Shown here: positions 1 through 64,000 of the stretch, piece after piece
Numbering within the stretch: position 1 is the first letter of the stretch
How the letters are laid out: each line of letters opens with the position of its first letter
Origin: Kiritimatiellia bacterium
GTDB lineage: Bacteria > Verrucomicrobiota > Kiritimatiellia > RFP12 > UBA1067
Direction of reading: 5' to 3'
Length of the DNA stretch: 64,000 bases
Assembly (NCBI GenBank): GCA_045636065.1
Contig: JAZTWW010000036.1
Location: 5,404-69,403, forward strand
Made by a program: the position numbers and the translations under genes
The notes under the pieces: generated by a model
Told to the model about the DNA's origin: nothing
The model's database searches: none
Seen by the model: the letters and a program-made list of their open reading frames with translations, nothing else

Positions 1-70
1 CGCAGTGATCCGGAACATGTACGATTCTTTCATGCGGGAATTATACTATATACTGGGGAGTAATGCAAGC

Positions 71-220
71 GCCCATTCCAAGTCCATTCATTGGATTTAT
101 CACTTTTATCGCTTCTGCCCATTCACAGTCCATTCATTGGATTTATCGCTTTTATCGCGTTTATCCCTTTTATCCCTTCCCCTACGAATCCCCCTTCCCC
201 TACGAATCCCCCTTCCTCAT
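71..220 (+). repeat. intergenic repeat element, copy A: 46-nt unit tandemly duplicated (71-116, 117-162), TTTATCC tail, then 18-nt tandem repeat x2.3 (176-220)
   Basis: gcccattccaagtccattcattggatttatcacttttatcgcttct / gcccattcacagtccattcattggatttatcgcttttatcgcgttt, followed by cttcccctacgaatcccc x2. The unit recurs in inverse orientation at 49317-49362. Confidence 0.7.
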
Positions 221-747
221 TCGGTAAGCCAGACGATGTCGAAATCGGCGCCAGGGAGGAAGGATCCAAGAATGGCGGCCGCCTCGGCCTTGGCCTCGGC
301 GAGGAAGCGCTCGTGGCCGGCCTGGCGCTCGACGAGCGCCTGCGCCTTTGAAAGAAGCTCGCTTCTCGCGCGCATAAGTTTGGAGTCCTTCACGAACAGC
401 CCGGTGGAGGCGTCGTACTGGCGCGAGCGGGACATGTCCACCCTCGGGTGCGAGACTTTCGGAGGAGGCAGGGATATGACCGTCCGCCCGCCATCATCGC
501 TTTTTGAGATGCGCGAGAAATCTACGGTATAGATCGCATCGCCGACGATAAGGTAGTCGAGCCTCGTCTTGGACGTGCTGGCCGTAAGGCGCTCCGAGAC
601 GGACACGCAAAGTACGACAAGTTCGCCCATATCCTCGACGCCCTCGATGTCGAGCGTATGCTCCACCTTGGGCGCGGAGGCAAATATGCCCGTGTAGAGC
701 GCAAACACCCCTGCACCGGCAAGGAGAATGGAAAGAAGCCACTTCAT
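217..747 (-). CDS. membrane-anchored hypothetical protein (DUF4230-like); tandem paralog of the next gene
   Basis: N-terminal TM helix (LLSILLAGAGVFALYTGIF). Shares the ...ISL/ISV..PKVS..RVD...GLF... pattern with the ORF at 744-1436. The two ORFs overlap by 4 nt (ATGA). Confidence 0.4.
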   Translation of the reverse strand: MKWLLSILLAGAGVFALYTGIFASAPKVEHTLDIEGVEDMGELVVLCVSVSERLTASTSKTRLDYLIVGDAIYTVDFSRISKSDDGGRTVISLPPPKVSHPRVDMSRSRQYDASTGLFVKDSKLMRARSELLSKAQALVERQAGHERFLAEAKAEAAAILGSFLPGADFDIVWLTE

Positions 748-1436
748 TGCGCCTCCTTTCCGGCCCAGCCGAACGACCCGACCTTGTATCCCATCCTCGA
801 ATACATCGCCCCGAGAAGCGCCTCGGCGCGCCGCCGCGCGGCGTTCGCGACATCATCAGACGATGCAGCCGCCCTGATGCGCCTCTCGGCCTCTTCAAGG
901 ACGAGCGCGTGCATTTCGCCAACAGCCTTCTGCGACGTGAAAAGCCCCCTCTTCTGGTCGACGAGCTCCGTGGCGTCGCCGTCGACGCGCGCGCGGGAGA
1001 CCTTGGGCTGGGCAAGGCCCGAGACGGAGATCCTGCCGCCGCCGCCACCGGAAATCACCATGCCGGAGAGGTCCACGCCTATCAGAGCGTCGCCCTTTAC
1101 ATGGTATAGGGCCTTCACTCCGCCGGAATCGACCGACGCGAAATCTGATACGACAACCTTGAGAGGCGCAAGGCTCGATATGCGCCTTATCCGCTCCTGG
1201 ACAGGCTCATCCTCTTTGGAGACAAACGACAAGGCCGATCCCATCCAGGCACGGGAATACGCGACATGGAAAAAGGCCGCAACCGCAGCCACATTCAAGA
1301 TCCAAAGCAAGGGCGAGATTACGGGCAGGCGGAAGAACCGCCTTTTCCGCCGTTCGGGAGGACGCTGCCCGCCATTGGACGCGGGCTTCTCCACATCCTC
1401 GTCTACTGGGATGTCGTGTACGTCGTTGACTCCCAT
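744..1436 (-). CDS. membrane-anchored hypothetical protein (DUF4230-like paralog)
   Basis: TM segment (ISPLLWILNVAAVAAFF) followed by a region similar to the 217-747 product. The start is uncertain. Confidence 0.4.
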   Translation of the reverse strand: MGVNDVHDIPVDEDVEKPASNGGQRPPERRKRRFFRLPVISPLLWILNVAAVAAFFHVAYSRAWMGSALSFVSKEDEPVQERIRRISSLAPLKVVVSDFASVDSGGVKALYHVKGDALIGVDLSGMVISGGGGGRISVSGLAQPKVSRARVDGDATELVDQKRGLFTSQKAVGEMHALVLEEAERRIRAAASSDDVANAARRRAEALLGAMYSRMGYKVGSFGWAGKEAQ

Positions 1437-1663
1437 ACAAGCTCCTCCTCGTCCTCTATGCAGCCCCTGTCGACGAGAATCGCAACAAGCGCGATAAGCC
1501 CGGCCACCGCCACCGTCGCAAAGGCCTTCGCGAAAGCGGCCTTGAAGGAGGATCCCCGCACCTTTGGCGCCGCGGCGGCAGGCGCGGCGGCAAGAGCTTC
1601 AGCAGCCCCACCTGCGGCATCGCCCGTCTCGGCCGCGGGCCGTTGATCCGTTTCGCCTGCCAT
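1403..1663 (-). CDS. possible small membrane protein (or frameshifted N-terminus of the 744-1436 gene)
   Basis: Contains a TM-like stretch (ATVAVAGLIALVAILV). Overlaps the start region of the 744-1436 ORF in another frame. The ATG at 1663 lies 6 nt past the metK stop. Confidence 0.2.
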   Translation of the reverse strand: MAGETDQRPAAETGDAAGGAAEALAAAPAAAAPKVRGSSFKAAFAKAFATVAVAGLIALVAILVDRGCIEDEEELVWESTTYTTSQ

Positions 1664-1668
1664 AATGC

Positions 1669-2847
1669 CTACACCTCCGATTTGAGGGCATCGATCTTGT
1701 CCGTGCGCTCCCACGGGAAGATGTCGCGCCCGAAATGCCCGTATGACGCGCTCTGGCGGTAGTTCCAGCCGGAAGGATGCCTCAGGTCGAGTTCCTTTAT
1801 GATCGATCCGGGACGGAAATCGAAAACATTGCCGGATTTGAGTATGGCCTCAAGCCTTGCGTCGTCCACGCCGCGCGCGGTGCCGAACGTATCGACGCTG
1901 ACGCATATCGAAACGGGGGTGTCGATGCCAATGGCGTACGCCACCTGTATCTGGCACTTGCCGGCAAGGCCTGCGGCCACGATGTTCTTTGCCGCGTAGC
2001 GCGCATAGTATGCGGCGCTCCTGTCGACCTTCGAGGGATCCTTCCCCGAAAACGCGCCGCCGCCGTGCGCAGCCATGCCGCCGTATGTGTCGACGATTAT
2101 CTTGCGGCCCGTAAGCCCGGAGTCCCCGCATGGGCCGCCGACGACGAATTTTCCCGTTGGGTTGACGAAGAACCTCGTCCGCTCCGAAAGAAGCCCGGTG
2201 CCGCCGAGCACTTCACGGCATACATCGCGTATCGCACCGTATGTGGATTCGCACGCGCCCTCCTCGGTCGTCTGGTGCGACAGGACGACTGTATCTATCG
2301 CCACGGGGCGGTTGCCGTCGTAGACGACGCTGAGCTGGGCCTTGGCGTCGGGCCTGAGCATGGGCATGGCGCCGGAGTGGCGAAGCTCGGAAAAGCGGCG
2401 CATGAGCGCATGGCTCCACGCGAGAGGGAACGGCATGAGCGAAGGAGTCTCGTCCGTCGCGTAGCCGAACATCATGCCCTGGTCGCCTGCGCCCTGCATG
2501 GACTCGTCGCCCCTGTCGACGCCCTGTTTGATATCCGGGCTCTGGGCGTGGACGTTCGTAAGGTACCTGAAGGTGTCGTAGCTGAAGCTTTCGGCCGGAA
2601 CGTCATATCCGATATCCCTGACGACACCCCTTGCGATGGCCTCGGCGTCTATCGACTCGAAGCCCTTGCACGTGATCTCGCCCATGTTGACGACGAGATC
2701 GGGGCCGACCATCGTCTCGCACGCGACGCGCGCGGAATCGTCCGCCTTGAGGCATGCGTCGAGGATCGCGTCTGAGATCTGGTCGGCCACCTTGTCGGGA
2801 TGGCCTTCGCTCACTGATTCGGATGAGAATACGAACCTTTTCGACAT
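1669..2847 (-). CDS. metK: S-adenosylmethionine synthetase
   Basis: Full-length MetK-like sequence (GHPDKVADQISDAILDA..., GGGAFSGKDPSKVDRSAAY). Start placed at the internal ATG (MSKRF...) with a GAAGGAG RBS 7 nt upstream. The track ORF extends 18 codons upstream, probably from a non-ATG start. Confidence 0.95.
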   Translation of the reverse strand: MSKRFVFSSESVSEGHPDKVADQISDAILDACLKADDSARVACETMVGPDLVVNMGEITCKGFESIDAEAIARGVVRDIGYDVPAESFSYDTFRYLTNVHAQSPDIKQGVDRGDESMQGAGDQGMMFGYATDETPSLMPFPLAWSHALMRRFSELRHSGAMPMLRPDAKAQLSVVYDGNRPVAIDTVVLSHQTTEEGACESTYGAIRDVCREVLGGTGLLSERTRFFVNPTGKFVVGGPCGDSGLTGRKIIVDTYGGMAAHGGGAFSGKDPSKVDRSAAYYARYAAKNIVAAGLAGKCQIQVAYAIGIDTPVSICVSVDTFGTARGVDDARLEAILKSGNVFDFRPGSIIKELDLRHPSGWNYRQSASYGHFGRDIFPWERTDKIDALKSEV

Positions 2848-2889
2848 CTTGGACTCCTTCAAGACCGGAACCGCCTGCCCAGCTGAAGC

Positions 2890-2929
2890 AGACGGTTCCA
2901 ATCAACGACATTGATCTATGCAACCGTCT
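2890..2929 (-). terminator. intergenic stem-loop immediately after the fba stop (8-bp stem AGACGGTT/AACCGTCT with a nested 5-bp hairpin); no U-tract
   Basis: Perfect inverted repeat at 2890-2897 / 2922-2929 abutting the fba stop codon (2930-2932). Probably a processing or stability element or weak terminator in an fba-metK co-transcript. Confidence 0.3.
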
Positions 2930-3937
2930 TCAGCACTGGGCGAGCTTGCCGTCGGAACCGAGGACGTTGACGATCTTGTGGATGTACATCTTCTTCATGT
3001 TCTCGCGCGCAGGCGTGAGATACTGGCGCGGATCGAAGTGGCCGGGGTTCTCGGCGAAGTGCTTGCGGATCGCGGCCGTCATGGCGAGGCGGGAGTCGGA
3101 GTCGATGTTGATCTTGCAGACCGCGCTCTTGGAGGCCTCGCGAAGCTGCTCTTCGGGAATGCCGACCGCGTCGGGAAGCTTGCCGCCGTACTTGTTGATC
3201 GTGTCGACCTCGTCCTGCGGAACGGAGCTGGAGCCGTGGAGGACGATCGGGAAGCCGGGGAGCTTCTCCTCGATCTGGTGGAGAATGTCGAACGCGAGCG
3301 GCGGCGGAACGAGCTTGCCGGTCTTGGGATCGCGCATGCACTGCTCGGGCGTGAACTTGTAGGCGCCGTGGCTCGTGCCGATGGAGATGGCGAGCGAATC
3401 GCAGCCGGTGCGGGTAGAGAAGTCAATGACCTCCTCGGGCTTCGTGTAGTGGCTCTCCGCTGCGGAGACCTCATCCTCGACGCCGGCGAGAACGCCAAGC
3501 TCGGCCTCGACGGTGACGTCGTGGGCGTGGGCGTATTCAACAACCTTCTTCGTGAGGGCGATGTTCTCCTCATAGGGGAGGTGGGAGCCGTCGATCATCA
3601 CGCTGGAGAAGCCGGTGTCGATGCAGCTCTTGCAAGTCTCGAAGCTGTCACCATGGTCGAGATGGAGAACGATCTCGGGATGCTCGCAGCCGAGCTCCTT
3701 GGCGTAGGCTACAGCGCCCTCTGCCATGTACCTGAGAATCGTGGGGTTCGCATACTTGCGCGCACCCTTCGAGACCTGCATGATGACGGGGCTCTTCGTC
3801 TCGACCGCCGCCTGGATGATGGCCTGCATCTGCTCCATCGTGTTGAAGTTGAACGCGGGGATCGCATATCCGCCCTTGACGGCGCGTGCGAACATTTCGC
3901 GAGTGTTGACGAGTCCGAGCTCTTTGTAGCTTACCAT
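2930..3937 (-). CDS. fba: fructose-bisphosphate aldolase, class II
   Basis: Class II FBA sequence (LHLDHGDSFE, GTSHGAYKF, IVLHGSSSVPQ). Confidence 0.93.
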   Translation of the reverse strand: MVSYKELGLVNTREMFARAVKGGYAIPAFNFNTMEQMQAIIQAAVETKSPVIMQVSKGARKYANPTILRYMAEGAVAYAKELGCEHPEIVLHLDHGDSFETCKSCIDTGFSSVMIDGSHLPYEENIALTKKVVEYAHAHDVTVEAELGVLAGVEDEVSAAESHYTKPEEVIDFSTRTGCDSLAISIGTSHGAYKFTPEQCMRDPKTGKLVPPPLAFDILHQIEEKLPGFPIVLHGSSSVPQDEVDTINKYGGKLPDAVGIPEEQLREASKSAVCKINIDSDSRLAMTAAIRKHFAENPGHFDPRQYLTPARENMKKMYIHKIVNVLGSDGKLAQC

Positions 3938-3969
3938 TTTCTTGCCTTCCTTTTGTTTGGAAAATCGGA

Positions 3970-3990
3970 ATTGATATTATAGACTTTTTC
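3970..3990 (-). promoter_or_regulatory. putative -10 box (TATAAT at 3976-3981 on the minus strand) upstream of fba
   Basis: Minus strand reads gtcTATAATatc, about 35 nt upstream of the fba ATG, followed by an AAGGAAGG RBS. Confidence 0.4.
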
Positions 3991-4000
3991 CGCGTTGGAA

Positions 4001-4756
4001 TCAAGCGGAAATTTGCGCGCGCGCGAAGGCCGCCGCGACCGCGAGCGCGCTTACGACGTTGAGGGAGTTCTTGAGCCCGTGCGAAGGTATCTCCACCACT
4101 CCGTCCGCCATCGCAAGAACGTCGGGGTCGAGGCCGAAGCGCTCGTTGCCCACTATGAGCGCTGCCGGAAGCGACATTCTCCACTTCGCAACGTCAGTTG
4201 CCCCTTCGGCAGTCTCGAGCGCATACACCTTTACTCCCTCGGCCTTGAACGCGGCTATCCTTTCGCGGACGTCGGCGCAATGCTCCCATCCGACGGATTC
4301 GTCGGCTCCGAGGGCCGTCTTCTTCACCTGCGCGTTCTCCGGCGTAGGGGAGTATCCGCAAAGCACAACCTTCGAGGCTCCGAAGAAATCGGCCGTCCTG
4401 AATATTCCGCCCATGTTGAACGCGCTTCTCACGTTGTCGGCGACGATGTAGAGGGGGATCCTGTCCGCCTTGCCGGGCGTATCGACGCTTCTTATGCCCA
4501 TCTCGGCGTCGGTCACGCGCACCTTCCTGTCGAGGCGCTCAAGGGGAACGAGCGCCGCCTGGATGGAGCGCGCCCCCACGCCCGGCTGGACTAGATGCGC
4601 GAGGGACGCAAGATGCTTCTCTGGGCGCACCCTCAGGAAATCGAACGCTTCCTTGAGCCTTACGGACTCCTCATCCGTCCCAAGCGACGACTCTGCCGCC
4701 CTCACGAGCCTTAGCGCCTCGCGCCAGGCACCCCCCGGGATGTCTTCGCCCTGCAT
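4001..4756 (-). CDS. SpoU/TrmH-family RNA 2'-O-methyltransferase
   Basis: SpoU methylase C-terminal motifs (ALIVGNERFGL, EIPSHGLKNSLNVVSALAV). Start placed at an internal ATG (MQGEDIPGG). Confidence 0.8.
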   Translation of the reverse strand: MQGEDIPGGAWREALRLVRAAESSLGTDEESVRLKEAFDFLRVRPEKHLASLAHLVQPGVGARSIQAALVPLERLDRKVRVTDAEMGIRSVDTPGKADRIPLYIVADNVRSAFNMGGIFRTADFFGASKVVLCGYSPTPENAQVKKTALGADESVGWEHCADVRERIAAFKAEGVKVYALETAEGATDVAKWRMSLPAALIVGNERFGLDPDVLAMADGVVEIPSHGLKNSLNVVSALAVAAAFARAQISA

Positions 4757-4760
4757 GGCG

Positions 4761-6011
4761 TCACTCCGCTTCGGCGCGCGCAAAGATGCTCGCCGCGAGT
4801 TCGCGCAGGCTCTCGCCGCCCACATGCGGCACGGTGCTCGCCCATGCTATCTCACACTCTCGACCGTGCGTACCCTTGATCCTTGAATGGTCCTGGCTCG
4901 TTCTAGGAAGATACCATCTCTCGAGGAAGAGTTCGCACGGATCGTACCCGGGCTTGTTGTGGATATCTACGTGCGACGCCCAGTCCGGAGCCTCGCGCCT
5001 GTCGGTCCACCACGGGTACGCGCACCAGCTGCCCTCGCGCGAAACGAGGAGTATCTCTCCAGCAGAGCCGGCGGCCCAGTCCTGCGAGTCGCGGATCTCC
5101 ACCCTTTCGTATTCGCCGCTTGAGGAGAAGATCTTCGCCACCTCGGCGATGTCCCCCGGATCGCGGACGTAGACGTGCGCTATCTGATGGTCGCACATGG
5201 CGAACGCGCGGCTGCAGTTGAAATCGGGATACGCGGCATTCCCGACCATGCGCACCTTAAAGAGCCCCGCCTTCCTGAGCGCGAAGTTCGGGAATGAGGG
5301 AGCCTCCGTAACGGGCGCTATCCCGTAGTCGCCGATGACCGTGAACCCAGCCCCGGATTCCGCCGCGAATCTCTTGAGTTTCCTCAGCTGCCTTGCAAGC
5401 TCCCTCAAGGACGACCTCGCCTGGCGGCTGTCGGGCCCGTATCTCTGAAGATCGTAGTCGAGCGTAGGCAGATACAGAAACGCCGTGTCGACGTCATGCG
5501 CCGCCACCATCCCCTTGAAGCTCGCGATGCACTTGCGCCCCACCTTGGGCGAGGCGAACGGCCCCCAGTATCTGAAAAGCGGAAATTCCGCAAGCTCGCC
5601 AGCCGTCTCGGGCATCGTGTAGGAGGCCATCACCATGCCGCCGCCGTGCTTGTGTATGGGCGCGGGCGAGAAGACGGAATCGACGCTCTCGCCGAGGCTC
5701 TGCTGGAAGAAGTATAGCCCGACGGTTCCGCCCGAGGCGCGCTCCTTATCCCAGATGCGCGGCCCCGAAACGAGCGCGGAACTCTGCTCCCAGAACGATG
5801 GCCGGCGAAGTTCGCGCATGAATACGCCGTTGGAGGACATGCCGTTCTCCCTGACCTCGGCGGCCGTGCGCAGAACAGCCTGCGCAACGCACGTCACGGC
5901 CGGGAAGACGCCCTTCGCCGATCTGAAGGCCATGTCGTCCAGCCGGACGGCGCGCCGCCGCTTGAGCCATTCCCAGCCAAGCCCGGCGGCCATTACAACA
6001 AGGTGCTTCAT
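4761..6011 (-). CDS. alkaline-phosphatase-superfamily protein (type I phosphodiesterase / nucleotide pyrophosphatase-like)
   Basis: N-terminal MKHLVVMAAGLGWEWL and the overall pattern are typical of AP-superfamily metalloenzymes. Inference from motif resemblance only. Confidence 0.55.
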   Translation of the reverse strand: MKHLVVMAAGLGWEWLKRRRAVRLDDMAFRSAKGVFPAVTCVAQAVLRTAAEVRENGMSSNGVFMRELRRPSFWEQSSALVSGPRIWDKERASGGTVGLYFFQQSLGESVDSVFSPAPIHKHGGGMVMASYTMPETAGELAEFPLFRYWGPFASPKVGRKCIASFKGMVAAHDVDTAFLYLPTLDYDLQRYGPDSRQARSSLRELARQLRKLKRFAAESGAGFTVIGDYGIAPVTEAPSFPNFALRKAGLFKVRMVGNAAYPDFNCSRAFAMCDHQIAHVYVRDPGDIAEVAKIFSSSGEYERVEIRDSQDWAAGSAGEILLVSREGSWCAYPWWTDRREAPDWASHVDIHNKPGYDPCELFLERWYLPRTSQDHSRIKGTHGRECEIAWASTVPHVGGESLRELAASIFARAEAE

Positions 6012-6024
6012 CCCGCGCTCCGCC

Positions 6025-9000
6025 TCACTCCACTGAGAAGCGCGTCTCTGTCGAGGAAACGCCCTTCATGTCGGGGTCGTACATGTCCTCGACCGTCACG
6101 TCGGCCACAGCGAACGAGCCTGATGTGACGGCGCGGACCTTGTACTTGAGAGTGTAGTTCGTTCCGCTGTAGAGCGATCCGAACCAGATCCACCTGTCGT
6201 CGCGGATTTCGCTGTGGCCCCACGGCGTCACGCCGCCCTTGGATTCGCCGGCGCTGGAGGTGGCGCGCGTCTTGAGAGAGGAATCCTCTATCTCAAGCCC
6301 GCCGGGAAGGAGATCGCAGATGACGGCGTTCTCGATGTCGGCCGTAGAATTGCAGCTGATCTCGGCCGTAAGGAGATCGCCCTTGCGCGCGCTCGTCACG
6401 ATATCGCCGTTCTGGTTCCTGTAGATGCGCCTTACGGATATCGGCCAGTTCTTTGTTGCCGGGTTGCGCTCGACGCCGGTCCTGACGACCTTCACGAGGC
6501 GCACGGCCTCCTTGGGGAGCCTCACGCCTGCGGTGGCAAGGCCAAGGGCCGCCCACGCGTTGTCGCTCGTCGTGCCCCAGGCGCTTGAGTCCTTGCGGAC
6601 CATGAGGTTGAGCGCCGAAACGATCGGTGCGAGATCTTCGCCGCGCGAACCGGCCTTTGCAGCGATGTAGAGGGCGAAGCCCGCCGCCCTCGCCTTTCCG
6701 CCGTACTCGCCCATCCTCCACGCGCCGCTGCGCAGGGACTCGGCCAGAATCGCCTCGCCCTCGGCGGCGTAGCCGCCTCTTACGAGCGCCGCGGCGGCAA
6801 GGAACCTCGCCCTGTCGCTCTCCTTCGAGGCGAGGATGTTTCTCGCGGGCTGGAGGAACGATTCATCGCCCATCACGGCGAGGATGTATGTGGCATACGC
6901 CGCGTTGGCGCGCGCAGCAGAACCGCCCCTGTTTGCGATGCGCTTAAGCCACGTGTCGCTGCGCTCGACGGCGCTCTGGGGGAGCATCCCCGCGGCGACC
7001 GCTTCGGCGAAGAGGTGCTTCGCGAAAAGCGTACCCTCCGTCCAGGTGTCGTCGCCGTTGGGCCACATGGAGTAGCTGCCGTCGTACTGCTTCATGGAAA
7101 GGATGTTGGCATACGCCACCTCCATGCGCTTGGCGGCCTCCTCCAAGATGTTCGTGCCCTTTGCGAGCCCAAGCGCCTCGATCTCGCGCGCGGCGAGGAA
7201 CGGGAACGCCCTTGCGGCCGTCTGTTCGAGGCAGCCGTACGGATATCCCTCAAGCCAGTCCATTGCGCCGGAAAGCGTGGCGACGGGGGAGGTGAACTCC
7301 TCGATGCGCTCTTCGCCGTCGATCCAGTCGCGGTCGAGGGCGGGGAGAGGCGGATTCTCGCCGGGCGCGAGAAGGAAGTAGTAAACCTCCTCGACGGCCG
7401 GGCGCGGAGGCCTTGCAACGAACGTGTCGGACGAGTGCATCACCGTGCCGCCCATCTCGAACTCGGCATCGACCTTCATCTCGCCGATGAAATCGCCCGG
7501 GAGCTTCACCGGCAGCTCGACCGTGCACTGCGCGCCGTTCTCAAGAACGCCTTCGAACGTCTCGGCCTTGGAGCCGCACTTCATCGTGCACCTGTAAGCG
7601 CCAGCTGGAAGATCGTGGTTGAAGAGGGTCGCCTTGACGTTGAAGGAGTCGCCCGGGGCCGCAAAGTGCGGCGCAAGCGTCTCTACGCCGATCTTGCTGC
7701 GCACCTTAACGGGCCTTGACTTGCTGCCGACGGCTTCAGGCGAACTCGCGACGGCCATGACCCTCAATTCGCCGGAGAAATCCTCCGGAACGTCGAGCCT
7801 TACGGTGGCGGAACCGTCGGGGCCGACCTTGACCGGCGCAGAAACGAGCGCTACGGACGCGCGGGCCTTCGTCTTGCCGTCCTTCCTGAGACGGGATGCC
7901 AGGAGGGTGTCACCGCCGATCTCGCCGTTGGGGAGTATCTCCAGTTCAGGATAGACGAGCGAATAGAAGTCGAACGTGCCGTAGGGAAGCCCGTAGGCAA
8001 AGCCGTAGAAGTGTTCGTACGGGTCCGGGCTTTCGAAGCCGGTGAGCGAAAGGACGCCCTCATCCGTCGCCAGAATCTGGACCATCCCGCTCGCGAGGCC
8101 GCCGGCGGCGTCGAAGAGGGTTACGGCGACGTCGAGCGGTTTGCCGGGTTCGACCTTTTCGGGAACGGCAAGCCCGACTTTGAGCCTGTGCACCGCCGAC
8201 TGGTCGATTTCAAGCCGCGCGATGCCCGAGAGGCGCTTCATCTTCGGGGCGTTTTCGGTTACGAGCGTCACGGTGACGTAGTAGGCAGCCCCCTTGATGT
8301 CGGCAGGGATCTGAAGCGGAATCGTATTGAGGCCCTTTTCGACCTTCATCGAGAACGTCTCTTCAAGCCCCTTCCAGCCGGCGGCGATGTACGCACGGCC
8401 GGAGAAGCCGGTGCGGAACGTCACGGCGGCCCTCGATCCGGGCAGGTAGGACGAGGAGTCGCTTTCGAGCATGAGCGATGCGGGAGACTGGCTGCGCTCG
8501 CTTACATCGCCCTTCCAGTGCCAGAACTCCTTCTCCGTCACAAGCTTTCCGTCGGACGATGAAAGCGTCATCCGCCAGCAGCCGGAGGAAAGATCCTCCT
8601 CGCTCCACACAAGGCGTTGCGACCACGAATTGAGATCGGCCCCGGCAGGGACGGAAACGACCTTCGAAAGTTCCGGGTGAGCAATGGACTCCTCCACCCA
8701 CTCGACCCTTACGGACGAACCGTTCTTGACGTAGTGGTGGCGCCATTCCTTCTTTTCAAGCTTCACCTCGACGGTCATGCCGCCCGCCGCCGTGAACGGG
8801 GCGGAAGCTTCCGCCGGAGACTCCACGGAAAGAAGCCTCATATCGAACACCCTCGCGCGCTCGCCCGGGAAGGCGCTCCCCTCCCTGACGCCGATGAAGC
8901 GGTCGGTCGGGAACGTGACGACGCGGCTCCAGGCAGTTACGGTGCGTCCTGAAGGCGGAGTCACCTCGAACCTGTAGGCCGTCGATATCGGGATGTGGCA

Positions 9001-10353
9001 GTTGATGTCCTCGGCGAGGCCCGGATCGGTGCAGACAACCTTCTCGCCGTCGAGAGAACCGCTTGCAAGGGGGATTTCGTCATACTTGCTCCAGTCGTCG
9101 CAGCCGACGGTCCATCCCTCCCAGTGGGCGGGAAGCGTCGAGGCGGGAGAGGAGCTGCCGGTCAGCTTGTATGTCCCATCGGTGACCGGTGCGCCGAAAT
9201 AGTACTGCGCATTTGCGGTCAACGTGTTGGCGACGCCAAGGCCCACAATGGTGTCCTTCCCGGCGGAGAGCGTCGCGCGGATCCTGTCGGGCGTATAGGC
9301 GGAGACGTTGAAGTTCATGGAGCCGACGGTATCGTCGCCTACCTTGCAGCGCACGAGCCAAAGGCCCGTCGGTGCGCTCGCCGGAATCTCCCAAGACGTA
9401 GAGGCGAATCCATTTTCATCGGTTGTAAGACGGACGGAGCCGAAACGGTCGCCTTTGGCGTCGTTAAGCACGAGGTCGACCGGCGCACCCGCGAGGACGC
9501 CAAGACCGGAGACTGGCGAATTCCTTACGAGCACGCTTGCGTCGAACCTCTCGCCAGGGCGGACGATGTCGCGACCTGCAAAGACGAACGCACGCGGCTC
9601 TGAGAATGTCGTCGGATCGGCAGCGCGGACGCTGTCGGCGGTCTGTCCCCAGCGCGAACCGACTTCGAGATACGATATGTCGCCGCCCGTGGTGACGAGA
9701 ACGCCGGAAGGCCTATCGCCCTTGGCGTCGTATTCCGGGGAGAATTCTATCCTGACGGCCCCGTTCTCGCCGGTGACGCCGCTGCCGGCCACCTGGTTGG
9801 CGCGGGTAAGGATGGCGACGTCGGCACCTTCGACGGGCCTGCCGGTGGAAAGGTTGCATACGCCAACGTATGCCGCCCTCTCGCCCGTACCGTCGACGGC
9901 GGCCGATACGCCAAGGTCCGTAAGAGCGATCATGCGCGAGGCGGTGACGGTCATCATGTCGTCGCTCCAGCTCCAGCGGCGCCTCTTCGCGTCCGTTTCC
10001 ACATATACGTTATAGAGCCCGGGCCGCACGTCGCCGATTATCGAGCCGATATCGAGCATGCGGGTGACGGCCTTGTCGTAGGGGGGCGGAAGCTGCACCT
10101 GCCGGCGGGCGATCTCGCGCATCCGATCGTACTCGTAGTACGACTCGCCCACTCCATACAAAGCGATGTTGTTGTCATACGCCTTTTTGACGATAATTTC
10201 AATATTTGTGACGCCTTCGGACTCAACTGGAAGTTTCATTCCTCTTGAAGCGGGAAGATACGGCCCGTTTACAAGGAATTCGAAAGACGGTTCGGCGGCG
10301 GCGGAAAGGGCCACGGCGGATGCGAAAACTGCTGGCAAAAGGAAATTTTTCAT
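6025..10353 (-). CDS. bacterial alpha-2-macroglobulin family protein with thioester motif
   Basis: About 1,440 aa with a signal peptide (MKNFLLPAVFASAVALSAAA, no lipobox Cys). Thioester-type motif YPYGCLEQTAARAFPF (CxEQ). Start set at the internal ATG 10353. Confidence 0.85.
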   Translation of the reverse strand: MKNFLLPAVFASAVALSAAAEPSFEFLVNGPYLPASRGMKLPVESEGVTNIEIIVKKAYDNNIALYGVGESYYEYDRMREIARRQVQLPPPYDKAVTRMLDIGSIIGDVRPGLYNVYVETDAKRRRWSWSDDMMTVTASRMIALTDLGVSAAVDGTGERAAYVGVCNLSTGRPVEGADVAILTRANQVAGSGVTGENGAVRIEFSPEYDAKGDRPSGVLVTTGGDISYLEVGSRWGQTADSVRAADPTTFSEPRAFVFAGRDIVRPGERFDASVLVRNSPVSGLGVLAGAPVDLVLNDAKGDRFGSVRLTTDENGFASTSWEIPASAPTGLWLVRCKVGDDTVGSMNFNVSAYTPDRIRATLSAGKDTIVGLGVANTLTANAQYYFGAPVTDGTYKLTGSSSPASTLPAHWEGWTVGCDDWSKYDEIPLASGSLDGEKVVCTDPGLAEDINCHIPISTAYRFEVTPPSGRTVTAWSRVVTFPTDRFIGVREGSAFPGERARVFDMRLLSVESPAEASAPFTAAGGMTVEVKLEKKEWRHHYVKNGSSVRVEWVEESIAHPELSKVVSVPAGADLNSWSQRLVWSEEDLSSGCWRMTLSSSDGKLVTEKEFWHWKGDVSERSQSPASLMLESDSSSYLPGSRAAVTFRTGFSGRAYIAAGWKGLEETFSMKVEKGLNTIPLQIPADIKGAAYYVTVTLVTENAPKMKRLSGIARLEIDQSAVHRLKVGLAVPEKVEPGKPLDVAVTLFDAAGGLASGMVQILATDEGVLSLTGFESPDPYEHFYGFAYGLPYGTFDFYSLVYPELEILPNGEIGGDTLLASRLRKDGKTKARASVALVSAPVKVGPDGSATVRLDVPEDFSGELRVMAVASSPEAVGSKSRPVKVRSKIGVETLAPHFAAPGDSFNVKATLFNHDLPAGAYRCTMKCGSKAETFEGVLENGAQCTVELPVKLPGDFIGEMKVDAEFEMGGTVMHSSDTFVARPPRPAVEEVYYFLLAPGENPPLPALDRDWIDGEERIEEFTSPVATLSGAMDWLEGYPYGCLEQTAARAFPFLAAREIEALGLAKGTNILEEAAKRMEVAYANILSMKQYDGSYSMWPNGDDTWTEGTLFAKHLFAEAVAAGMLPQSAVERSDTWLKRIANRGGSAARANAAYATYILAVMGDESFLQPARNILASKESDRARFLAAAALVRGGYAAEGEAILAESLRSGAWRMGEYGGKARAAGFALYIAAKAGSRGEDLAPIVSALNLMVRKDSSAWGTTSDNAWAALGLATAGVRLPKEAVRLVKVVRTGVERNPATKNWPISVRRIYRNQNGDIVTSARKGDLLTAEISCNSTADIENAVICDLLPGGLEIEDSSLKTRATSSAGESKGGVTPWGHSEIRDDRWIWFGSLYSGTNYTLKYKVRAVTSGSFAVADVTVEDMYDPDMKGVSSTETRFSVE

Positions 10354-10433
10354 GGCGCAAAGTATATATGAAGACACGCCCCAAGTCAAGAGCGAGAAAT
10401 AAGAATTTTTTAACGGCTAAAACGCCCCGATTA

Positions 10434-11510
10434 TCAGGCGGAAAGAGCGGTTTTGAGGCGCTGGTCGAGGTCGGCCGACTGGAGGGCGTCGAGTACGCCC
10501 TGAAGATCACCCTCCACTATCCTGTCGAGGGAGTAGAGCGTAAGATCGATACGGTGGTCGGTAAGGCGGTTCTGGGGGAAATTGTATGTGCGGATGCGCT
10601 CGGACCGGTCGCCGCTGCCTCTCAGGCTCATCCTGTCGGCGCCGGCCTTCGCCTCCTCCTCGCGGCGCCTCTTGTCGAGGATGCGGGCCTTTAGGGTGGC
10701 AAGGCATTTCTCCTTGTTGCGCTGCTGGCTGCGCTCGTCCTGGCACTGTGCGACGAGACCGGTTGGAAGGTGCGTCATCCTTATGGCGGAATACGTGGTG
10801 TTGACGCCCTGCCCGCCATGGCCGCCAGCGCAGAAGATGTCTATCCTAAGATCCTTCTCGGGGATCTCGATATCGTCATCGTCCTCGTCGGCCTCGGGGA
10901 AGACTATTACGGTAGCGGCGCTGGTGTGGATGCGGCCCTGCGTTTCGGTTACGGGTATGCGCTGGACGCGGTGGCCGCCGCTTTCGAAGCGGAACGTACC
11001 GTACGCCCCTTCGCCCAGGACGGTGAAGATGACCTCCTTGTAGCCGCCGAGGTCGTTTTCGCTTTCGCTCATCACATTGAGTTTCCAGCCTCTCGCCTCG
11101 CAGTAGCGCGAATACATCCTGAAAAGGTCGCCCGCGAAAAGGGCCGCCTCGTCGCCGCCCGTTCCGGCGCGGATCTCGAAGACGGCATTGCGCCCTTCGA
11201 GGGGGTCTGGAGGAAGAAGCCCCGCCATGACCTGGCGTTCGGCCGCCGGAAGCTCGGCCTCTATCGCGGCGATCTCCTCCTGGGCCATGGCACCGAGTTC
11301 CGGATCGTCCACGAGCGCGCGGTTCCCTTCCAGGTCGTCGAGAAGCTTGAAGTACCGCTTTGTGGACGATTCCAGCTTCCTCAAGGCCGTATGCTCGCGT
11401 ACGATGGCGCGATACTTCGCACCATCCGCCATGACGGCGGGATCGCCCATGGCGTCTTCAACCTCTTTGAGACGCCCTAGCTTGGCCTCGATCTGTCCGC
11501 GCTCAACCAT
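10434..11510 (-). CDS. prfA: peptide chain release factor 1
   Basis: GGQ motif (GGHGGQGVNTTYSAIRMTHLPTG) and RF1-type PVT tripeptide (RIPVTETQGRIHTS). Confidence 0.93.
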   Translation of the reverse strand: MVERGQIEAKLGRLKEVEDAMGDPAVMADGAKYRAIVREHTALRKLESSTKRYFKLLDDLEGNRALVDDPELGAMAQEEIAAIEAELPAAERQVMAGLLPPDPLEGRNAVFEIRAGTGGDEAALFAGDLFRMYSRYCEARGWKLNVMSESENDLGGYKEVIFTVLGEGAYGTFRFESGGHRVQRIPVTETQGRIHTSAATVIVFPEADEDDDDIEIPEKDLRIDIFCAGGHGGQGVNTTYSAIRMTHLPTGLVAQCQDERSQQRNKEKCLATLKARILDKRRREEEAKAGADRMSLRGSGDRSERIRTYNFPQNRLTDHRIDLTLYSLDRIVEGDLQGVLDALQSADLDQRLKTALSA

Positions 11511-11524
11511 TGCCGCTATTCAAG

Positions 11525-11551
11525 AACATGCGAAAGGCCGGGAAGCTTCCT
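11525..11551 (-). terminator. possible intrinsic terminator or attenuator downstream of rpmE
   Basis: Minus-strand hairpin GGCCGGG-(13 nt)-CCCGGCC followed by UUUCGCAUGUUCUUG. The prfA start lies only 15 nt further on. Confidence 0.35.
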
Positions 11552-11599
11552 GCAACCCGGCCCTCCGCTCCTTCTGGTAGACGTACGATCTTGAAACGG

Positions 11600-11806
11600 C
11601 TACTTGGAGAACTTCGCGTAGCGCTTCTTGAACGTGTCGATACGGCCTTCCGTGTCGACGAGGGTCTTCTGCCCCGTGAAATACGGATGGCAGGCGGAGC
11701 AGGTGTTGACCTGCATCTCCTTCTTCGTGGAGCGGGTGTGGATGACGTTGCCGCACGCGCACGTGATCGTCGCGTCACCGTAGTTGGGATGGATTCCGTC
11801 TTTCAT
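11600..11806 (-). CDS. rpmE: 50S ribosomal protein L31 (Zn-binding type)
   Basis: [27 protein letters not shown]...[11 protein letters not shown]. Four Cys, consistent with type A L31. Confidence 0.93.
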
Positions 11807-11835
11807 CTTATGTGCCTTTCGAAAATTGAGCGCGT

Positions 11836-11864
11836 ATTATACATAATTTCGCCGCATTTGTCAA
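11836..11864 (-). promoter_or_regulatory. near-consensus sigma70-type promoter for rpmE: -35 TTGACA, 17-nt spacer, -10 TATAAT
   Basis: Minus strand: TTGACAaatgcggcgaaattatgTATAATacgcgc (TTGACA = plus 11859-11864, TATAAT = plus 11836-11841). About 30 nt upstream of the rpmE ATG. Confidence 0.55.
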
Positions 11865-11923
11865 TCCGGTTTTTAAGCGGCAAAATCGGCGTCACCCTGC
11901 CGGGCCGGCGATTGGTGCGGAAA

Positions 11924-12000
11924 TGGTGGATCCTGAGGGACTCGAACCCCCAACCTACGGAGTATGAGACCGCAGCTCTAACCAATTGAGCTAAGGATCC
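11924..12000 (-). tRNA. tRNA-Met (anticodon CAT; elongator type, could alternatively be tRNA-Ile2 if lysidinylated)
   Basis: 77-nt cloverleaf GGATCCT-TA-GCTC/AATTGGTTA/GAGC-T-GCGGT/CTCATAC/TCCGT-AGGTT-GGGGG/TTCGAGT/CCCTC-AGGATCC-A-CCA. 7-bp acceptor stem with G1-C72 (not initiator), U33, anticodon CAU, A37, encoded CCA. Confidence 0.85.
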
Positions 12001-12026
12001 ACTCGTCTGGGTTGCAGACGGCGCGT

Positions 12027-12055
12027 ATTATACCAAATATCGCCTGGACTTGCAA
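12027..12055 (-). promoter_or_regulatory. putative promoter upstream of the tRNA: -35 TTGCAA, 17-nt spacer, extended -10 TGGTATAAT
   Basis: Minus strand: TTGCAAgtccaggcgatattTGGTATAATacgcgc. The -10 is at plus 12027-12032, about 26 nt upstream of the mature tRNA 5' end. Confidence 0.5.
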
Positions 12056-12062
12056 GGGCGAA

Positions 12063-13526
12063 TCACTTGAACGAGATCACCTCCGTTACGGGCAGCGCGG
12101 CCGGGGACGTCTTCCTGATGAAGACCATGGAATTGCCCTCCGGTACGGGGATCCTAACCGACTGGGAACCGGCGAACACCTCGACTACGCCGCTAGCCGG
12201 GCGGTCGATGCGCGCAAACTTGACGTCCTTGGGAAGAGCGGTCCAGCTTCTGACGTCGGCTGCCGTGCAGCTGGCGGCATATGCGGCGGCCGAGGCCTGG
12301 GCGATCCTGAAGCCGAGCGCGGCGTTGCCGCTCGCGTTCTCGGCGGCGATGCCGAGGGCTATCTGCGCGCCGGTCCTCACCACGCAGCGGGTGACCTCGC
12401 GGGTGATCGCACCTCTAAGGTAGATGTCGTACTCGGTCTTGACGAGCCTGTCGATATCGGCAAGAAGCGTCATCTCCAGGGGGCCGGACGGAGTCGAGAC
12501 GGACCAGTTCAACGCGCCGTGCGAACGCTCCTTGAGAACGGGGAGCGCCATTCCGGCGTACATCACGTACCTGTTGGCGTAAGGAACGAGTATGAGCGGG
12601 AGCTTGAGCGACCACTCCTCGCGCTTGGGGCAGAGGCCGTCCTCGGCGTACACCCACACCTGGTTGACGGGCTGAACACCTGCGGCGCACTCGTTGGCAT
12701 CGCGGCGCGCGGGCGAATTGACGGGCAGCACTTCGGCGGCCTTCGAGAGGTCCGCCATGTCGCTGTCGCCGTTAAGCCAGCGGAAAGTGCCGATGACGTG
12801 CAGCGCGTAGGCGTTCACGTAGTCGCTCTTCGCGAGAGCGTCGATGTTGCCGGAGCGGCTCAGGTCGAAATTGCACTTTTCCTGGATCTGCACCCTCAAG
12901 GTGTCGTTGGCGAACGCCTTGGCGACTATATCGTCGCGGTTGCCCTGGGACTTGATCTTCTGCTTGCTCTCCTCGGCCGCGGCGCTTTCGCGGAGCTTCG
13001 CCTCGGAGGCGGCGATCTCTTTGCGCCTGTCGTCGAGCCAGCGCGACTGGTACGTGGAGGCGCGGTTGAACTCGATGCGCGCAAGCTCCTTGTTGTCGAC
13101 GCCGACACCCTGCGTGGAGGCGAAATCGATGCCCTTGTAGAGGCAGGTGAAGACGCGGTCAAGGCCGCCGCCGTCATAGCTGAACGAGGCGTCGTTGAGC
13201 ATCATGGCCTTGGTGGCCTGAGCGCCGCGCGCGAACACCGAAGTGGTGTCGTTCGCCGCAAAGAGGCGCTCTGCGATGTCGAACTGCCTTACGGAGTCCT
13301 CCTTGTTGCCGCCGATATGGTAGGCGGCACCGGAAAGGAGGCGCCAGAGAAGTTCATCCTCGTCGCCTTTGTCGGATTCGGCGAGCTTGGCCGTCTCCTG
13401 TGCAGGGACGGTGTACGATCCTATCGCAAGGCCGTTCTCGTAGTTCTGGAGGACCTTCTTGGTGGACGTGCAGCCCGCCGCGAGGACGGCGAGCGCCGTC
13501 CCCAGCGCAATTTCGCGCATTTTCAT
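12063..13526 (-). CDS. hypothetical lipoprotein
   Basis: Signal peptide with lipobox (ALAVLAAGC). No recognisable catalytic motif. Confidence 0.55.
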   Translation of the reverse strand: MKMREIALGTALAVLAAGCTSTKKVLQNYENGLAIGSYTVPAQETAKLAESDKGDEDELLWRLLSGAAYHIGGNKEDSVRQFDIAERLFAANDTTSVFARGAQATKAMMLNDASFSYDGGGLDRVFTCLYKGIDFASTQGVGVDNKELARIEFNRASTYQSRWLDDRRKEIAASEAKLRESAAAEESKQKIKSQGNRDDIVAKAFANDTLRVQIQEKCNFDLSRSGNIDALAKSDYVNAYALHVIGTFRWLNGDSDMADLSKAAEVLPVNSPARRDANECAAGVQPVNQVWVYAEDGLCPKREEWSLKLPLILVPYANRYVMYAGMALPVLKERSHGALNWSVSTPSGPLEMTLLADIDRLVKTEYDIYLRGAITREVTRCVVRTGAQIALGIAAENASGNAALGFRIAQASAAAYAASCTAADVRSWTALPKDVKFARIDRPASGVVEVFAGSQSVRIPVPEGNSMVFIRKTSPAALPVTEVISFK

Positions 13527-13546
13527 GGATTACCCCTTGCTGCGGC

Positions 13547-14115
13547 TTACCAGCCGGCGTTGAGGATCGGCATGTCGATGCCGCAGCGGTTGAAGTTCAG
13601 AAGGCCGATCTGGACGCCTTCAAGCCTCTCGGCGATGTTGACGAGGCCGATATTGAGGCTGTTCTGGACCTCGCAGCTGTTCACAAGGCCGATCTGGATG
13701 CCGCGCATGCGCCCGTCGACCTCGTTGATAAGGCCAATCTGGATGCCGTCGGCATCGTGCTCGGTGTAGTTGCCGAAGACGTTTACGCCAATGCCGGCGA
13801 AGACGTCGCTCCACCCGAAGAGACCGGCGTCGATGCCGTACATCTCGCGGTTGGCGCCCCAGCCGAGGTTGAGCCTCAGGCCGCGAACATCCCACGACTC
13901 GCCCGGGGCGGACCAGGGAAGGATCGTAACGGAAAGGAACGTCTGTCCGCCGCCGTAGCCGTAGCCTGTTTCGACCGTTCTAGGCGCGTATGCGACGTTG
14001 ACGGGGGCGGTAGGGCCGTATCCGTGGTCGTTCGCGACGCCGGAGTACGGGGTGAGAACCTGGGCTTCAATGGCGGCCGCGAATACGGCAGCTGCCACGG
14101 CGATCATCTTTTTCA
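13547..14115 (-). CDS. secreted repeat protein with tandem (I/V)QIGL(I/V)N repeats
   Basis: Signal peptide (MIAVAAAVFAAAIEA), a Gly/Tyr-rich region, then four repeats GIQIGLINEV / GIQIGLVNSC / SLNIGLVNIA / GVQIGLLNFN. GGAGG RBS and a TTTGGTATAAT -10 upstream. The start (GTG or ATG) is approximate. Confidence 0.55.
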
Positions 14116-14160
14116 CTGTCTTTCTCCTTCCATGCACGCGGAAGCCCACTTTGGCCAACC

Positions 14161-14200
14161 GCGCCATAATTATACCAAAATCACACCTTGCCGCACAAGC
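14161..14200 (-). promoter_or_regulatory. putative extended -10 promoter (TTTGGTATAAT) for the 13547-14115 gene
   Basis: Minus strand gtgaTTTTGGTATAATtatg. The -10 is at plus 14169-14174. Confidence 0.4.
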
Positions 14201-14208
14201 GAAAAAGT

Positions 14209-15723
14209 TCAATCGGTCCAGAACTTGAGCCACTCGGTGACGAGCAGCTTCGTCATGTCGCCGTTGAAGACGAGGCGCGTAGCATCAAGCATGCTGCGGG
14301 TATCGACAAGAGTCTTGAGATAGCGCGCCCTCACACCCTCGAACGGACGGTTCCGCACCTTGGGCGCCCCCTTCTCGAGGAAATACGCGATGCTCCACGC
14401 AAGGCGGTACTTTAGCGACCTCGCCTCGTCGCTTCCGTCGTAGAACTGGCGGTAGTCCATAAGCATCAGCGCAGGGATGAGCCCGGCGAGCGATTCGGCG
14501 TTCGTGCGGATGAACAGGGCCGCATCATCGTCCATCTCAACCTCCACGCCGCCCTCGCCGTCGAACGAAACGCGCTCGAACATCTCCGCATGGCCCTCGT
14601 TGAACCAGGGGCTCGCCTGTGCGAATGCGCAGGCGTAGGCGAGATACTGATGGAACGCCTCGTGGCGGAGCGTCCTTTCAAGCGAAGCCGCCTCGCCCGG
14701 CGGGAGCCACGCCGCAAGCTCGCGATGGACGGGATCCCACTGGCCCGCGCTCCATTCGGCGTCGCCTCCGACATACATGAGATACTCCTCGCGCGTCGCA
14801 AAAAGCCGCATCGAGGCGATGGAATCCTTTATGTCCAAGGGGCTTGGGGCGCTCTTGGCGAACGCCTCCCTCAAAATGGGAAGCTCGTTCGTGATGGCCG
14901 ATACAAGAGGCGCGCCTATCACGGGATCGATATCGTCGAGGATGCTGAGAGATCCGGTCTCGGCGGCGTGCCACTCATCATAGGCCGCAACGCTCCGCCT
15001 GCGGTCGAACTTGAGAAGCTCGCCCTCGGTGGCGTCCTTTCCGGGCGGCACGGCCATCGACCCGGCGCCTCCCACGATACCGTCAAGGAAGTCCTCGTCC
15101 CATCTGGCTCTGGCCTCCTCCATCCTGACGCCCTCGCCAGGTTCGAGGCTCGCCATCCACCAGCCGCCGTAATCGCCCTTCTCCTTAATCTTGAAGCACC
15201 ACGCCCAGACGAGGGCATCACCATCGAGCGCGGGGTATTCGACGAGCGCATCGAAGTTCCGCCTCTGGCTGCGGCGCGGCTTCACGGGGGCGGAGAGGTC
15301 TACGGGCGAAAGCGCCTTGACGGCTTCGTCCCTCGCATGTTCGTCATCCCTGCCAAGCGCGACGCGCCTCGCAAGCCAGGCCCCGCGTTCGAGCGGCGGA
15401 ATGGATGGATCGGACGGAAGCCGCACATCGAGGCGCGCGAGCGTGAGAACGGTCCCGTCGGCGTCGATCCACCTGCCGACGACGCTTTGGCCCGTCCACA
15501 GATCTAGGACGCTGTACCTGTCGACTATGCGCCTATCCTCGCCATCTCGCGAGACGAGATAGCTCTCGGCGTCCGGCATCTCAAGGGGCAGAGGCTCGCC
15601 GCCTTTGAGAAGCGGGACGGCTATGGCCGATCCCTCCAGCTCCACTGCGGGCGTGAACCTCAGCGCGGCGTACGCGCTACTGGTCAAGGCTAGGGCGGCC
15701 AATATGAACGCACTGGAACGCAT
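14209..15723 (-). CDS. secreted putative zinc-metallopeptidase-like protein (HExxH; DUF1570-like)
   Basis: Signal peptide (MRSSAFILAALALTSSAYA). HEAFHQY followed 18 residues later by NEGHAEMFE (gluzincin-like third-ligand spacing). Confidence 0.55.
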   Translation of the reverse strand: MRSSAFILAALALTSSAYAALRFTPAVELEGSAIAVPLLKGGEPLPLEMPDAESYLVSRDGEDRRIVDRYSVLDLWTGQSVVGRWIDADGTVLTLARLDVRLPSDPSIPPLERGAWLARRVALGRDDEHARDEAVKALSPVDLSAPVKPRRSQRRNFDALVEYPALDGDALVWAWCFKIKEKGDYGGWWMASLEPGEGVRMEEARARWDEDFLDGIVGGAGSMAVPPGKDATEGELLKFDRRRSVAAYDEWHAAETGSLSILDDIDPVIGAPLVSAITNELPILREAFAKSAPSPLDIKDSIASMRLFATREEYLMYVGGDAEWSAGQWDPVHRELAAWLPPGEAASLERTLRHEAFHQYLAYACAFAQASPWFNEGHAEMFERVSFDGEGGVEVEMDDDAALFIRTNAESLAGLIPALMLMDYRQFYDGSDEARSLKYRLAWSIAYFLEKGAPKVRNRPFEGVRARYLKTLVDTRSMLDATRLVFNGDMTKLLVTEWLKFWTD

Positions 15724-16981
15724 ACGAGAAGACGCTTCCGAGAAGTATTATCTGCCAGCTGACGTAGAGCCAGGCGAGGAGGATCGGGAAGAACGCGAAG
15801 GAGCCGTAGAGGGCGTTCGAGTTCGCCACGCCCACCTGGGCGACGGCGCAGAGCTTCAACCATCCGAAGAAGAGGAGCGATGTTATAAGCCCGCTCCTGA
15901 GCGCGGCCCTGGGCCTCACCTTCGTATTGGGCATGAAGAGGTAGAAGCATGCAAGGGCGAGCGACGCGAACACGTAGGAGAGCATGAAGCTGAAGAACTT
16001 CGACTGGATAAGCCCGATTATGAACGTTCCGACGACCTTCGTCATCTCAAGCTGTCCGAGGGCGAACTCGATGCAGCTTATGGCGAACTTCAGGATCGGC
16101 ACGGACAGGGCGCCTGCGATGAGAAGAGGCAGGACTATCGTTATGAAAACATAGAGGATGCACTGCTTCCAGAGGGGACGTGCCTTCTTTACGTACCATA
16201 TCTCGTTGCAGCTGTGCTCGACCATCGCGAGACTGGATATGACCGTCCAGACGAGCATCGCAAGGCCGACCCACCCGAGCGTATGGACGTTGAACTGGTC
16301 GATCTTGTCGAAAACGGTATTGGACATCTCGCGCAGCCTCGAACCGAGTTCGCGCGCGGCGTTCTTCCTGCCCGTCAGCTTGCGCTGCTCCTCGATCTCC
16401 TTGATGCGCGCAGCGAACCTTTCATCGGCAAGCGCAGTCGCCGCATCCTCGCCCGAAGCGGGATCCATCACGATGTTGTGCCCGTCAGGCTCTATCTCAG
16501 CTTTGATATCAAGATCCTTCTTCTCCCCCGCGCCACCTGCGGGGATGTCGCCGATCACGACCTCGTTGACAGGCTTGACCTCCTCCTTAGGGTCGTAGAA
16601 CCAGCTTCCTATGTTGTCAAGGAACCTCTCGGCGTTGCCGTCAGGGTTCTGGCCGTTCTCGATCTCGGATATGAGCGAATCTATCTGCCCGTTTATCTTG
16701 TTGCGGGCGAAATCGCCTGCGCCGAGCGTCCTTGCCAGGAGGAGGAGAAGGCAGAGGATCGGCACGAATGCGAGAAGCGAGTAGTACGTAAGCCCGGCCG
16801 CGTGAAGGCCGCACCTGCCGGTGACAAACCCCTTGCCGGCGAGCGTCATGAACCTGGTGAAATTGACTAGAGAGCGCTTTATGACGCCCATTTTCGATAC
16901 ATCGCTCTCCCAGATGCCCTCGCCGAGAAACGCGAACACCCTTTTCATCACAGCACCTATGCCGAAATCGAAGCCCATCAC
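15677..16981 (-). CDS. YihY/BrkB (virulence factor BrkB / RNase BN-like) family inner-membrane protein
   Basis: HAAGLTYYSLLAFVPIL signature and multiple TM segments. Confidence 0.8.
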   Translation of the reverse strand: MMGFDFGIGAVMKRVFAFLGEGIWESDVSKMGVIKRSLVNFTRFMTLAGKGFVTGRCGLHAAGLTYYSLLAFVPILCLLLLLARTLGAGDFARNKINGQIDSLISEIENGQNPDGNAERFLDNIGSWFYDPKEEVKPVNEVVIGDIPAGGAGEKKDLDIKAEIEPDGHNIVMDPASGEDAATALADERFAARIKEIEEQRKLTGRKNAARELGSRLREMSNTVFDKIDQFNVHTLGWVGLAMLVWTVISSLAMVEHSCNEIWYVKKARPLWKQCILYVFITIVLPLLIAGALSVPILKFAISCIEFALGQLEMTKVVGTFIIGLIQSKFFSFMLSYVFASLALACFYLFMPNTKVRPRAALRSGLITSLLFFGWLKLCAVAQVGVANSNALYGSFAFFPILLAWLYVSWQIILLGSVFSYAFQCVHIGRPSLDQ

Positions 16982-18168
16982 CGCACCTCCCCTGTTTGAA
17001 AGACGTAGAACGTGGATACGTGCCCGGGAACGTTCGCAAGCACCGGCTTAAGGCCGGAGACTGGCATCGAGGCGGGCGCGAAGATGAACATGACCGTTAT
17101 CTTCTCCGCCGCTGCGCCGGAGGCCTTGATGAGCCCCGTAAGCTCGCTCCAGTCGGAGATGGCCGTCTCGCGCGGCTTGAGAACGGGATCGAGGCCCTCG
17201 CCGCTCCAGTCCTCTTCGATGTAGACGAACTTTCGCGTTCCATCGGGGGCGACATGCACCTCGAACGGCTGGAATATGCGCCCAGGACGGTCGCGCCATC
17301 CGTCCTCGGGAAGGAAGGCGCAGAAGAAGAACTCGCCTTTTGCGCGCCCGTTCATCTTGAGCGACGGGCCGTCGAGAAGGGAGAACGCCTTGGCCGCGAC
17401 GGCCGCCTCGGAAAGCGGAACGCCATCCTCGAAGGCAAGATCGACGTAGAGATCGCCCTTGGCTCCGGCGGGATCGCCGCGCAGGGATTCGATCACGGCC
17501 TTCAGATCGGCGTCTTTGCCTATCCTTACGGTCTTCCTCACGGCGCTTGACGCCCCGTCCCACGATATGCGCACCTCCATCTCTGTGCCACGCTCAAAAG
17601 TGGACTTCGGGGAGAAGCGCCCATATGTTACGCTCTGCTCGAGTACGCCGTCGAGCTGCATGAGGCTTGGCGCATGGTTGTAGAGCGCCCAGACGGCGCA
17701 CGGCATCTCTGAATCCGCAATGGGGGCCCCCGATCCGTCGCGCTTGCCGCCGGTCCACCTTGAATCGGCGACGAGGATCGCCCCGCCGCCCTCCTCCGGC
17801 GGCGCACCGTCGGCTATCCAGAACGAGGCCGGCTTGAACTCGCCGCCCTTCAGCCTGGCCTCCACCTTCACGCGCGGGCCTTCCGGCCACAGCACGGCCT
17901 TGAACGGATCGGGACTCATCCCCCGCGGAACGGACGCCTCGTCCATCGCCTTGGCGATGGCGGCCGGGGAATCGTCCGTCACGAGGAAGGTCTCGTAGTC
18001 GTGGTCGCTGAGCGGGCCGACGGCGAAGAACTCCAGGGTGTCGCCTGCCGCCACACCTGCCGTTTTCGCGGTGAACGTTACGGCGTGCGAGGACTTCTCG
18101 ACCGTAACGGAAGCCGTCAGCGACGCGGCGGCAAGGGCCGCGGAAAGGGCGGAAAGGGCCTTCTTCAT
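16978..18168 (-). CDS. secreted hypothetical protein
   Basis: N-terminal signal peptide (MKKALSALSAALAAASLTASV). No recognisable domains. Confidence 0.5.
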   Translation of the reverse strand: MKKALSALSAALAAASLTASVTVEKSSHAVTFTAKTAGVAAGDTLEFFAVGPLSDHDYETFLVTDDSPAAIAKAMDEASVPRGMSPDPFKAVLWPEGPRVKVEARLKGGEFKPASFWIADGAPPEEGGGAILVADSRWTGGKRDGSGAPIADSEMPCAVWALYNHAPSLMQLDGVLEQSVTYGRFSPKSTFERGTEMEVRISWDGASSAVRKTVRIGKDADLKAVIESLRGDPAGAKGDLYVDLAFEDGVPLSEAAVAAKAFSLLDGPSLKMNGRAKGEFFFCAFLPEDGWRDRPGRIFQPFEVHVAPDGTRKFVYIEEDWSGEGLDPVLKPRETAISDWSELTGLIKASGAAAEKITVMFIFAPASMPVSGLKPVLANVPGHVSTFYVFQTGEVR

Positions 18169-18186
18169 TGCGCCTCCACTAAGATG

Positions 18187-19401
18187 CTATTTGACGAACC
18201 TCTCCATCGTACGCTTGAAGCCTGCGCGCGAACGCTCGATGATGGCCTCGTCCACGCTGCAGGAGAGGCGCACGTGTCCGGGCATGCCGAAGCCGCGCCC
18301 CGGAACGACGAGGATAAGCTCCTCGGCGAGCGCATCGGTGAATGCGATATCGTCGCCGCCGGGGGCCTTGGGGAAGAAGTAGAACGCGCCCTTCGGCTCG
18401 GCGAACTCGATGCCGGCGTCCCTCAGCACATCGGACATCAGCTTCCTGCGGCGGTCGTAGATCTCAAGGTCGACTGTCTCGCTCAAAAGCGCGGCCGCGA
18501 GTCTCTGGCCGATCACGGGCGCGTTCACGAAGCCGAGCGTACGGTTGGTGAGCGTCAGCGCGGCCGCAAGCGTATCGACGCCGGGCATGGCGGAGTTGAG
18601 GGCCGTGTAGCCGATTCGCTCGCCGGCTAGCGAAAGCGTCTTCGAGAAGCTGCCCAGCACGACGCTCCACGGGGTGAGCGGAAGGACGGGCGCCACCTTC
18701 GCGCCGTCGTAGGCGAATGCGCGGTACGGCTCGTCGCTCAGGAGATAGACGGGGCGGGCGTCTTCGCCGAGATCCTTCTCGCGTGCGGCATTGACGTCCG
18801 TCACGAGCTTCGCGAGGCTCTTCATCTCATCCTCGCTGTAGATCGCGCCCGTCGGGTTGTTTGGCGAGTTGACCAGGATTGCGCGCGTTCTTGGAGTTAC
18901 GGCGGCGGCGATCCCCTCAAGATCGATGCCGAAATCGTCGCGCTTTGTGATGACGGGCTTGAGTACGCCGCCGAAGTGGCCGCAGTAGCTCGCGTACTCG
19001 ACGAAGTACGGCGCGGGGACGATGATCTCGTCGCCAGGCTCGACGGTGGCGCGGAAGAAGGAGACGAGCGCCCCGGCCGCGCCGACTGTCATCACGACGC
19101 ATCCGGCGGGGACGGCAACCCCCTGCTGCGCCGAGAGATAGCCTGCCATCGCCTCCCTTACGGCGGGGATGCCGGCGTTGGGGCAGTATCCGAGGCCAAG
19201 GGGTTTCACCGCATCGGCCGCGATCGCTTCAAGCGCGGCCCTCGCCTTGGCGGGCGGCGGCACATCCGGGTTGCCGAGAGAGAAATCGCAGACAGCGTCC
19301 GCGCCGTGCCGGCGCTTCAGTTCCATGCCCTTCTCGAACATGCGGCGTATCCAGCTGGATCCCGCCATCGACTTCATTATGTCGTCAGTAATCGTTTTCA
19401 T
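18187..19401 (-). CDS. pyridoxal-phosphate-dependent aminotransferase, class I/II
   Basis: Fold-type I aminotransferase pattern including the SFSKTLSLAGERIGY PLP-lysine region and NPTG. Confidence 0.85.
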   Translation of the reverse strand: MKTITDDIMKSMAGSSWIRRMFEKGMELKRRHGADAVCDFSLGNPDVPPPAKARAALEAIAADAVKPLGLGYCPNAGIPAVREAMAGYLSAQQGVAVPAGCVVMTVGAAGALVSFFRATVEPGDEIIVPAPYFVEYASYCGHFGGVLKPVITKRDDFGIDLEGIAAAVTPRTRAILVNSPNNPTGAIYSEDEMKSLAKLVTDVNAAREKDLGEDARPVYLLSDEPYRAFAYDGAKVAPVLPLTPWSVVLGSFSKTLSLAGERIGYTALNSAMPGVDTLAAALTLTNRTLGFVNAPVIGQRLAAALLSETVDLEIYDRRRKLMSDVLRDAGIEFAEPKGAFYFFPKAPGGDDIAFTDALAEELILVVPGRGFGMPGHVRLSCSVDEAIIERSRAGFKRTMERFVK

Positions 19402-19605
19402 GGTGCTATTTTACCACATTCCCCCCACCGGCGCAAGAGTTTTGGTTTCAAGGGCTATCGCCGCCTCCAATGCGCCGCGATCCACACCGGTCTGACCACC
19501 GGAAACGATCTTGACGTTCGCCACCCGTTTCGTAATGGGATTATCTGTTGTCATATGCCACTCCCCCCTGTTTCTGCAACTGTTGGACGTTTCTCATCTT
19601 TGCAT

Positions 19606-20036
19606 CTACTCCACAACTTCCCAATGCCCAAAACGTTTCCCCCCTACACGCTTTATTCGTTTATTATCTTGCAGAATATTCATGTAACGAACAAGCGTCC
19701 GTCTTGCTACACTCAGTCTTTCCGACAGTTGATCTATAGTAACGGATGGCTCCTTTTCAATAACGCTAACAATCCTTAGTGCCATAGTGCCATCTAAAGT
19801 GCCATCCACAGTGCCGCTTTCGAGCAACTTCTCTCTCAATCCGTTTCCTGCAAGTGCGACCTTTGCCTCAAACGCCGTAACGAGCCGGAATGAGAACTCC
19901 GCCTTGCCATTGCCGTTCGCTTCAAGTTCATCCTGCACCATGTTGATGCCGCGATTGTAGCAGTTGACTTAGTCCGTTCAACCCGGTACGTCTCCGTGGA
20001 CGCAAGCAGTTGTTCCAATTCACTCTGCGTTAACAT
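19606..20036 (-). pseudogene. decayed copy of the AlbA_2/HATPase_c_4 wHTH regulator (central ~450 codons deleted plus frameshift)
   Basis: The ORF at 19836-20036 (MLTQSELEQLLASTETYRVERTKS) matches the N-terminus of the intact gene at 25465-27222 (MKTLDELQILLAQGEGETVEFKETTG). The overlapping out-of-frame ORF at 19606-19941 matches its C-terminal GT-repeat linker plus wHTH. GGAGAGGAGG RBS and TATGGTATAAT promoter lie upstream. Confidence 0.6.
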
Positions 20037-20087
20037 AGCGTTTCCTCCTCTCCAAATTATACCATAACATCCGCCGCGCTGCCATCA

Positions 20088-20225
20088 AACCTCGTCAGTC
20101 AGTTTGCGCAGTTCTTCGCGGATGCGCTCGGCCTCTTCCTCGTCACCATGCATGACGGCAGGTTCAAGCAAAGCGTCAAGTCGCTTGATCGCCTCAATCG
20201 TATCGTCTCTCTGCGGCATCGCCAT
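20088..20225 (-). CDS. possible small acidic protein (45 aa)
   Basis: ATG...TGA ORF encoding MAMPQRDDTIEAIKRLDALLEPAVMHGDEEEAERIREELRKLTDEV, ending 49 nt upstream of the pseudogene start. Weak evidence. Confidence 0.25.
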
Positions 20226-20344
20226 AGTCTCTGCTACACAAAAAAAATCTATCCCTCTATCCTCCCAACCGTATCATCTCGACCGTATCACAAGGGTCTG
20301 TCCCTCGCAATTCATCTAATCCTTAACAATTCCACCGACTTTCT

Positions 20345-21079
20345 TTACAGAATAGACACATACCCCAAGCCATCGTTGGAGTCTGCGGCACCTAGAACCA
20401 GATGATCCAGAAAGCCAATTTCCAAGGAACGCGCGAGGCGTCTAAGCGTTTTCGTCAATGCCACGTCCTTCTTGCTGGGCGTCGGATCGCCGCTCGGATG
20501 ATTGTGTGCGACATAGATGTAACTCGCACTCCAGCGGACAGCATCCCGGAAGACCTCCCGCGCATAGACACGTGACGAATCAACCGACCCGCGGAACAGG
20601 CAGATTGGCTCGCAAATCGGATGCTTCCGCGCGTTCAGCGGTAGCACCCAGAAGCATTCCTGTTCTTCCTGCTCAAGTGCCGCGGTCCGGAACAGGCGAT
20701 AGGCCTCCCGTGCCGATGTCACCTTCATCAGACGAACCTCTTCCGGCTCCGGCCGTGCCGCCCGATACCCCAGCTCAAACGCCGCGGCAAGTTCCAAGCA
20801 CTTCACATGCCCAAGGCCCAGGATCGGTTTCTCCTTGTGCTCGGCATTGTACTTCTCGATCCGTGCCTCGATTGTCCGCCAATCCGAAGTGACAAGCCGC
20901 TGGATGGACCCAAATGCCGCGATCAGCCGACGGGACAGTTCCATTACATCACATCCAGCCGAACCCGTGCGCAGCAGAATTGCCAATATCGCCTCCGACG
21001 GGACCGAATGCGGACTGGCCGCACGCTCCATCTGCTCGCGCGGCTTCAGTTCCCCAGACTTCTTCTTGAAATTATTCAT
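20345..21079 (-). CDS. radC: RadC-family JAB/MPN domain protein
   Basis: JAMM motif HNHPSGDPTPSKKD and an N-terminal HhH-like segment (LGLGHVKCLELAAAF). Start overlaps the hsdR stop. Confidence 0.85.
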   Translation of the reverse strand: MNNFKKKSGELKPREQMERAASPHSVPSEAILAILLRTGSAGCDVMELSRRLIAAFGSIQRLVTSDWRTIEARIEKYNAEHKEKPILGLGHVKCLELAAAFELGYRAARPEPEEVRLMKVTSAREAYRLFRTAALEQEEQECFWVLPLNARKHPICEPICLFRGSVDSSRVYAREVFRDAVRWSASYIYVAHNHPSGDPTPSKKDVALTKTLRRLARSLEIGFLDHLVLGAADSNDGLGYVSIL

Positions 21080-24000
21080 TACGCTGCAGTATCCGGCAAT
21101 GCATAGAAATAGTTGTAAACTTCTTCAAGCAACTCGTCCTGCACCTTCGGCGAAGCCAACGCATCCGGCAAATCGGCATACAGGACATTCACAATCTCCG
21201 TCCGCACATCCGCACAAGTCGATGCCTTATCCCGCCAGTTCTCGACCGTAGACACCAAGGCCCGAAGCCGCGCAAGCAGCTCTTTAGCCACGCCCTTGAC
21301 CCTCTTCAAATCTGCCTGGGACAATTTCTCCTTCGACCTCAGGATGTCAAAGACCGCCAGCTGCTGGTTATCGTCCAGCTCCTCGCGGATATACCGCGCC
21401 TGTTCCTCGGTCACATCCTTCATGAGCTTTAGCAACTCCTGCAGGGCCTTTTCAATCGCCGCCTTGTCGTGTGCCTTATTGTACTCCTCGATAATCTCCT
21501 GCAAGGCCTGATAGTAGTTCTGGCAATGGGGGTTCTGCACGACCATGGACGAAATGACGTCCTCCGCCTTCTCGGACAGCTGCTTCAGAAGGAGCTTCTT
21601 GTACTTGTAACCCTCAATTGACTTCGCCATCCGCGAGAAGTCCAGCTTGCTCAGATCAAGCGCCACCTCATCGCACTTCTCGGCAACTGACGGCAAGGCG
21701 TTCTTCACATGGTCGCCGATGGTCTGCTGCAACTCCGCGAACAACGCCGTCAGGTCGGTCTTCTCCGCCTCACGGTGGTGCTCAATGTGCGAACGAATCT
21801 CACGAATGGCGTCCCGCTTGGCGCGGATCGTATCGCTGAGCTCGTCCGAATCAATGAACTTGGCGATGTCGTCCATCTTATTCGCCACGGCAATGAACGC
21901 CCGCGCGACATTATCCGGCGACGCCACCGCGTCTGCCGCGGTCTTCAGCATCTGCGGACGCGCCATCACATCCGCATCCAGCAACGCTTTGAGCCGGAAG
22001 CCATTGTCGGACAGCAATTTCACGTCCGCCGCAATCGCCTCTTCGTAATGCTTCAAGAGTTCTTCGATCGGCGGTAGCGGATTCTTCGGCTCTCCACCCT
22101 CGCCACCGATAACGCCGGTGAAGTCGGCGAGCGCACGGCCCAACGCATCGATGAGCCCGATGTAATCGACAATCACGCCATTGCGCTTGCCCTCGAACAC
22201 CCGATTCGCCCGCGCAATTGCCTGCATGAGCGTGTGCGCCTTGAGCGGCTTGTCGAGATAGAGCGTTCCCAGACACGGCACATCAAAGCCCGTCAGCCAC
22301 ATCGCGCACACAAAGGCGACGCGGAACGGATTCTGCGCCTTCTTGAAGTCCTTCTCCAGCTCCTTGCCCGCGATGTCCCGCTTGTAGGGCTTGATGTCGA
22401 TGCCGAATTTCTTGAAATACTCGACATCCCCCTGCTCCTGACTGATGACGAGCTCCATCCGCGTCTCTTTCATCCACGCGACACGCTCCTCCAGCTCTTG
22501 CTGGCGTTCGGCCGTCCGCCGCGCCTTCTTAACGGGATCCTTCGCCGACTCGTCCAGTTCCTCGGTGTACTTCTCCCACTCCGCGATAACGGCCTTCCAC
22601 GTGCGATACGCCGCGACCTTGTTGACGCTCACGAACATGGCCTTGCCGCTCCGCCACCGCGCAGAGTAGTCCCGCACGAAGTCCTTCGCCTTGATCGCGA
22701 TGGTCTCCGGCGCCATGTAAATCATGATCTTGGACTTGATGGCGTCATCCACCCGCTTGCGGTCCTGCGGATCGAGGTCCTCCTGCTCCACCGCCTCGAT
22801 GAGCTCCTGGTTGATGGACGGCGAATCGATGCCAAGCTTGTTGACCCGCGTCTTGTAGAAGAGCGGCACGGTTGCATGGTCCTCGACCGCGCGGTTGAAG
22901 TCGTAGACGGACACATACTGCCCGAACTGCTTCTCCGTCAAGTCACCGCGCTGAAGCGGCGTTCCCGTGAACCCGATGCGCGAGGCATCCGGCAGGAACC
23001 TGAGCATGTTGTCCGCGAAGATGCCGTTGTTGGTGCGGTGCGCCTCATCGGAGAAGATGACGATCTCATGGTCAGGATGAATCGGCGTCCATGTCGAGGA
23101 ATTGAACTTGTGGATCAGCGTGAACAGGAAACGGTCGTTCCCCTCCAGCCGTTTCCGCAGCCGCTCGCCGGACGACGGCATGCACGATTTCGGAAGCGCA
23201 TCGCCGAGGCATCCGCAGCTCGCGAACGTCCCGGCAATCTGCTCGTTCAGCTCGTCGCGGTCCGTCACGATCAAGAAGGACGGCGAACCGCCCGACTTGC
23301 GCAGGATCTTTCGCGCAAGGAACACCATCGAATAGCTCTTGCCCGACCCCTGCGTGTGCCAGAAGACGCCGATCTTCCCGTTCTTCTCCTGCCGCTTCAG
23401 ATAACTCCGATAGGCATTATTCACCCCGAGATACTGGTGGTTGCGGGCGAACACCTTGAACATGTTCCCGTCGTTCGAATCGAAGAGGATGAAGTTCTCC
23501 ACCAGATCGAGGAAGTTCGCCCGCGGGCACACCCCTTCGATAAGCTTCTTCAGCGACACGACCGCCTTGTCATCCTCGGCATGGCGCTTCCACTCCCCGA
23601 AGAACTCCCAGTCACTCCCGAGCGCCCCGATGTGCGTCTCGTTGCCGTTTGAGAAGACCAGCATCGCGTTGAAGCGGAACAGCTCGGGAATCGCGGCAAG
23701 ATAGTCCTTGTAGTTCTTGTCGTATCCTTCCTTGTCCTTGTGGGACGGCTTCTTGAACTCCATGAAGAGAAGCGGCAGTCCGTTCACGAAACCGATCAGG
23801 TCGGGACGCTTCACGAATCCCGGCGCGGTCACCCACAGCTCGCGTACGCACAGGAACTCGTTGTTCGGTCCCGTCGGATCGTCGAAGTCGATCAGCTTCG
23901 CCCGCCGCTCCGCCTCGCCGTCCTCTCCGAATTCCTCATCCGTCACCTTCACGCCGTCCCGGACGAACTCATACGCCTCGGAGTTGAGCTGCATCAGCGA

Positions 24001-24258
24001 CTTTCCGTGCTCGACGGTCTTCAGTTTTTCAATCGCCTCTTCAACCTGCGCATCCGTTATCCAGTCTCCGTTGATCCGCTTGAGTGCCGCCCGCACCGAC
24101 CGCCACAGCACCGTCTCCGACTTGTCCGCCCGCCCGAGCATCCCGTTCGGTCCAAACGTCTCGGCATCATACGCCAACACGCTCGTCCACCCGACGGCCT
24201 CCATCATTTTCGCCGCGGGTTCCTGCACGATGTTTTGTTCGGAATAGGTCCAGCTCAT
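21079..24258 (-). CDS. hsdR: type I restriction enzyme, R (endonuclease/translocase) subunit
   Basis: 1,059 aa with the N-terminal nuclease region, SF2 helicase motifs (GSGKSYSMV Walker A, DEAH box [11 protein letters not shown]) and a C-terminal helical domain. Confidence 0.92.
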
Positions 24259-24262
24259 GTGC

Positions 24263-25468
24263 TCACACCTCGATTTCCCCGCTCATCAACTTCGGCAACA
24301 GCCGATCCCGCGCCTCGGTGAGCGTACGGATTTGGCTGCGCATCGTTTGAATCTGTAAAGTCATATTACCAAGAACAGTAAATAACTTACTATCAAAATC
24401 ACCCAATTGAATTTCGGAGTCAAGGAATTCGTCAAAGGCAAAATTATTGATGCCGTTTGCACCCGCGTTTTTAAACACCTTCATTTTCCCTGACGACTGC
24501 AAATACTTGATATGCCATGCCAAAACAATTGACATTTGATTGTCTATCGGGCGCATGAACTTACAAAAGCTTGCGCATATCACAACATCATCAAACCAAG
24601 ATAACATATCATCCGAGACAAGCAAACTTCTTCCAATGTTATCGATATTACCATTTGACAACTCAATGATTATATCCCCACTAATTAATCGTTTGGTCTC
24701 TATATCATGCTTAGAATGAACTCTCAAAGGAATAGAGCTCTTGTTACCATACGATAAATCGTCAATATCAGTTCCTCGAATAACGTAACCACATTCGGTA
24801 AACTTGCCAATACTATTTTCTTTACCCCATCCCCCATTGGCATAATGGCGCAAAATCTCCCAAATCCTCTTCTTCTCCCCCTTGCCATCCTTGAACCATT
24901 CGCGATAGAGGCGCATGGCGGCCTCTTCCAGAAGCGCGATCTGCTTGCGGCAATTCGCAATCGCCGAATCGTAGTCGGAGAGTATCGCGACAATTTGCGA
25001 CCTTACATTCTTCTCCGGCACAGGGATCTCTAAATTCCGCAATTGATCAAGTGATATGTATTGCTGACTTGACCCTCGAAAATTACCGCGCAGAGCACCC
25101 TGTCCCATTGGGCTCGTCAAATAATAATAAAGCCATTTCGCTTTTTCCTCATCCCCGGACATTTTAAACAATGCAATATTCTTAATGGCATAATCGGGAT
25201 CATCCTTAACAATGGCACATTCCCCAACCGTGCCAATCATCGTCATCAGAATATCCCAGCGATCAACTTTGCTTCTCTCGTTGATCTTCCTATAATCTTT
25301 TTCTGAAATCAAATAAGCATCTTCAACCCGAACAACACCCTGCTTCACAACCTTTGATGTCACTAGCGGCTTTCCTCCACCCTCTACAGATTTGGGGCTA
25401 TCGTGCGTTCCATCGCGAACAGAAGCACAAAATTCAGCCGCCTTTTGCAAAACCCACTTGCTCATCAC
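24263..25468 (-). CDS. hsdS: type I R-M specificity subunit
   Basis: Two target-recognition domains separated by a conserved central repeat. Very AT-rich DNA relative to its surroundings. Sits between the regulator and hsdR with 4-nt spacing or overlaps. Confidence 0.85.
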
Positions 25469-27222
25469 CGCGCCTCCCCGACGAGATGGTAGCCACCAGT
25501 CTTCTTGCTGCCGCGGTGCTCGACCTTTCCGGCCGCGATCAATGCGGCAAGGGCTCGCTCAACAGTGGCCTTGCTCTTGCCAACGCGCAAGACAATCTCC
25601 GGCTTGTTAATTCCCGGTCGCGATTTTATCGCCTCATTTATCGCCTCATTTATCGCCTCAGGGGATTTTATCGCCTCACCCTTTTGGCCAGTTTTTCGAT
25701 AAGGCATCTGCTTGTCGTTACGCGACTGTATGATCTTGGCCTCTCGCAAGGTCGACAAAGCATTGTTGATGGTACGCAAGGCCATCCCCGTCCTCGCGCA
25801 AATCTGCGGAATTGTCACGCTTTTATCGGCAATAAGCTCGTGAAGCACGGTCTCAACATTCGCACGTGCATCCTTGCGAAGCTTTGGAAGACGAGCGAGC
25901 AGTTCCCCGATGTTATCCGCAGCTGTAGTGCCAATTATCGTCCAACCTGTGCCAGATAATCCGTGACCAGTGCCAGTTCTGTCCGAAGCAGTGCCAGTTC
26001 TTGCGGCAACAATGCCATTTCTTTGATCGGGCGTATTGACGCCTGTCCAATCTGGGCGCTTGAAAATGGTGGTGACACAACCGTATTCTTCTTTGACCTT
26101 TGGTACGGGCAACCCCACCCTGACACATTCATTGGCAATCCGAGTAAGCCCGCGTCCCCATGTCTCGATGGATTTGCGCAGATACAGGACGCGCGCGATT
26201 TTCTCATTCCGCGGTTCCGAATGTTGGATTGGCGGTGAATACAATCTGGCGAGGTTGAAATCTGACGGGAACTTCCCGGGGTTCTTGATTTCAACCCGGT
26301 CATCGTAGATGGCGAGGTAAATCGTTTGGCTGCGGTTTTCGTAGCTGCGATGGGCAAAGGCGTTCACCAACGCTTCGCGGAGTGCGTCCGCAGGAATCTC
26401 CAGCTCTTCGTCTCGTTCGATCTTGCCGCTCGTCCATGCCGCCAGATTCAAATGCTTGAAGCAGAAAGCCATCGCAGCGTCTATCATCTTGAAGACATTG
26501 CCCTGCACATGGGAATTGTCGAGGAACACCCGCTGATCAGTTCCCTTGAACCATCCCATCTTAATTTCGAGTTGCGGATAATCGATGCGATCCGCCTTCC
26601 CGAAAAGCACGGCGGCACCATTCAACAGAGTTCCATTCTTCCTCAGCTTGAAATGGTCGAGCAACGAGGCGGCGTTTTCGGTATCGACACTTTCATCAAG
26701 CCGCCCGACCCGCACCGCCTTTCGCGCCGTATCTCGAATGACATCCAAATCAAGATCGTCGAGCGACAGTTCCGGATTCGGCTGATCTTCCCATTCGCTC
26801 CTGAATCCACCCCTCGCAAGGAGCATCCGCTCGTACTCCTCCTGGCTCATTACAGTCGTTGAGGACTGCACACGCTTGTGCGGCTTTCCATCGTAGATAT
26901 AGGGCTTGCGGTTCCCGCCATCGACATGACACACGATGGCCGTATGCGTGTCGTCAATAGGAACATACGAAACCTCAATATCCGCCGCAGGCTCGAACTT
27001 CTGAAATGCCTCGAAAAGATCGCGCTTTGTCGTATCGGCAATCAGCTGTCCTGTCAGTCGGCCCTTGCGTGTCACGCCGAAAACAACCGTGCCTCCATCC
27101 TTGTTTAGAAACGCGCACAAAGTCTCGCAGGCGTCAACGCGCTGTCCGGTCGTTTCCTTGAATTCGACCGTCTCGCCTTCGCCCTGGGCAAGCAGAATTT
27201 GCAGTTCATCTAATGTCTTCAC
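25465..27222 (-). CDS. AlbA_2 (Schlafen-like) + HATPase_c_4 + C-terminal wHTH putative transcriptional regulator
   Basis: N-terminal ...LQILLAQGEGETVEFKETTGQ... signature of the AAA-4/AlbA_2 family. C-terminus has a GT-rich linker, an AINEAINEAIK repeat and two wHTH-like segments. Overlaps hsdM (ATGA) and hsdS (ATGA). Confidence 0.8.
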   Translation of the reverse strand: MKTLDELQILLAQGEGETVEFKETTGQRVDACETLCAFLNKDGGTVVFGVTRKGRLTGQLIADTTKRDLFEAFQKFEPAADIEVSYVPIDDTHTAIVCHVDGGNRKPYIYDGKPHKRVQSSTTVMSQEEYERMLLARGGFRSEWEDQPNPELSLDDLDLDVIRDTARKAVRVGRLDESVDTENAASLLDHFKLRKNGTLLNGAAVLFGKADRIDYPQLEIKMGWFKGTDQRVFLDNSHVQGNVFKMIDAAMAFCFKHLNLAAWTSGKIERDEELEIPADALREALVNAFAHRSYENRSQTIYLAIYDDRVEIKNPGKFPSDFNLARLYSPPIQHSEPRNEKIARVLYLRKSIETWGRGLTRIANECVRVGLPVPKVKEEYGCVTTIFKRPDWTGVNTPDQRNGIVAARTGTASDRTGTGHGLSGTGWTIIGTTAADNIGELLARLPKLRKDARANVETVLHELIADKSVTIPQICARTGMALRTINNALSTLREAKIIQSRNDKQMPYRKTGQKGEAIKSPEAINEAINEAIKSRPGINKPEIVLRVGKSKATVERALAALIAAGKVEHRGSKKTGGYHLVGEAR

Positions 27223-29021
27223 AACCCCAGCCCCTTCAAGTTCTTGTCGATGGACTTCATAAGCGCGGCAGATTCGTCTTGCAGTTTCAACAGCTCGGCG
27301 TGAATCTCCTTCATGCGCGACTTGAAATCAACCGTGTCCTTTGGCGGCGGCGGAACGCCCACGTAACTGCCGGGGTTGAGCGACCACTTCTTTGCTTCGA
27401 TGTCGGCAACCGCGGCAGATTTGCAAAGCCCGGGGGTGTCCTCGTAGGTTCCCTTTTCGCCGAACTTGGACACAAGCCAATCTCGCTCTGCGGCAAGTTC
27501 GTCGCGCTCTTTGCGGACGGCCTCGGCTTGCTCGGCTTTACGAAGAAGGTCTTTCTTCTCGTTCCGCCAACCCTTCTCCTTCGCCGCCTCGACCTTCTCT
27601 ACCTCAGCGCGGAACTTCGCCGGATCGCCTGCCGCCTTCACCTGCAAATCAAGCGCGGAAAGCGCCGCCTTGTAATCCTCCAGCAGCTTCGCGTACTTCT
27701 CCTTCTCGCCGCGCCAGAGCCAGCGGATCGCCGAGATATTCCGAATCTGCCACGGCGTCCACTCGTTGTGCGTCGTGTCGATCACATGGAAGTAATTCCG
27801 CATGTCGAGGAAAAGCACCTCGTTCTTCCGCGTCGCCGGCTTCTGCTTGTCAAAGAACCAAAGCGTACACGGCAGCGACTTCGTGAAGAAGAAGTTGTTG
27901 CCGACGCTCAGCATTGAATCGACATGTCCCGACTTGACGAGCTTCGAGCGGATCAGCTGCTCGTTGCCGTCCGCATCGGGAGCGGATGCCGCCATCACGA
28001 ATCCCGCCTTGCCGGTCGCGTTCAGGTAGGAATAGAAATACTGGATCCAAAGGTAGTTGCCGTTGGAAACGATGTCGTCCTTGTTCACGCCTGGAGAGCC
28101 GAAGACAAGCCGTGGATCGTTCAGGACCGACTTGCCCTTCAATCCGTGACAGTTGAACGGCGGATTCGCCATCACGTAGTTGCATTTGCCGCGCAGATGA
28201 TGGGCGTCATTGAAGAACGTGTTCGCGCCCTCTCCGTAGGCGATCTTCGACGGATCGAACCCGTGCACGGCCATGTTCATCAGACAGATCTTGCCGTTCG
28301 TATCCGTCTTTTCCTGTCCGAAGAACGTCAACAGCTGGTTCGCGTTCCCGCCCGACTCCGAAACGAAGTCGCCGGACGAAATGAACATGCCGCCCGATCC
28401 GCAAGCTGGATCCAGCACGATGCCCTTCTTCGGTTCCAGGAAGCTCACGATCAGCCGTACGATCGGTTTCGGCGTGAAGAACACGCCATCATCACTCGCC
28501 ACCTGCGGTGCAAAGCATCCGAGGAAGTATTCGTAGATACGCCCGAACGCGTCATCGCCCAACTTGGAAATCTTCTCGTCCGCGAAGTTCCGCAAGAGCC
28601 CACGCAGCAAGTCCGGCGTCAGCTGATTGTAGGTCTTGGGAAGAACGCCCTTCAACACCGGCATCGCATCCTCAATCGCCTTCATCGCATCATTGACCGC
28701 CTTGCAGATATCGGCATTCTCAGGGAGCCCCGTCAGATAGTCGTACCGCGCATTCTCCGGTACGAACATGGCGGACTCCTTGATGAAGTCATCCGCCCGC
28801 ACCGGCCGCGGCACTCCATTCCGACACGGCCAGTTCTTCGACTCCTTAAGCTTCTTCTCAATCAGCCGGAACCGAAACGTCGCATGCCGCAGAAATATGA
28901 TGCCCAGTACCGGCATGTAATACATCTGCGATGTGAGCGACGACTCATTTCTCAGCGAGTCCGCCGTCTCCCACAGGCTCTTCTCCAACTCATCCAACGA
29001 TGTCTGCTGTTCAGTTGTCAT
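27219..29021 (-). CDS. hsdM: type I R-M N6-adenine DNA methyltransferase subunit
   Basis: HsdM N-domain, motif I VLDPACGSGGMF, motif IV MANPPFN. Confidence 0.92.
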   Translation of the reverse strand: MTTEQQTSLDELEKSLWETADSLRNESSLTSQMYYMPVLGIIFLRHATFRFRLIEKKLKESKNWPCRNGVPRPVRADDFIKESAMFVPENARYDYLTGLPENADICKAVNDAMKAIEDAMPVLKGVLPKTYNQLTPDLLRGLLRNFADEKISKLGDDAFGRIYEYFLGCFAPQVASDDGVFFTPKPIVRLIVSFLEPKKGIVLDPACGSGGMFISSGDFVSESGGNANQLLTFFGQEKTDTNGKICLMNMAVHGFDPSKIAYGEGANTFFNDAHHLRGKCNYVMANPPFNCHGLKGKSVLNDPRLVFGSPGVNKDDIVSNGNYLWIQYFYSYLNATGKAGFVMAASAPDADGNEQLIRSKLVKSGHVDSMLSVGNNFFFTKSLPCTLWFFDKQKPATRKNEVLFLDMRNYFHVIDTTHNEWTPWQIRNISAIRWLWRGEKEKYAKLLEDYKAALSALDLQVKAAGDPAKFRAEVEKVEAAKEKGWRNEKKDLLRKAEQAEAVRKERDELAAERDWLVSKFGEKGTYEDTPGLCKSAAVADIEAKKWSLNPGSYVGVPPPPKDTVDFKSRMKEIHAELLKLQDESAALMKSIDKNLKGLGL

Positions 29022-29043
29022 TGCATCACTTTCTCAAATTTGG

Positions 29044-30702
29044 TCAACTCCAATCTCTTGGATTTATGCCATTGGCAGCAGCCGTCTTCTTGAACATTAT
29101 TTTCAACCCCGCTGTAAATCTCGCGACCGCCTGCTGATTTGATGAATCCGCGACCCAAAACCTCATCAACTCAATAAAAAAAGGTTCATACCTGCTCCAA
29201 ATCGCTTTTGTTTCAGCTCGGCGAACTCCTTCTGTACTCCTTCCCGATGCATGCAAATCACTTATCTTCCGTTCCATGGCCTCCCAATCGCTCTCAATCC
29301 TACTGAAATATGTCCGACTATAACCATTATTAGTAGCTGCAGGGGAATGCCAAAAAGTGTCTGCGCCACCATGACACAACCTCTTGCCATACTCGAATAG
29401 AAATTGCTCTGGAGATTTGTTATCACCAGGCAATACTATAAGATTGTTTGTAACATCCTGTTTTTTATCGCCATCCAAAACCGCAAAGGCAGTGGATTTC
29501 ACGGACAAGCACCCGTCTTTAAAAATCGTCTCAAGATTAGTTGCCCCAATGAAAGATCCGACGAAATGGAAATGTGTTCGCAAGTGCTCTATCCCTGATC
29601 CCCGACAGAAGATATGATCCAGCAAAACACCCAAAACGACCCTTGCCTCATCATCCTCTGCAAGCACCGGGATCTTCCGTCCCTCATACAAATCCCTGCG
29701 GGTACAATTCTTCAGATGCATCCTGATTTTAAACATATCAGGATCCGGCAATACACTTATATGATCAAGGTCGTCGATGAAGTATATAACATTGTCGCCC
29801 TTCGTCAGCACATCTTCTAGCAACGCAAGGCTATGCGTTGTACAAATGACTTGAATCTTATAGTCTGTTGCATATTTTCGCAGCAACTCGCACAGTTCAA
29901 TCTGCAAAGACGGATGAAGAGTAGCATCAAGCTCATCAATCAACAAAACGCTTTCTGTAAAACCTGTTTTAGTCGACAACTTCTCATAGTAATATCGCAG
30001 CGACACTAATGCACGCAAAATACATAATACATTATCCTCTCCCGATGAAATCGTGTTCGAATCTACACCCTGCACCGTTGTCTCAAATTCTTCACAGCAC
30101 TTCAATGATGCAACATTACTTACCACATGCTTTGCGCCCATCTCTATTCGGGTCAACCGCTTATATAGGTCCGCCAGCTCATTGTTATATTCCACAGGCA
30201 ACTGTTTTCCAACGCGTCTGGTTGCAACATCATCCGCCAGCTCTCCTCGCGGAAGCAATCGAGGCAAGCCCAAATAGATCACTGGCATCTCAGGCAACTT
30301 CTCATGGGTTCCTGGCGCATAATTTGGTTTTACCGCAAAGCGAAAATTCTGATCTGACCTGTGTCGTCTAAAATTCAAAGCCAACCCATTCTCGTAGTTG
30401 ATTGTAAACAACGTGCCCACAATACCACGCGCTGGGTCACGATATTTTTTATCGCCCCGAACCAACGATTCAATTTTGCAATTCATCCCAGCATTGATAC
30501 GGGCAATGATGCTGACACACGCGCCGTCAAGCATTCGAGGATTCGCCGACTGCTTAGCTCGCTTGTACGCATTACTAATCATATGTAAAACAGAACTTTT
30601 ACAAGTTCCGTTTGTGCCTGATATAATATTCACGCCCGGACAAAAGTCCAAATCCAAGCCCTTCAGCTTGCGATATTGCACAATTGACAATTTCGAAATC
30701 AT
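29044..30702 (-). CDS. OLD/GajA-like ABC-type ATPase with C-terminal TOPRIM-like region (solo, no helicase partner)
   Basis: Walker A GTNGTCKSS, ABC-signature-like SGEDNV, Walker B/D-loop LLIDELDATLHP, H-loop ICTTHS. The C-terminal ~200 aa has an acidic Glu motif (IPVLAEDDEARVV) and a DxD motif (AFAVLDGDKK) spaced as in TOPRIM. 552 aa matches class 1 OLD/GajA length. Confidence 0.6.
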   Translation of the reverse strand: MISKLSIVQYRKLKGLDLDFCPGVNIISGTNGTCKSSVLHMISNAYKRAKQSANPRMLDGACVSIIARINAGMNCKIESLVRGDKKYRDPARGIVGTLFTINYENGLALNFRRHRSDQNFRFAVKPNYAPGTHEKLPEMPVIYLGLPRLLPRGELADDVATRRVGKQLPVEYNNELADLYKRLTRIEMGAKHVVSNVASLKCCEEFETTVQGVDSNTISSGEDNVLCILRALVSLRYYYEKLSTKTGFTESVLLIDELDATLHPSLQIELCELLRKYATDYKIQVICTTHSLALLEDVLTKGDNVIYFIDDLDHISVLPDPDMFKIRMHLKNCTRRDLYEGRKIPVLAEDDEARVVLGVLLDHIFCRGSGIEHLRTHFHFVGSFIGATNLETIFKDGCLSVKSTAFAVLDGDKKQDVTNNLIVLPGDNKSPEQFLFEYGKRLCHGGADTFWHSPAATNNGYSRTYFSRIESDWEAMERKISDLHASGRSTEGVRRAETKAIWSRYEPFFIELMRFWVADSSNQQAVARFTAGLKIMFKKTAAANGINPRDWS

Positions 30703-30720
30703 TTCAACCTCGCTTCCTCA

Positions 30721-31590
30721 TCAGATGAAAAGTCTATCCATCCCAACACGACGAACTTCGGACATTGTAGGAATCAACTCTTTTCGCCCGAAAAACATCA
30801 CTTCTTTCCCGTTCCCATTGTTTGCCAAACTATAGTTGAGCGTAAACTTTCTGCTGGGAAGTCCCTTGTAAATCTTGCATATCTGCGGCACGTCATCATA
30901 CGAAACGATCCAAGGGCACGTAACATCTGACTTGATCTTGGCACACAAAGCCTGATGTTTCTTCTCATCAAAGAAATTCTGATACAAGTCTTTCCCCTTA
31001 CGGTAATACGGGGGGTCAAAATAGACAAAAGCGTTTGCCTCAAACTGTTTAAGCTGCCTGGAAATAAAGCTCTCCACGTCTCTGTTGAACACATGGATTT
31101 GCTTTCTCTTTCGTCCGATCGCTTCTATCTTTTTTGATAAGTCATTCTTCGGATAACGCACATCAAGTTTCCACGCGCCCTGCTCCATTCCCCCAATCGG
31201 TCCCGAAGATAAAATACCCGAATGATTTGTGCGATTCAAAAAGAAAGTCGCAAAGCCATATTCCAATGCGTATTTCTTCCCCGTCAGGTAAATCTCTCGT
31301 TGCTTCTTCCATTCATCAAGTGTGACGGGGGTACTATGAAGCATATCAATAAATGCATCATTCTCTTGTACAACAGCCTTCCAGAACGAATAAATTGCGG
31401 GATCCGAATCGTTGATCACAATTTCAGAGACAACATCACGCAAAAGCAAATCTATCGCTATTCCAGCACCTCCAGCGAACGGCTCAACATACACAGAACA
31501 ATTATCACCGGACTTGTTTACCAACAACTCAATGAGTTTGCTGATTTTATATTTTCCACCGGGATATCGTAGTGGTGACGGATTACCCAT
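30721..31590 (-). CDS. D12-class (Dam-like) N6-adenine DNA methyltransferase
   Basis: YPGGK (Dam K-WAGGK equivalent), motif I EPFAGGAGI, FFLNRTNHSG (Dam NRTxFNG region), motif IV VYFDPPYY. Confidence 0.85.
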   Translation of the reverse strand: MGNPSPLRYPGGKYKISKLIELLVNKSGDNCSVYVEPFAGGAGIAIDLLLRDVVSEIVINDSDPAIYSFWKAVVQENDAFIDMLHSTPVTLDEWKKQREIYLTGKKYALEYGFATFFLNRTNHSGILSSGPIGGMEQGAWKLDVRYPKNDLSKKIEAIGRKRKQIHVFNRDVESFISRQLKQFEANAFVYFDPPYYRKGKDLYQNFFDEKKHQALCAKIKSDVTCPWIVSYDDVPQICKIYKGLPSRKFTLNYSLANNGNGKEVMFFGRKELIPTMSEVRRVGMDRLFI

Positions 31591-32878
31591 TGCTCGCTCC
31601 CCTTTCTCTCTTGCAGTGAAGTCTTAACAGCCCGCCAACAATCAAAGACATCGCAATCGTTTGCGCAAGATTATAACTCCCCGTGTAATTATGTGCGCCC
31701 GTCTGCAACAACCCAACGATGTTGCTTTTAGTGACGGCATTTTGCGCCAAGAAAGTTTTTTGGTCCTGCGAAAGCGATGCCTTGGCATCATCAAAGCCAT
31801 TCATCACCAATGCACTCATGTCGCGAGAGGACGAACACTTTGCAATCAACTCGCACTCCAAGCGCAATGCCATACGGATAAGTGCAGGGAATCGATCCGA
31901 TAAATTGTCTTTATGCTTTTCATAGTAATTATACAAGTCCAGAATATCGCGATACAAATTTGCCGGCTCACCAACATCCAAATCTAATTTTCCGCCGAAG
32001 AGAGCCATTGACGAAGAGCCAACCCTCCTAGGCAATCGTGCAGCCTGTTGTGCATCCGTGGAGGAAACATTTAAACATTGAAAATCATCTGACTTCAAAT
32101 CAACGTCATGATATTCTTTATCTGCGTCAGCATCAACAATGGCCTTCAACTTTGGATCAATCAAAACGCAAAGCGGCTCTTTGCGCCCATTTCGCGTACT
32201 AATCCTCTTGTCTTTTACCAGAGAAAAAATGTGCTCTAACAGCCTCTGCGTATCCTTGGCATTATGCCGAGACGAGACGCGTCCCTTTTCAATCTTTATG
32301 CCGATGCTTTTCATCCTCGGATTCGTCAGCACCTCTTCGCGCACAAATCGCTGATTTAGATAACTCGTCGCCTCAACCCTTCCATCCAACATTTCATTCA
32401 ATTGCAGCAACACACTCTTGGGTTGCTTCATGAATTTATACAGGAACACATCACGCGCTATCTGATCCCACGAGCCTGTATCCGCATGTTTACGCCAAAC
32501 ACTCTCAATAGCAACATCCTCAGATGCCACACAACAAGGCAAAACCTCAGGGCAATCTGGCATCTTGAATTTCAAGTCACAAAACTCAGGATACAACCCC
32601 AACTTAAGCATCGCAAGGATTACACGCCTATTCCCATCATAAACGATTGGCGCACCATTCTTGTAAACAACCGTGGGCAATTCGCTGAAATCATAACGTG
32701 CCCCCATCTTCTTCGCGAGTTTCTTGATCTCCCACTTCTTACCCGCATCAACAAGCGCATGCCGGATGACAGTCTCATTTTTACTCCTTGACGAAATGGG
32801 GTCACGTGGATTCTCCGTCCAAAGAACCAAATCCCTGACAGGGATTTTCTCTACAGTCTGTTTTTCTTGATTATCCAT
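31583..32878 (-). CDS. ParB/Srx-fold (ParBc-like) N-terminal domain protein with ~320-aa unknown C-terminal region
   Basis: IPVRDLVLWTENPRDPI...VYDGNRRVILAMLKLG matches ParB (P..NPR...iaGeRRlrAa). The start codon overlaps the Dam gene end by 8 nt. Start set at an ATG (the track start is a TTG 4 codons upstream). Confidence 0.6.
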   Translation of the reverse strand: MDNQEKQTVEKIPVRDLVLWTENPRDPISSRSKNETVIRHALVDAGKKWEIKKLAKKMGARYDFSELPTVVYKNGAPIVYDGNRRVILAMLKLGLYPEFCDLKFKMPDCPEVLPCCVASEDVAIESVWRKHADTGSWDQIARDVFLYKFMKQPKSVLLQLNEMLDGRVEATSYLNQRFVREEVLTNPRMKSIGIKIEKGRVSSRHNAKDTQRLLEHIFSLVKDKRISTRNGRKEPLCVLIDPKLKAIVDADADKEYHDVDLKSDDFQCLNVSSTDAQQAARLPRRVGSSSMALFGGKLDLDVGEPANLYRDILDLYNYYEKHKDNLSDRFPALIRMALRLECELIAKCSSSRDMSALVMNGFDDAKASLSQDQKTFLAQNAVTKSNIVGLLQTGAHNYTGSYNLAQTIAMSLIVGGLLRLHCKRERGASNG

Positions 32879-32905
32879 ACAGTGATCCAATTATGGTGTT
32901 TATAA

Positions 32906-33475
32906 TTATAACATTTTAATGGTGGGGAGCACGAGATGATGGGCAATCTTCGCGCGAGCGAGGAACATCAAATCGACAATCCCGACGAATCGCGCTTTGA
33001 CATATTCCTGCCAGGTCTTGCCTTTGGGAAATTTTATGTTGCCCTTGCCACAGGTCGATTCCCAGCCGAACTCTGTTCCGGGATCAAACTTGACGACTTC
33101 AGCGCTGAACGGACTAGAATCAGGCTTCTTCCTCCCGAACCAAGCGACATCAACAAGGTTGTTCTGCTTGTTGCAAATCCATGACGGAGTAAAGACCTCT
33201 GAACGTTTCACCACGCGCTGACGCTGCTCCTCGGCGCTCTTGTCGACACGCGGACGGATCACGGGATTGTCCTTGTCGACAATCTGCTCTATCCGAATCT
33301 CGTCACCGGCACCGAATCCCTTGCCGCGCTCAGCATAGTCATCCGTCGCCCAAATAAGGTTTCGCCACGTCGATCGGTCTTTCAAGAGTACGGCAAGCAC
33401 TTCTTCTGGAATGTTCCATTCCAGAATGTCGCGGCCAAAGCCGCTTGTCCCCTTTGTGTTTTGCTTAATCATCAT
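32906..33475 (-). CDS. hypothetical protein (possible degenerate gamma-class MTase N-terminal fragment)
   Basis: SEVFTPSWICNKQNNLVD resembles MTase motif X (GxVyTPxxiVxxMv). KFDPGTEFGW is at most a degenerate motif I. No other motifs were found. Confidence 0.4.
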   Translation of the reverse strand: MMIKQNTKGTSGFGRDILEWNIPEEVLAVLLKDRSTWRNLIWATDDYAERGKGFGAGDEIRIEQIVDKDNPVIRPRVDKSAEEQRQRVVKRSEVFTPSWICNKQNNLVDVAWFGRKKPDSSPFSAEVVKFDPGTEFGWESTCGKGNIKFPKGKTWQEYVKARFVGIVDLMFLARAKIAHHLVLPTIKML

Positions 33476-33483
33476 TTCTAGGT

Positions 33484-33496
33484 TAATATTATACCA
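33484..33496 (-). promoter_or_regulatory. putative extended -10 (TGGTATAAT) overlapping the ORF6N stop, upstream of the 32906-33475 gene
   Basis: Minus strand caggaaTGGTATAATatt. The -10 is at plus 33488-33493, only about 12 nt before the ATG (near-leaderless). Confidence 0.35.
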
Positions 33497-34448
33497 TTCC
33501 TGTCGTTTTTACGCCCACCACAAACACTGACTTCTTGATGCGGCGAATATCGGCGGAATCTAGCTTCGTGAAGGCGAAGCACTTCTTGCCGAGGTCTTTC
33601 AGCGATGCGCCTATCAGGTAGAGTTCCTTGTCATCGACGATGAGAAAGCGGTCATGGAACGATTCATTGTAGCGAACGGAGAGCTCCGGGTATTGGGCGT
33701 TGAAGGTCTTGATATCGGCATCGGAAATCTTGCGGTGCGGCATGTGCTTCTTGTCGTAATGCTCCGACGTGAAGACCGTCACCTTCACGCCCTTGCGCTT
33801 CTTCGCGAAGAGGTCGAGCACCTCCGTCGTCGCCCAGTTGTCGATGAGCATCAGCGAACTCTTCGCTCCAGCGACCAGCTTCAGCACCAACGCCCGCGCA
33901 TCCCACAGCTGCCCGTCGTAAAACACGCCCTGAATAGGCGTTTCAGTCGCGTCAATGCGCTGCAGGATGGAATCTACTTTCGCATCCGTGGCAATCTGCC
34001 GCTTCTCCACCGCCTCGATTCGCTGAAACATCTGCGCGTTCGCAAGCAAGAACCGACGCATCGCAGAGAAGGCCCGCATAATGCGGATGTTCACTTCGAT
34101 GGCCGTAGGCGAACGGAGGACGCTGCTCAACATGGCAATACCATTTTCCGTAAAAGCGTATGGGAGCTGACGATCACCGCCCCAACTTGAGATGCCATTT
34201 TGGCATTTCAAGTTATCCCATTCTTCGGCGGACAGTCTGAACATGAAGTCCTCCGGGAATCGCTCTTCGTTGCGCTTGACCTGCCTGTTCAACGCCCCGG
34301 TCGCCACGCCATACAACCTTGCCACATCGCGATCAAGTATGACCTGCACTCCTCGAATAGGCTTGATCAACGCCTGAATGTTGCCCGTATCACTCACGAC
34401 AACAGCCTGTACTTGCTGACCGGAAATGGCATTCCCATTCTGCCTCAT
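33489..34448 (-). CDS. ORF6N (KilA-N-like) domain protein with unknown C-terminal domain
   Basis: IRGVQVILDRDVARLYGVATGALNRQVKRNEERFPEDFMFRLSAEEWDNL is a typical ORF6N/Rha-like N-domain. Start set at the ATG 34448 (AAAGGAGG RBS 5 nt upstream). Confidence 0.65.
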   Translation of the reverse strand: MRQNGNAISGQQVQAVVVSDTGNIQALIKPIRGVQVILDRDVARLYGVATGALNRQVKRNEERFPEDFMFRLSAEEWDNLKCQNGISSWGGDRQLPYAFTENGIAMLSSVLRSPTAIEVNIRIMRAFSAMRRFLLANAQMFQRIEAVEKRQIATDAKVDSILQRIDATETPIQGVFYDGQLWDARALVLKLVAGAKSSLMLIDNWATTEVLDLFAKKRKGVKVTVFTSEHYDKKHMPHRKISDADIKTFNAQYPELSVRYNESFHDRFLIVDDKELYLIGASLKDLGKKCFAFTKLDSADIRRIKKSVFVVGVKTTGMV

Positions 34449-34596
34449 GCCGCCTCCTTTACATCCGCAATCCGCTTGAGCAGCAGACAACTGGACTTAT
34501 CGCAATTTGCGACAAGTTCATACGTTTCAAGCCGCACGTCTGGCCGGACGGTCCCGTTCGGCTGGTCCACGGCAATCTGGGTTTCGCTTGCGCTCA
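34446..34596 (-). CDS. possible 49-aa upstream ORF translationally coupled (ATGA) to the ORF6N gene
   Basis: MSASETQIAVDQPNGTVRPDVRLETYELVANCDKSSCLLLKRIADVKEAA. Its stop overlaps the ORF6N start. A TTTGGTATAAT -10 lies 16 nt upstream of its ATG. Confidence 0.3.
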
Positions 34597-34604
34597 TTTG
34601 GGCT

Positions 34605-34640
34605 TTCCTTCTGGCGAATATTATACCAAATTACGCGCTA
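34605..34640 (-). promoter_or_regulatory. putative operon promoter (extended -10 TTTGGTATAAT) at the right edge of the defence island
   Basis: Minus strand aaTTTGGTATAATattcgccag. The -10 is at plus 34612-34617. It is the first promoter-like element upstream of the co-directional gene string from 34596 down to 20345. Confidence 0.45.
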
Positions 34641-34700
34641 TGGCGCAACGAGCGCAATCGGTCGGCGACGGGGGTGGAGGCGAGGGGAAAGGGGATCTGG

Positions 34701-35564
34701 CTATGGCTTGAGATGCGAGAGCTTTTCGGAGATTGACTTGAGAAGTTCGCCCTGCTCGCGCAGGAGGGTGTCGCGCGCGGCCTCCCTCGCTTCACGCGCA
34801 GCCTTTTCCTTGGCATCCTTGTCCTTAGTCATCCTCTCCATAAGCCCTGACGATATGATGCCCGTGGGGATGGCGACCGCAGCAAGGCCGGAGAAGGCGA
34901 TGAACGCCCCGATTAAGCGGCCGATGGCGGTTACCGGGTAGATGTCACCGTAACCGACGGTCGTAAGCGTAGCTACGGCCCACCAGAGCCCCGAGAATGC
35001 GTTTCTGAACACCTCCGGCTGCACCCGGTGTTCGGCGGAATACATGAGAAGCGAGGACATCAGCATCAGAATCGCCACGAAAAAGAGCGATCCTAGAAGC
35101 TCGCGCTTCTTGGCCGCCATCACCTCGCCAAGCGATTTCATCGCGTCGAAATAGCGGTTGAGCTTGAATATCCTGAGAAGCCGCACAAGCCGAAGCGCCC
35201 TTATACCGAGCATGGTCCCTGGCAGGAACATCGGTAGCCAGAACGGCAGGATCGAGACAAGATCCACTATCGCCATCGGCGAAATCACATATCTGAGGCG
35301 CGACGCCAGAACGCCGCTTTCCGGATAGAGGAAATCGGCCGTCAAGATCCTAAGGGCGTATTCGATCGTAAATACGATCGATACCACCCCTTCAACTAGC
35401 ACAAGGACTTCGATCACCTCCGGCTCAAGATCGAAGGTGGATGCAAACACGATCGCGACGCTCGCCATGATAAGCGTCGTTATAACCCAGTCGAAAGCCC
35501 TGCTCAGGAGCGATTTCCCCTCGTCCGGCTCGACTATCTCGTAGATCTTCCTGCGGCATTCCAT
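34701..35564 (-). CDS. potassium channel (voltage-gated/Kch-like ion transport protein)
   Basis: K+ selectivity filter TVGYGD and an S4-like basic segment (RALRLVRLLRIFKL). Confidence 0.85.
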   Translation of the reverse strand: MECRRKIYEIVEPDEGKSLLSRAFDWVITTLIMASVAIVFASTFDLEPEVIEVLVLVEGVVSIVFTIEYALRILTADFLYPESGVLASRLRYVISPMAIVDLVSILPFWLPMFLPGTMLGIRALRLVRLLRIFKLNRYFDAMKSLGEVMAAKKRELLGSLFFVAILMLMSSLLMYSAEHRVQPEVFRNAFSGLWWAVATLTTVGYGDIYPVTAIGRLIGAFIAFSGLAAVAIPTGIISSGLMERMTKDKDAKEKAAREAREAARDTLLREQGELLKSISEKLSHLKP

Positions 35565-35638
35565 CTCTTTTACCCTTTCCTTTAAAATCCTGGCCTATCC
35601 GCCCTAAAGCCCCATCTCCGCACGATTGCGCGACGCCA

Positions 35639-36790
35639 TCACCCGGCATACGAGTGGAGCCCTGCAAAGAGGCGGGAGAAATTGACCCAAAGAAGCGTAA
35701 GGACGATAAGCGCAAAGCCTGCCCAGAGAATCGCGCGCGCCATGCGCCCCTCGCGCGGGACGTGGAAAAGCGCCGCAAATACGAGCCACGTGACAAGGCT
35801 CCATGTCTCCTTCGGATCGAAGCTCCACCATGCGCCCCAGCATATCTCGCCCCACATGGAGCCGAGGGCCATCCCGGTGGTGATGAACGCGAATCCAAGG
35901 GGCACAAGCGCTGCAAGCCCGTTCAAGGCCGATCTCGCCAGAATGACATACCCGAAAATGTACGCACCCACATGCGGGACGAAAAACGGGCTTTGCAGGG
36001 CGGGGGGTAGACCGCCCGTGCGGCCTTTCATTGCAACCGCCCCTGCGAGGAGAACGGCCTCAAGCATGAAATCGGCGACTCCAAACCCCTTGCCCTCCAT
36101 GCGTCTTGAAGAGAGCGCCACAAAAGGAAGCGCTGCGGCGGAAACGAGAAGGAAGCCCTTCACGTCCGCCAGCGGCACGTGCCCCGTCCTCCATGTGTAG
36201 ATGACGGCCATGACGGTTGCGGCCAAGCCCATCGCGAAGACCGTGGCCATGGAGAGAACCGGTGCCGAGCCCTGAGGGGGGCATCTGCGGCGAAGCGGCA
36301 GCACCGCGTAAAGCCATGCGCCTAAAAGGAGGAACGCGAATCCTGCGAGCGCCAGCGGCCAGGTGCGGTCGCGCATGGCCGTAAGGACGCTCCCCTTAAA
36401 AGTTCCGCCACGCATGTCCGGCACCTCGAACCACGAACTCTGGAGGATAAAGTCGCAGCCTTTGCGCCACGGCCTGTTGACGCCTATCTCCGTGCGTTCG
36501 CGATCGACCCAGATTTCGCTTAGATACGCGCTGGGGCTTCCATCGGGGTACTCTTCGATGCGGAACGACTTAAGCCATATCTCCCTTCCAAACGGCTTTC
36601 TGCCCATTGAAAACGGCATTTTGCCGTAATAGGCATCCGCCATGGCGGAACCTTGGACCGCCGCAGCGTCCGGAAGAAGCTCCATTTCGACGCTCTCGGC
36701 GCCTCCCGATATTCGCCATATGTATGCGGCGACGAGTATGGCGGCCCCAAGATGCATAAGCCGCCTAGCCCACGACCGCAGCGACATCAT
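35639..36790 (-). CDS. ccsA: cytochrome c biogenesis protein, CcsA/ResC family (WWD domain)
   Basis: WGEICWGAWWSFDPKETWSLVTWLVFAALFH matches the CcsA haem-handling WWD motif. ~150-aa N-terminal extension. Confidence 0.7.
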   Translation of the reverse strand: MMSLRSWARRLMHLGAAILVAAYIWRISGGAESVEMELLPDAAAVQGSAMADAYYGKMPFSMGRKPFGREIWLKSFRIEEYPDGSPSAYLSEIWVDRERTEIGVNRPWRKGCDFILQSSWFEVPDMRGGTFKGSVLTAMRDRTWPLALAGFAFLLLGAWLYAVLPLRRRCPPQGSAPVLSMATVFAMGLAATVMAVIYTWRTGHVPLADVKGFLLVSAAALPFVALSSRRMEGKGFGVADFMLEAVLLAGAVAMKGRTGGLPPALQSPFFVPHVGAYIFGYVILARSALNGLAALVPLGFAFITTGMALGSMWGEICWGAWWSFDPKETWSLVTWLVFAALFHVPREGRMARAILWAGFALIVLTLLWVNFSRLFAGLHSYAG

Positions 36791-37599
36791 CAGGCCCCCG
36801 CCATGTGGACGTCGAGCTGCGGGAACGGGATCGTTATGCCGCTCTTTTCATAGGCGGAGACTATCGCAGGGAGAGCGGCGAAGTATACGCTCCAGTAGTC
36901 GGCGCCCTTCACCCATGCGCGAATGCTCAGCATGACCGCGGAATCGTCGAGCGACGTTACCTCCGCCATCGGCGCCGGGGCGGCGAGAACGCCTTTAAGG
37001 CCCTTTACCGCATCGAGCGCGACGGCCTTGGCCTTGGCGAGATCCGTTCCGTACGCTACGCCGACTTTCATCTCCACGCGCCTCGTTCCAAGGGCGTTGA
37101 AGTTCACTATCGTCGTCCCCCACACGAGCTTGTTGGGGATGACGAGCTTCTTGTTGTCGGGCGTAGCGAGCGTTGTCGCCATCATGTTGAGCTCCTTGAC
37201 CGTTCCGTCCTGCCCGGCGACGCTGACGAAGTCGCCGACGTTGAACGGCCTGTTGAGGGCGATCATCATGCCGGCGGCGAAGTTGCTCATCGAATCCTGG
37301 AAGGCGAAACCGACGATGAAGCCTGTTACGCCAAGGCCCGCTATGAGCGGCCCCACATTGACGCCAAGCCTCTCAAGGGCCATTATTATCACGAACGCCC
37401 AAGCAAGCTTCTCAAGGACATTGATGGTGAAAGTCTGCATTATCCCCGAAAGCTTCGTCTTGGAGAGGGCCGCTTCAAGGAGCTTTCTCATCATCTTTAT
37501 GACGATCCACCCCACAAGGACGACAGCCGCGGCTATCGCCACGTTCACAAGGAGCGCAACGGCGTTTGTCTTGATCCAGATCTTTACGGCATCCATCAC
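36790..37599 (-). CDS. mechanosensitive ion channel, MscS family
   Basis: MscS TM3 and beta-domain pattern (GVNVGPLIAGLGVTGFIVGFAFQDSMSNFAAGMMIALNRPFNVGDFV). Confidence 0.85.
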   Translation of the reverse strand: MMDAVKIWIKTNAVALLVNVAIAAAVVLVGWIVIKMMRKLLEAALSKTKLSGIMQTFTINVLEKLAWAFVIIMALERLGVNVGPLIAGLGVTGFIVGFAFQDSMSNFAAGMMIALNRPFNVGDFVSVAGQDGTVKELNMMATTLATPDNKKLVIPNKLVWGTTIVNFNALGTRRVEMKVGVAYGTDLAKAKAVALDAVKGLKGVLAAPAPMAEVTSLDDSAVMLSIRAWVKGADYWSVYFAALPAIVSAYEKSGITIPFPQLDVHMAGA

Positions 37600-38474
37600 T
37601 CCATCCCTTCCGGCCTCAGCGATTCAAGCATCGCCTTCCTGTCGGCCTTTATCCCCGTCCAGATTTCAAAGCTCTTCGCCCCCTGCCCAACAAGGAACTC
37701 GAGCCCGTCCACGGCCTCGGCCCCGGCAGACTTCGCAAGCGCCGCAGTAGGCGGAAATGCGGCGGTAGGTATTATATCGAGGACGAACTGCCCTTCCCTG
37801 AAGGCCTCCCGTCCAAGCGCGGCCGGATCGCCTGGCTTGAGCCCGAGAGGCGTCGCGTTGACGACGATATCCGCCTCGCGCGCGGCATCGCACCATATGG
37901 CCATATGCCCGCCGCCTTCAACCGCCGGGGAAAGCGCGTCGATCCTCGTCCCGCTCGCTATGTCCGAAAGCCTGGCCGCAAGGCGTTCCGCCTTCCCTTC
38001 GCTCCTAGCCGCGAGGGCCAGCGATGACGCCCCCTCGATGCAGCAGGCTGCGGCAAGCGCCGATCCGGCGCCGCCAAGGCCGATGATGAAAACTTTCGCG
38101 CCCTTTATGGTCCGGCCCCTTGCGGCAAGGCAGGAGAGGAAACCGTCGACATCGGTGTTCCAGCCCGATATCGCACCGTCGCTCTCGAATCTTATCGTGT
38201 TGCAGGCGCCGTAGCGCCTTACGCTTTCATCGACGCGATCGAGAACTCCTATCACCGCCTCCTTGTGCGGGACGGTGACATTAAGCCCGAGATACCCTTC
38301 GCGCCCGAGAGCGCGCACCGTTTCCGCAAGGGCTTCCGGCGCGACATCGATCTTGCCGTACGAGCCGTCAAAACCCGTTGCGGCGAAATTCGCCGCGTGC
38401 ATCCTGGGCGACAGCGAATGCGCCACAGGATGGCCTATCACGGCGAATTTCGCGGCTGCCACCTGGCCCCTCAC
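37596..38474 (-). CDS. aroE: shikimate dehydrogenase
   Basis: AVIGHPVAHSLSPRMH..., NTD..G, NVTVPHK. Confidence 0.85.
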   Translation of the reverse strand: MRGQVAAAKFAVIGHPVAHSLSPRMHAANFAATGFDGSYGKIDVAPEALAETVRALGREGYLGLNVTVPHKEAVIGVLDRVDESVRRYGACNTIRFESDGAISGWNTDVDGFLSCLAARGRTIKGAKVFIIGLGGAGSALAAACCIEGASSLALAARSEGKAERLAARLSDIASGTRIDALSPAVEGGGHMAIWCDAAREADIVVNATPLGLKPGDPAALGREAFREGQFVLDIIPTAAFPPTAALAKSAGAEAVDGLEFLVGQGAKSFEIWTGIKADRKAMLESLRPEGME

Positions 38475-38725
38475 TTCGCCTTCGGCGCGCGCCGGCTCGT
38501 GGCCTCGATGACGTTCACCTGGTTCCTGAGCTGCGAAAGGATCTGCTGGATGATGTCATCGTCGCCCATGACGTCCATCTTCATGCGGCTGACGCTACCA
38601 TCCTCCGTAGGACCGACCTGGAGCGTCTGGATGTTGTATCCGCGCCCGGATATCAGCCCCACAATCCGCGCCAGCACGCCGGGTCGGTTCTCAACGAAGC
38701 AGTTTATGCGATGAAGTTCACTCAT
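38471..38725 (-). CDS. ilvN: acetolactate synthase small (regulatory) subunit, short ACT-only form
   Basis: ACT-domain N-terminus (ENRPGVLARIVGLISGRGYNIQTL). Immediately downstream of ilvB. Confidence 0.85.
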   Translation of the reverse strand: MSELHRINCFVENRPGVLARIVGLISGRGYNIQTLQVGPTEDGSVSRMKMDVMGDDDIIQQILSQLRNQVNVIEATSRRAPKAK

Positions 38726-38735
38726 TTTCGCCCCC

Positions 38736-40487
38736 TCAGCAGTCCATCTGTTCGAATATCATGCCGCTCACCGGCTGGCCGCCAGGCTGCATGGGATACA
38801 CGTTGGCGCGCGGCTCGACGATCACCTCCACGAGAGACGTCCTGTCGCTCATGATGGCGCTTCTAAGAGCATCATCGAGCTTGGCGGGATCGACAACCCT
38901 TACGGCGTCAGCGCCGTGCGCCTTGGCGAGCATGACGAAATCGGGCCTGTAGTCGTAGTCGAGCTTGCTTTCGTCGATGCGCTCGTTTGCCATGCGCCCC
39001 TTCGCCGCGAGTATGGATCCGGAGTATCTCCTGTTGTAGAAGAGCTCCTGCCACTGGCGGACCATGCCGAGGCACTCGTTGTTGATAATGACGAACGTGA
39101 CGGGAAGCTGGTGCTCGACCGCGACGACGACCTCCTCGAACGTCATCTGCGCACCGCCGTCGCCGCAGATGCAGACTATGCGCTTGTTGCGCCTCGCGAT
39201 CTGCGCGCCGATGGCTGCCGGGAAGCCGAAGCCCATCGTTCCCATGCCGCCCGACGAAAGGAAGTGCCTAGGCTTGTTGTGGCGGAAGAACTGCGCAGCC
39301 CACATCTGGTGCTGCCCGACGTCCGTGACGACTATGGCATGCCCGTCCGTCACGCGGTCCACCGCCTCGACGACGCTCTGCGGCATGATGACGCCCTCGT
39401 GCATCTGGCGGTAGGTGACGGGACGGTCCTTCTTCCACTTGGCGATGCGCTTGAGCCACTCGGTGTGCTTCGCCGGGTGGATGCGCGCGTCGACCGTGGA
39501 TATGACGTCCTTCACGTCGGCGTGGATGGCGAGATACGTCTTGACGTTCTTCCTCAAGTTCGCCTGGTCGCAGTCCACATGGACTATCTTCGCGTTGGGG
39601 GCGTACAGCTCCTTCTTGCCTGTCACGCGGTCGGAGAAGCGGCAGCCGAGGGCAAGGACGAGATCGGCCTCGTTGATGGCGTAGTTTGCGGCGCACGTTC
39701 CGTGCATGCCGGCCATCCTGAGCGAAAGCGGGTCGTGCTCGTTGAAGGCGCCAAGGCCCATAAGCGTCGTGGCGACGGGGATCTCCGCCTTGTGCGCGAG
39801 ATCGGAGACGTCGCGCGCAGCGCCAGCGGCTATGACTCCGCCGCCGACGTAGAGTACGGGCCTCTTGGCCTCGTTGATGAGCTTCGCGAGCTTCGTGATC
39901 TCCTGCGTTGACGCCACGCACTCCGGGTGGTAGGCGCGCATGGTGACGCGCTCGGGATAGACCGCCTTCGTAAGCTGCTGCTGGACGTTCTTCGGTATGT
40001 CGATCGCGACCGGCCCGGGCTTACCGTGCGTTGCGATGTAGAACGCCTGCGCGACGATGTTGGGGATCTCGTCCGCAGAATGGACAAGGAAGCTGTGCTT
40101 CGTCACGGCGCGCGAAATGCCCACCATGTCGACCTCCTGGAAGGCGTCCGTGCCGATCTGCGTAAGGGGCACCTGCCCCGTGATGCAGATGAGCGGCACG
40201 CCGTCGGAGTTTGCCGTGGCAAGGCCCGTTATCGTGTTCGTCGCTCCCGGGCCGCTCGTGACGATGCAGACGCCCGGCTTTCCGCACGCGCGCGCATAGC
40301 CGTCGGCCATATGGATGCTGCCCTGCTCGTGGCGCCCGAGGATGAAGGCGAAGGGCGCATCGGCAAGCCTGTCGAACATGTCGAGGGCGCTGCCCCCCGG
40401 GTATCCGAACACCACCTGCACGCCCGCCTTCACGAGCGAGTCAACGAGCGCCTGAGCGCCTGTAACTTCTTTTCTTCCTGTCATCAC
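38736..40487 (-). CDS. ilvB: acetolactate synthase large subunit (ThDP-dependent)
   Basis: Full-length ALS (VFGYPGGSALD, ThDP-binding GDGGAQMTFEE...NN). Confidence 0.93.
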   Translation of the reverse strand: MMTGRKEVTGAQALVDSLVKAGVQVVFGYPGGSALDMFDRLADAPFAFILGRHEQGSIHMADGYARACGKPGVCIVTSGPGATNTITGLATANSDGVPLICITGQVPLTQIGTDAFQEVDMVGISRAVTKHSFLVHSADEIPNIVAQAFYIATHGKPGPVAIDIPKNVQQQLTKAVYPERVTMRAYHPECVASTQEITKLAKLINEAKRPVLYVGGGVIAAGAARDVSDLAHKAEIPVATTLMGLGAFNEHDPLSLRMAGMHGTCAANYAINEADLVLALGCRFSDRVTGKKELYAPNAKIVHVDCDQANLRKNVKTYLAIHADVKDVISTVDARIHPAKHTEWLKRIAKWKKDRPVTYRQMHEGVIMPQSVVEAVDRVTDGHAIVVTDVGQHQMWAAQFFRHNKPRHFLSSGGMGTMGFGFPAAIGAQIARRNKRIVCICGDGGAQMTFEEVVVAVEHQLPVTFVIINNECLGMVRQWQELFYNRRYSGSILAAKGRMANERIDESKLDYDYRPDFVMLAKAHGADAVRVVDPAKLDDALRSAIMSDRTSLVEVIVEPRANVYPMQPGGQPVSGMIFEQMDC

Positions 40488-40526
40488 TTCTTGCGTTCCT
40501 TATTCTCTGGAAACCCTTTTCATCCA

Positions 40527-41636
40527 TTACATTCCCGGATTGTTGGCAAGCCACGCCTGCGCATTGCGGTCGCCGCGCGCGGCGCGCGACCTTATGCGCC
40601 AGACCATGCCCTTCTGCCCGTTGGCGGCGGTGCCGATACCCTTGTCGTAGCAACCGGCTATGTTCTCCATCGCCGGCCAGAATCCGTACTCGGCCGCCCT
40701 CCTGAACATGAGAAACGCCTCGCGGGGATTGCTCTTTACGCCTCTGCCGTCGCGCAGGGCCTCGGCGTAGGCGTTCATCGCCTCGACGCATCCGGCGTCG
40801 GCGCTAAGCTTCATGAGCCGCGCACCCTCGGCCTCGTCCCTCTCGACTCCATCGCCTTTCATAAGGGCCGTGGCGTAGTTGTACATTCCGTAGGCGTTCC
40901 CCAGATCGCTCGATTTCCTGTACCACCTCGCCGCGAGCTGCACGTCCTTGGGGACGACTATCCCCTCGTGGAAATGGTAGCCGATATTGTTTATCGCCTC
41001 GGGGTGCCCCCTTTCGGCGGCCGTCCTGAAGCAGTTGAACGCGCTCTCGGCGTCGACCTCAGTGCCAAGGCCGCGCGCGAGGCACATGCCGAGATTATAA
41101 AGCCCGTTGACGTCATTCTGGTCGGCGGCGCGCCTGAAGTACCCGAGCGCATCCTTAAGTGCGGCGTTCGTCTCGTCCTCCGGGAGCGCGTCGGCGAGCG
41201 TCGTCGTCACGAGGAGCGATCCCCATGCGTTCAAAGCCTGCGGGTTGCCGCAGATGGCGGCACGCCTCAGCATGTTCGTGTCCTCGGATTCAAGCGACAG
41301 CAGATACCACGCCAGGCCGTTGTTCTTCTCCTTGGCAAGGCGCATGATGAGATTCGTGGAGGTGCGGATGTACTCGTCGCGCGTCTGCGCGTCTATGCGC
41401 GCGGCCTTCGGCGCGCCATGCTCGCGGGAGACTATCGCCGTGACTATTCTCGCGACGGCCCGCCTCGGGGTGTTCTTCTCCGCCTTCGCCATGGTGGCAA
41501 CCTCTTGCGCAGCCACTTCGTAGCTTTTCGGGGAGCCGCTCGCCTTCGAGTTGAGAAGGCGCATTATGGCATCCTCCGAGTTGCCGTAGGCCACGCACGC
41601 AATTGCCGCCGCGAATGCAAGTGCAAATATCTTCAT
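40527..41636 (-). CDS. Sel1-like repeat (TPR-like) secreted protein
   Basis: Signal peptide then multiple Sel1 repeats (GxGV..D...AxxWYRKAA-like units, e.g. ARWYRKSSDLGNAYGMYNYATALMKGDGVERD). Start placed at MKIFALAF. Confidence 0.75.
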   Translation of the reverse strand: MKIFALAFAAAIACVAYGNSEDAIMRLLNSKASGSPKSYEVAAQEVATMAKAEKNTPRRAVARIVTAIVSREHGAPKAARIDAQTRDEYIRTSTNLIMRLAKEKNNGLAWYLLSLESEDTNMLRRAAICGNPQALNAWGSLLVTTTLADALPEDETNAALKDALGYFRRAADQNDVNGLYNLGMCLARGLGTEVDAESAFNCFRTAAERGHPEAINNIGYHFHEGIVVPKDVQLAARWYRKSSDLGNAYGMYNYATALMKGDGVERDEAEGARLMKLSADAGCVEAMNAYAEALRDGRGVKSNPREAFLMFRRAAEYGFWPAMENIAGCYDKGIGTAANGQKGMVWRIRSRAARGDRNAQAWLANNPGM

Positions 41637-41652
41637 TCCCCCACCTTCCATG

Positions 41653-42933
41653 CTAGCGCGACTCCGGGAGCTTTATCTCAGACTCCTCGCGCGTCGTCAG
41701 ATCCTTGATTCTCGCCTTGCCGGAGGCGACATCGTCCGGCCCGAGATATACGGCCTTCGCGCACGTTCCGGCACCGGCCCTCTGGAAGAACTGCTTCGGC
41801 TTGGAACGCCTGAGCGAGAGGTTGACGTCTTCGCCTGAGCGCCTCAACATGGAGGCGAGCGCAAGGGCGGCAGGGCGCTCGGCATCCGTCATCCAGCCGA
41901 CTGCGACCCCCTTCTTTGGAAGCGGGGCATCCTCGCCGAAGCGCGATTTGAGAAGCTCCGTTACGACGACATCCCCGAAGCCGAGCCCGACGGCAGGCGT
42001 CGGATCGCCGCCTATCGTAGTCAGGAGGCTATCGTATCTGCCGCCGCCGAAGATGGCACGGAACTCGCCTTTCACGTCGAACGCCTCGAAGACGATTCCC
42101 GTATAGTAGCTCAGGCCCCTTATGACGCTCACGTCGAACATGAGCGCATCGGCGAACCCTGCAACGCGCGCAAGGGCGAAAAGCTCCTCAAGCTGCGCGA
42201 TGGCCGGGCTGGACTCGCCCGCCATGGCCTTCGCCGCGTCGAGATCCTTCACCGAAAGGAGCGCAAACGTCTTCTCGATCCCGTCCTGGTCGAGCCCGCC
42301 CTCGGTAAGGATGTACTTTATCTCCTCGTCGGGGATCTTCCCGCGCTTGTCAAGCGCCAGAAACACGCTCGCATGCCTCTCGGCCGGGATTCCGCTCGCG
42401 GCCAGAAGCTCGGCGAGAAGCGCGCGGCTGGAGACGTGGACCTTGAAGTCGTCCGGCGTAAGGCCCATGCGCCTCAGGGCGTCGACAGCCGCTCCGAGCA
42501 CCTCGGCCTCGGCAAGGACGGAATCCTCGCCTACTATGTCCATGTTCCACTGGTAGTGCTCGCGCTTGCGGCCCTTCGTCATGCGCTCGTACCTGAAGCA
42601 CTGCGCAATCGTCGTCCACTTTATCGGGAAGGAAAGGTTGTGCTGCCTGGCCGCCACCATGCGCGCCAGGGTAGGAGTCATCTCAGGCCTCAGGGCGATA
42701 TGCCTGTCGCTCTTGTCGAAGAAATGGTATATCTGGTCCCCGACCTCCTCGCCCGACTTTCTGGCGAGAAGATCGTAGCTCTCAACGACGCACGCGTCGT
42801 ACCGCTCGAAACCCGCGGCGTCCCCCGCGGCGCGGAACGCATCGAAAACGCGCGTGCGCCACGCCATGTCCCCGGGATAGAAATCCCTCATGCCGCGCGG
42901 CGGATCGAACGAAATCCTGGTCTCATTTGCCAT
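41653..42933 (-). CDS. hisS: histidine--tRNA ligase
   Basis: Class II aaRS motifs (GMRDFYPGDM, FRYERMTKGRKREHYQWNMDI, GGGRYD). Confidence 0.93.
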   Translation of the reverse strand: MANETRISFDPPRGMRDFYPGDMAWRTRVFDAFRAAGDAAGFERYDACVVESYDLLARKSGEEVGDQIYHFFDKSDRHIALRPEMTPTLARMVAARQHNLSFPIKWTTIAQCFRYERMTKGRKREHYQWNMDIVGEDSVLAEAEVLGAAVDALRRMGLTPDDFKVHVSSRALLAELLAASGIPAERHASVFLALDKRGKIPDEEIKYILTEGGLDQDGIEKTFALLSVKDLDAAKAMAGESSPAIAQLEELFALARVAGFADALMFDVSVIRGLSYYTGIVFEAFDVKGEFRAIFGGGRYDSLLTTIGGDPTPAVGLGFGDVVVTELLKSRFGEDAPLPKKGVAVGWMTDAERPAALALASMLRRSGEDVNLSLRRSKPKQFFQRAGAGTCAKAVYLGPDDVASGKARIKDLTTREESEIKLPESR

Positions 42934-42954
42934 ATCAAACGAATCTCCTTGAAT

Positions 42955-42995
42955 GCAACGCTGAATTGTACCATATTTTCCCGCGTTTGTGAAGC
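42955..42995 (-). promoter_or_regulatory. putative extended -10 promoter (TGGTACAAT) upstream of hisS
   Basis: Minus strand ggaaaataTGGTACAATtcag. The -10 is at plus 42965-42970. Confidence 0.4.
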
Positions 42996-44393
42996 TTAGA
43001 CGATCTCGAAACTCTGGCCGGGGGACGGGGCGACGGCGTGAGGGGCGCCGTGCTCCTTCAAAAGATCAACCATCGCCTTCACCTTCTCAGGCTCGCCATG
43101 GACGGCGAACGCATGCTTCACGTTGGACTTTATCCCGTCGAACCAGTCCATGAGGCCGTTGCGGTCGGCGTGGGCAGAAAGGGCGTTGATCGTATGGACG
43201 CGGGCGCGGAATGGGACGCTCTCGCCGAGGACCATCAGCGGATCGCGCCTTTCGACGACCTTGCGCCCCAAAGTGTTCTCGGCCTGGAAGCCGACTATAA
43301 GGACGATGTTCCTGGGATCAGGCACTATGTTCTTCAAATGGTGGACGACACGGCCGCCTTCGCACATTCCGCTCGCGGCTATTATCACCATGGGGCCGGG
43401 CGCGTCGTTGAGCGACATCGACTCCTGCACCGATTCCACGAACTTCAGATTCGGTACGGAAAGAGGGTCCACGCCGACCCTGAGAAGATCGCTCGCATCC
43501 TCGTTGTAGCACTCGCGGTGCTGGCGGTAGAGCCGCGTCGCCTTGAGCGAAAGCGGCGAATCGATGTAGCAGGGTATCTCGGGGATCCTGCCCGCTGCAT
43601 GCAGACGGTTCAGGTAGTAGAGAATCTGCTGCGTCCTTCCGACGCTGAAGGCCGGGATGAGCAGCTTGCCGCGCTGCTGCACGATGTCCTCGATATAGCT
43701 TTTAAGCCGCCCCGAGACATCGTCCGCGCTTGGATGCACCCTGTCGGCGTACGTGGACTCGATTATGACCGCGTCCGCGCCATCCGGGTACTCGTAGTGC
43801 CTGAGGATCGGCTGGTCTGGCTGCCCGAGGTCCCCCGAGAAGACGAGCCTCAGGTTCCGGCCCCTGTCGCCGGCGACGTCGATCTGCGTTATGGCGCTTC
43901 CGAGGATGTGCCCGGCGTTGTGGAACATCGCCGTGACGCCGCGCCCGAGATCTATGACGCGCTTCATCGGCTCCGGGCGCATAAGGCTCATGAGAAGGTC
44001 GACGTCGTTCTCCTCGTAGAGCGGCTCGAAGAGATGCTTGCCCTGCGCCTTGCGCTTCTTGTTTATGTACTCCAGATCGCGCATCTGCAGGAAGCAGCTG
44101 TCCCGCAGGAGGACGCCGCACAGGTCGGCCGTAGCAGGCCTCGCGTAGACGGGGCCGCGATAGCCCCGCCTCACGAGCTGCGGAAGATTCCCCGCGTGGT
44201 CAATGTGGGCGTGCGAGAGGACTACCGCATCGATGGATCTCGGATCGACGGGAAGGTTCCTGTTGATCTCGAAAGCCTGCTTGCGGTGGCCCTGGTAGAG
44301 TCCGCAGTCTAGAAGAATGCGCACTCCGTTCGCCTCGACGAGGTGCATGGATCCCGTCGTGGTCTCGGCCGCCCCCATGAACGTCACGCGCAT
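42996..44393 (-). CDS. MBL-fold metallo-hydrolase with beta-CASP/RNA-metabolising domain (RNase J/CPSF-like)
   Basis: HAHIDHAGNLP metallo-beta-lactamase motif, downstream beta-CASP-like His/Asp motifs. 465 aa. Confidence 0.75.
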   Translation of the reverse strand: MRVTFMGAAETTTGSMHLVEANGVRILLDCGLYQGHRKQAFEINRNLPVDPRSIDAVVLSHAHIDHAGNLPQLVRRGYRGPVYARPATADLCGVLLRDSCFLQMRDLEYINKKRKAQGKHLFEPLYEENDVDLLMSLMRPEPMKRVIDLGRGVTAMFHNAGHILGSAITQIDVAGDRGRNLRLVFSGDLGQPDQPILRHYEYPDGADAVIIESTYADRVHPSADDVSGRLKSYIEDIVQQRGKLLIPAFSVGRTQQILYYLNRLHAAGRIPEIPCYIDSPLSLKATRLYRQHRECYNEDASDLLRVGVDPLSVPNLKFVESVQESMSLNDAPGPMVIIAASGMCEGGRVVHHLKNIVPDPRNIVLIVGFQAENTLGRKVVERRDPLMVLGESVPFRARVHTINALSAHADRNGLMDWFDGIKSNVKHAFAVHGEPEKVKAMVDLLKEHGAPHAVAPSPGQSFEIV

Positions 44394-44403
44394 CGCGGCG
44401 GCC

Positions 44404-45042
44404 TCACTTAGCCTTGATGCTACCGAACGGGCTCAGCGTCTCGCCCTCGCGCACATCGGCGTAGGCCGGCGTTCCGGCGGCCACCTGGCCCCTGTCGCCC
44501 ACTTTCACGTTGGGGCAGAGGCAGCTGTTTGTGGCGAGATAGCCGAACTTGCCGAGCGAGGAGTGCCCGCTCATGGTCGCCCCGGGGCAGAGCTGCGCGA
44601 AATCGTCGACGGTGCAGTCATGGCCGACGCCGCTGCGGGTGTTGACGATGACGAACTTGCCGATGTTGCACCCGACGCTCACGACGGCGAGCGCGCCCAC
44701 GTAGACGCCGTGCCTCAGATCGACTGTCGGCGCGACCACCGCGCTCGGGTCGATGATGGCCGGGAAGTCGTGCCCCCTAAGACGGCGGTATATCTTCTCG
44801 CGCACGGCATTGTCGCCGATGGCAACGACGACCGCGGCTCCGGGATAGTCGCGGCTCGCCTCTTCAGGGCTGCCGAGATAGGGATAGCCCTCCATGGAAC
44901 CCTTGCCCTTCCCCTTTGCGGGGTCATCGTCCGACACGCCCAGTATGTTCCACGTGGGCTGGACGGAGTTTATGCGCTCCAGCGTCCAGGCGACCTCGCG
45001 GCCCCAGCCGCCGGCGCCAACTATCATTATGTCACGAATCAT
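44404..45042 (-). CDS. NeuD/PglD-family sugar O-acetyltransferase (left-handed beta-helix)
   Basis: N-terminal Rossmann-like MIVGAGGWGREV followed by hexapeptide repeats. Confidence 0.7.
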   Translation of the reverse strand: MIRDIMIVGAGGWGREVAWTLERINSVQPTWNILGVSDDDPAKGKGKGSMEGYPYLGSPEEASRDYPGAAVVVAIGDNAVREKIYRRLRGHDFPAIIDPSAVVAPTVDLRHGVYVGALAVVSVGCNIGKFVIVNTRSGVGHDCTVDDFAQLCPGATMSGHSSLGKFGYLATNSCLCPNVKVGDRGQVAAGTPAYADVREGETLSPFGSIKAK

Positions 45043-45664
45043 CTTTACCTCCTTTAAGCTCTCCTTTGAACTCGCCCATGGTGGCCTCGCCCTCGGCGTT
45101 CACGCCCCTTGCGGTGAACACCTGGACTGCCGTCAACGCGAGGATCTTGAGGTCAAGCCACAGGCTAGCATTAATAGTATACCATAAATCGTACCTGAAT
45201 TTCATCTCCCAATCCAAAAAATTTCTTCCGTGGATCTGGGCCCAGCCGGTTATGCCGGGCTTAACGTCGTGCCGGCGCATCTGTTCGGGGGTATATCTTT
45301 CAAGGTATCTTATGGGCAGCGGCCTCGGCCCGACAAGGCTCATCGTCCCTTTTAGGACAAGCAGCAGCTCGGGGAGCTCGTCGAGGCTCGTGGCCCTCAG
45401 GATGCGCCCGAACCTCGTGAGGCGCTCGCTGTCGGGCCCGTCCCCCTCGAGCATCGTGCGGAACTTCACGATCTCGAACGGCTTTCCCTTAAGCCCCGCG
45501 CGTATCTGGCGGAAAAAGATGGGCCGCCCCAGCTTTACTGCCACCAAGGCGGCCACAACGGCCATGACCGGCACCCATACGGGCGCGGCAAGAAGTGTCA
45601 GCGTGATGTCTAAAAGCCTTTTCACGCCGGCGCCCGCCAATCTATACGGCCTTGTTGCCCTCAC
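45032..45664 (-). CDS. bacterial sugar transferase (PglC/WbaP C-terminal-domain-like polyprenyl-phosphate hexose-1-phosphate transferase)
   Basis: KRLLDITLTLLAAPVW...AVKLGRPIFFRQIRAGLKGKPFEIVKFRTM is the signature of this family. Confidence 0.8.
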   Translation of the reverse strand: MRATRPYRLAGAGVKRLLDITLTLLAAPVWVPVMAVVAALVAVKLGRPIFFRQIRAGLKGKPFEIVKFRTMLEGDGPDSERLTRFGRILRATSLDELPELLLVLKGTMSLVGPRPLPIRYLERYTPEQMRRHDVKPGITGWAQIHGRNFLDWEMKFRYDLWYTINASLWLDLKILALTAVQVFTARGVNAEGEATMGEFKGELKGGKDDS

Positions 45665-45994
45665 CCATGACGACGACCTTGGCGGGGAACGAGGCGGCCT
45701 CCTCGACCGGGACCGAAGCGAACGCCATGACTATGAGCCTGTCGCCGACATGGCCCTTCCATGCGGCCGCCCCGTTGAGGCAGCAGACGCCCGAGCCGCG
45801 CGGCCCGGGTATCACGTACGTCTCGAAACGCTCGCCGTTGTCCACGTTGGCGCAGAGGATCTTCTCGTTGTTGAAGAGGCCCGCAGCCTCCATGAGATCG
45901 ACGTCCACCGTAAGCGAACCCGTGTAGTCGAGGTTGGCCTCCGTCACGCGGATGCGGTGCAGCTTTGATCTGAGAAGCGTTACGCACACTCCCA

Positions 45995-45998
<4 letters not shown>
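45642..45998 (-). CDS. panD: aspartate 1-decarboxylase
   Basis: [25 protein letters not shown]...[17 protein letters not shown] (cleavage-site Gly-Ser context). Confidence 0.9.
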
Positions 45999-47302
<1,304 letters not shown>

Positions 47303-47304
47303 TT

Positions 47305-47916
47305 CTACACCGCCTTGGGCTCTACCACGCGGTCGATGAGCCCCCACGCCCTGGCCTCTTCCGCGCTCATGAAGTGGTCGCGGTCTGTGTCCTTCACGAC
47401 TTCGTCGAAGGTCTTGCCGCTATGCTTCGCGAGGATCTCGTTGAGCCTGTCCTTGAGGCGCAGGATTTCGCGGGCGGTTATCTCTATGTCGCTCGCCTTG
47501 CCCTCGGCGCCGCCCCAGGGCTGGTGGATCATTATGCGCGCATTGGGGAGCGCAAAGCGGCGGCCCTTTGCGCCGGCCGTGAGAAGGACGGCGCCCATCG
47601 AGGCGGCCTGCCCTATGCAGTACGTGGCGACGGGGCAGGTGATGAACTGCATCGTATCGTATATGGCAAGACCCGCCGTGACGCTGCCGCCCGGCGAGTT
47701 GACGTATACGCTTATCTCCTTCTTGGCGTCCTGCGCCTGGAGAAAGAGGAGCTGCGCGACGACGGCGTTCGCCATCTCGTCGTGCACCTCGCCGCTGATG
47801 AACACGATGCGGTCGAGCAGGAGCCTCGAATAGATGTCGTAGGAGCGCTCGCCGCGCGAGGTCTGCTCCACGACAACCGGAACAAGATAGTCCTTGATCA
47901 TTTCAGGTCCGTTCAT
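47305..47916 (-). CDS. clpP: ATP-dependent Clp protease proteolytic subunit
   Basis: ClpP catalytic region ([11 protein letters not shown] Ser, ...HQP... His). Start set at [10 protein letters not shown] (ATG at 47916). The track ORF extends 88 codons further via non-ATG codons. Confidence 0.93.
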
Positions 47917-47927
47917 GGCTTGTGGAA

Positions 47928-49223
47928 TCACTTGACGGACGAGACCACGAACTCGATGGCCTTGGTGCGCTTTATCTGGGTCGCAAGCATATGCTCTTCG
48001 CCGTTCGCGCGGACGTTCTTGAGAGCCACCTCGGGGGTTACGGGGTTCTTGGCGGCCTTGGCGATCTCGCCGGCCTCCTTGAGAAGCTCCTCCTCGGAAA
48101 CCGTGATGGACTCGGCCTCGGCGATGGCGTCGAGGATGTAGCCCATGCGCACCTGGCTCTTGGCGCTCTCCCTGCAATCCTCGAGGATCTTGTCGCGGTT
48201 CTCCTCCAGATAGGAGGTGGAAAGGCCCATTCCGCCGACGCGCTCGGCGAGGCGCTGGAGGTTGAGCTGGGTCTGGTTGTACACGCGGCTCGGGGGAAGC
48301 TCGAAGTCGCTGCCGGCGAGGAGCGCTTCCGCTACCTGGCGGCGGAGGTCATCGTCCGCAATGCGCTTCGCGTCCGCCTCAAGGCGCTCGCGGAAGCTGG
48401 CCTTGAGCGCATCGAGCGACTCGGCCTTGGCGGCCTCGAGGAACGCCGCGTCATCGGGTATGCGACGGACGCGGAAGCTCTTGACGGTGACGTCGTAGCT
48501 TCCCGTCTTGCCTATAAGCTCAGCGGGGGCGGGAGCGGCGAACGTGACGGCGATGCCGGTTTTAGACTCGCCGGCCTTCATGCCCTTGACGGCCTCAAGG
48601 ACTTCGGGGATGAAGCGGCCTGTCTCGACCTGCGTCCAGAAATCGGTGCCCGAACCGACGGCCTTCGCGTCTGCGGAGATCTCCTCGACCGGCTTGCCGT
48701 CGACCGTGCCCTTGAAATCGATGCAGAGGAAGTCGCCCTCGGAGACGGTGTCGCCCTCCTTGGCGTCCTCGAACTTGGCGAAGGCCTTGCGGTACGCCTC
48801 AACGCGCTCCTCGACCTCGGAGTCGGCGACCGTCGTGGGCTTGCGCTCGACCGCGATGCCCTTGTACTTGGGAAGCTTCACCTCGGGGGCGACCTCGACG
48901 ACGGCGGTGAACTCGACGCCCGTCTCAGGCGAGAACTTGACGTCCTTCGCGCCGATGTCGGCGATGGGCTTAAGTCCCGACTCCTTGACGGCCTTGGGGC
49001 AAAGCTCCCTCAGGCAGGCGTTGGCGGCCTCTTCCTGGATGCGGTCGGCGAACTGCTCCTTGACCAGCTGTACGGGAGCCTTCCCCTTGCGGAAACCGCG
49101 GATTTCGCCGTTTCTCACGAAAAGATTCACCACCTTGTTGTAATAAGGCTTTACTTCCTCGGCGTCCGCGACGACCTTGAGGTTTATGACGCATGCACTC
49201 TCGGCATTCTTATCGATCTTCAT
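47928..49223 (-). CDS. tig: trigger factor
   Basis: Full-length Tig (N-terminal ribosome-binding region, FKBP-like PPIase region [18 protein letters not shown]). tig-clpP-clpX gene order. Confidence 0.9.
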
Positions 49224-49249
49224 TTGACTCGCCTTTCTTGGAAAAAATC

Positions 49250-49295
49250 AACGGCATAGTATACCATATTCTCTCAAATTCCGCAACGCCGCCGG
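49250..49295 (-). promoter_or_regulatory. putative tig promoter (-35 TTGCGG, 17-nt spacer, extended -10 TGGTATACT)
   Basis: Minus strand TTGCGGaatttgagagaataTGGTATACTatgccg. The -10 is at plus 49258-49263, about 35 nt upstream of the tig ATG. Confidence 0.5.
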
Positions 49296-49299
49296 AAAA

Positions 49300-49440
49300 C
49301 AAGCCGCTTTGGAAAGGGATAGAAGGGATCTACGCGATAAAAGCGATAAATCCAATGAATGGACTTGGAATGGGCAAAAGGGATACAAGCGATAAATCGG
49401 TCGCATAAAGGCAGCGGTTTGGTGTGAAGCACAAGCGGAG
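49300..49440 (-). repeat. intergenic repeat element, copy B (module X + module Y + tail) in the tig / W-repeat-gene divergent region
   Basis: Minus-strand reading: cctccgcttgtgcttcacaccaaaccgctgcctttatgcgac (module X, shared with 63554-63596), then gcccattccaagtccattcattggatttatcgcttttatcgcg (module Y, shared with 71-162), then atcccttctatccctttcc. Confidence 0.7.
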
Positions 49441-49517
49441 GTGCGCAATTCGCCATGCTTCGCGATTGACTCCAACCGTGGGATTTGGTAAAATTCGCGG
49501 CGAAAGGAACAAGGGGC

Positions 49518-51728
49518 ATGAAGAGTCAGGTGGAATCTTCGGCGGCCGGCACGGCCGCTGCATGGGTGCGCAAGGCCGTGGCGGTTGCGGCGATAGCGCT
49601 TTTTGCGGCCGGGGCGAAGGCGGACGACAGGGTGAACCTGTGGCCGCTTTACTACCGCGACGCCGACGGTTTCTCCGCAATCTGGCCGATAGTTTCCGTC
49701 TCCGGCAACCATTATGCCGTAAGGCCGCTCTATTCATGCTACTACGGAACTGAGCATAACGTCCTCTGGCCGATCGCACAGTTCGATACCGCCACCGGTG
49801 ACAACCGCATCTTCCCGGTATACTGGGGCAAGCGGTATTTCTTTGTATTCCCCGTCTTTGGCTGGAGCAAGGGGCTTGTGTCCGCCGGCGTCCTGTACTG
49901 GCACTACTGGGACAGGCACAAGACGGTAGACACGCTCTTCCCCCTCTGGTGGTGGGAAAGCAGAAACGATGGAAAGGACAGGACGTTCTGGTTCGCGGCG
50001 GGGCTTGGCGGCGGCAAGTGGAGCCGGGATTCGGGCATTTGGGAGCACTGGCTGCATCCGTTCTACTACTACGACCCCGATACGTTCATGTCGCTCCTGT
50101 ACTTCGACGACAGGTCCAGCTCGCTGCGTGTAAGGGCCATCCCGCTTCTGATGTCGGCATATTTGAACGGCCACGGGAAGGACGGCTTTTTCTCGCCATA
50201 CTTCACAAGATGGACATCGAGGGATGACGGTTCGACGCACACAAGGCTTCTCATGGGTCTTGCGGGATGGAACAGCCCCAAAGAGGGGGAGATGACGTTC
50301 TGGAGCGTGCCTTTCTTCTATACGAGCCCCGATTCCTTCGTCTCGCCGCTTTGGATATCTGAAAACGGCGGCGACGAGAGGTATAAGCTGGCCCCGCTTC
50401 TCCTCTCGGGATGGTACGGCAATCCATCGACAGGCGAATCGCATTGGCGCTTCCTCCTTGGGATGGCTGGAACCGACAGGGATGCTAAGGGGAATTTCGA
50501 ATCGTGGTGCTTCCCCGCGTACTACAAGGGCCGCGACATGTTCATAACGCCGCTCTACGGCGAATCGGGGGACTCGCGCTGGCTCTTCCCGGTATGGTAC
50601 GACGACAGCGATACGTTCGCCTCGGCAGCATGGTGCCACAAGCGAGGCGAGGACGGCTCCATCGACTGGTGGATGTGTCCGCCTCTTCTGTCCCGCTATT
50701 CGTACGACCGCGAAAGATCCGTCTCAAGGTTTACGGCGCTTCTCGGCCTCGCCGGCTGCGAAAGCGGCAAAGACGGGCTTGAAAGCCACTGGTTCATGCC
50801 GTTCTACTACCATGACGCCAACATGACAATGTACACTCCTCTCGCCGGCAGGCGCGGCGACTCGAGATGGATCGCGCCTCTTTACTACACCGACGAGACG
50901 TATTTCCTTTCGGCTCTATGGTGCAGCGAATCACGCCTTGGCGGCAAGTCGTTTGAATGGTGCGTGCCGCCTCTTTTGACGTGGTACTCGCGCAACGGCG
51001 ACTTCACGGAATGGGGCACGTACCTCATATACAGGGCGAACTCCAAGGGCGAATTCAAGTCGATACCCTACACCCATCGCCTGAGCGGCGGGTACGAAGA
51101 GTCTCTTTCCATGCTCGACTCCGCCACGCTCGACGACTCTATAAAGATCTGGGAGGAGCCGGTAACTAACAGGGATGGGGTAGTGTCGATGCGCCGCACG
51201 GCGGATAGGGTCAACCAGTACGACAAGCGCACTTTCATGCTCCTTTCCGACATGGACAGGGAAGTTCTCGGGTATCTTACCGGCGGGCATGACGATAATG
51301 GTTGCACCAACTATCTCCTGAAGGCGGCTTCAAAGGCAGGAAACTACCTTGTCGTGAACAGGGGAACGGAAAGGAAGGTCACCTACTCGTCCATAACGAG
51401 GGAGAAGACCGGCGATGTCGAAAAGGACGATTTGACTGTTCTCCTTTCGCTTCTCTACTGGTCCGAGTGCAGATACGACAGGATGACCGGCTCGACAAGT
51501 TCCGAAAGAAGCCTCCTCTGGCGCGTATGGCGCAGGAAAGAGAAGGACGGGGATGTCTCGGTGGACGCCATCCCCGGCTTCACGTACGATTCGAGGAAGG
51601 ACGGCTACAGGAAGACGTCGCTGCTCTGGCGGCTCTTCCGCTACGAGAACGATCCCGAAAAAGGGACGGCCGTGGACCTGCTGTTCATTCCCGTATGGCG
51701 CGCCTCCCGCCCCTCAACCGGCGACTGA
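49518..51728 (+). CDS. secreted W/Y/P-rich tandem-repeat protein (about 45-50-aa units, beta-propeller-like?)
   Basis: Signal peptide (MKSQV...AVAVAAIALFAAGAKA). Repeats such as FWSVPFFYTSPDSFVSPLWISE..., WCFPAYYKGRDMFITPLYGESGDSRWLFPVWYDDSDTF..., HWFMPFYYHDANMTMYTPLAGRRGDSRWIAPLYYTDETYF.... The only sizeable + strand gene in the window. Start set at the ATG 49518 with an upstream purine-rich RBS. Confidence 0.55.
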   Translation: MKSQVESSAAGTAAAWVRKAVAVAAIALFAAGAKADDRVNLWPLYYRDADGFSAIWPIVSVSGNHYAVRPLYSCYYGTEHNVLWPIAQFDTATGDNRIFPVYWGKRYFFVFPVFGWSKGLVSAGVLYWHYWDRHKTVDTLFPLWWWESRNDGKDRTFWFAAGLGGGKWSRDSGIWEHWLHPFYYYDPDTFMSLLYFDDRSSSLRVRAIPLLMSAYLNGHGKDGFFSPYFTRWTSRDDGSTHTRLLMGLAGWNSPKEGEMTFWSVPFFYTSPDSFVSPLWISENGGDERYKLAPLLLSGWYGNPSTGESHWRFLLGMAGTDRDAKGNFESWCFPAYYKGRDMFITPLYGESGDSRWLFPVWYDDSDTFASAAWCHKRGEDGSIDWWMCPPLLSRYSYDRERSVSRFTALLGLAGCESGKDGLESHWFMPFYYHDANMTMYTPLAGRRGDSRWIAPLYYTDETYFLSALWCSESRLGGKSFEWCVPPLLTWYSRNGDFTEWGTYLIYRANSKGEFKSIPYTHRLSGGYEESLSMLDSATLDDSIKIWEEPVTNRDGVVSMRRTADRVNQYDKRTFMLLSDMDREVLGYLTGGHDDNGCTNYLLKAASKAGNYLVVNRGTERKVTYSSITREKTGDVEKDDLTVLLSLLYWSECRYDRMTGSTSSERSLLWRVWRRKEKDGDVSVDAIPGFTYDSRKDGYRKTSLLWRLFRYENDPEKGTAVDLLFIPVWRASRPSTGD

Positions 51729-51788
51729 CGCCGGAAATTCGCCTAAGGGATGCGGGTTGGCGCGCCAGATGGGATTATCGAAACCAGA

Positions 51789-52928
51789 TCAGAATTCGTA
51801 GCCGAGGGCGAGGCGAAGGACGAGATCGGGCTTTTCGATTGAGCCGTTTACGGATTCGGAATGGATGTCCATGTCCTTCTGGCAGAAGCGGGCAAGGACA
51901 TCGAGCGAAATGTCGAAGCTGCAGATCCTGACGGTCGAGCCAAGACCGGCTATGCCGTAGCAGCGCCACTCGTCGAAAGTCTTGTGCGAGACATACCTTC
52001 CGCCCTCGCCGAACGAGGCGGAGACGGAATAGTCGAACTCGCTTCTCGTGACACCGAGGCCCAAGGTTCCGGTAAGGCGCCAGAAGTCCGTAACCTCCCA
52101 CCACGGCTTGAGCATGAAGGCAAATTCCCACTCTTCGTAGTCGCCTGTGGCGTTTATGGAATAATGGCCTGTATACGAACTGTAGTCGATCGTACCGGCG
52201 CCAAAGTCGCTGTAGTCGAGAACAGGACCGAATCCGCCGGAGCCGCCGGCACCGTAATACCCGCCGGACTCCTGAAGATAGGGAGAGGTGAGAACAGCAT
52301 AGTTGCTTGAGCCCGCGCTCGGCGTATAGACGTAGCTGGAACCGTCCATGTACGTTCCTGACGCCTTCGCCTTGAAGCAGCCGTTCCTCTTCATCCACGA
52401 CACCCCGAAGGCGAAATCAACACCGAATCCGCTTTCGTGCGCATACAAGGTGCGCGCGAGCTCAAGCGATGCGCCGTAGACGCTGGCGCTGTCGGAGGCG
52501 CTTCCGGAGATGCCGCCAAGCTGCGCGGAGTTGAGCGTCATCGCGCCGGTCGTGCGGTCAAGCCCGCTGACGGGAATGCGCCAGTTCTGCGTATACGGTG
52601 CCGACATGTTTCCGCTTGAAGGGTCGATGAACGCCCCGCCGAGGAACGAAACCCTCTCGCCGTTCGCCAGACGCTCCGAGATGTCGGATGGCGAACCGAT
52701 CGCCTGCGACGTGGCCGTCGAGTACGACGATCTCGGCGCGGAAAAGCCCATCTTTGTCTTGAGCCCGAAGCCCATGTTACCGCCGGCCGAAACGCGCCAT
52801 GGTCCGAAGCCGCGCCTCTCGCGCGAGACAAGCCCCTCGGAAGGCGTACCGGCCTCGCCGACCTCCACGTCCGCGAAGGCAAATGCCGCCGAGATTGCGG
52901 CAATGGCCGCAAATGCGAATCTGTTCAT
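51789..52928 (-). CDS. outer-membrane beta-barrel protein (C-terminal Phe)
   Basis: Signal peptide MNRFAFAAIAAISAAFAFA. Alternating amphipathic beta-strands with Gly/Ser/Tyr-rich loops. Ends ...LRLALGYEF, a typical OMP C-terminal signature. Start overlaps the stop of the upstream giant gene. Confidence 0.65.
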   Translation of the reverse strand: MNRFAFAAIAAISAAFAFADVEVGEAGTPSEGLVSRERRGFGPWRVSAGGNMGFGLKTKMGFSAPRSSYSTATSQAIGSPSDISERLANGERVSFLGGAFIDPSSGNMSAPYTQNWRIPVSGLDRTTGAMTLNSAQLGGISGSASDSASVYGASLELARTLYAHESGFGVDFAFGVSWMKRNGCFKAKASGTYMDGSSYVYTPSAGSSNYAVLTSPYLQESGGYYGAGGSGGFGPVLDYSDFGAGTIDYSSYTGHYSINATGDYEEWEFAFMLKPWWEVTDFWRLTGTLGLGVTRSEFDYSVSASFGEGGRYVSHKTFDEWRCYGIAGLGSTVRICSFDISLDVLARFCQKDMDIHSESVNGSIEKPDLVLRLALGYEF

Positions 52929-52942
52929 CTTATACCCCCTTC

Positions 52943-55900
52943 TCACTTGACGCTGTCGGCGATCGAAAGCTTCACCTTGAAGAACGAATAGCCCTCAGGG
53001 ACTTCAGCCGAGAAGCTGCCGTCTTCATCGCACTCCACAGTCGAGATTTCGGCAAACTCCTCTCCAAGCGACTTTGCACCCCAAAGTACGATGGAGGACC
53101 CCGCGCCGAGCGAACCGCGCTCGGAGCCGGCGCCAATCTCGACCGTACCGCTTATGGTGCCGTCCTCAACCAAGAAGTCCGCGAGCTTCAGATACGGCTC
53201 GCTGCTCTCCGTGACGGCTGCGCCGACGGCAAGCGATGCGTTCAGGTTCGCGACTGCAAGCGGCTTCGACGCGGACTTGAGCGAGACTGCGGAGAGGGAA
53301 TTTAGAAGCGGCGTGTTGGCGACGACCTCCACGAAGCTTGTGCATTCGCACGATTCATACCGCACGTACGCGACAAGGTTGTCAAGCTCGGGAACGTCCT
53401 TCGGGTTTCTCGGCCAGTACGACGGCGCATAGAGGAGTATCTCCGAAAGCGCTGCGTTGACCCAGACGGAATCGAACCAGGCCGCTCCCCATACGCCGGA
53501 ATCGGGGCCTTCCAGGCCGTTCTCGGCGAAACGGTCCTTGAGCGGCACCTTGAAGAATTCGACGCCGTCAATGGTCTCCACTGTGGAAACGGCCTTGTTG
53601 GCCTTGGCGTCCCAGAGCTGGATGCCGTCGCGCTTCTCGAGGAGGAAGCACATGTTGGTGACGGTGCCCGCCCAGCCGTCGCCGTCCTTTACCTCAAGGG
53701 CGATCTCCGGAACGTACATGCCGGAGAGCCAGTCAACGTTCCATTCCAGGGAGTCTAGCGTCACCACGGCGCCATCCCAGACGAGAGCGTACGTCGAAAG
53801 CTTCGCGCACCTTATGACGAGTTCGCCGGTCTCTTCGTTCACATTGAAGCATTCACCAAGTTCGTTCGCATTTGCGACGCCCTCGGGAAGGACCGCCACC
53901 GACCCGGTGGCAGGATCGCCCTCGACCTCCTCGTGGTAGCGGGCAACCCTGAAGTTGCGGCGGCCGCCAAGGGTGAAAGGCATAACCGACTCTACGAGCC
54001 CGTTGAAGAGCGAAAGGTCGTGGATGTTCGTGCTGAAGACGCCGTCCACGTACTTCGCGAGCGTGAAGTCCAGCGGCTTGACGTGACCCGCAGTAACCGC
54101 ATCCCTGATGCGCGAATACCCGCGTGTCGTGTCGGCGGCCGGCATGTCCTTCACCGTGAAGCGGATCTCGATCGATTTCCCGCGCTCGCCAGGGTTCACG
54201 GCCTTTCTGGCGATATCGTCAATGCCGCCTGCAACGGCGGGATAGTCGCCCGCGGCGGAGTTGTCCACGACGGAAGATCTGTCCCCGCCCGGATCCTCGA
54301 TCGTCTTCTCGCCCTTGCGCTCCGTATCGGGATCGTTATCGGCGAAAACGAGCGTCGTTATCGTCGTCACGTCGCCCTTGCCGCCGACGGCCTGGACGAC
54401 GACATCGTACGCGCCGGCGGACGGCAGTTCGCATACGTAGCGCCACGGACTCGACGACCCGAACACGCGCCCTTGGATGGCATCTTCGATCGTGGAGCCG
54501 ACGCCCCATGCGACGATGGAGGATATGCTCTCGAACTCCTCGCCCTCTATATCGCCGGAGACGACCACGTTTGTCGTCCAGACCGCGAAGAGGTCGTTCG
54601 TCACACCAAGCTCGAACTCGTCCGACACGAACTGCCTGTCGGCGAAGTCAAGATCGGCAAGGCCCTCCGCTTCCTCGTTGAAGCTCCAGCCGAGGTGGTT
54701 GAAGTTCTTCTTCTTGAAGGCGCAATCGCTCAGGCGCTGAGCGGGGGTGACAAAGCGCATCTCGACGTCCATCTCGCCGGAATCGGAGCCGTTGCCAAGG
54801 TACCTTATCCAGTAGAAGTCCACGTCAATCTCGAGGATGACCGTGATCGTGGCCGGCTTAAGGCCAATCATGTCATCCTCCCAGCACTTCCCTTCAAGAG
54901 TGATCGTGCGGACAATCTCCCTGGAGCCGGAGCTGCACGCCGCTTCAATGTCCGCCCTTGTGAACGGAACCATCCAAGAGACGCCCGTCATGTACGTCTG
55001 GCACTTGAGCTTCCTCAAGCGGAAGAACTCGCCGGCATCGGCCATAAGCCCCCACTCCTCGGCTTCGCCAGCCAGTATCTCAACTGCCGTGAAGGTCTTG
55101 TCGGTCGTCGATATCGTGACTGCCGCGTGCGCGGGGTCGGTGAATCTCGGCGTATGGATGATCTGTTCGACCATATGCGGCCATGGCACGCATAGCGGGA
55201 AGAAGAGATCCCCATCCTTTTCGATGAGCGCACACGAATCCATGCGAAGCCTGATTGTGGCCTCGGGGAACGGGAAACAGCTTTCAGGGGCCTTTTCTTC
55301 AATGACGAGCGGGATGGATGCCGTATACGTGCCGCCAAGGAGGATGCCGTCCTTCTGCACGGTCACGCTTGCCGTGTATTCGCCCGGATCGATCGGCGCC
55401 TCCGCGCTCTCCGTCCCGTCGGACGCCGTGTATACGATGTCGGAGACCGTTGCGCCCGTATTTATCACGAAAGTATTGAGGTTCGACACCGCAACTTCAA
55501 GCGGGGTCGCATCGAAGACCTTGCGGCCGCCCTCGACGGACGGGACGAGCTCTATGCCCATGGGAGAAGCGTTGCATTTGATTGAACGCAGCACGTTGCC
55601 GGGGCAGGTTGCAGTCACCTTCGCGCCATCCTCCTCGAAGCTCCATATGTGCAGGGAATGGCCTTCCGTCTCGATGGGAAGCTCCTTCTCGTTGATCCTG
55701 TACGTACCCTTGACAACGAGGTTGCAGCCCTCGGCAGTAGTCACTGTGACCGAAGCGGTATAGAGGCCGGCCTCGACGGGGACGCCGTCAAAAGGCTCGC
55801 CGTCCTTCGTGTAGGTGATCTCTCCAAGCTCAGCGCCCGTAATGGTCTCGAACGCGCCGGCGCTCACGAAGAGGTTGAAGATGTCCGTTATGATCTCGGA

Positions 55901-58756
55901 GAAACCCTCGTCCTCGGAAAGCCTGGTAAGAAGCTCAAGTATGCCGGCCGCATCGAGGTTTGAGAGGTCGCTTTCGAGGATCGCACCCGCCATGTCGAGA
56001 AGATTCGCGTTGCTGAGTACGGACGCCACGGTCGACATGTTTATAGCATAGAACTCGGCTGGATGCTCGTTGCGGTCGTAGTCGACTCTGATCTGCGGCA
56101 GAAGGCCGAACTTGCGGATGCCGACGACGCCTACGAGCTGACGGCCGGAGCAGTGCGAGATCTGCAAAGTGCCGTCCGCAAAGACCTTTGTGCAAGTCGC
56201 CACAAGGACGCGGTTCGCGAGCGAAACAAGCCTGTAGTGGTGTTCGTGCTTCTCGACGCACCAGTAGCTGCCCCTGCGCACGATGTCGTATCCCTCGGCG
56301 ATGAAGGATTCGTCGGGCTTGACGGAGAAGCGCCCGCCGCTGATGGATACGCTTCCGCCTTCGTTGCGGATCGTTCCGGTGAAAGTGCCGCCCTCGATGA
56401 CGAGGTCGCCCGTATTCACTATAACGGTATCGTCAGAAGATCCGGGGTTGGCCGAGACCTTGCCGGTGGAACCGGCGCTCGAATCCTTTATGGTGAGTTT
56501 GCCGTTGTTCTGGAAGAGGGGGCCGTCCTGAACGGCCGTCACCGTGAAGCCCGCGAGATCGTACGTCTTGCGGCCGCACTGGAGGTTCAATATGCCATAC
56601 CTCTCGGGCGTAATGTAAGTCTTGGCGGCGGTGTAGCTCTTTCCGGCGGAGATCTCCATCGCATCGCCCGTGGCGCGCTCCAGATAGGTCGCGGCATCCT
56701 TGACGTGTATGCCGTCCATGCTCGCCTCGCCGGCCAGGATTTCAAGGCCTTCGAGCCTAAGTGTCCAGCTCTCAGCCTCCCCTTCCTCGGGGACCGGCTC
56801 CGTCACCACGGCATAAGCCGTATATCTGCCGGGTTCAACCGGGGCCGATTCAAGGGTGGCACCGGCTTCATCCAGATATCCCACCTCGCCGATCGTAGCG
56901 CCCGTAAGCGCGAATTTCTCAGCTCCTTCAAGGATGGCTTCAGCCGGAACGCCGTCGCGGTAGTGGCCCTCGGCATACGCCTCGTTACGCGAATCCTTGG
57001 ATACGATCGACAGGTCGAGCGATCCCTCGGTATACGCAAGGAAGCATCCAGGAGCCGCGCAGGACGCCGTGAGCGTAACGCCGTCGTCGGAAAGAGAATA
57101 GCTCCAGTCGTGGGTGTGCTGGGGATAGACCTGCTCGCCATCCCCGTTCAAAAGGAAGATGCTGTCCAGGCCGAGGCTTACGGTGAATTCCGTATCCTTG
57201 AGGCCCTGGACGTCTCCTTGCGTTTCATCGCCCCAGGCGACGCTTCCGCAGACGATCGAGAACTCGAGATTCTCCGCGCCTGATTCCACCGCGGCCGCCA
57301 CATCATCGGCAAAGATGGATACGGTCCATGTCAGGGTATCGAAATATGTGTACGACACCGGATTTATCAAAAAGCCGTCGATCTCGTAGTAGGTGGCCTG
57401 GTTTGTCGTTGCGGAAAGCCCGTACCATTCGCCGTCGAGGATCTCGTTGCCGTACGCTACCTCATCCTCCCCCACCGCTACAGCGGCATGTTTTGCATCC
57501 GTGTACTGGACGCGGGTCGCGACCTGCTGGAAGAAATATGTATCGTACTCGGTGACTTCATGCGGCCAGCGGATCTCGACGGCGGCCTCCCAGCGCTCGC
57601 CGAACTCGTCGTTCTTGTATACGAGCAGAACGGAATCGGTGATGTCGAGGCGGCGGCTATTGGCAGGATCGATCGTTCCATACGCGGGATCGCCTGAGCG
57701 TATGCTCATCGCATCTTCGGCGAACTCGCCCGTGGGTTCGACTATCTTCCATGTTGCGCTTGCCGAACCGGCATAGTTTCCCGTTCCGTTTATGGTCACG
57801 GTGTATTCGCCAACTGTAGAGGCCGTAAAGACGCTATCCTCAGAAACCGTGTAGTCGGTCCCCTCCTGAAGGGTGGCGTTCCCAAGCGTGACGCTTGAAA
57901 TCTCGATCTGGATGTCGCAGTCGCGCACTATGACCTCCGTCGCCGAGAGTGTGATCGCGGCGTCGGTTATCTGGGTAGGCTCATTGAACACAAGCTTCCA
58001 TACGTCGCCATCCTTGACGGCCGAGAAGTTGTCGGGGTATCCGACAGGCTCCACGAAGAACTCCATGCCCTTTTCGCCCATTGCCGCGATGACGCCCGCC
58101 GCCACGGCAAGCTCCATGTCGCCGTACACCTTGCCGTCGACGAGCGCAAGCGCGGGATACCAGATTTTTCCGTTGCCGTCCTTGAGGACCGTTGTCTTCG
58201 GGACCGTTATCGTGTACGTATCGCCGCCTACGGTGAGCGTTGCGACATAGTCCTTGCCCTCCAGCGAGAGCGCATGCATCGTCTCCGGCGTAACCCACAC
58301 GTTCCAGTCCGTATACTTCATGTAGGATGTGGTGCCGCCAAGCTGGAACTCGTTCTTGATTCCGCTCCCATCGGGCGAATTCTCGACCATGATGCCAATA
58401 ATGCTCCTGGCGACTGCATAGTCATCGACCGATCTGCCGGCGTTGTCGCTGAAGGCCGCGTGCGTATCGGCGGTTTTGGTGCCGGTGTACTTTATGTTCA
58501 GAATGGTACCGGTATAGGAGAGCGCCCATGTACGCCTTAAGCCGGCATACCAGCCTTCCTCCTCGCGGTTTAGGCTGTCGTTGGACGATGGCGACATGTA
58601 GACGAGCTCATTGGCCGTCCAATCGTTTCCATTTGCCGTTAGCGCCCCTGTCGCTGCAACAACCGAGTCGGTAGTCACGTCGACGGCAAACGCCGGGATG
58701 GCGCATGCGAGCATAAACAAAGGCACAATAAACCGTTTGCAGCTGCATTTAACCAT
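52943..58756 (-). CDS. giant secreted/surface protein (~1,937 aa; Ig-like/beta-rich repeats, adhesin-like)
   Basis: Signal peptide (KRFIVPLFMLACAIPAFA). Long T/S/G/V/D/E-rich beta-type sequence with no catalytic motifs. Start set at the ATG 58756 (GAGGTG RBS). The track start at 58786 is a GTG inside an 18-nt tandem duplication. The 3' end overlaps the OMP gene start (ATGA). Confidence 0.7.
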   Translation of the reverse strand: MVKCSCKRFIVPLFMLACAIPAFAVDVTTDSVVAATGALTANGNDWTANELVYMSPSSNDSLNREEEGWYAGLRRTWALSYTGTILNIKYTGTKTADTHAAFSDNAGRSVDDYAVARSIIGIMVENSPDGSGIKNEFQLGGTTSYMKYTDWNVWVTPETMHALSLEGKDYVATLTVGGDTYTITVPKTTVLKDGNGKIWYPALALVDGKVYGDMELAVAAGVIAAMGEKGMEFFVEPVGYPDNFSAVKDGDVWKLVFNEPTQITDAAITLSATEVIVRDCDIQIEISSVTLGNATLQEGTDYTVSEDSVFTASTVGEYTVTINGTGNYAGSASATWKIVEPTGEFAEDAMSIRSGDPAYGTIDPANSRRLDITDSVLLVYKNDEFGERWEAAVEIRWPHEVTEYDTYFFQQVATRVQYTDAKHAAVAVGEDEVAYGNEILDGEWYGLSATTNQATYYEIDGFLINPVSYTYFDTLTWTVSIFADDVAAAVESGAENLEFSIVCGSVAWGDETQGDVQGLKDTEFTVSLGLDSIFLLNGDGEQVYPQHTHDWSYSLSDDGVTLTASCAAPGCFLAYTEGSLDLSIVSKDSRNEAYAEGHYRDGVPAEAILEGAEKFALTGATIGEVGYLDEAGATLESAPVEPGRYTAYAVVTEPVPEEGEAESWTLRLEGLEILAGEASMDGIHVKDAATYLERATGDAMEISAGKSYTAAKTYITPERYGILNLQCGRKTYDLAGFTVTAVQDGPLFQNNGKLTIKDSSAGSTGKVSANPGSSDDTVIVNTGDLVIEGGTFTGTIRNEGGSVSISGGRFSVKPDESFIAEGYDIVRRGSYWCVEKHEHHYRLVSLANRVLVATCTKVFADGTLQISHCSGRQLVGVVGIRKFGLLPQIRVDYDRNEHPAEFYAINMSTVASVLSNANLLDMAGAILESDLSNLDAAGILELLTRLSEDEGFSEIITDIFNLFVSAGAFETITGAELGEITYTKDGEPFDGVPVEAGLYTASVTVTTAEGCNLVVKGTYRINEKELPIETEGHSLHIWSFEEDGAKVTATCPGNVLRSIKCNASPMGIELVPSVEGGRKVFDATPLEVAVSNLNTFVINTGATVSDIVYTASDGTESAEAPIDPGEYTASVTVQKDGILLGGTYTASIPLVIEEKAPESCFPFPEATIRLRMDSCALIEKDGDLFFPLCVPWPHMVEQIIHTPRFTDPAHAAVTISTTDKTFTAVEILAGEAEEWGLMADAGEFFRLRKLKCQTYMTGVSWMVPFTRADIEAACSSGSREIVRTITLEGKCWEDDMIGLKPATITVILEIDVDFYWIRYLGNGSDSGEMDVEMRFVTPAQRLSDCAFKKKNFNHLGWSFNEEAEGLADLDFADRQFVSDEFELGVTNDLFAVWTTNVVVSGDIEGEEFESISSIVAWGVGSTIEDAIQGRVFGSSSPWRYVCELPSAGAYDVVVQAVGGKGDVTTITTLVFADNDPDTERKGEKTIEDPGGDRSSVVDNSAAGDYPAVAGGIDDIARKAVNPGERGKSIEIRFTVKDMPAADTTRGYSRIRDAVTAGHVKPLDFTLAKYVDGVFSTNIHDLSLFNGLVESVMPFTLGGRRNFRVARYHEEVEGDPATGSVAVLPEGVANANELGECFNVNEETGELVIRCAKLSTYALVWDGAVVTLDSLEWNVDWLSGMYVPEIALEVKDGDGWAGTVTNMCFLLEKRDGIQLWDAKANKAVSTVETIDGVEFFKVPLKDRFAENGLEGPDSGVWGAAWFDSVWVNAALSEILLYAPSYWPRNPKDVPELDNLVAYVRYESCECTSFVEVVANTPLLNSLSAVSLKSASKPLAVANLNASLAVGAAVTESSEPYLKLADFLVEDGTISGTVEIGAGSERGSLGAGSSIVLWGAKSLGEEFAEISTVECDEDGSFSAEVPEGYSFFKVKLSIADSVK

Positions 58757-58791
58757 AACACACCTCACTTCTTTAACACACCTCACTTCTT
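58756..58791 (-). repeat. perfect 18-nt tandem duplication (aagaagtgaggtgtgtta x2 on the minus strand) covering the RBS and start of the giant gene
   Basis: Plus strand taacacacctcacttctt at 58756-58773 and again at 58774-58791. Confidence 0.75.
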
Positions 58792-58842
58792 TGCAATGTC
58801 GCGCACATCACACGGAAACATGGATAAAGTGGGCGCAACCAT

Positions 58843-58873
58843 CTGGTTCAAAAAAAGAACCAGTTTAATTATA
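58843..58873 (+). terminator. canonical intrinsic-terminator-like hairpin oriented on the + strand (CTGGTTC-AAAAAAA-GAACCAG then TTTAATTAT), overlapping a minus-strand TTTGATATAAT -10 element
   Basis: 7-bp stem at 58843-58849 / 58857-58863, 7-A loop, T-rich tail on the + strand. The minus-strand -10 (TATAAT) is at plus 58868-58873, upstream of the giant gene. Confidence 0.4.
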
Positions 58874-58898
58874 TCAAATCTGCGGGCCGTCTGCAATC

Positions 58899-59813
58899 TC
58901 AAAAAAGCTCGACGGGCATCTTCCTGAGTTCGCCCGGAATGTCGACGACGAACCTCGGCAAGGCAAGCCCCCCGATGCGCTCCGCACAGCAGGCGGAAAG
59001 CTCCTGCGCCCTTTCGATGGGAACGCGGAAGTGGTCTATGCCCGGTATAGGATCGCACTGGAAGACGTAGTACGGCCTCACCCTTGCGCGCTGGAGCGAT
59101 CTGAAAAGCTCAAGAAGCGTCTCGACATCGTCGTTGACGCCTGCAAGAAGAACGGTCTGGCAGCTCACCGGTATGCCGGCATCGACAAGGCGTGAACATG
59201 CGGCCACGGCTTCGGCGGTAAGTTCGTCCGGGTGGTTGAACTGCGTGTTGAGCCAGACCTTCTTCGATTCGGCGAGCCGCGAGACGAGCCCGGGCGTGAG
59301 CCTCATGGGATTCGTGCATGGGGCGCGCGTACATAGCCTTACGACATCGATCTGCTCGAGCGTTGCGAAAGAATCGATGAAGCGCATGACCTCGTCGTCC
59401 GGCAGGACGAGCGGATCGCCTCCTGAGACGAGCACATCGCGCACCTTGGGGTGCGAATGGACGTAAGCGACGGCCTGCGCGAGATCCTCGTCGGTTCTTA
59501 CGACTGGAACGCTTTTGAGGATATGCTTGCGCGTACAGTGGCGACAGTTCATGAAACAGCTGTCGCTGGCCATGACGAGAACGCGGTCCTCGAAACGCTG
59601 CACGAGCCCGGGACATCCGGTTGAGGCGGCCCCATCCCCCATCTCGCCGAAGGGATCGGCGCTTTCGAACCCGTCGGGGGCTATTTCGCGGATATCCGGC
59701 ATCACCTGCTTCGCGAACGCGGGGCTTTTCGCCGCAAGCGCGCGGCAGTAGGCGTTCGCCACATAGGGGAAGCGCTCAACAACCGCCTTCATTTTCATTC
59801 CGGAGTCTTTCAA
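58899..59813 (-). CDS. KamA-family radical SAM protein (lysine 2,3-aminomutase / EpmB-like)
   Basis: CxxxCxxC radical-SAM cluster motif in KamA context (SDSCFMNCRHCTRK). The 304-aa length is typical of EpmB/YjeK-like members. Confidence 0.8.
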   Translation of the reverse strand: MKDSGMKMKAVVERFPYVANAYCRALAAKSPAFAKQVMPDIREIAPDGFESADPFGEMGDGAASTGCPGLVQRFEDRVLVMASDSCFMNCRHCTRKHILKSVPVVRTDEDLAQAVAYVHSHPKVRDVLVSGGDPLVLPDDEVMRFIDSFATLEQIDVVRLCTRAPCTNPMRLTPGLVSRLAESKKVWLNTQFNHPDELTAEAVAACSRLVDAGIPVSCQTVLLAGVNDDVETLLELFRSLQRARVRPYYVFQCDPIPGIDHFRVPIERAQELSACCAERIGGLALPRFVVDIPGELRKMPVELF

Positions 59814-61726
59814 GCGGTAGCCTCCGGGATTTCACGCTCCTCGCATATCCAGTGGCGCACCTTGGCGCCGGCGGCGTGGCACACTTCGGCTATGTGCTTA
59901 AGGCGCGCTTCGCCGATAAGGCACGTGATGACGACCGTATCGATCTTCTCGCGCTCAATCGTGGCGGCGGCGTCCTTTAGGGTGCCGAAGATGGGGATCG
60001 TCCCGATGCGGTGGCCCTTGAGGAGGATGTCGTCGTCGAGGATGCCGACTATCAGGCGTTTCGTCTGGCCGGTGGCCCTTACGAGCTCGCGCCTGTAGGA
60101 GCGGTACCTGAGCCCGGCGCCGTACACGAGTATCCTTTCGACGTCCGGCTGCGATTCAAGCTGCACGCGGCCTATAAGATAGAATATGTCGCGGACGATT
60201 CCCCGCATGGCACGCCACCATGTAAGGCCGAGGCTTCCGAGGGCGAAATAAATTATCGCAAGGCTTTCGAGGCGCGGAATCGCCATGTCGAGGAAGAAGA
60301 TGGCGGCCGTGCCGATTGCCGTTCCGAGGAAGGAAGCTATCATGAGGCGGAAGAAGTCGGCCGTGGTGGCCCTGCTCCAGACGGTCCTGTAGCATCTGAA
60401 TACGACGAGACTCAGGAACGCTGGGACGATGAATATCGGGAAGATGCGCCTTATTGTCGGGAGATCGGGGGTAAGCCCGGCAAGCGACACCGCGACTATC
60501 CATGCAAGGCAGAGAACGAGTATGTCGATGACGATGGAGACGGGCACCCTGAGCATCCTTCTGCGGCGGAACGTGTGGAGATCCCGCCTGAAGGCGACGT
60601 TCTTGAGAAGACGGCCGGCGTCCCAGAGCTCGATGCGCTCCATGTCCTTCACTACGACGTACGTGCCGACGACGAACGCTATTATGTAGAGGCCCGCCGC
60701 ACGGTTCTTGAGCGCGAGGCCCAGCATGCCTATACCGACAAGGCCTATCGCCATGAGATAGAGCGTCTTTGCGGCCGTTCGCTGGTTTGCGACCTGCCTG
60801 AGGATCCTGTGGTGGAGATGGTCGGCATCGGCCGTCATCAGCTTTCCGTTCCCGACGGGCCTGCCCTTTTCCTGCTTCTTGAGAGCCGCCCTTATCGTAC
60901 GCCTTATGATGGCAAGGCTCGTATCGAAGATCGGAACGCCCATCGCGAGGATCGGAACGCCTATCGAAAGGAAGAGCGATTCCCTGGAGCCTGTCAGGAG
61001 CGAAATGGTGGCAAGCGAGAAGCCAAGGAACATCGAGCCCGTATCGCCGAGGAATATGCTCGCCGGGTGGAAGTTGTACCTGAGGAAGGCGAGGCATCCG
61101 CCGGCGAGCGCGCAGTGGGCTATCATGGCGCCGGGGCGGCCCGAGAAGAGGAGCGCGCCGCCCATGCCGACGCATGCTATGAACGCAAGGCCGCTCGCAA
61201 GCCCGTCAAGGCCATCTATTAGGTTGAACGCGTTTATTGCACCGACGATCCAGAACACTGTAAGAAGCACGTCCAGCCATTCGGGAATCATCGGCAGCGC
61301 ATTGTGGAAACCCGCCCCGCAGAGGAAATGGACCGCAAGCGCCACGATTATCTGACCGAGCAGCTTCACCTTCGGCGGAAGCGAGAACTTGTCGTCCGCA
61401 AGGCCGATCGCGACGAGCACGGCGGCAATCGCGTTGAAGCGGTAGACGATTGCGTTATCGACGCCAGGGATGACGCCGTTGCCGGTAATGAGGGCGTATG
61501 CGACCGTCACCGCACCGGAGGCGATGAATATCGCAAGCCCGCCGGCGCGGGGGATAGGCGTCTTGTTGATGCGCCTGGGGCCGGGCTTGTCGACCATCCC
61601 AAGGCGGCTGAAGAGTTTGCGGCAGAGAGGCACAAGCACCAGGCCGAGCAGAAGGGAGCCGAAGAACACGGCCAAATACGGCGCTGCTGCGTCGAAAGCG
61701 CTTTCAAGTGCGTTCAAAATGGTCAT
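59810..61726 (-). CDS. polyprenyl-phosphate N-acetylhexosamine-1-phosphate transferase (GT4 MraY/WecA family) fused to a C-terminal cytoplasmic Rossmann/CoA-binding-like domain
   Basis: About 10 TM segments with MraY/WecA family motifs (...NAFNLIDGLDGLASG...). C-terminal VYGAGLRYRS...ILDDD... resembles the N-terminal domain of WbaP/EPS priming transferases. Confidence 0.8.
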   Translation of the reverse strand: MTILNALESAFDAAAPYLAVFFGSLLLGLVLVPLCRKLFSRLGMVDKPGPRRINKTPIPRAGGLAIFIASGAVTVAYALITGNGVIPGVDNAIVYRFNAIAAVLVAIGLADDKFSLPPKVKLLGQIIVALAVHFLCGAGFHNALPMIPEWLDVLLTVFWIVGAINAFNLIDGLDGLASGLAFIACVGMGGALLFSGRPGAMIAHCALAGGCLAFLRYNFHPASIFLGDTGSMFLGFSLATISLLTGSRESLFLSIGVPILAMGVPIFDTSLAIIRRTIRAALKKQEKGRPVGNGKLMTADADHLHHRILRQVANQRTAAKTLYLMAIGLVGIGMLGLALKNRAAGLYIIAFVVGTYVVVKDMERIELWDAGRLLKNVAFRRDLHTFRRRRMLRVPVSIVIDILVLCLAWIVAVSLAGLTPDLPTIRRIFPIFIVPAFLSLVVFRCYRTVWSRATTADFFRLMIASFLGTAIGTAAIFFLDMAIPRLESLAIIYFALGSLGLTWWRAMRGIVRDIFYLIGRVQLESQPDVERILVYGAGLRYRSYRRELVRATGQTKRLIVGILDDDILLKGHRIGTIPIFGTLKDAAATIEREKIDTVVITCLIGEARLKHIAEVCHAAGAKVRHWICEEREIPEATA

Positions 61727-62430
61727 GGAAGCTCCTTTTCAAGTGCGGACATGAACTCCTCCATCATGCCCATGTCGCCCGCATCGGTCAAGTCGAGACC
61801 TCTCTGACTGCCTGGACGGGAGGCGTTTATGGTAACCATCACCCAGCGGTCAACCCGGTTGTGGAGAGATCTGTCGAGGACATCCCTGAATATGCGATCG
61901 ATATGGGATGACGTCCTGAATCCCTCCTGGTTGAAGAACGTGTATGCAAGGGCCGCAGACTCGAGGCCATGGCCGGAGAAGCCGACTATGTTGAACGGAC
62001 GGCCGTTTATGTCCGCCTGCCTCTTGACCTTCATCTGGAAGCCCTGGGACGGGAGACAGAGCTCCGGACGGTGGAGCGATGCCCTGGAAACGCCGCCCAG
62101 CACCATTGAAACGGTGAAATGCACTCCCATCGGCGAGATGAAAAGCCGCTTCGTTATGCGCGTATCGGCTGGCAGGACCCTGAACTCGGCAAGCGACATG
62201 CCTTTCAATTCGCCGCCGCACGCGGGACACTTTTCCGCCCCCTCAAGATCGGCGAGGGCGTAGCTCATCGAGCACTGCTCCTCCTGGCAGTACATTATCC
62301 CGTCAGAACGGTATCCGGGGAGATCCTGCGGAAGCGAATGGTCTAGGGGTGGAAGGATCTGCGGATCGGGACTCAACGCCTGATAGGCGAAGATGGGGAT
62401 GAGGATGGCTGCGAATATCCAGCGTTTCAT
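61723..62430 (-). CDS. exosortase-associated EpsI-family protein
   Basis: Periplasmic protein encoded immediately downstream of, and overlapping (ATGA), the exosortase gene. Its size and position match EpsI. Call is by synteny, with weak motif support. Confidence 0.55.
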   Translation of the reverse strand: MKRWIFAAILIPIFAYQALSPDPQILPPLDHSLPQDLPGYRSDGIMYCQEEQCSMSYALADLEGAEKCPACGGELKGMSLAEFRVLPADTRITKRLFISPMGVHFTVSMVLGGVSRASLHRPELCLPSQGFQMKVKRQADINGRPFNIVGFSGHGLESAALAYTFFNQEGFRTSSHIDRIFRDVLDRSLHNRVDRWVMVTINASRPGSQRGLDLTDAGDMGMMEEFMSALEKELP

Positions 62431-63329
62431 TCCGCACCTCCCTTGCCCACTTTGGCGGCGCGCTGTCTTCTTCTGTCGAAGAGTCTGTCGATTATCTCGC
62501 TTACAGCAAGCATGAGGAGTATCGCCACGATGAAGACTATGTAGCCGGAATAGTCATGGTAGAATCCGGTGCCGAACTCATGGCCGAACGCGGCGCTCAC
62601 GAGGCATATGGAGACTATCCTTACAACGTTTCCTATTACGGCCAGCGGAACGGAGAAGGCGAAAAGTATCGCCCTTCTCGTCCAGGTGGGCTGGTAGAGC
62701 CTTGCGTAGGCGGCCGTGAGCGCCATAAGGGCGAAGAGGCTCCTGAGGCCGCTGCATGGCTCCGCCACGTCAATTGAGAACGGGACCGAACCGGTTGCGT
62801 AGATCGCAGTCCCCTGCTGGACCGCCGATATGCCGAACCCGTTGAGAACGCCCAGCGCCGTCGAGCTTGCAAGGAGGCGCAGGTGGATCGTTACGACATC
62901 GAGAAATGTCGCAAGGGGTATGGTGAAAAGGAGGTAGGCCGCCGGGAATGCGCATCTTTTTGCCGTCCGCCAGCCGAAGAACGCCCATGGGAGCGCTATG
63001 CAAAGCCCTATGAAACCGAGCTGTTCAAGCCTTAGCTGAAGGCCTCTTGCGCCTATGAACGCGAGGGCCAGGCAGGGGAGGGTTGCAATGAAGCCTGCGA
63101 TGCTCGGCTTGCCAAGCGATTCGGCGATGGCCTTCCTGTCCTCCCAGAGAAGGTAGATCGAAAAGAGCGGCACGAGGGCGCCGAAGGTCATATCCTCTTC
63201 TTTTGCGTTGAAAAAGATATCTATTGCGCGTCCGAACATCGCATGGAAGCCGATGAGAGCCGCACAAACCGTCACCCAAAATGGAATGTACTTTCCTGTG
63301 TCGCCTTTAACCAACAATCCCCCTTTCAA
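62427..63329 (-). CDS. exosortase (Xrt family transpeptidase)
   Basis: 8-TM protein with the exosortase active-site region DVAEPCSGLRSLFAL (Cys-Ser-Gly-x-Arg) and a downstream conserved Asn/Arg region. Confidence 0.75.
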   Translation of the reverse strand: MKGGLLVKGDTGKYIPFWVTVCAALIGFHAMFGRAIDIFFNAKEEDMTFGALVPLFSIYLLWEDRKAIAESLGKPSIAGFIATLPCLALAFIGARGLQLRLEQLGFIGLCIALPWAFFGWRTAKRCAFPAAYLLFTIPLATFLDVVTIHLRLLASSTALGVLNGFGISAVQQGTAIYATGSVPFSIDVAEPCSGLRSLFALMALTAAYARLYQPTWTRRAILFAFSVPLAVIGNVVRIVSICLVSAAFGHEFGTGFYHDYSGYIVFIVAILLMLAVSEIIDRLFDRRRQRAAKVGKGGAE

Positions 63330-63337
63330 AGGTAGGG

Positions 63338-63360
63338 CAATATTCTACCATATTATGGGG
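63338..63360 (-). promoter_or_regulatory. putative extended -10 (TGGTAGAAT) upstream of the exosortase gene
   Basis: Minus strand ccataatatgGTAGAATattgccc. The -10 is at plus 63342-63347, about 13 nt before the ATG. Confidence 0.35.
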
Positions 63361-63551
63361 GGAACCGCAACAGTTTGCCGCTCCGCAAGTGGCGCAGCTC
63401 GCTTCATATGGGCCGCGGGGAGAGGCGCAGTTTTATTTAGCACGCTGCGCAATGCTCCTCGTCCGTGACCCTCACCTCCGGTTGTTTTTCGCGCTCCCAT
63501 CCCTTAAGGACGATTGGGTCGCGCGAAAAACAATCCTCGGTGTTTCCCGGA

Positions 63552-63600
63552 CGAGGACATTGCCTCCGCTTGCGTTGCACACCAAACTGCTGCCTTTATG
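63552..63600 (+). repeat. intergenic repeat element, copy C (module X only)
   Basis: cctccgcttgcgttgcacaccaaactgctgcctttatgcgac, about 88% identical to the module in copy B. Lies in the 370-nt gap upstream of the exosortase gene. Confidence 0.6.
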
Positions 63601-63699
63601 CGACTTGGGGAGAAGCGGCAGCACCCTTGCTCCGCTTTGGTGGGAGGGAGGCATGGGAGCGGAAGCGAGGGGATGCCGAGTGACAGTTACCCAGCTTTT

Positions 63700-63978
63700 T
63701 CAATCTGCCCTTGTGAATGTGCCGTCAAAGTTCTGGTGGTAGGTGCCGATGCCATTTGTTGCATACCATCCGAAACCGCCTTCCTCGATCTCGGTGCCGT
63801 CAGTCAGCCTTGCTCTCCTTGGACCCGAGCTGGCGCAGGATGGTGTTGTGGCAGATTGTGCTGCCATACCGAGCATAGCTCCACCAATGACTATTCCTGT
63901 TACAACCACTATAAGGAGAAACACCGATGTGATAAGGGTGACGCCGGCCGAAAAGCCAAGGAATGTCATGGCAAGCAT
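63700..63978 (-). CDS. 3' part of a membrane-protein gene (truncated by the window end or starting near it)
   Basis: Open frame to the window edge. TM-like segment (VTLITSVFLLIVVVTGIVIGGAMLGMAA). Start not determinable. Confidence 0.3.
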   Translation of the reverse strand: MLAMTFLGFSAGVTLITSVFLLIVVVTGIVIGGAMLGMAAQSATTPSCASSGPRRARLTDGTEIEEGGFGWYATNGIGTYHQNFDGTFTRAD

Positions 63979-64000
63979 GTAGGCAATCGAGTCAAGCCAG

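Follow-up and report, generated by a model that had tools for sequence, protein, structure and literature searches.

Hotspots of defence genes that lack an integrase, are flanked by core genes and are exchanged by flanking homology have been described both in Escherichia coli, as the immigration control region (PMC12707154), and in Pseudomonas aeruginosa, as cDHS (PMC10250203). The immigration control region is the hsd-mrr-mcrBC locus between yjiA and yjiN, and owes its definition to E. coli C, in which the site is empty (PMC12707154). Two kinds of defence cargo are also relevant here. PD-lambda-5 is a two-gene, methyltransferase-containing system that confers broad protection and has been read as a compacted restriction-modification (R-M) and Abi system (PMC9519451, Vassallo et al. 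2022). PDC-S05 is a candidate single-gene defence system in PADLOC, one representative of which protected E. coli (bioRxiv 10.1101/2024.09.26.614923).

Within the window, the whole 64,000-nucleotide stretch of DNA analysed here, lies what is very likely a composite anti-phage defence island that is not self-mobile. It sits in a gut Kiritimatiellia bacterium, flanked by genes for a K+ channel and an aminotransferase, and very probably owes its turnover to homologous and illegitimate recombination. Because it holds no mobility genes, we class it as an ordinary recombination-shuffled "defence hotspot" island, if an unusually well delimited one. Like the E. coli immigration control region, it carries genes for restriction (type I hsdRMS among them) and defence between conserved anchors, has an empty allele in a close relative and lacks mobility genes; the cassette-like variation of the E. 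coli locus has been attributed to flank recombination. It differs in phylum and anchors, in having two alleles where enterobacteria have many, in the scar left in its empty allele, and in a cargo that includes PD-lambda-5-like and PDC-S05 modules. With P. aeruginosa cDHS1 and cDHS2 it shares a GC content below that of the core and the stacking of multiple defence systems, and for those loci transfer by transduction or transformation with homologous recombination, without the scars of mobile genetic elements, has been proposed (PMC10250203). Unlike them, it has no tRNA or ncRNA abutting the site, and population sampling here is minimal. Current views are not overturned, and the locus fits the model of recombination-driven defence hotspots built on these two cases. 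What it offers is cleanly delimited turnover of a defence island without mobility genes, from a poorly studied, uncultured gut phylum, with base-pair-exact junctions, a scarred "empty" allele, three relics that can be dated and a probable tract of recombination in the flank as assets.

The borders are fixed by the empty-site allele. In two metagenome contigs (L001 and L162), which are independent assemblies of effectively one ~99%-identical strain in two samples, alignment shows positions 19551-34642 to be precisely missing: contig positions 1-3825 equal window 38467-34643, those from 3825 onward equal window 19550 downward, and the K+ channel gene directly adjoins the aminotransferase gene. 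The island proper is this strain-variable indel of 15,092 bp (19551..34642, all genes on the minus strand), whose junction has a 1-bp (G) ambiguity and no target duplication. Both alleles are anchored by the K+ channel and aminotransferase genes at 99% identity. An earlier note, made from the letters alone, had placed the block at 19440-34690, within 110 bp of the true border on the left and 50 bp on the right. It had also called the bounding genes core genes; these do flank the empty site in the close relative, but the K+ channel gene has a GC content of only 56.8%, and its adjacency to the aminotransferase gene is confined to strain level.

The "empty" allele is itself marked by the island. 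A 47-codon stub of a cpYpsA (SLOG) gene (19411..19554, minus strand; Pfam PF12694, E = 3.9e-7) crosses the left junction, with its ATG and a GGGGAG Shine-Dalgarno sequence on the island side and a stop that overlaps the -10 element of the aminotransferase gene. P0167 and P0169 share its conserved N-terminus, MT(T/A)DNPITKRV. Since this native start lies on the island side, the "empty" allele, which keeps codons 2-47 (140 bp), carries a scar and is no virgin site; and since those 140 bp are island-derived, the true foreign DNA reaches left to ~19411. The sister strain would accordingly hold a 15,092-bp deletion allele that has kept a stub of the island's last gene, and the whole locus could also be exchanged via its homologous flanks. 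In the last event, either the sister strain would have lost the island or the window strain would have regained it via the stub and the right flank.

Divergence of the flanks bears on that last step. Compared with the empty-site strain, the 1408 bp to the right of the island (34643..36050, comprising the K+ channel gene and the 3' third of a ccsA-like gene) contain 29 SNPs, versus 11 in the next 2417 bp, a ~4.5-fold difference in density. The differences are mostly synonymous, and the density switches abruptly inside the ccsA-like gene. A max-chi-square permutation test that kept its splits 300 bp or more away from either end gave p = 0.0003, whereas the naive version gave p = 0.05 because of end effects. 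We infer a homologous-recombination tract. On the left, the 346 bp beside the junction are free of SNPs between the strains, and the flank-recombination signal is therefore one-sided. This left-hand identity would also suit a simpler history, possible though rather doubtful, in which the island is ancestral, the sole event is a clean illegitimate deletion of 15,092 bp in the sister strain at 1 bp of microhomology, and the SNP cluster on the right is an unrelated tract; so would a junction that shares only 1 bp, and an "empty" allele that has cpYpsA codons 2-47 without their native ATG and Shine-Dalgarno sequence. It must, however, leave to coincidence a raised SNP density that falls exactly in the abutting 1.4 kb and switches inside a gene, and earlier transfers did build the block, as its foreign composition and relics show. 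This history and that of a recombination-shuffled island differ in the last step only.

Composition both sets the block apart and divides it internally. GC is 0.520 in the island versus 0.612 in the remaining window. In 500-bp windows the mean is 0.521 inside (range 0.42-0.62) and 0.612 outside (sd 0.034; Mann-Whitney p = 2e-11), and in 2-kb windows no tetranucleotide distance inside (0.31-0.66) is as low as the outside maximum of 0.294. The low-GC mosaic that the earlier note described was thus found, at a measured 41-62% in place of the 40-55% it gave. The gene whose TRDs it named as most AT-rich, hsdS, is the most AT-rich of the island (GC 0.437) and contains the lowest 500-bp window (0.41). 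The ATPase, Dam and ParB-like genes, which it had also called low, have foreign GC3 values of 0.46, 0.48 and 0.50, as do HsdS (0.48) and a wHTH remnant (0.46); HsdR (0.82) and HsdM (0.78) are host-like, while AlbA_2 (0.61), RadC (0.67) and the 189-aa relic (0.62) are intermediate. The compositional mosaic is real at gene level, in that modules of at least three compositions are joined at gene boundaries. Atypical composition is accompanied by presence or absence among close relatives at a defined site, two classical features of a genomic island.

A patchwork of this kind might be produced by assembly or binning, with foreign low-GC contigs mis-joined into the locus. The window probably comes from a metagenome-assembled contig, the identical 47-aa stub protein is on record from one NCBI contig only (156-kb), and exact-protein look-ups of HsdM, the ParB-like protein and PDC-S05, the three island proteins looked up, gave no match elsewhere. 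We nonetheless regard such an artefact as most improbable: both junctions are single, clean and within one intergenic region, the cpYpsA ORF runs seamlessly across the left one with its native N-terminus, the 12 co-directional genes are tightly packed, with never more than 27 bp between them, and run the same way as the flanks, and HsdR and HsdM have the GC3 of the host.

Markers of mobility were sought at the island and its borders, and none was found. Integrases and transposases are absent among the island ORFs and within ~20 kb on either side, the sole tRNA in the window is a tRNA-Met at 11924-12000, and the borders show no direct, inverted or att-like repeats, as the earlier note had also reported for integrase, transposase, tRNA and direct repeats. 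Searches for terminal inverted repeats, a transposase domain and a target-site duplication revealed nothing of a transposon or IS cargo, and scans with Rfam gathering thresholds and for tandem repeats (retron and CRISPR features) were negative. RadC-type genes, one of which lies in the island, are common on mobile elements. Together with relatives of the ParB-like/Dam module on three IMG/VR viral contigs and the first discovery of PD-lambda-5 in a prophage (PMC9519451), this lends some appeal to the idea of a site-specifically integrating element (a prophage, a satellite or an integrative mobilisable element) that survives as a degraded remnant, stripped of integrase and att sites. We consider that very unlikely, as the 15 kb contains no phage or plasmid structural or replication genes, the exactly mapped junction has neither tRNA, border repeats nor duplication, and the three or more compositions meet at gene boundaries; megablast of the whole island against plasmid and phage collections also found no match, and a plasmid or phage origin was rejected. 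Recombination-mediated remodelling, which the earlier note favoured over site-specific integration, is instead indicated by the three relics, by a module breakpoint at 33003 defined by a 97%-identical contig, and by the SNP cluster that ends in the ccsA-like gene. Assembly, gain and loss would then have proceeded by general recombination with no integrase, cassettes of differing composition being swapped at gene boundaries to leave three truncated genes, in a presumed order of events.

The cargo appears to be a stack of independent immunity modules sharing one direction of transcription, each of which would be expected to act against phage. Where a defence island denotes at least two adjacent systems, Pfam and PADLOC identify here a type I R-M system, PD-Lambda-5_B with a partner, PDC-S05 and an AAA_15 ATPase. 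The type I system is complete, with full-length domain matches for each subunit, all on the minus strand: HsdM (600 aa, 27219..29021; Pfam N6_Mtase, 8.7e-70, and HsdM_N), HsdS (401 aa, 24263..25468; PADLOC Specificity_I, 5.5e-55 over residues 2-401, and Pfam Methylase_S) and HsdR (1059 aa, 21079..24258; Pfam HSDR_N, SWI2_SNF2, T1R_D3-like and T1RH-like_C). It would methylate self DNA and cut unmodified DNA. The hsdR stop is overlapped by 1 nt by the start of the gene for a RadC-like JAB protein (20345..21079, minus; Pfam RadC, 4.4e-30; NCBIfam TIGR00608, 143.6 bits, above the cutoff). Inside the operon, with 4-nt overlaps at both ends, is the gene for a 585-aa protein with AlbA_2 (Schlafen-type), HATPase_c_4 and double wHTH domains (25465..27222, minus; Pfam PF04326, 3.9e-18, and PF13749, 1.8e-16). 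Other type I R-M operons are known to house an additional gene between hsdM and hsdS, such as prrC or the rlo genes of Campylobacter. As in those operons, the accessory gene here is translationally coupled inside the hsd operon; unlike PrrC, its AlbA_2/HATPase_c_4/wHTH product is by sequence no predicted anticodon nuclease of that type. It is probably an accessory or back-up effector, or a regulator. On an Arcobacter plasmid, the same AlbA_2-type gene adjoins hsdR.

The low-GC trio follows, again on the minus strand. Its Dam-family (D12) N6-adenine methyltransferase (30721..31590) matches the PADLOC PD-Lambda-5_B profile PDLC04018 over residues 3-280 of 289 (E = 7.7e-106; Pfam MethyltransfD12, 1e-21), as expected of a PD-lambda-5 B component. 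The 431-aa ParB-like protein encoded before it (31583..32878) has an N-terminal ParB/sulfiredoxin-fold domain with an invariant DGNRR and a helical C-terminal domain, and matched nothing in Pfam or NCBIfam. Its best PD-Lambda-5_A match (PDLC04007, E = 6.3e-9) covers residues 14-97 and positions 4-83 of a 454-position profile, short of the full-length match that defines the A component. An AlphaFold2 model with a pLDDT of 88.8 gave Foldseek matches to ParB/Srx folds with probabilities of 0.96-0.99. HEPN was considered for the C-terminal domain and not adopted, as Foldseek probabilities for it reached no more than 0.03-0.21 and the R-x4-6-H motif is absent from the alignment consensus. The protein has 1307 homologues. 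Pairing with a D12 methyltransferase is conserved, in other defence islands too, and the ParB-like protein is a putative effector partner of the methylase. The third gene encodes a 552-aa AAA_15/AAA_21 ABC-type ATPase, PtuA/GajA/AriA-like in domain searches (29044..30702), in which Toprim was not detected.

The likeness to PD-lambda-5 lies in the methylase profile match, the N-terminal ~80 residues of the partner and the A-then-B order with overlapping genes. It ends with the rest of the partner, which matches no PD-Lambda-5_A profile and no Pfam family, and with the ATPase, which is the third gene both here and in distant relatives: on IMG/VR contigs L174 and L175 the order is the same, ParB-like, Dam and then a 25%-identical ATPase. 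Judged on these domain and profile matches, the trio is a predicted PD-lambda-5 variant. In such a module the methylase would protect self DNA, and the ParB/Srx-fold protein, probably with the adjacent ATPase, would attack foreign DNA or abort upon meeting it. More broadly, the ~1300 ParB/Srx-fold proteins without a Pfam model, invariably paired with a Dam-type methylase and sometimes with an ABC-type ATPase, may constitute an uncharacterised effector family that extends an experimentally validated system.

The third module would be PDC-S05 (33489..34448, minus), a 319-aa ORF6N and PLD-like protein when read from the ATG at 34448. Profile PDLC04869 matches its residues 29-317 over positions 8-295 of 306 (E = 8.3e-109), and Pfam finds ORF6N (2.8e-32) and a weak PLDc_2. 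A 50-aa small ORF read from the sequence (34445..34597, minus) overlaps its start (ATGA) and had no match in a family search; upstream is an extended -10 element, TGGTATAAT (34628-34620).

Relics within the island and at its edges imply an earlier, different cargo. The left-border ORF had been taken for a decayed second copy of the internal AlbA_2 gene, a view that fails: blastn and tblastn found nothing between it and that gene or the rest of the island, and BLASTP aligned just 41 aa of the wHTH, at 32% identity. It is a pseudogene of a different AlbA_2-family gene, with HATPase_c_4 and wHTH domains (19606..20036, minus), in which an N-terminal fragment (20036-19962) and a C-terminal one (19968-19606) meet through an internal deletion and frameshift at a 7-nt overlap, GTCAACT. 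It matches P0148 and P0158 at 84-88% identity over the first 25 aa, and P0121 at 92% over the last 120 aa. A promoter of its own had also been claimed; a consensus match with TG (ATGGCA-18-TATAAT) exists, and nothing beyond that match. The promoter-like site, at 20085-20056, goes with a 46-aa small ORF upstream (20085..20225, minus), and at the N-terminus of P0121 (MPQRDD...) this ORF seems to be fused, through a frameshift, with the AlbA_2-family gene. A second relic, a chimeric ORF of 189 aa (32906..33475, minus), begins with ~155 aa from the N-terminus of a type IIG/Eco57I-like R-M methylase (PADLOC MTase_II PDLC03390, 2.1e-35, profile positions 6-146 of 327), with tblastn matches to the N-termini of plasmid R-M genes; for its last 34 aa the frame runs through the leader of the low-GC trio. 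The breakpoint at 33003 falls there: the independent contig L171, in which the first 31 aa of the ATPase are present, matches window 33003-30608 at 97.2% identity and shows no relation to the window upstream of that.

Such fragments recur elsewhere. The AlbA_2-family pseudogene has 90.9% nucleotide identity over 372 bp to L177 and L178, the L177 copy being a fragment that borders another defence island, and over 88 bp the cpYpsA stub is 85% identical to a cpYpsA pseudogene standing last in a further such island, on L179. Truncated copies P0121, P0122, P0148, P0158 and P0164 keep exactly the same AlbA_2-family segment. It is conceivable, as an outside chance, that relic fragments recurring at unrelated defence-island edges in gut Kiritimatiellia and neighbouring taxa are portable homology anchors for integrase-free exchange of cassettes between loci and genomes, the candidates being the ~370-bp AlbA_2-family C-terminal piece (91% identical between the island and L177) and the cpYpsA 5' stub, which likewise closes the L179 island; this would explain why many independently truncated copies retain an identical segment. 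A circular or tandem element was considered and rejected: what comes after the AlbA_2 relic on L178 is no PDC-S05-like gene but the N-terminal fragment of an hsdS and an Mrr-like gene.

Conspecific sampling amounts to four contigs, the species being rare in collections, and yields one alternative allele, empty with a scar. As this stems from effectively one strain, the locus is at most a candidate for a true multi-allelic "hotspot". Scanning genome and metagenome contigs (JGI) with the aminotransferase returned no strain-level match, only other species at no more than 78% amino acid identity, and look-ups of the exact K+ channel protein, of a 396-aa neighbour and of the stub supplied no further strain to compare. 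In other Kiritimatiellia species synteny holds on the aminotransferase side only; the K+ channel gene is not beside the aminotransferase gene, and defence genes are absent from the site. A cross-species hotspot was set aside, the closest species having core genes and no defence genes upstream of the aminotransferase. On L016, that position is occupied by a low-GC glycosyltransferase cluster.

The island in this window is an ordinary, well-documented case of an integrase-free, flank-anchored defence island, and an empty allele in a sister strain sets its borders. One ENA metagenome contig (L001), retrieved by exact-protein look-up of the aminotransferase, and a contig from a second sample (L162), found via MscS, both place the K+ channel gene directly upstream of the aminotransferase gene. 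L001 aligns with the window across 38467-34643 at 98.95% and across 19550-17877 at 99.46%, with one base common at the join, and L162 is identical to L001 along its whole length. The polymorphic block is therefore 19551-34642, or 15,092 bp, and the empty site, which the earlier note proposed to define from relatives, is fixed to the base pair. The junction has a 1-bp (G) ambiguity and no target duplication, and a repeat search returned neither direct nor inverted repeats at the borders, in keeping with the initial impression that obvious direct repeats were lacking. Any count of alleles at the locus is bounded by the four contigs that represent the species in the collections searched.

The locus appears to behave like its closest precedents. 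The enterobacterial immigration control region owes its definition to the empty site of E. coli C and has conserved anchor genes at both ends (PMC12707154). The core defence hotspots of P. aeruginosa, flanked by core genes and outside every MGE group, have been suggested to move by transduction and homologous recombination, leaving no MGE scars (PMC10250203). The earlier interpretation, an integrase-free mosaic island, was largely right, but its "duplicate" at the left border was not. The added interest is modest: a scarred empty allele, relic fragments that recur at the edges of other islands, and an uncharacterised family of ParB-fold putative effectors.

The compositional shift is real, with GC and tetranucleotide statistics both separating island from flanks. 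In 500-bp windows the flanks run at 0.60-0.67 GC, fall at ~19.3 kb to 0.49-0.53 and then range over 0.41-0.62 up to ~34.7 kb; overall, GC is 0.520 in 19551-34642 versus 0.612 in the remaining window (Mann-Whitney p=2e-11, non-overlapping 500-bp windows). Tetranucleotide distances in 2-kb windows are 0.31-0.66 inside, all above the outside maximum of 0.294. The proposed mosaic is visible gene by gene in GC3: HsdR (0.82) and HsdM (0.78) are host-like, as measured against flanking genes at 0.72-0.86; HsdS (0.48), the ATPase (0.46), Dam (0.48), the ParB-like protein (0.50) and the left-border wHTH ORF (0.46) are foreign; and AlbA_2 (0.61), RadC (0.67) and the relic ORF p189 (0.62) are intermediate.

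All island genes and their flanks lie on the minus strand, and between the small ORF at 34597 and RadC the gaps are at most 27 bp, with stop and start codons often overlapping. A 50-aa ORF (34597-34445) overlaps by ATGA the start of a gene for an ORF6N and PLD-like protein, a PADLOC candidate PDC-S05 (8.3e-109). There follow the 189-aa ORF p189, a 431-aa protein with no Pfam or NCBIfam match, a Dam-family D12 methylase (PD-Lambda-5_B, 7.7e-106), a 552-aa AAA_15/AAA_21 ATPase and HsdM. An AlbA_2/HATPase_c_4/wHTH gene sits between those for HsdM and HsdS, with a 4-nt overlap at each end, and is followed by HsdS, HsdR, RadC (1-nt overlap with the hsdR stop), a 46-aa ORF and, last in the island, the wHTH ORF. 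The left neighbour is the aminotransferase (NCBIfam PRK06836, 503 bits); to the right lie a voltage-gated-type K+ channel, a CcsA-like protein, MscS and AroE. Within the internal AlbA_2 gene, a perfect tandem repeat of 12 nt x 3 (25625-25660, TTTATCGCCTCA) encodes (EAIN)x3 between two wHTH domains, a possible in-frame slippage site.

The absence of integrase, transposase and tRNA at the borders was borne out. Integrase and transposase domains were found neither in the island nor in ~20 kb to each side, where the wider flanks code for release factor, MetK, Fba, HisS and the like, and the only tRNA in the window, tRNA-Met (11924-12000), is 7.5 kb from the island. Nor is an integrase just outside the block a concern, because such a gene would not belong to the indel. 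The search yielded no Rfam families at gathering score and no CRISPR-like arrays, and megablast found no match to the island in plasmid or phage collections.

The left border had been described as a decayed duplicate of the internal AlbA_2 gene. Neither blastn nor tblastn links 19400-20400 to that gene, and BLASTP of the border ORF against the internal protein gives just 32% identity across 41 aa of wHTH. The duplicate reading does not hold as stated: the border ORF, whose homologues bear PF13749 and PF04326, comes from a different lineage of the AlbA_2/HATPase_c_4/wHTH family. Positions 20036-19962 correspond to the first 25 residues of family proteins (84-88% identical to the homologues P0148 and P0158) and 19968-19606 to the last 120 (92% identical to P0121). 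The two pieces share 7 nt (GTCAACT) and are in different frames, which makes the locus a pseudogene that has undergone an internal deletion and a frameshift. Its C-terminal piece has 90.9% nucleotide identity over 372 bp to a truncated gene (10001-10552 of contig L177) that lies where core genes give way to another defence island (Mrr, KAP NTPase, OLD-family nuclease and type III R-M); after it comes the N-terminal fragment of an hsdS gene. The most plausible source of the relic is a former type I R-M operon, of which it would be the last trace. Gut metagenomes contain many ORFs that are this border-type gene cut short in various ways (P0121, P0122, P0148, P0158 and P0164; contigs L177 and L178); most keep the segment from ...CYNRGINMVQDEL, or from a few residues downstream, and most of these also keep the C-terminal wHTH. 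As for the promoter attributed to this border, a promoter-like site with an extended -10, TGGTATAAT, does lie ~20 nt upstream of the pseudogene start (20056-20064, minus strand), as a consensus match only. The same element is found ~20 nt upstream of the 50-aa ORF preceding PDC-S05 (34620-34628, minus strand).

A second relic abuts the aminotransferase gene. The 47-codon ORF at 19554-19411 matches the start of the cpYpsA/SLOG family (PF12694, 3.9e-7), and its N-terminus, MT(T/A)DNPITKRV, is shared by two independent homologues, P0167 and P0169. Over 88 bp (19460-19547) it is 85% identical in nucleotides to a frameshifted cpYpsA pseudogene (57 + 74 aa), the last gene of another defence island (contig L179, 301-7823), which adjoins a core hybrid-cluster-protein gene. 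That island, which carries an ORF6N protein, a type II R-M system (C5 methylase and MutH-like nuclease) and SIR2 with HerA, has an end that mirrors the stub ending the window's island. Both the ATG (19554-19552) and the GGGGAG Shine-Dalgarno of the stub fall on the island's side of the junction, and the "empty" allele retains codons 2-47 and nothing more of the stub; this allele is therefore no pristine target site. Its sequence points instead to an island-bearing ancestor and a deletion ending in codon 2 of the stub. Foreign DNA really reaches left to ~19411; there the stop codon of the stub and the -10 element of the aminotransferase overlap. That extended -10, TGGTAAAAT (19402-19416, minus strand), stops just 6 nt short of the aminotransferase ATG, so the mRNA would be leaderless or near-leaderless.

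Divergence from L001 is uneven in both flanks. On the right, 29 SNPs fall in the first 1408 bp (34643-36050) and 11 in the next 2417 bp, the density switching inside the ccsA-like gene, with differences mainly synonymous (max-chi-square permutation p=0.0003, splits held at least 300 bp from the ends). On the left, 19120-19204 contains six of the nine SNPs, and none falls within the 346 bp beside the junction. Two histories fit: either the block was lost from the sister lineage by illegitimate deletion and the right flank recombined separately, or a scar-bearing recipient regained an island from a ~2%-diverged donor, with crossovers in or near the stub and in ccsA. Both involve general recombination only. 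Three independent sister-strain contigs (L001, L162, L163) all stop exactly at 38467, the aroE start (region 38467-38735), which suggests a second strain-variable junction, or a repeat, between aroE and the TPP-enzyme gene.

Inside the island, p189 (32906-33475) is also a relic. It matches the first 146 of 327 positions of an R-M methylase profile (2.1e-35) and also the N-terminal parts of Eco57I-type "restriction endonuclease / subunit M" genes from plasmids. The independent contig L171 matches 33003-30608 at 97.2% identity and is unrelated upstream; therefore the module breakpoint lies at 33003, the position of the GC step. No reading frame runs unbroken through the upstream stretch of L171; the final 34 codons of p189 therefore seem to derive from the leader of the low-GC block.

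The 431-aa protein heading that block is a member of a family that counts at least 1307 hypothetical proteins, ~415 aa long and all lacking a Pfam domain. In other contigs the D12 methylase always comes next after its homologue, within other defence islands, and the order ParB-like, Dam, ATPase is kept in two IMG/VR contigs, whose relatives are 39%, 37% and 25% identical. An AlphaFold2 model (32-sequence input alignment; mean pLDDT 88.8) and Foldseek place ParB CTPase and sulfiredoxin folds on the N-terminal domain, with probability 0.96-0.99 and weak E-values (~2e-3). This match agrees with an invariant DGNRR motif and a weak PD-Lambda-5_A N-terminal match, and thus the "ParB" label of the earlier note is supported. 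PD-lambda-5 gives broad protection in E. coli and has been interpreted as a compacted R-M and Abi system (PMC9519451). In a putative mechanism, the Dam-family methylase would mark self DNA, and unmarked or invading DNA would be acted on by the ParB-fold protein and probably the ABC-type ATPase as well, a pairing comparable to Septu PtuA/PtuB or PARIS AriA/AriB. For the neighbouring PDC-S05 candidate, one representative protected E. coli against T7, T5 and T4 and was annotated with a RhuM domain (bioRxiv 10.1101/2024.09.26.614923), so the tested protein may be of a different subfamily. Elsewhere (contigs L165-L170, 1095-7739), the ParB-like/Dam pair stands beside a PLD-SNF2 helicase (1120 aa) and an MmeI/Eco57I-type methylase (1092 aa), with AbiEii and another AAA_15 ATPase farther downstream; this island recurs at six or more places, and records exist for 15 contigs.

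Beyond the species, the best matches come from Kiritimatiellia MAGs of gut and rumen, with amino acid identities of 78% at most. The aminotransferase and its downstream 396-aa neighbour are kept in 160 such loci, and in none of these is the aminotransferase preceded by the K+ channel or by an island gene; thus the bounding by core genes holds within the species, but is established only there. The position upstream of the aminotransferase may be flexible enough to take in other cargo as well: in another Verrucomicrobia/Kiritimatiellia MAG (L016, 2491-9048), a ~7-kb low-GC (0.40-0.53) glycosyltransferase cluster with GT8, GT10 FucT, GT17, cytidylyltransferase and racemase genes lies directly upstream of the orthologous aminotransferase. 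The 396-aa protein itself (16978-18168) belongs to no Pfam family and is syntenic with the aminotransferase in most Kiritimatiellia loci examined, at 26-48% identity.

Follow-up and report, generated by a model that had tools for sequence, protein, structure and literature searches.

A tightly packed but mosaic gene string upstream of hsdM carries a mobile cassette with a predicted PD-lambda-5-type pair and an OLD-type ATPase

Introduction

Directly upstream of hsdM in the type I restriction-modification (R-M) operon of a Kiritimatiellia bacterium (contig JAZTWW010000036.1), a run of closely spaced genes raises the question of whether it constitutes one multi-component defence system or an assembly of separate units. 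A first-pass annotation of the window, i.e., the whole 64,000-nt stretch of DNA to which our coordinates refer, had favoured a module of five to six genes or, alternatively, a captured phage fragment. We consider it about 70% probable that the region is instead a stratified defence island in four layers rather than one operon-system, and that it contains a cassette of a PD-lambda-5-type pair and an OLD-type ATPase. The layers would comprise a candidate defence gene of the PDC-S05 type coding for an ORF6N-PLD protein, a scar built from two gene remnants, a horizontally mobile 3.9-kb cassette, and the type I R-M operon with its AlbA_2 and RadC passengers.

Results and Discussion

Architecture of the gene string

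The minus strand carries every ORF of the string at or near the positions annotated before (Table 1), and the tight packing is borne out: the 50-aa ORF and the ORF6N gene share an ATGA stop/start overlap (34448-34445), and the stop of the ParB-like gene overlaps the start of the methyltransferase (MTase) gene by 8 nt (31583-31590). The other gaps had been put at 13-22 nt, which holds for those of 13, 18 and 22 nt but not for one of 27 nt, which shrinks to 15 nt with a TTG start. Checks with Pfam, PADLOC and NCBIfam upheld the calls for ORF6N, D12 MTase, ABC ATPase and the type I R-M genes, but Pfam finds no TOPRIM in the tail of any of 25 members of the ATPase family. Likewise, the reading of the block as a hitch-hiker within a type I R-M operon is correct. 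The string is tightly packed but mosaic and not a single conserved system of five to six genes: What remains of the proposed module is a conserved three-gene core.

Table 1. Features of the locus, in window coordinates.
Feature	Position	Strand	Basis or remark
Predicted extended -10, promoter-like TTTGGTATAAT	34620..34630	-	read directly; upstream of 50-aa ORF and ORF6N gene
50-aa ORF, doubtful gene or leader	34445..34597	-	stop overlaps ORF6N start (ATGA)
ORF6N (KilA-N-like) gene with C-terminal PLD-like domain	33489..34448	-	Pfam, PADLOC
Recombination scar, 597 bp	32918..33514	-	missing from sister loci
Mobile low-GC cassette, three genes and own promoter-like site	29000..32917	-	identity across contexts, GC
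Predicted extended -10-like TGTTATAAT	32905..32913	-	~27 nt before ParB/HEPN start; junction alignment
ParB/HEPN protein, divergent PD-lambda-5_A	31583..32878	-	start ATG 32878, 431 aa
Predicted D12-class N6-adenine DNA methyltransferase, PD-lambda-5_B	30721..31590	-	Pfam, PADLOC, motifs
OLD-type ABC ATPase with TOPRIM-like and C-terminal helical domains	29044..30702	-	motifs
Type I R-M with passengers, apparently intact	20345..29021	-	E-values for hsdM, hsdR; two TRDs in hsdS
hsdM	27219-29021	-	MTase_I match, E 7e-228
AlbA_2/HATPase_c_4/wHTH gene	25465-27222	-	passenger of type I R-M operon
hsdS	24263-25468	-	two TRDs
hsdR	21079-24258	-	TIGR00348 match, E 3.5e-132
radC	20345-21079	-	passenger of type I R-M operon

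Upstream genes and recombination scar

The tiny ORF at the head of the string, previously counted as 49 aa, reads 50 aa; it has no family match in Pfam, PADLOC or NCBIfam, and tblastn found no match in ~200 related loci. For the adjacent ORF6N protein, ATG 34448 (319 aa) is the most likely start, in preference to the upstream TTG. In addition to ORF6N (E 2.8e-32) and PLDc_2 (E 0.004) in Pfam, it aligns end to end with PDLC04869 of PADLOC's PDC-S05 (E 8e-109, 29-317 on 8-295 of 306), which points to a candidate single-gene defence protein of this type, PDC-S05 itself being known only as a computational candidate. Its PLD motif, as read from the translation, is HxR...D rather than HxK...D. RhuM-headed paralogues fit other PDC-S05 models, and ORF6N- or RhuM-headed paralogues immediately adjoin the cassette in loci L081 and L084-L088.

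The next gene, an ORF of 189 aa (32906-33475, minus strand) listed as unknown, lies in the scar. It combines the first ~165 codons of a ~671-aa NPPY N6-adenine MTase with ~88 nt of foreign sequence, the 3' end of an unrelated gene of the type found in L082; accordingly, blastn aligns 32918-33003 with the end of the 709-aa ORF of that locus. The PADLOC model MTase_II PDLC03390 (E 2e-35) is matched at profile positions 6-146 of 327 only, and a full-length homologue of 671 aa with NPPY is found at L149:3362-5377. We regard the ORF as the dead 5' stump of an MTase, a pseudogene as judged from its sequence. By blastn, the scar segment is missing in L081, L084-L088 and L097.

The mobile cassette

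Of the gene string, the three genes at 29.0-32.9 kb are the only ones that move as a unit: They encode the ParB/HEPN protein, the D12 MTase and the ABC-ATPase with its TOPRIM-like tail and form a 3.9-kb cassette with 44% GC, the genes lying at 43-46% versus 57-59% in hsdM/hsdR and 57-65% in the flanks. With unchanged ends and 85-96% nucleotide identity the cassette recurs in at least four flanking contexts, where its upstream neighbour is a RhuM-PLD gene, an ORF6N-PLD gene, a 709-aa RT-DUF1848/PDC-S02 gene or housekeeping genes, and in loci that lack hsdM it is followed by a 22-nt remnant of the hsdM 5' end. The site that the cassette occupies, immediately ahead of hsdM, is a recombination hot spot. 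As its ends show no terminal repeats and no recombinase was found, recombination through neighbouring island genes is the probable route of its arrival. Linkage to type I R-M is confined to close relatives (>85% nucleotide identity) and one of 80 distant genomes.

At ~34.61 kb, where a promoter had been annotated, TTTGGTATAAT is indeed present, but a -35/-10 consensus scan did not list it. The second predicted element, TGTTATAAT, is kept as TGGTATAAT in all cassette copies of the junction alignment, and the scan listed a weaker site overlapping it (32919-32890). Because the cassette brings this promoter-like extended -10 of its own, a single transcript from 34.6 kb would not be required. Neither scan rose above chance: 15 promoter-like sites compare with 10.4 +/- 2.8 expected and 10 terminator-like sites with 14.6 expected, and the terminator scan found none between genes.

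A divergent PD-lambda-5-type pair

The ParB/HEPN protein consists of a ParB/Srx-fold N-domain with a DGNRR motif, a middle domain and a C-terminal HEPN-like helical domain, in which R335, R339 and H396 are invariant and the canonical Rx4-6H motif is missing. Although it belongs to a separate, large and divergent family, this family is homologous to canonical PD-lambda-5_A at the profile level (hhalign probability 98.7%, E 2e-16), with equal fold order. The PD-Lambda-5_A models of PADLOC reach only its first ~85 residues; consequently, standard tools would probably not call the locus PD-lambda-5. The MTase, whose motifs FxGxG and DPPY are legible in the translation, matches MethyltransfD12 in Pfam (E 1e-21) as well as PD-Lambda-5_B (E 7.7e-106) and MTase_II PDLC03358 (E 2e-81) in PADLOC, and it directly follows ParB/HEPN in ~73-77 of 80 genomes that represent many phyla, the range reflecting the choice of adjacency rule. 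PD-lambda-5, annotated as 'ParB/HEPN, methyltransferase' in the supplement, has been termed a compacted 'RM+Abi' system, and the host used for its cloning carried an mrr deletion (Vassallo et al. 2022, Nat Microbiol). Like it, the window pair comprises two adjacent, co-directional genes in the same order with overlapping stop and start, and we take the pair to be a divergent PD-lambda-5, a defence role being predicted for the window family from its sequence. The two differ in location, since PD-lambda-5 occupies a P2-like prophage hot spot whereas the window locus is chromosomal and part of an R-M operon, and in the attachment of the ATPase, found in ~19% of family loci. The assumption that the gene combination has no name therefore fails for MTase plus ParB-fold protein (PD-lambda-5) and for ORF6N (PDC-S05), but the ATPase-MTase pair appears, as far as we found, to be unnamed. 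To a large extent, the block is variable in relatives and its genes stem from described systems, as the first-pass annotation had envisaged in the event that it is not one module.

The ATPase as a recurrent partner

The ATPase carries Walker A (GTNGTCKS), signature (SSGEDN), Walker B (LLIDELD) and TTHS motifs, followed by the TOPRIM-like residues E349 and D410-G-D412; motifs, predicted topology and PADLOC alignments together suggest the TOPRIM-like assignment. With its N-terminal OLD-type ABC ATPase, the beta1-E and beta3-DxD motifs and a length of ~550 aa it resembles OLD-family nucleases. These have no partner (Class 1, P2 Old), a UvrD-like helicase (Class 2, Gabija GajA) or an RT with ncRNA (Class 3, retron effectors), whereas the conserved partner of the window family is a D12 MTase, a context that accessible OLD reviews do not describe. 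An MTase of the window MTase's family adjoins it in 75 of the 78 metagenome loci that could be assessed (57 ATPase-then-MTase, 18 in the reverse order) and in 30/30 assessable viral loci, and such pairs are present, too, in Sporomusa as well as in Vibrio and Streptococcus temperate phages.

Conversely, a full-length ATPase homologue with all motifs adjoins the ParB-MTase genes in 15 of the 80 genomes (12 upstream, 3 downstream), which span at least five phyla; the trio also occurs on two viral contigs, and the pair is otherwise flanked by a heterogeneous mix of genes. In a tree of the MTases, the window enzyme falls among those of ATPase pairs and the MTases of other trios among those of ParB pairs, and this split placement implies that the trio was assembled at least twice. 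What survives as new is the ATPase as a recurrent third partner of the PD-lambda-5-type pair. About 80% of ParB/HEPN-MTase modules lack it, so that it could also be an independent neighbour sharing the niche.

Proposed working of the cassette

The cassette would represent the merger of a PD-lambda-5-type pair, i.e., a ParB/HEPN effector and a D12 adenine MTase, with an OLD-type ABC-ATPase/TOPRIM-like nuclease that elsewhere forms its own near-obligate pair with an MTase of the same family. Our best reading is that one methylase may mark self DNA and license two nucleases: The MTase would methylate host DNA at a short adenine motif, and this single mark would keep both effectors harmless to the host, while the two would independently attack unmarked invading DNA. 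The ParB-domain protein may nick or bind DNA, its HEPN-like domain could serve as an abortive back-up at the RNA level, and the ATP-driven OLD-type nuclease may nick or degrade DNA. For the ATPase, this methylation-gated logic would follow solely from gene adjacency. If true, the pairing of two effectors with one methylase would make it harder for an invader to escape through a single anti-restriction protein.

Alternative explanations

It seems unlikely that the ATPase acts independently as a Class-1 OLD-like or PARIS-like guard, sensing anti-restriction proteins directed against the neighbouring type I R-M, and lies beside the MTase and PD-lambda-5 incidentally. OLD-ABC/TOPRIM modules are known to accompany type I R-M and BREX loci as passengers and have been proposed as back-up effectors (NAR 2026, PMC12839542), the ATPase directly precedes hsdM in the window, L082, L083 and L097-L099, and PADLOC gives partial matches to AriA, PtuA and GajA at ~1e-17. 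However, its adjacency to D12 MTases concerns loci mostly without type I R-M, the linkage to hsdM is far looser and confined to close relatives of the window, bare two-gene units exist in Sporomusa and phage lysogeny modules, and neither AriB/DUF4435 nor a GajB helicase nor a retron RT was found as a partner. We judge it highly improbable that all five or six genes belong to one novel multi-component system of defence or abortive infection under the control of the 34.6-kb promoter. Shared strand, short gaps, overlaps and the lack of intergenic terminator-like sites would suit this idea, as would the ORF6N- or RhuM-headed PLD genes that immediately precede the cassette in several close relatives and lie at most 1.5 kb away in the Kiritimatiellaeota locus L001; yet an ORF6N-PLD gene lies near the pair in only 1/80 distant genomes, the tiny ORF has no match in the related loci searched, the 189-aa ORF amounts to a stump in a scar that sister loci lack, and the identical cassette has changing upstream neighbours and is set off at its edge by a shift in GC and a promoter-like site of its own.

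Phage anti-repressors commonly carry an ORF6N domain. In a small number of temperate phages, namely Vibrio ValB1MD-2, Streptococcus Javan640/645 and phiGBSVK-D, Paracoccus Pkon1 and a Pseudomonas phage, related ATPase-MTase pairs as well as canonical PD-lambda-5 pairs occupy moron or lysogeny-module positions. That Dam, the ParB-like nuclease and KilA-N/ORF6N are prophage remnants transcribed by the R-M operon without a defence role of their own is nonetheless more doubtful still: The ParB/HEPN family is absent from 50,697 phage and 72,556 plasmid records and has only three matches in 2.9 million viral contigs, only 7 phage records match the ATPase and only 22 the MTase, and 19.4-34.7 kb hold no integrase, structural gene or att-like repeat. 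Within the cassette, by contrast with prophage remnants, three genes are found. Moreover, all three are intact and retain their conserved catalytic motifs, and they are kept as a unit across phyla.

Relation to other embedded systems

As a mobile PD-lambda-5-type cassette with an OLD-type ATPase, the passenger would resemble other R-M hitch-hikers (PrrC/RloC, PARIS, HEC, BREX OLD-ABC) in being a self-contained cassette inside or beside an R-M-type operon. It differs from them in that its type I R-M linkage is not conserved beyond close relatives and in that it brings its own methyltransferase, and is therefore itself R-M-like rather than an anti-restriction sensor. A sister ATPase-MTase cassette sits inside the BREX gene pglX, and the Sporomusa homologue matches HEC-04, one of PADLOC's Hma-embedded candidates (HEC).

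Gene Organization of the Locus

Between 34.6 kb and 20.3 kb the minus strand carries a tightly packed string of ORFs, which comprises the genes collected in the table. The first-pass annotation had already claimed such a string, and the ORF map bears it out with slightly corrected start codons: the ATGA and 8-nt overlaps as well as the short intergenic gaps (13–27 nt) are present, and the promoter-like TTTGGTATAAT, claimed at ~34.61 kb, is found at 34630–34620. Consensus promoter and terminator scans of the window gave counts no higher than chance, and the scan returned no terminator-like sites between the genes of the string. The ORF6N, D12 methyltransferase (MTase), ABC-ATPase, and type I R-M assignments are upheld by Pfam, PADLOC, and NCBIfam. 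The type I R-M system appears intact: hsdM matches MTase_I (E 7e-228), hsdR matches TIGR00348 (E 3.5e-132), and hsdS carries two TRDs, its residues 2–401 aligning to positions 1–421 of 440 in the Specificity_I profile.

Features of the gene string and one further ORF of the window
Feature	Coordinates	Strand	Basis or position
50-aa ORF	34597-34445	-	ORF
ORF6N protein	34448-33489	-	Pfam/PADLOC/NCBIfam
189-aa ORF	33475-32906	-	partial type II MTase profile match
ParB-like protein	32878-31583	-	weak PD-Lambda-5_A match
D12 MTase	31590-30721	-	MethyltransfD12, PD-Lambda-5_B
ABC ATPase	30702-29044	-	AAA_15/AAA_21
hsdM	29021-27219	-	type I R-M
AlbA_2/HATPase_c_4/wHTH gene	27222-25465	-	between hsdM and hsdS
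hsdS	25468-24263	-	type I R-M
hsdR	24258-21079	-	type I R-M
radC	21079-20345	-	end of string
beta-CASP/MBL-fold nuclease ORF	42996-44393		NCBIfam

A PD-lambda-5 Variant at the Core

The 8-nt overlap joins the gene of the ParB-like protein (A) to that of the D12 MTase (B) in the A-then-B order of PD-lambda-5. The MTase displays the DPPY and FxGxG motifs, matches Pfam MethyltransfD12, and aligns over residues 3–280 to positions 4–282 of 291 in the PADLOC model PD-Lambda-5_B PDLC04018 (E 7.7e-106). For the ParB-like protein, the best PD-Lambda-5_A model (PDLC04007) covers residues 14–97 only (E 6e-9), whereas phage-borne bona fide A proteins score between E 1e-90 and 1e-147 over their full length. 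Searches of this protein against Pfam and NCBIfam at permissive thresholds, and of the ParB/HEPN profile against PDB sequences, returned nothing useful. The relationship emerges when family is compared with family: hhalign of the window's ParB/HEPN family (A1) against the canonical PD-lambda-5_A family (A4), whose alignment was built from the bona fide A+B pairs of Paracoccus phage Pkon1 and a Pseudomonas phage, yields a probability of 98.7% and E 2e-16 over 312 columns; the aligned region takes in ParB and the middle domain and runs into the beginning of the C-terminal domain. When A1 was compared with just one phage PD-lambda-5_A sequence, no signal appeared. Judged by the family alignment, the ParB-like protein is a divergent PD-lambda-5_A.

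As in PD-lambda-5, a ParB/Srx fold and a HEPN fold are both present in the window A protein. The canonical HEPN motif Rx4-6H was not found in the 25-member A1 alignment, where the invariant residues are R335, R339, and H396 and no R is placed 4–6 residues from that H. The family comprises >1340 full-length homologues, ~415 aa long and free of any Pfam domain (340 clusters at 50% identity), and in ~73–77 of 80 genomes from many phyla, a range that reflects the adjacency rule, a D12 MTase lies directly downstream, usually with a stop/start overlap. Vassallo et al. 2022 annotate PD-lambda-5 as 'ParB/HEPN, methyltransferase', regard it as an 'RM+Abi' system in compacted form, and cloned it in an mrr-deleted host; broad anti-phage protection is demonstrated solely for the E. 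coli ECOR7 system (PMC9519451).

An OLD-Type ATPase with a Methylase Partner

The N-terminal ABC ATPase of the third protein has Walker A, signature, Walker B, and H-loop (the OLD-family criterion), and its PADLOC matches, to PtuA, the retron I-B ATPase-Toprim, AriA, and GajA, are generic (~1e-17). In the AF2 model, E349 (…AEDDEAR) follows a strand at residues 344–348 and D410-G-D412 follows one at 406–409; the PADLOC ATPase-Toprim_I-B alignment extends to residue 416. Pfam TOPRIM matched none of 25 family members, and comparison of the tail with PDB sequences gave no match. The modeled placement of E349/D410-G-D412 together with the PADLOC alignments suggests that the tail is TOPRIM-like. The C-terminal ~108 aa (29024–29368) show no blastn alignment to the alleles at the related loci L082, L083, and L099, in contrast to hsdM and the remainder of the cassette; the C-terminal helical domain therefore seems to be the most variable part of the ATPase and may be a specificity or sensing module.

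Reviews of the OLD family distinguish stand-alone, helicase-linked, and retron-linked classes, with no methylase-linked class. The window ATPase, which has >800 homologues at 40–47% identity, differs from the stand-alone Class 1, which has no conserved partner, in that a D12 MTase of the PD-Lambda-5_B/PDLC03358 family adjoins the ATPase in 75 of 78 assessable metagenome loci (ATPase-then-MTase in 57, the reverse in 18) and in 30/30 assessable viral contigs. Class 2, or Gabija, needs an adjacent UvrD/PcrA-like GajB: GajA profiles match the ATPase at ~1e-16, yet over the ATPase core only, and neither the window nor the related loci have a helicase beside it. For a retron effector of Class 3, an RT and an msr/msd ncRNA would be expected, but the window has no RT beside the ATPase; in L082 the cassette is preceded by an RT-DUF1848-like gene, which the other contexts lack. 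As for PARIS, with its AriA/AriB and DUF4435 TOPRIM, AriA matches only the Walker B region of the ATPase (232–293), the fused AriAB model matches residues 249–308 only, and there is no AriB gene.

The ATPase–MTase pair counts >800 proteins, 261 metagenome stretches, and 31 prophage-like contigs. Of the assessed loci with an adjoining D12 MTase, nearly all are devoid of ParB/HEPN; examples are found in Sporomusa sphaeroides, in a defense island with ThsA, in the P2-like Vibrio phage ValB1MD-2, and in Streptococcus prophages. No description of an OLD–Dam pair was found in the literature searched, and this pair is widespread and, as far as could be established, unnamed.

Conservation and Assembly of the Trio

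Each of the two nuclease-like proteins is nearly obligately paired with the same methylase family, and in a subset of genomes all three genes meet: a full-length ATPase homologue adjoins the ParB/HEPN–MTase pair in 15 of 80 genomes (12 upstream, 3 downstream) from Bacteroidota, Alphaproteobacteria, Fibrobacterota, Planctomycetota, and Kiritimatiellia, with the ATPase and TOPRIM-like motifs all kept. The trio also occurs, in the gene order of the window, on two IMG/VR contigs. No other third gene recurs beside the pair: the remaining neighbors are a mixed set of C5 MTases, Fic, AlbA_2, McrB-like, and housekeeping genes. In a neighbor-joining tree, the window MTase and its nearest relatives nest among MTases of ATPase pairs (MTase-then-ATPase order), whereas the MTases of other trios nest among those of ParB pairs; because the tree splits them in this way, the trio was assembled at least twice, from opposite starting points. 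A Fibrobacteraceae MAG (L062:1046-8527) carries two tandem ATPase–ParB/HEPN units on one contig, the first with a D12 MTase and the second cut by the contig end.

The initial proposal of a multi-component defense module survives in part. At its conserved core, a PD-lambda-5 variant is joined by a third component of OLD type; one novel system of five to six genes is not upheld, since the locus is a mosaic and ORF6N-PLD, like hsdM/hsdR and AlbA_2, occurs near the pair in just 1 of 80 genomes.

Mosaic Structure and Mobility of the Cassette

The mosaic is visible in base composition: GC is 43–46% in the cassette genes, 52–55% in the 189-aa ORF and ORF6N-PLD, 57–59% in hsdM/hsdR, and 57–65% in the flanks, at a host GC of ~62%. 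The nearest distinct relatives of the cassette come from gut MAGs of Kiritimatiellia. The trio is mobile: among contigs encoding near-identical proteins, blastn recovers the segment ~29000–32917 at 85–96% nucleotide identity in differing contexts, namely with RhuM-PLD upstream and an HNH gene downstream (L081, L084, L087), with ORF6N-PLD upstream (L085, L088), with a 709-aa RT-DUF1848/PDC-S02 gene upstream and hsdM downstream (L082), with housekeeping genes upstream and hsdM downstream (L097), and in the same arrangement as in the window (L083, L098). In L081 (12545-12600), L084, and L087, unrelated sequence has replaced hsdM, but its 5' 22 nt (ATGACAACAGAACAGCAGACAT) still follow the cassette and therefore point to an hsdM-adjacent ancestor. 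All copies share TG(T/G)TATAAT ~27 nt before the ParB/HEPN start. Transposon-like ends were ruled out, there being no direct or inverted terminal repeats, and no integrase or tRNA was found near the cassette. L099 combines a 65%-identical ATPase allele with a 98%-identical hsdM; the position upstream of hsdM is therefore hypervariable.

At the other end of the cassette, a gene of the PDC-S05 type, a PADLOC single-gene phage-defense candidate, abuts it in sister loci; in the window a 597-bp scar (32918–33514) lies between. One part of the scar corresponds to the opening ~165 codons of an NPPY MTase whose full-length form (~671 aa) is preserved in the related contig L149, the other to ~88 nt from the 3' end of the L082-type RT-DUF1848/PDC-S02 gene, which is intact in L082. 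The 189-aa ORF, which PADLOC matches to positions 6–146 of 327 in a type II MTase profile only, is accordingly the stump of an NPPY adenine MTase, its 5' portion (about a third); descent from the L082 709-aa gene was refuted at the protein level, only the ~88 nt at the 3' end coming from that gene. The two gene remnants in the scar testify to repeated cassette turnover at this spot. The ORF6N protein matches PADLOC PDC-S05 PDLC04869 over its full length (E 8.3e-109; residues 29–317, profile 8–295 of 306), and its C-terminal domain gives a weak PLD-like match. The PLD-like motif reads H-D-R-x4-D (FHDRFLIVDD) instead of the usual HxK-x4-D, and in sister loci ORF6N and RhuM heads are exchanged on C-terminal domains that are otherwise ~80% identical.

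The first-pass annotation had alternatively considered a captured phage fragment. The phage collection does contain matches to the ATPase (7 records) and the MTase (22 records), but those examined have lysogeny or regulatory genes (CI/Cox or cI/integrase) as neighbors and not structural genes, which fits defense cargo carried now and then; for the ParB/HEPN family there are no matches in the phage or plasmid collections and three in IMG/VR. A decayed prophage at the locus does not fit these results.

A sister cassette of ATPase-TOPRIM-like and D12 MTase genes (GC 36%) lies inside the type 1 BREX gene pglX in L093–L096 (e.g., L094:4212-10482). It splits pglX into a 598-aa N-terminal part with the MTase domain and a 621–645-aa C-terminal part (PglX profile 621–1173), with 8-nt and 4-nt start/stop overlaps, and is followed by RhuM and PglZ. 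With the ATPase of this cassette (P0253) present on >57 contigs, the split form of BREX is common among gut metagenomes.

Proposed Mechanism and Implications

We propose that the methylase would mark self DNA according to R-M logic and that unmarked DNA would be attacked by both the OLD-type and the ParB/HEPN effector, with the HEPN-like domain as a possible abortive back-up; two effectors could provide redundancy against anti-restriction. Our joint reading, which we hold tentatively at a probability of roughly 0.4, unites an unnamed OLD-ATPase/D12 class, a methylase licensing two effectors, and cassettes that target methylase or R-M genes. There would accordingly be a 'methylase-linked OLD class', R-M-like, with an ATP-driven OLD nuclease (a ~550-aa protein) as restriction arm; the window would represent a higher-order form, with a single methylase as the license for two unrelated effectors; and low-GC cassettes would prefer sites inside or beside methylase or R-M genes, such as the position upstream of hsdM here or, for a common bacterium of the gut, the middle of pglX, whose halves stay translationally coupled.

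If one methyltransferase truly gates two unrelated nucleases, this would constitute compact, layered innate immunity with a single self-mark, and the OLD family, with its as yet poorly understood stand-alone members, would gain a methylase-linked context. Because PADLOC models probably miss the A protein of a large PD-lambda-5-like family and include none for the ATPase–MTase pair, many defense islands are likely under-annotated. The near-identical cassette in varied flanks, the hsdM stump, and the pglX-splitting cassette offer a testable case of cassette exchange at R-M loci. We consider the ATPase–methylase pair underlying the core the most interesting lead.

Further Observations

The GC content of hsdS is 44%, well below that of hsdM and hsdR, and only a ~120–150-nt stretch and the extreme 3' end align to sister loci by blastn, a pattern that fits TRD swapping. 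Between hsdM and hsdS, the AlbA_2/HATPase_c_4/wHTH gene forms an insertion that shares stop/start overlaps with both neighbors. In a Kiritimatiellaeota MAG (L001:1791-16095), four tandem ORF6N- or RhuM-headed PDC-S05-like paralogues precede a ParB/HEPN–MTase pair, and two C5 cytosine MTases and an AAA_5 (McrB-like) gene follow it; this locus is a dense R-M/defense array without the ATPase. Finally, the beta-CASP/MBL-fold ORF of the window has type VII CRISPR Cas14 as its best NCBIfam match (388 bits vs an 800-bit cut-off) and probably represents an RNase J/CPSF-like enzyme of ordinary housekeeping function.

What the first reader, a model, noticed from the sequence alone, without database searches (positions are those of the whole stretch)
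29044..30702. Solo OLD/GajA/PARIS-like ABC-ATPase with TOPRIM-like tail sitting 22 nt upstream of hsdM
It has clear ABC ATPase motifs (Walker A GTNGTCKSS, signature SGEDN, D-loop LLIDELDATLHP, H-loop TTHS). The C-terminal region carries E...DxD spacing reminiscent of TOPRIM (IPVLAEDDEARV / AVLDGDKK). No helicase gene (GajB/UvrD) is adjacent, so it looks like a class-1 OLD nuclease or a fused AriA/AriB-like (PARIS) protein. PARIS senses anti-restriction proteins and is typically R-M-adjacent, which matches this context.
Basis: partly seen in the sequence, partly recalled or inferred. Interest (0 to 1): 0.55.

Follow-up and report, generated by a model that had tools for sequence, protein, structure and literature searches.

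The report
OLD-like nuclease paired with adenine methylase
The gene encodes an ATP-driven nuclease of the OLD type, but it is not a lone gene beside hsdM: in nearly every genome and phage examined it is coupled to its own adenine DNA methylase, which suggests an undescribed restriction-modification-like phage defence module.

The parts
29044..30702 (-). OLD-like ABC ATPase fused to a divergent TOPRIM plus helical domain, 552 aa (the finding)
   Evidence: ORF and translation. Pfam AAA_15 1e-15 and AAA_21 2e-12. phrog_3940 full-length match, 8.5e-95, 'unknown function'. Full-length hhalign to the P2 Old family: probability 95.5%, E 1.5e-8.
29698..30702 (-). ABC ATPase domain (residues 1-335): Walker A 30592-30618 (GTNGTCKSS), signature 30031-30048 (SSGEDN), Walker B/D-loop 29911-29949 (VLLIDELDATLHP), H-loop 29830-29841 (TTHS)
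29362..29685 (-). TOPRIM-like nuclease core (residues about 340-447): E349-D350 at 29653-29658, D410-G-D412 at 29467-29475, P431-E432 at 29407-29412
29047..29361 (-). C-terminal helical domain (residues 448-552) with invariant K499 (29206-29208)
   Evidence: Helices 454-551 in the AF2 model. K499 is invariant across the superfamily. Inference: it resembles the OLD helical domain that supplies a catalytic Lys (Bp OLD K562, PMC6755086). The equivalence of the two lysines was not tested.
30721..31590 (-). D12-class N6-adenine DNA methyltransferase, 289 aa, the conserved partner gene (FAGGAG 31462-31479, DPPY 31006-31017)
   Evidence: Pfam MethyltransfD12 1e-21. PADLOC PD-Lambda-5_B 7.7e-106. 18 nt gap to the ATPase start. 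Orthologues are adjacent to the ATPase in almost all loci. Motifs.
31583..32890 (-). ParB/DUF262-like accessory gene (435 aa ORF; probable real start at ATG 32878, 431 aa; ENPRD motif 32801-32815), distantly PD-Lambda-5_A-like
   Evidence: PADLOC PD-Lambda-5_A matches the N-terminus only, 6e-9. It overlaps the methylase start by 8 nt. Homologous third genes occur in about 8 of 80 loci; these score up to 5e-30 against PD-Lambda-5_A and weakly against GmrSD_N. The gene is called as 431 aa in relatives.
29044..32890 (-). Low-GC three-gene cassette (43-46% GC) inserted at the 5' end of a type I R-M operon
   Evidence: GC steps from 57% to 45% at about 29000 and from 45% to 53% at about 32950. Metagenome contig L005 shares 93.5% nucleotide identity over the cassette plus hsdM.

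Best explanation
The gene is the nuclease/ATPase subunit of a methylation-coupled defence module. The universal core of this module is two genes: an OLD-type ABC-ATPase-TOPRIM protein and a dedicated Dam-like (D12) N6-adenine methyltransferase. In this window a third gene, ParB/DUF262-like, is added, and the three genes arrived together as a low-GC cassette embedded at the head of a type I R-M operon.

Proposed mechanism, all steps inferred:
1. The methylase marks the host's own DNA at adenines.
2. The ATPase-TOPRIM protein oligomerises through its ABC head, as OLD and GajA do.
3. ATP binding or hydrolysis (K35, D256-E257, H290) gates a metal-dependent TOPRIM site (E349/D350, D410/D412, probably E432 and K499).
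4. That site nicks or degrades DNA that lacks the mark.
5. In the three-gene form, the ParB/DUF262-like protein may add sensing of unmodified or foreign DNA, as proposed for Menshen NsnA and as PD-lambda-5_A presumably does with the same methylase family.

Shown here: the domain identities, the catalytic-motif correspondence, the near-obligate gene pairing, the mobility of the module and the cassette boundaries. Not shown: any enzymatic activity, methylation sensitivity or the target nucleic acid.
For: Pairing:
- The D12 methylase is adjacent (<=150 nt) in 66 of 80 species-level loci, one gene away in 5 and 3.7-3.8 kb away in 3. The other 6 are cut by contig ends.
- It is adjacent in 31 of 32 IMG/VR viral loci.
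- It is also adjacent to 23-28%-identical relatives in Vibrio phage ValB1MD-2, Citrobacter phiNP, Streptococcus Javan645, C. butyricum and Nicoliella, and to the 39%-identical B. toyonensis plasmid homologue.
- Gene order and orientation vary (downstream, upstream, convergent, divergent), as is typical of R-M pairs.
- Decay is asymmetric: the ATPase is disrupted next to an intact methylase in L052, L085 and L086, and the reverse is never seen.
- ATPase and methylase divergence are correlated (r = 0.58; 0 of 2000 permutations reach it).

Nuclease:
- Full-length hhalign to the P2 Old family runs through the TOPRIM. E349 aligns with E398 (posterior 0.8) and D410/D412 with D453/D455 (0.6). Shuffled controls stop at 299-364.
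- These residues are invariant across the superfamily.

Mobility and defence context:
- The cassette is 44% GC.
- The family occurs at prophage moron positions beside integrase or cI, inside a split pglX of a BREX operon, and in this window inside a defence island bounded by housekeeping genes.
- The methylase belongs to the PD-lambda-5_B family, whose system was experimentally protective (PMC9519451).
Against: - No member of this family has been tested.
- Nothing shows that the nuclease is blocked by adenine methylation, or that it cuts DNA rather than RNA. The PARIS TOPRIM AriB cleaves tRNA (as stated in PMC12839542).
- No DNA-recognition module has been identified in the ATPase.
- The TOPRIM call fails with Pfam models, with an isolated C-terminus versus C-terminus hhalign (E 0.33) and with Foldseek (best E 0.38).
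- The distance correlation vanishes among distant pairs (r = 0.09), so it shows co-inheritance, not co-adaptation.
- PD-lambda-5, which shares this methylase family, protects best against T-even phages. The authors called it 'RM+Abi', so a pure restriction mechanism may be too simple.
- The disrupted-ATPase cases are few, and one is in a MAG.
Confidence: 0.55

Rival explanations
1. PARIS-like or OLD-like abortive-infection sensor. The ATPase detects a phage trigger, such as an anti-restriction DNA mimic like Ocr or a RecBCD inhibitor. It then releases the fused TOPRIM against host tRNA or DNA and kills or arrests the cell. The nearby R-M genes are what it guards.
For: The ATPase is of the OLD/AriA/PtuA clade. 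AriB is the top specific structural neighbour of the C-terminal domain. In the window the gene sits in a type I R-M operon, and in L009 inside a BREX operon. Single-gene ATPase-TOPRIM defence embedded in other systems exists (HEC-04, bioRxiv 2024.01.29.577857). PD-lambda-5 was described as 'RM+Abi'.
Against: The conserved neighbour is its own methylase, not an R-M system to be guarded; hsdM/R/S are present in 5 of 80 loci. A pure sensor-effector would not need an obligate methylase. AriA/AriAB profiles match only 50-60 residues of ATPase motifs. There is no DUF4435 Pfam hit. A hybrid, in which the ATPase guards its own methylase, is not excluded.
Confidence: 0.2
2. Menshen-like or PD-lambda-5-like three-component system specific to this window. 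The ParB/DUF262 protein is the sensor, the ABC ATPase is the transducer, and its fused TOPRIM is the effector. The methylase only supplies self-marking. On this reading the ATPase depends on the 435 aa protein.
For: The three genes form one low-GC cassette with overlapping or near-abutting ORFs. A PADLOC NsnB profile covers the whole ATPase domain (residues 1-297, 1e-14). The third gene is PD-Lambda-5_A-like with a ParB/GmrSD_N-like N-terminus. Menshen has exactly this logic and is sometimes linked to methylases (PMC12065111).
Against: Only about 8 of 80 loci and 0 of 32 viral loci carry the ParB-like gene. The ATPase-methylase pair therefore functions without it in most hosts. No NsnA or NsnC model matches. 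The 435 aa protein matches PD-Lambda-5_A only over its first ~90 residues.
Confidence: 0.15
3. A selfish addiction or epigenetic module, or a housekeeping RecF/SbcC-like repair ATPase, with no role in phage defence.
For: R-M-like pairs can act as post-segregational killers. The family lies on prophages and plasmids. There are weak RecF/Rad50 N-terminal matches.
Against: The distribution is patchy and horizontally transferred, the gene sits in a low-GC island, and it occupies defence-island and moron positions. RecF/Rad50 matches are limited to the first ~45 residues and fall far below the curated cut-offs. The best matches are defence ATPases. Addiction and defence are not mutually exclusive.
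Confidence: 0.08

Closest known systems
OLD family nucleases (P2 Old, Thermus scotoductus OLD; class 1)
   Same: N-terminal OLD-type ABC ATPase ('G.N..[GC]K[ST]', '..DE.....LHP', 'THS') followed by a TOPRIM and then a helical domain. The catalytic Glu and DxD align with P2 Old E398 and D453/D455. Size is similar (552 vs 586 aa). Both are carried by prophages.
PD-lambda-5 (Vassallo et al. 2022, PMC9519451)
   Same: The window's methylase is a strong member of the PD-Lambda-5_B family (7.7e-106). The gene upstream of it is distantly PD-Lambda-5_A-like. Both are compact, mobile, methylase-plus-effector modules.
   Different: PD-lambda-5 is a two-gene A+B system with no ATPase-TOPRIM protein. Here the A-like gene matches only at its N-terminus (6e-9) and is absent from about 90% of loci that carry the ATPase.
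Gabija GajA
   Same: ABC ATPase fused to a TOPRIM. GajA is a sequence-specific, nucleotide-gated DNA nicking enzyme (PMC8136825, abstract), a plausible functional model.
   Different: No GajB/UvrD-like helicase gene lies nearby. GajA profiles match only ATPase segments.
PARIS (AriA/AriB, fused AriAB)
   Different: AriA and AriAB profiles cover only ATPase motifs. There is no DUF4435 hit. Foldseek to AriB is not significant (E 0.38). PARIS has no methylase partner.
HEC-04 and retron type I-B ATPase-TOPRIM effectors
   Same: Single polypeptide with an ABC ATPase and a TOPRIM. HEC-04 is embedded in other defence systems and needs Walker A and the E/DxD residues. The retron I-B profile aligns with residues 218-416, into the TOPRIM.
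   Different: There is no reverse transcriptase or ncRNA here. HEC-04 acts alone, without a methylase. Sequence similarity is at the level of shared domains only.
Menshen (NsnABC)
   Same: The logic of a ParB-DUF262 protein, an OLD-ABC ATPase and a nuclease effector, sometimes next to methylases (PMC12065111). An NsnB profile covers the whole ATPase domain.
   Different: NsnB carries DUF3696 rather than a TOPRIM. The effector is a separate NsnC. No NsnA or NsnC match was found, and the ParB-like gene is optional in this family.

Membership tests
OLD family nuclease | N-terminal ABC ATPase with Walker A/B, signature, D-loop and H-loop of the OLD/AAA_15 type | tested here: met
   Pfam AAA_15 58 bits (cut-off 32.1) and AAA_21 48 bits (cut-off 27). 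The motifs align with P2 Old at posterior 0.9.
OLD family nuclease | C-terminal TOPRIM with catalytic Glu and DxD | tested here: inconclusive
OLD family nuclease, class 1 | Standalone gene with no conserved partner | tested here: not met
   A D12 methyltransferase is adjacent or one gene away in 71 of 74 assessable genome loci and adjacent in 31 of 32 viral loci.
Gabija (class 2 OLD) | Adjacent UvrD/PcrA-like helicase GajB | tested here: not met
   The neighbours are a D12 methylase and HsdM. None of the ORFs scanned between 20345 and 34490 is a separate helicase gene.
Retron type I-B effector (class 3 OLD) | Adjacent reverse transcriptase and msr/msd ncRNA | tested here: not met
   None of the ORFs scanned between 20345 and 34490 has an RT domain. 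The ncRNA was not searched for.
PARIS (class 4 OLD) | AriA ATPase plus an AriB DUF4435 TOPRIM (split or fused) matching the system's profiles over their length | tested here: not met
   AriA PDLC02979 matches only profile positions 310-371 of 373. AriAB PDLC02981 matches only residues 249-308. No DUF4435 hit.
PARIS (class 4 OLD) | Activation by anti-restriction proteins (Ocr) and tRNA cleavage | not testable with these tools
   This needs co-expression and RNA analysis.
PD-lambda-5 | PD-Lambda-5_B methyltransferase | tested here: met
   PDLC04018 at 7.7e-106, covering residues 3-280 against profile positions 4-282 of 291.
PD-lambda-5 | PD-Lambda-5_A partner protein matching over its length | tested here: inconclusive
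   The 435 aa protein matches 8 PD-Lambda-5_A profiles but only over residues ~9-104 (best 6e-9). Homologous third genes elsewhere score up to 5e-30.
Type II-like restriction-modification system | Methyltransferase and nuclease genes tightly and consistently linked, in variable orientation | tested here: met
Type II-like restriction-modification system | The nuclease cuts a defined unmethylated site and is blocked by the cognate methylation | not testable with these tools
   This needs methylome data (SMRT or ONT) for the methylase motif and in vitro cleavage assays.
Menshen (NsnABC) | NsnA (ParB-DUF262 plus DNA-binding), NsnB (ABC ATPase plus DUF3696) and a separate NsnC effector | tested here: not met
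   Only the NsnB ATPase region matches (1e-14). There is no DUF3696 and no NsnA or NsnC hit.

The most novel reading that the evidence does not exclude
This is a previously unrecognised type of restriction-modification system. The restriction subunit is an ATP-gated OLD-family TOPRIM nuclease that discriminates self from non-self through a dedicated Dam-like adenine methylase, in effect a methylase-linked 'sixth class' of OLD proteins. The module is portable enough to be embedded inside type I R-M and BREX operons and prophage moron slots. It can also recruit a ParB/DUF262 sensor, which links it evolutionarily to PD-lambda-5 and Menshen.
Probability: 0.4. Interest if true: 0.7.

Novelty: new variant of a known kind. 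Interest (0 to 1): 0.6.

Why it matters
OLD-type ATPase-TOPRIM proteins are known as standalone genes (P2 Old), helicase-linked (Gabija), retron-linked, split (PARIS) or archaeal cell-cycle enzymes. How they tell self from foreign nucleic acid is still debated.

A clade that is almost obligately tied to its own adenine methylase offers a simple, testable answer for one branch: methylation marks self. It would add an ATP-dependent TOPRIM enzyme to the short list of restriction-nuclease folds.

The family is sizeable. It comprises 384 clusters at 50% identity and is present in Bacillota, Pseudomonadota, Spirochaetota, Bacteroidota, Deferribacterota, an archaeal MAG and temperate phages. PHROGs annotates it only as 'unknown function', and no PADLOC 2.0 model covers its full length.

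It also illustrates defence genes embedded inside other defence operons, and a methylase family (PD-lambda-5_B) that partners with alternative effectors.

Tried and rejected
- Pfam scan of the isolated C-terminal 211-223 residues, of 20 family members and of 6 distant relatives found no TOPRIM/DUF4435 hit.
- A profile of the C-terminal domain against PDB sequences returned only chance globin hits.
- hhalign of A1 and A2 against the single P2 Old sequence aligned only the D-loop/H-loop.
- hhalign against a 3-sequence OLD mini-profile was low-confidence in the TOPRIM region.
- hhalign of the isolated C-terminal profile against the Old C-terminal profile gave nothing.
- Foldseek of the C-terminal model against PDB put AriB top, but not significantly.
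- A homologue search with the P2 Old C-terminus alone returned only 4 hits.
- One PADLOC call was wasted by an unusable E-value setting.
- Exact-sequence contig look-up for the window protein found nothing on record, so the organism was not identified.
- The promoter/terminator scan was within the chance expectation.
- No tRNA genes and no flanking repeats mark the cassette.
- WonAB was checked and rejected; it has a PD-(D/E)xK partner and no methylase.
- Krishnan et al. 2020 (ABC ATPase classification, PMC7544218) could not be read. An earlier in-silico mention of methylase-linked OLD-ABC systems cannot be excluded.

Full report
**1. The observation**

The ORF exists exactly at 29044-30702, but on the minus strand (552 aa). 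It has an ATG start preceded by GAGG. Its stop codon is 22 nt upstream of a gene that is clearly hsdM (N6_Mtase 9e-70, HsdM_N; PADLOC MTase_I 7e-228).

The minus-strand array reads, 5' to 3':
- ORF6N-PLD (33489-34490)
- a 189 aa type II methylase fragment (32906-33475)
- a 435 aa ORF (31583-32890)
- a D12 methyltransferase (30721-31590)
- the target
- hsdM (27219-29021)
- a Schlafen/AlbA_2-HATPase_c_4-wHTH gene (25465-27222)
- hsdS (24263-25468)
- hsdR (21079-24258)
- RadC (20345-21079)

Housekeeping genes lie on both sides. Gaps and overlaps between these genes are 1-22 nt. No tRNA gene was found, and no convincing internal promoter or terminator.

**2. What the protein is**

Pfam gives AAA_15 and AAA_21 above their cut-offs. 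PADLOC, NCBIfam and PDB sequence searches give PtuA, retron ATPases, AriA, GajA, NsnB and OLD. All of these matches cover only ATPase segments. The exceptions are an NsnB profile that covers the whole ATPase domain and a retron I-B 'ATPase-Toprim' profile that aligns with residues 218-416.

PHROGs has a full-length family, phrog_3940, labelled 'unknown function' (8.5e-95). Homologues of about 550 aa at 35-46% identity over the full length are numerous.

**3. The TOPRIM question**

This is the crux of the finding, and the answers were mixed.

Negative results:
- No Pfam hit in the isolated tail, in 20 members or in 6 distant relatives.
- Nothing from a tail profile against PDB sequences.
- Nothing from tail-only hhalign against an Old tail profile.
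- Foldseek ranks AriB first, but at E 0.38.

Positive results:
- A separate AF2 model of residues 330-552 is confident (pLDDT 90.7). It has the beta1-alpha-beta2-alpha-beta3-beta4 order followed by a five-helix domain.
- I built a 194-sequence family profile and a 115-sequence P2 Old family profile. PF20469 is on record for nearly all of the listed Old homologues. The local hhalign alignment (probability 95.5%, E 1.5e-8) runs from the Walker A through the linker to residue 413.
- In that alignment E349 falls on Old E398 (posterior 0.8) and D410/D412 fall on Old D453/D455 (0.6).
- When the family's C-terminal columns are shuffled, the alignment stops at 299-307 in 7 of 8 trials and at 364 in one. 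It never reaches the DxD.
- E349, D350, D410, D412, P425 and K499 are invariant in an alignment that includes 23-25%-identical relatives.

The layout is a TOPRIM followed by a helical domain carrying an invariant lysine. This parallels the OLD C-terminal region, where E400, D455, D457 and K562 are catalytic (PMC6755086). I conclude the tail is a divergent OLD-type TOPRIM (about 0.8).

**4. The partner**

The first four genomic contexts I opened each had a MethyltransfD12 gene next to the ATPase. They were Sporomusa, Desulfosporosinus, an alphaproteobacterial MAG and gut-metagenome relatives of the window.

I then fetched 80 loci, one per species, and scored all ORFs with an HMM of those methylases:

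| Position of the methylase | Loci |
|---|---|
| Within 150 nt, downstream, co-directional | 54 |
| Within 150 nt, upstream, co-directional | 7 |
| Within 150 nt, convergent | 4 |
| Within 150 nt, divergent | 1 |
| One gene away | 5 |
| 3.7-3.8 kb away (a Rhizobiaceae four-gene variant with a HerA-like protein) | 3 |
| Not assessable (contig ends at the ATPase) | 6 |

In IMG/VR, 31 of 32 viral loci have the methylase adjacent, and the remaining locus is cut by its contig end. More remote relatives are also each flanked by a 'DNA adenine methylase'. They are 23-28% identical and occur in Vibrio phage ValB1MD-2, Citrobacter phiNP, Streptococcus Javan645, C. butyricum and Nicoliella. They are often at the integrase or repressor end of a prophage. 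The 39%-identical Bacillus toyonensis plasmid homologue is flanked in the same way.

By contrast, hsdM, hsdR or hsdS homologues occur within 6 kb in only 5 of 80 loci. Three loci have a frameshifted or truncated ATPase beside an intact methylase. No locus shows the reverse.

**5. The window's cassette**

GC content falls from 57% in hsdM to 43-46% exactly at the ATPase stop. It rises again to 52-55% just beyond the start of the 435 aa ORF. The host flanks are 60-65% GC. The three genes at 29044-32890 are therefore one imported unit. The ATPase is not part of the type I operon by descent.

A gut-metagenome contig, L005, is 93.5% identical across the cassette plus hsdM. It differs in the hsdS region, so the arrangement is stable among close relatives.

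The methylase is intact (FAGGAG, DPPY) and is a strong PD-Lambda-5_B match (7.7e-106). The 435 aa protein has an ENPRD ParB-like motif and weak N-terminal PD-Lambda-5_A matches. Its homologues occur as a third gene in about 8 of 80 loci. Those homologues score up to 5e-30 on PD-Lambda-5_A and weakly on GmrSD_N/DUF262. A Pseudomonas phage has the same methylase family with a bona fide PD-Lambda-5_A and no ATPase. The methylase clade therefore partners with alternative effectors.

**6. Mechanism**

The most economical reading is a methylation-coupled nuclease module. The methylase marks self DNA, and the ATP-gated TOPRIM attacks unmarked DNA.

The evidence for this is genomic:
- near-obligate linkage;
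- R-M-like variability of gene orientation;
- asymmetric decay;
- co-inheritance (r = 0.58, Mantel 0 of 2000, although r = 0.09 among distant pairs);
- mobility of the module.

Nothing biochemical is known, and the target could be RNA. PD-lambda-5, which shares the methylase family, was broadly protective and strongest against T-even phages. Its authors described it as a compact 'RM+Abi' system (PMC9519451). An abortive or guard component therefore remains possible.

In the three-gene form, the architecture echoes Menshen, which combines a ParB-DUF262 sensor, an OLD-ABC transducer and a nuclease effector. Menshen is sometimes found next to methylases (PMC12065111).

**7. Comparison and novelty**

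The protein works like an OLD/GajA-type enzyme and qualifies as an OLD-family relative in the broad sense. It fails the defining context of every described class:
- class 1, standalone;
- class 2, helicase-linked;
- class 3, retron-linked;
- class 4, split PARIS;
- class 5, archaeal Cran1.

It is also not recognised by the Pfam OLD-TOPRIM model. It is not WonAB, HEC-04 or PD-lambda-5 proper.

The C-terminal domain is confined to this architecture: 384 clusters at E<=1e-3, and in full-length hits it is always at the C-terminal end of 520-620 aa proteins.

I could not read Krishnan et al. 2020, which surveys ABC-ATPase conflict systems 'acting together with R-M systems'. An earlier computational mention therefore cannot be excluded. 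I rate the finding a new variant of a known kind, interest 0.6.

Noticed in passing
window 32906-33475 (-): A 189 aa ORF matches only the N-terminal 146 of 327 positions of a type II methyltransferase profile (PADLOC PDLC03390, 2e-35). It ends 16 nt before the low-GC cassette. It looks like a methylase remnant truncated when the cassette inserted.
   Followed up: partly
window 33489-34490 (-): An ORF6N domain fused to a PLD-like nuclease domain. It is a strong match to the untested PADLOC candidate PDC-S05 (8e-109) and is another likely defence gene at the edge of the island.
   Followed up: no
window 25465-27222 (-); L005 5955-7930: A Schlafen/AlbA_2 + HATPase_c_4 + double wHTH gene is embedded between hsdM and hsdS, with 4-nt overlaps on both sides. 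In a relative that is 93% identical over the cassette plus hsdM, the same slot holds a different hsdS plus a Fic gene. This is a swappable slot inside the type I operon.
   Followed up: partly
L009 6166-12524: In an alphaproteobacterial MAG the ATPase-methylase pair sits between the two halves of a split BREX pglX. The stop and start codons overlap at both junctions. The defence module is embedded inside another defence gene.
   Followed up: partly
window 30601-30603 (Cys34 codon): The Walker A reads GTNGTCKS. An invariant Cys in the close family replaces the near-universal Gly before the Lys. Distant relatives have G, S or Q at this position.
   Followed up: partly
L044 1174-7695 (also L050, L085): A Rhizobiaceae variant has a four-gene co-directional array: D12 methylase, HerA-like DUF87 protein (712 aa), an unknown 501 aa protein, then the ATPase-TOPRIM.
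   Followed up: partly
L052, L085, L086: The ATPase gene is truncated or frameshifted next to an intact methylase in three loci. No locus has an intact ATPase with a damaged methylase. This is the asymmetry expected if the methylase protects against the nuclease.
   Followed up: yes
window 20345-21079 (-): A RadC-like JAB gene overlaps the hsdR stop codon by 1 nt at the 3' end of the island.
   Followed up: no
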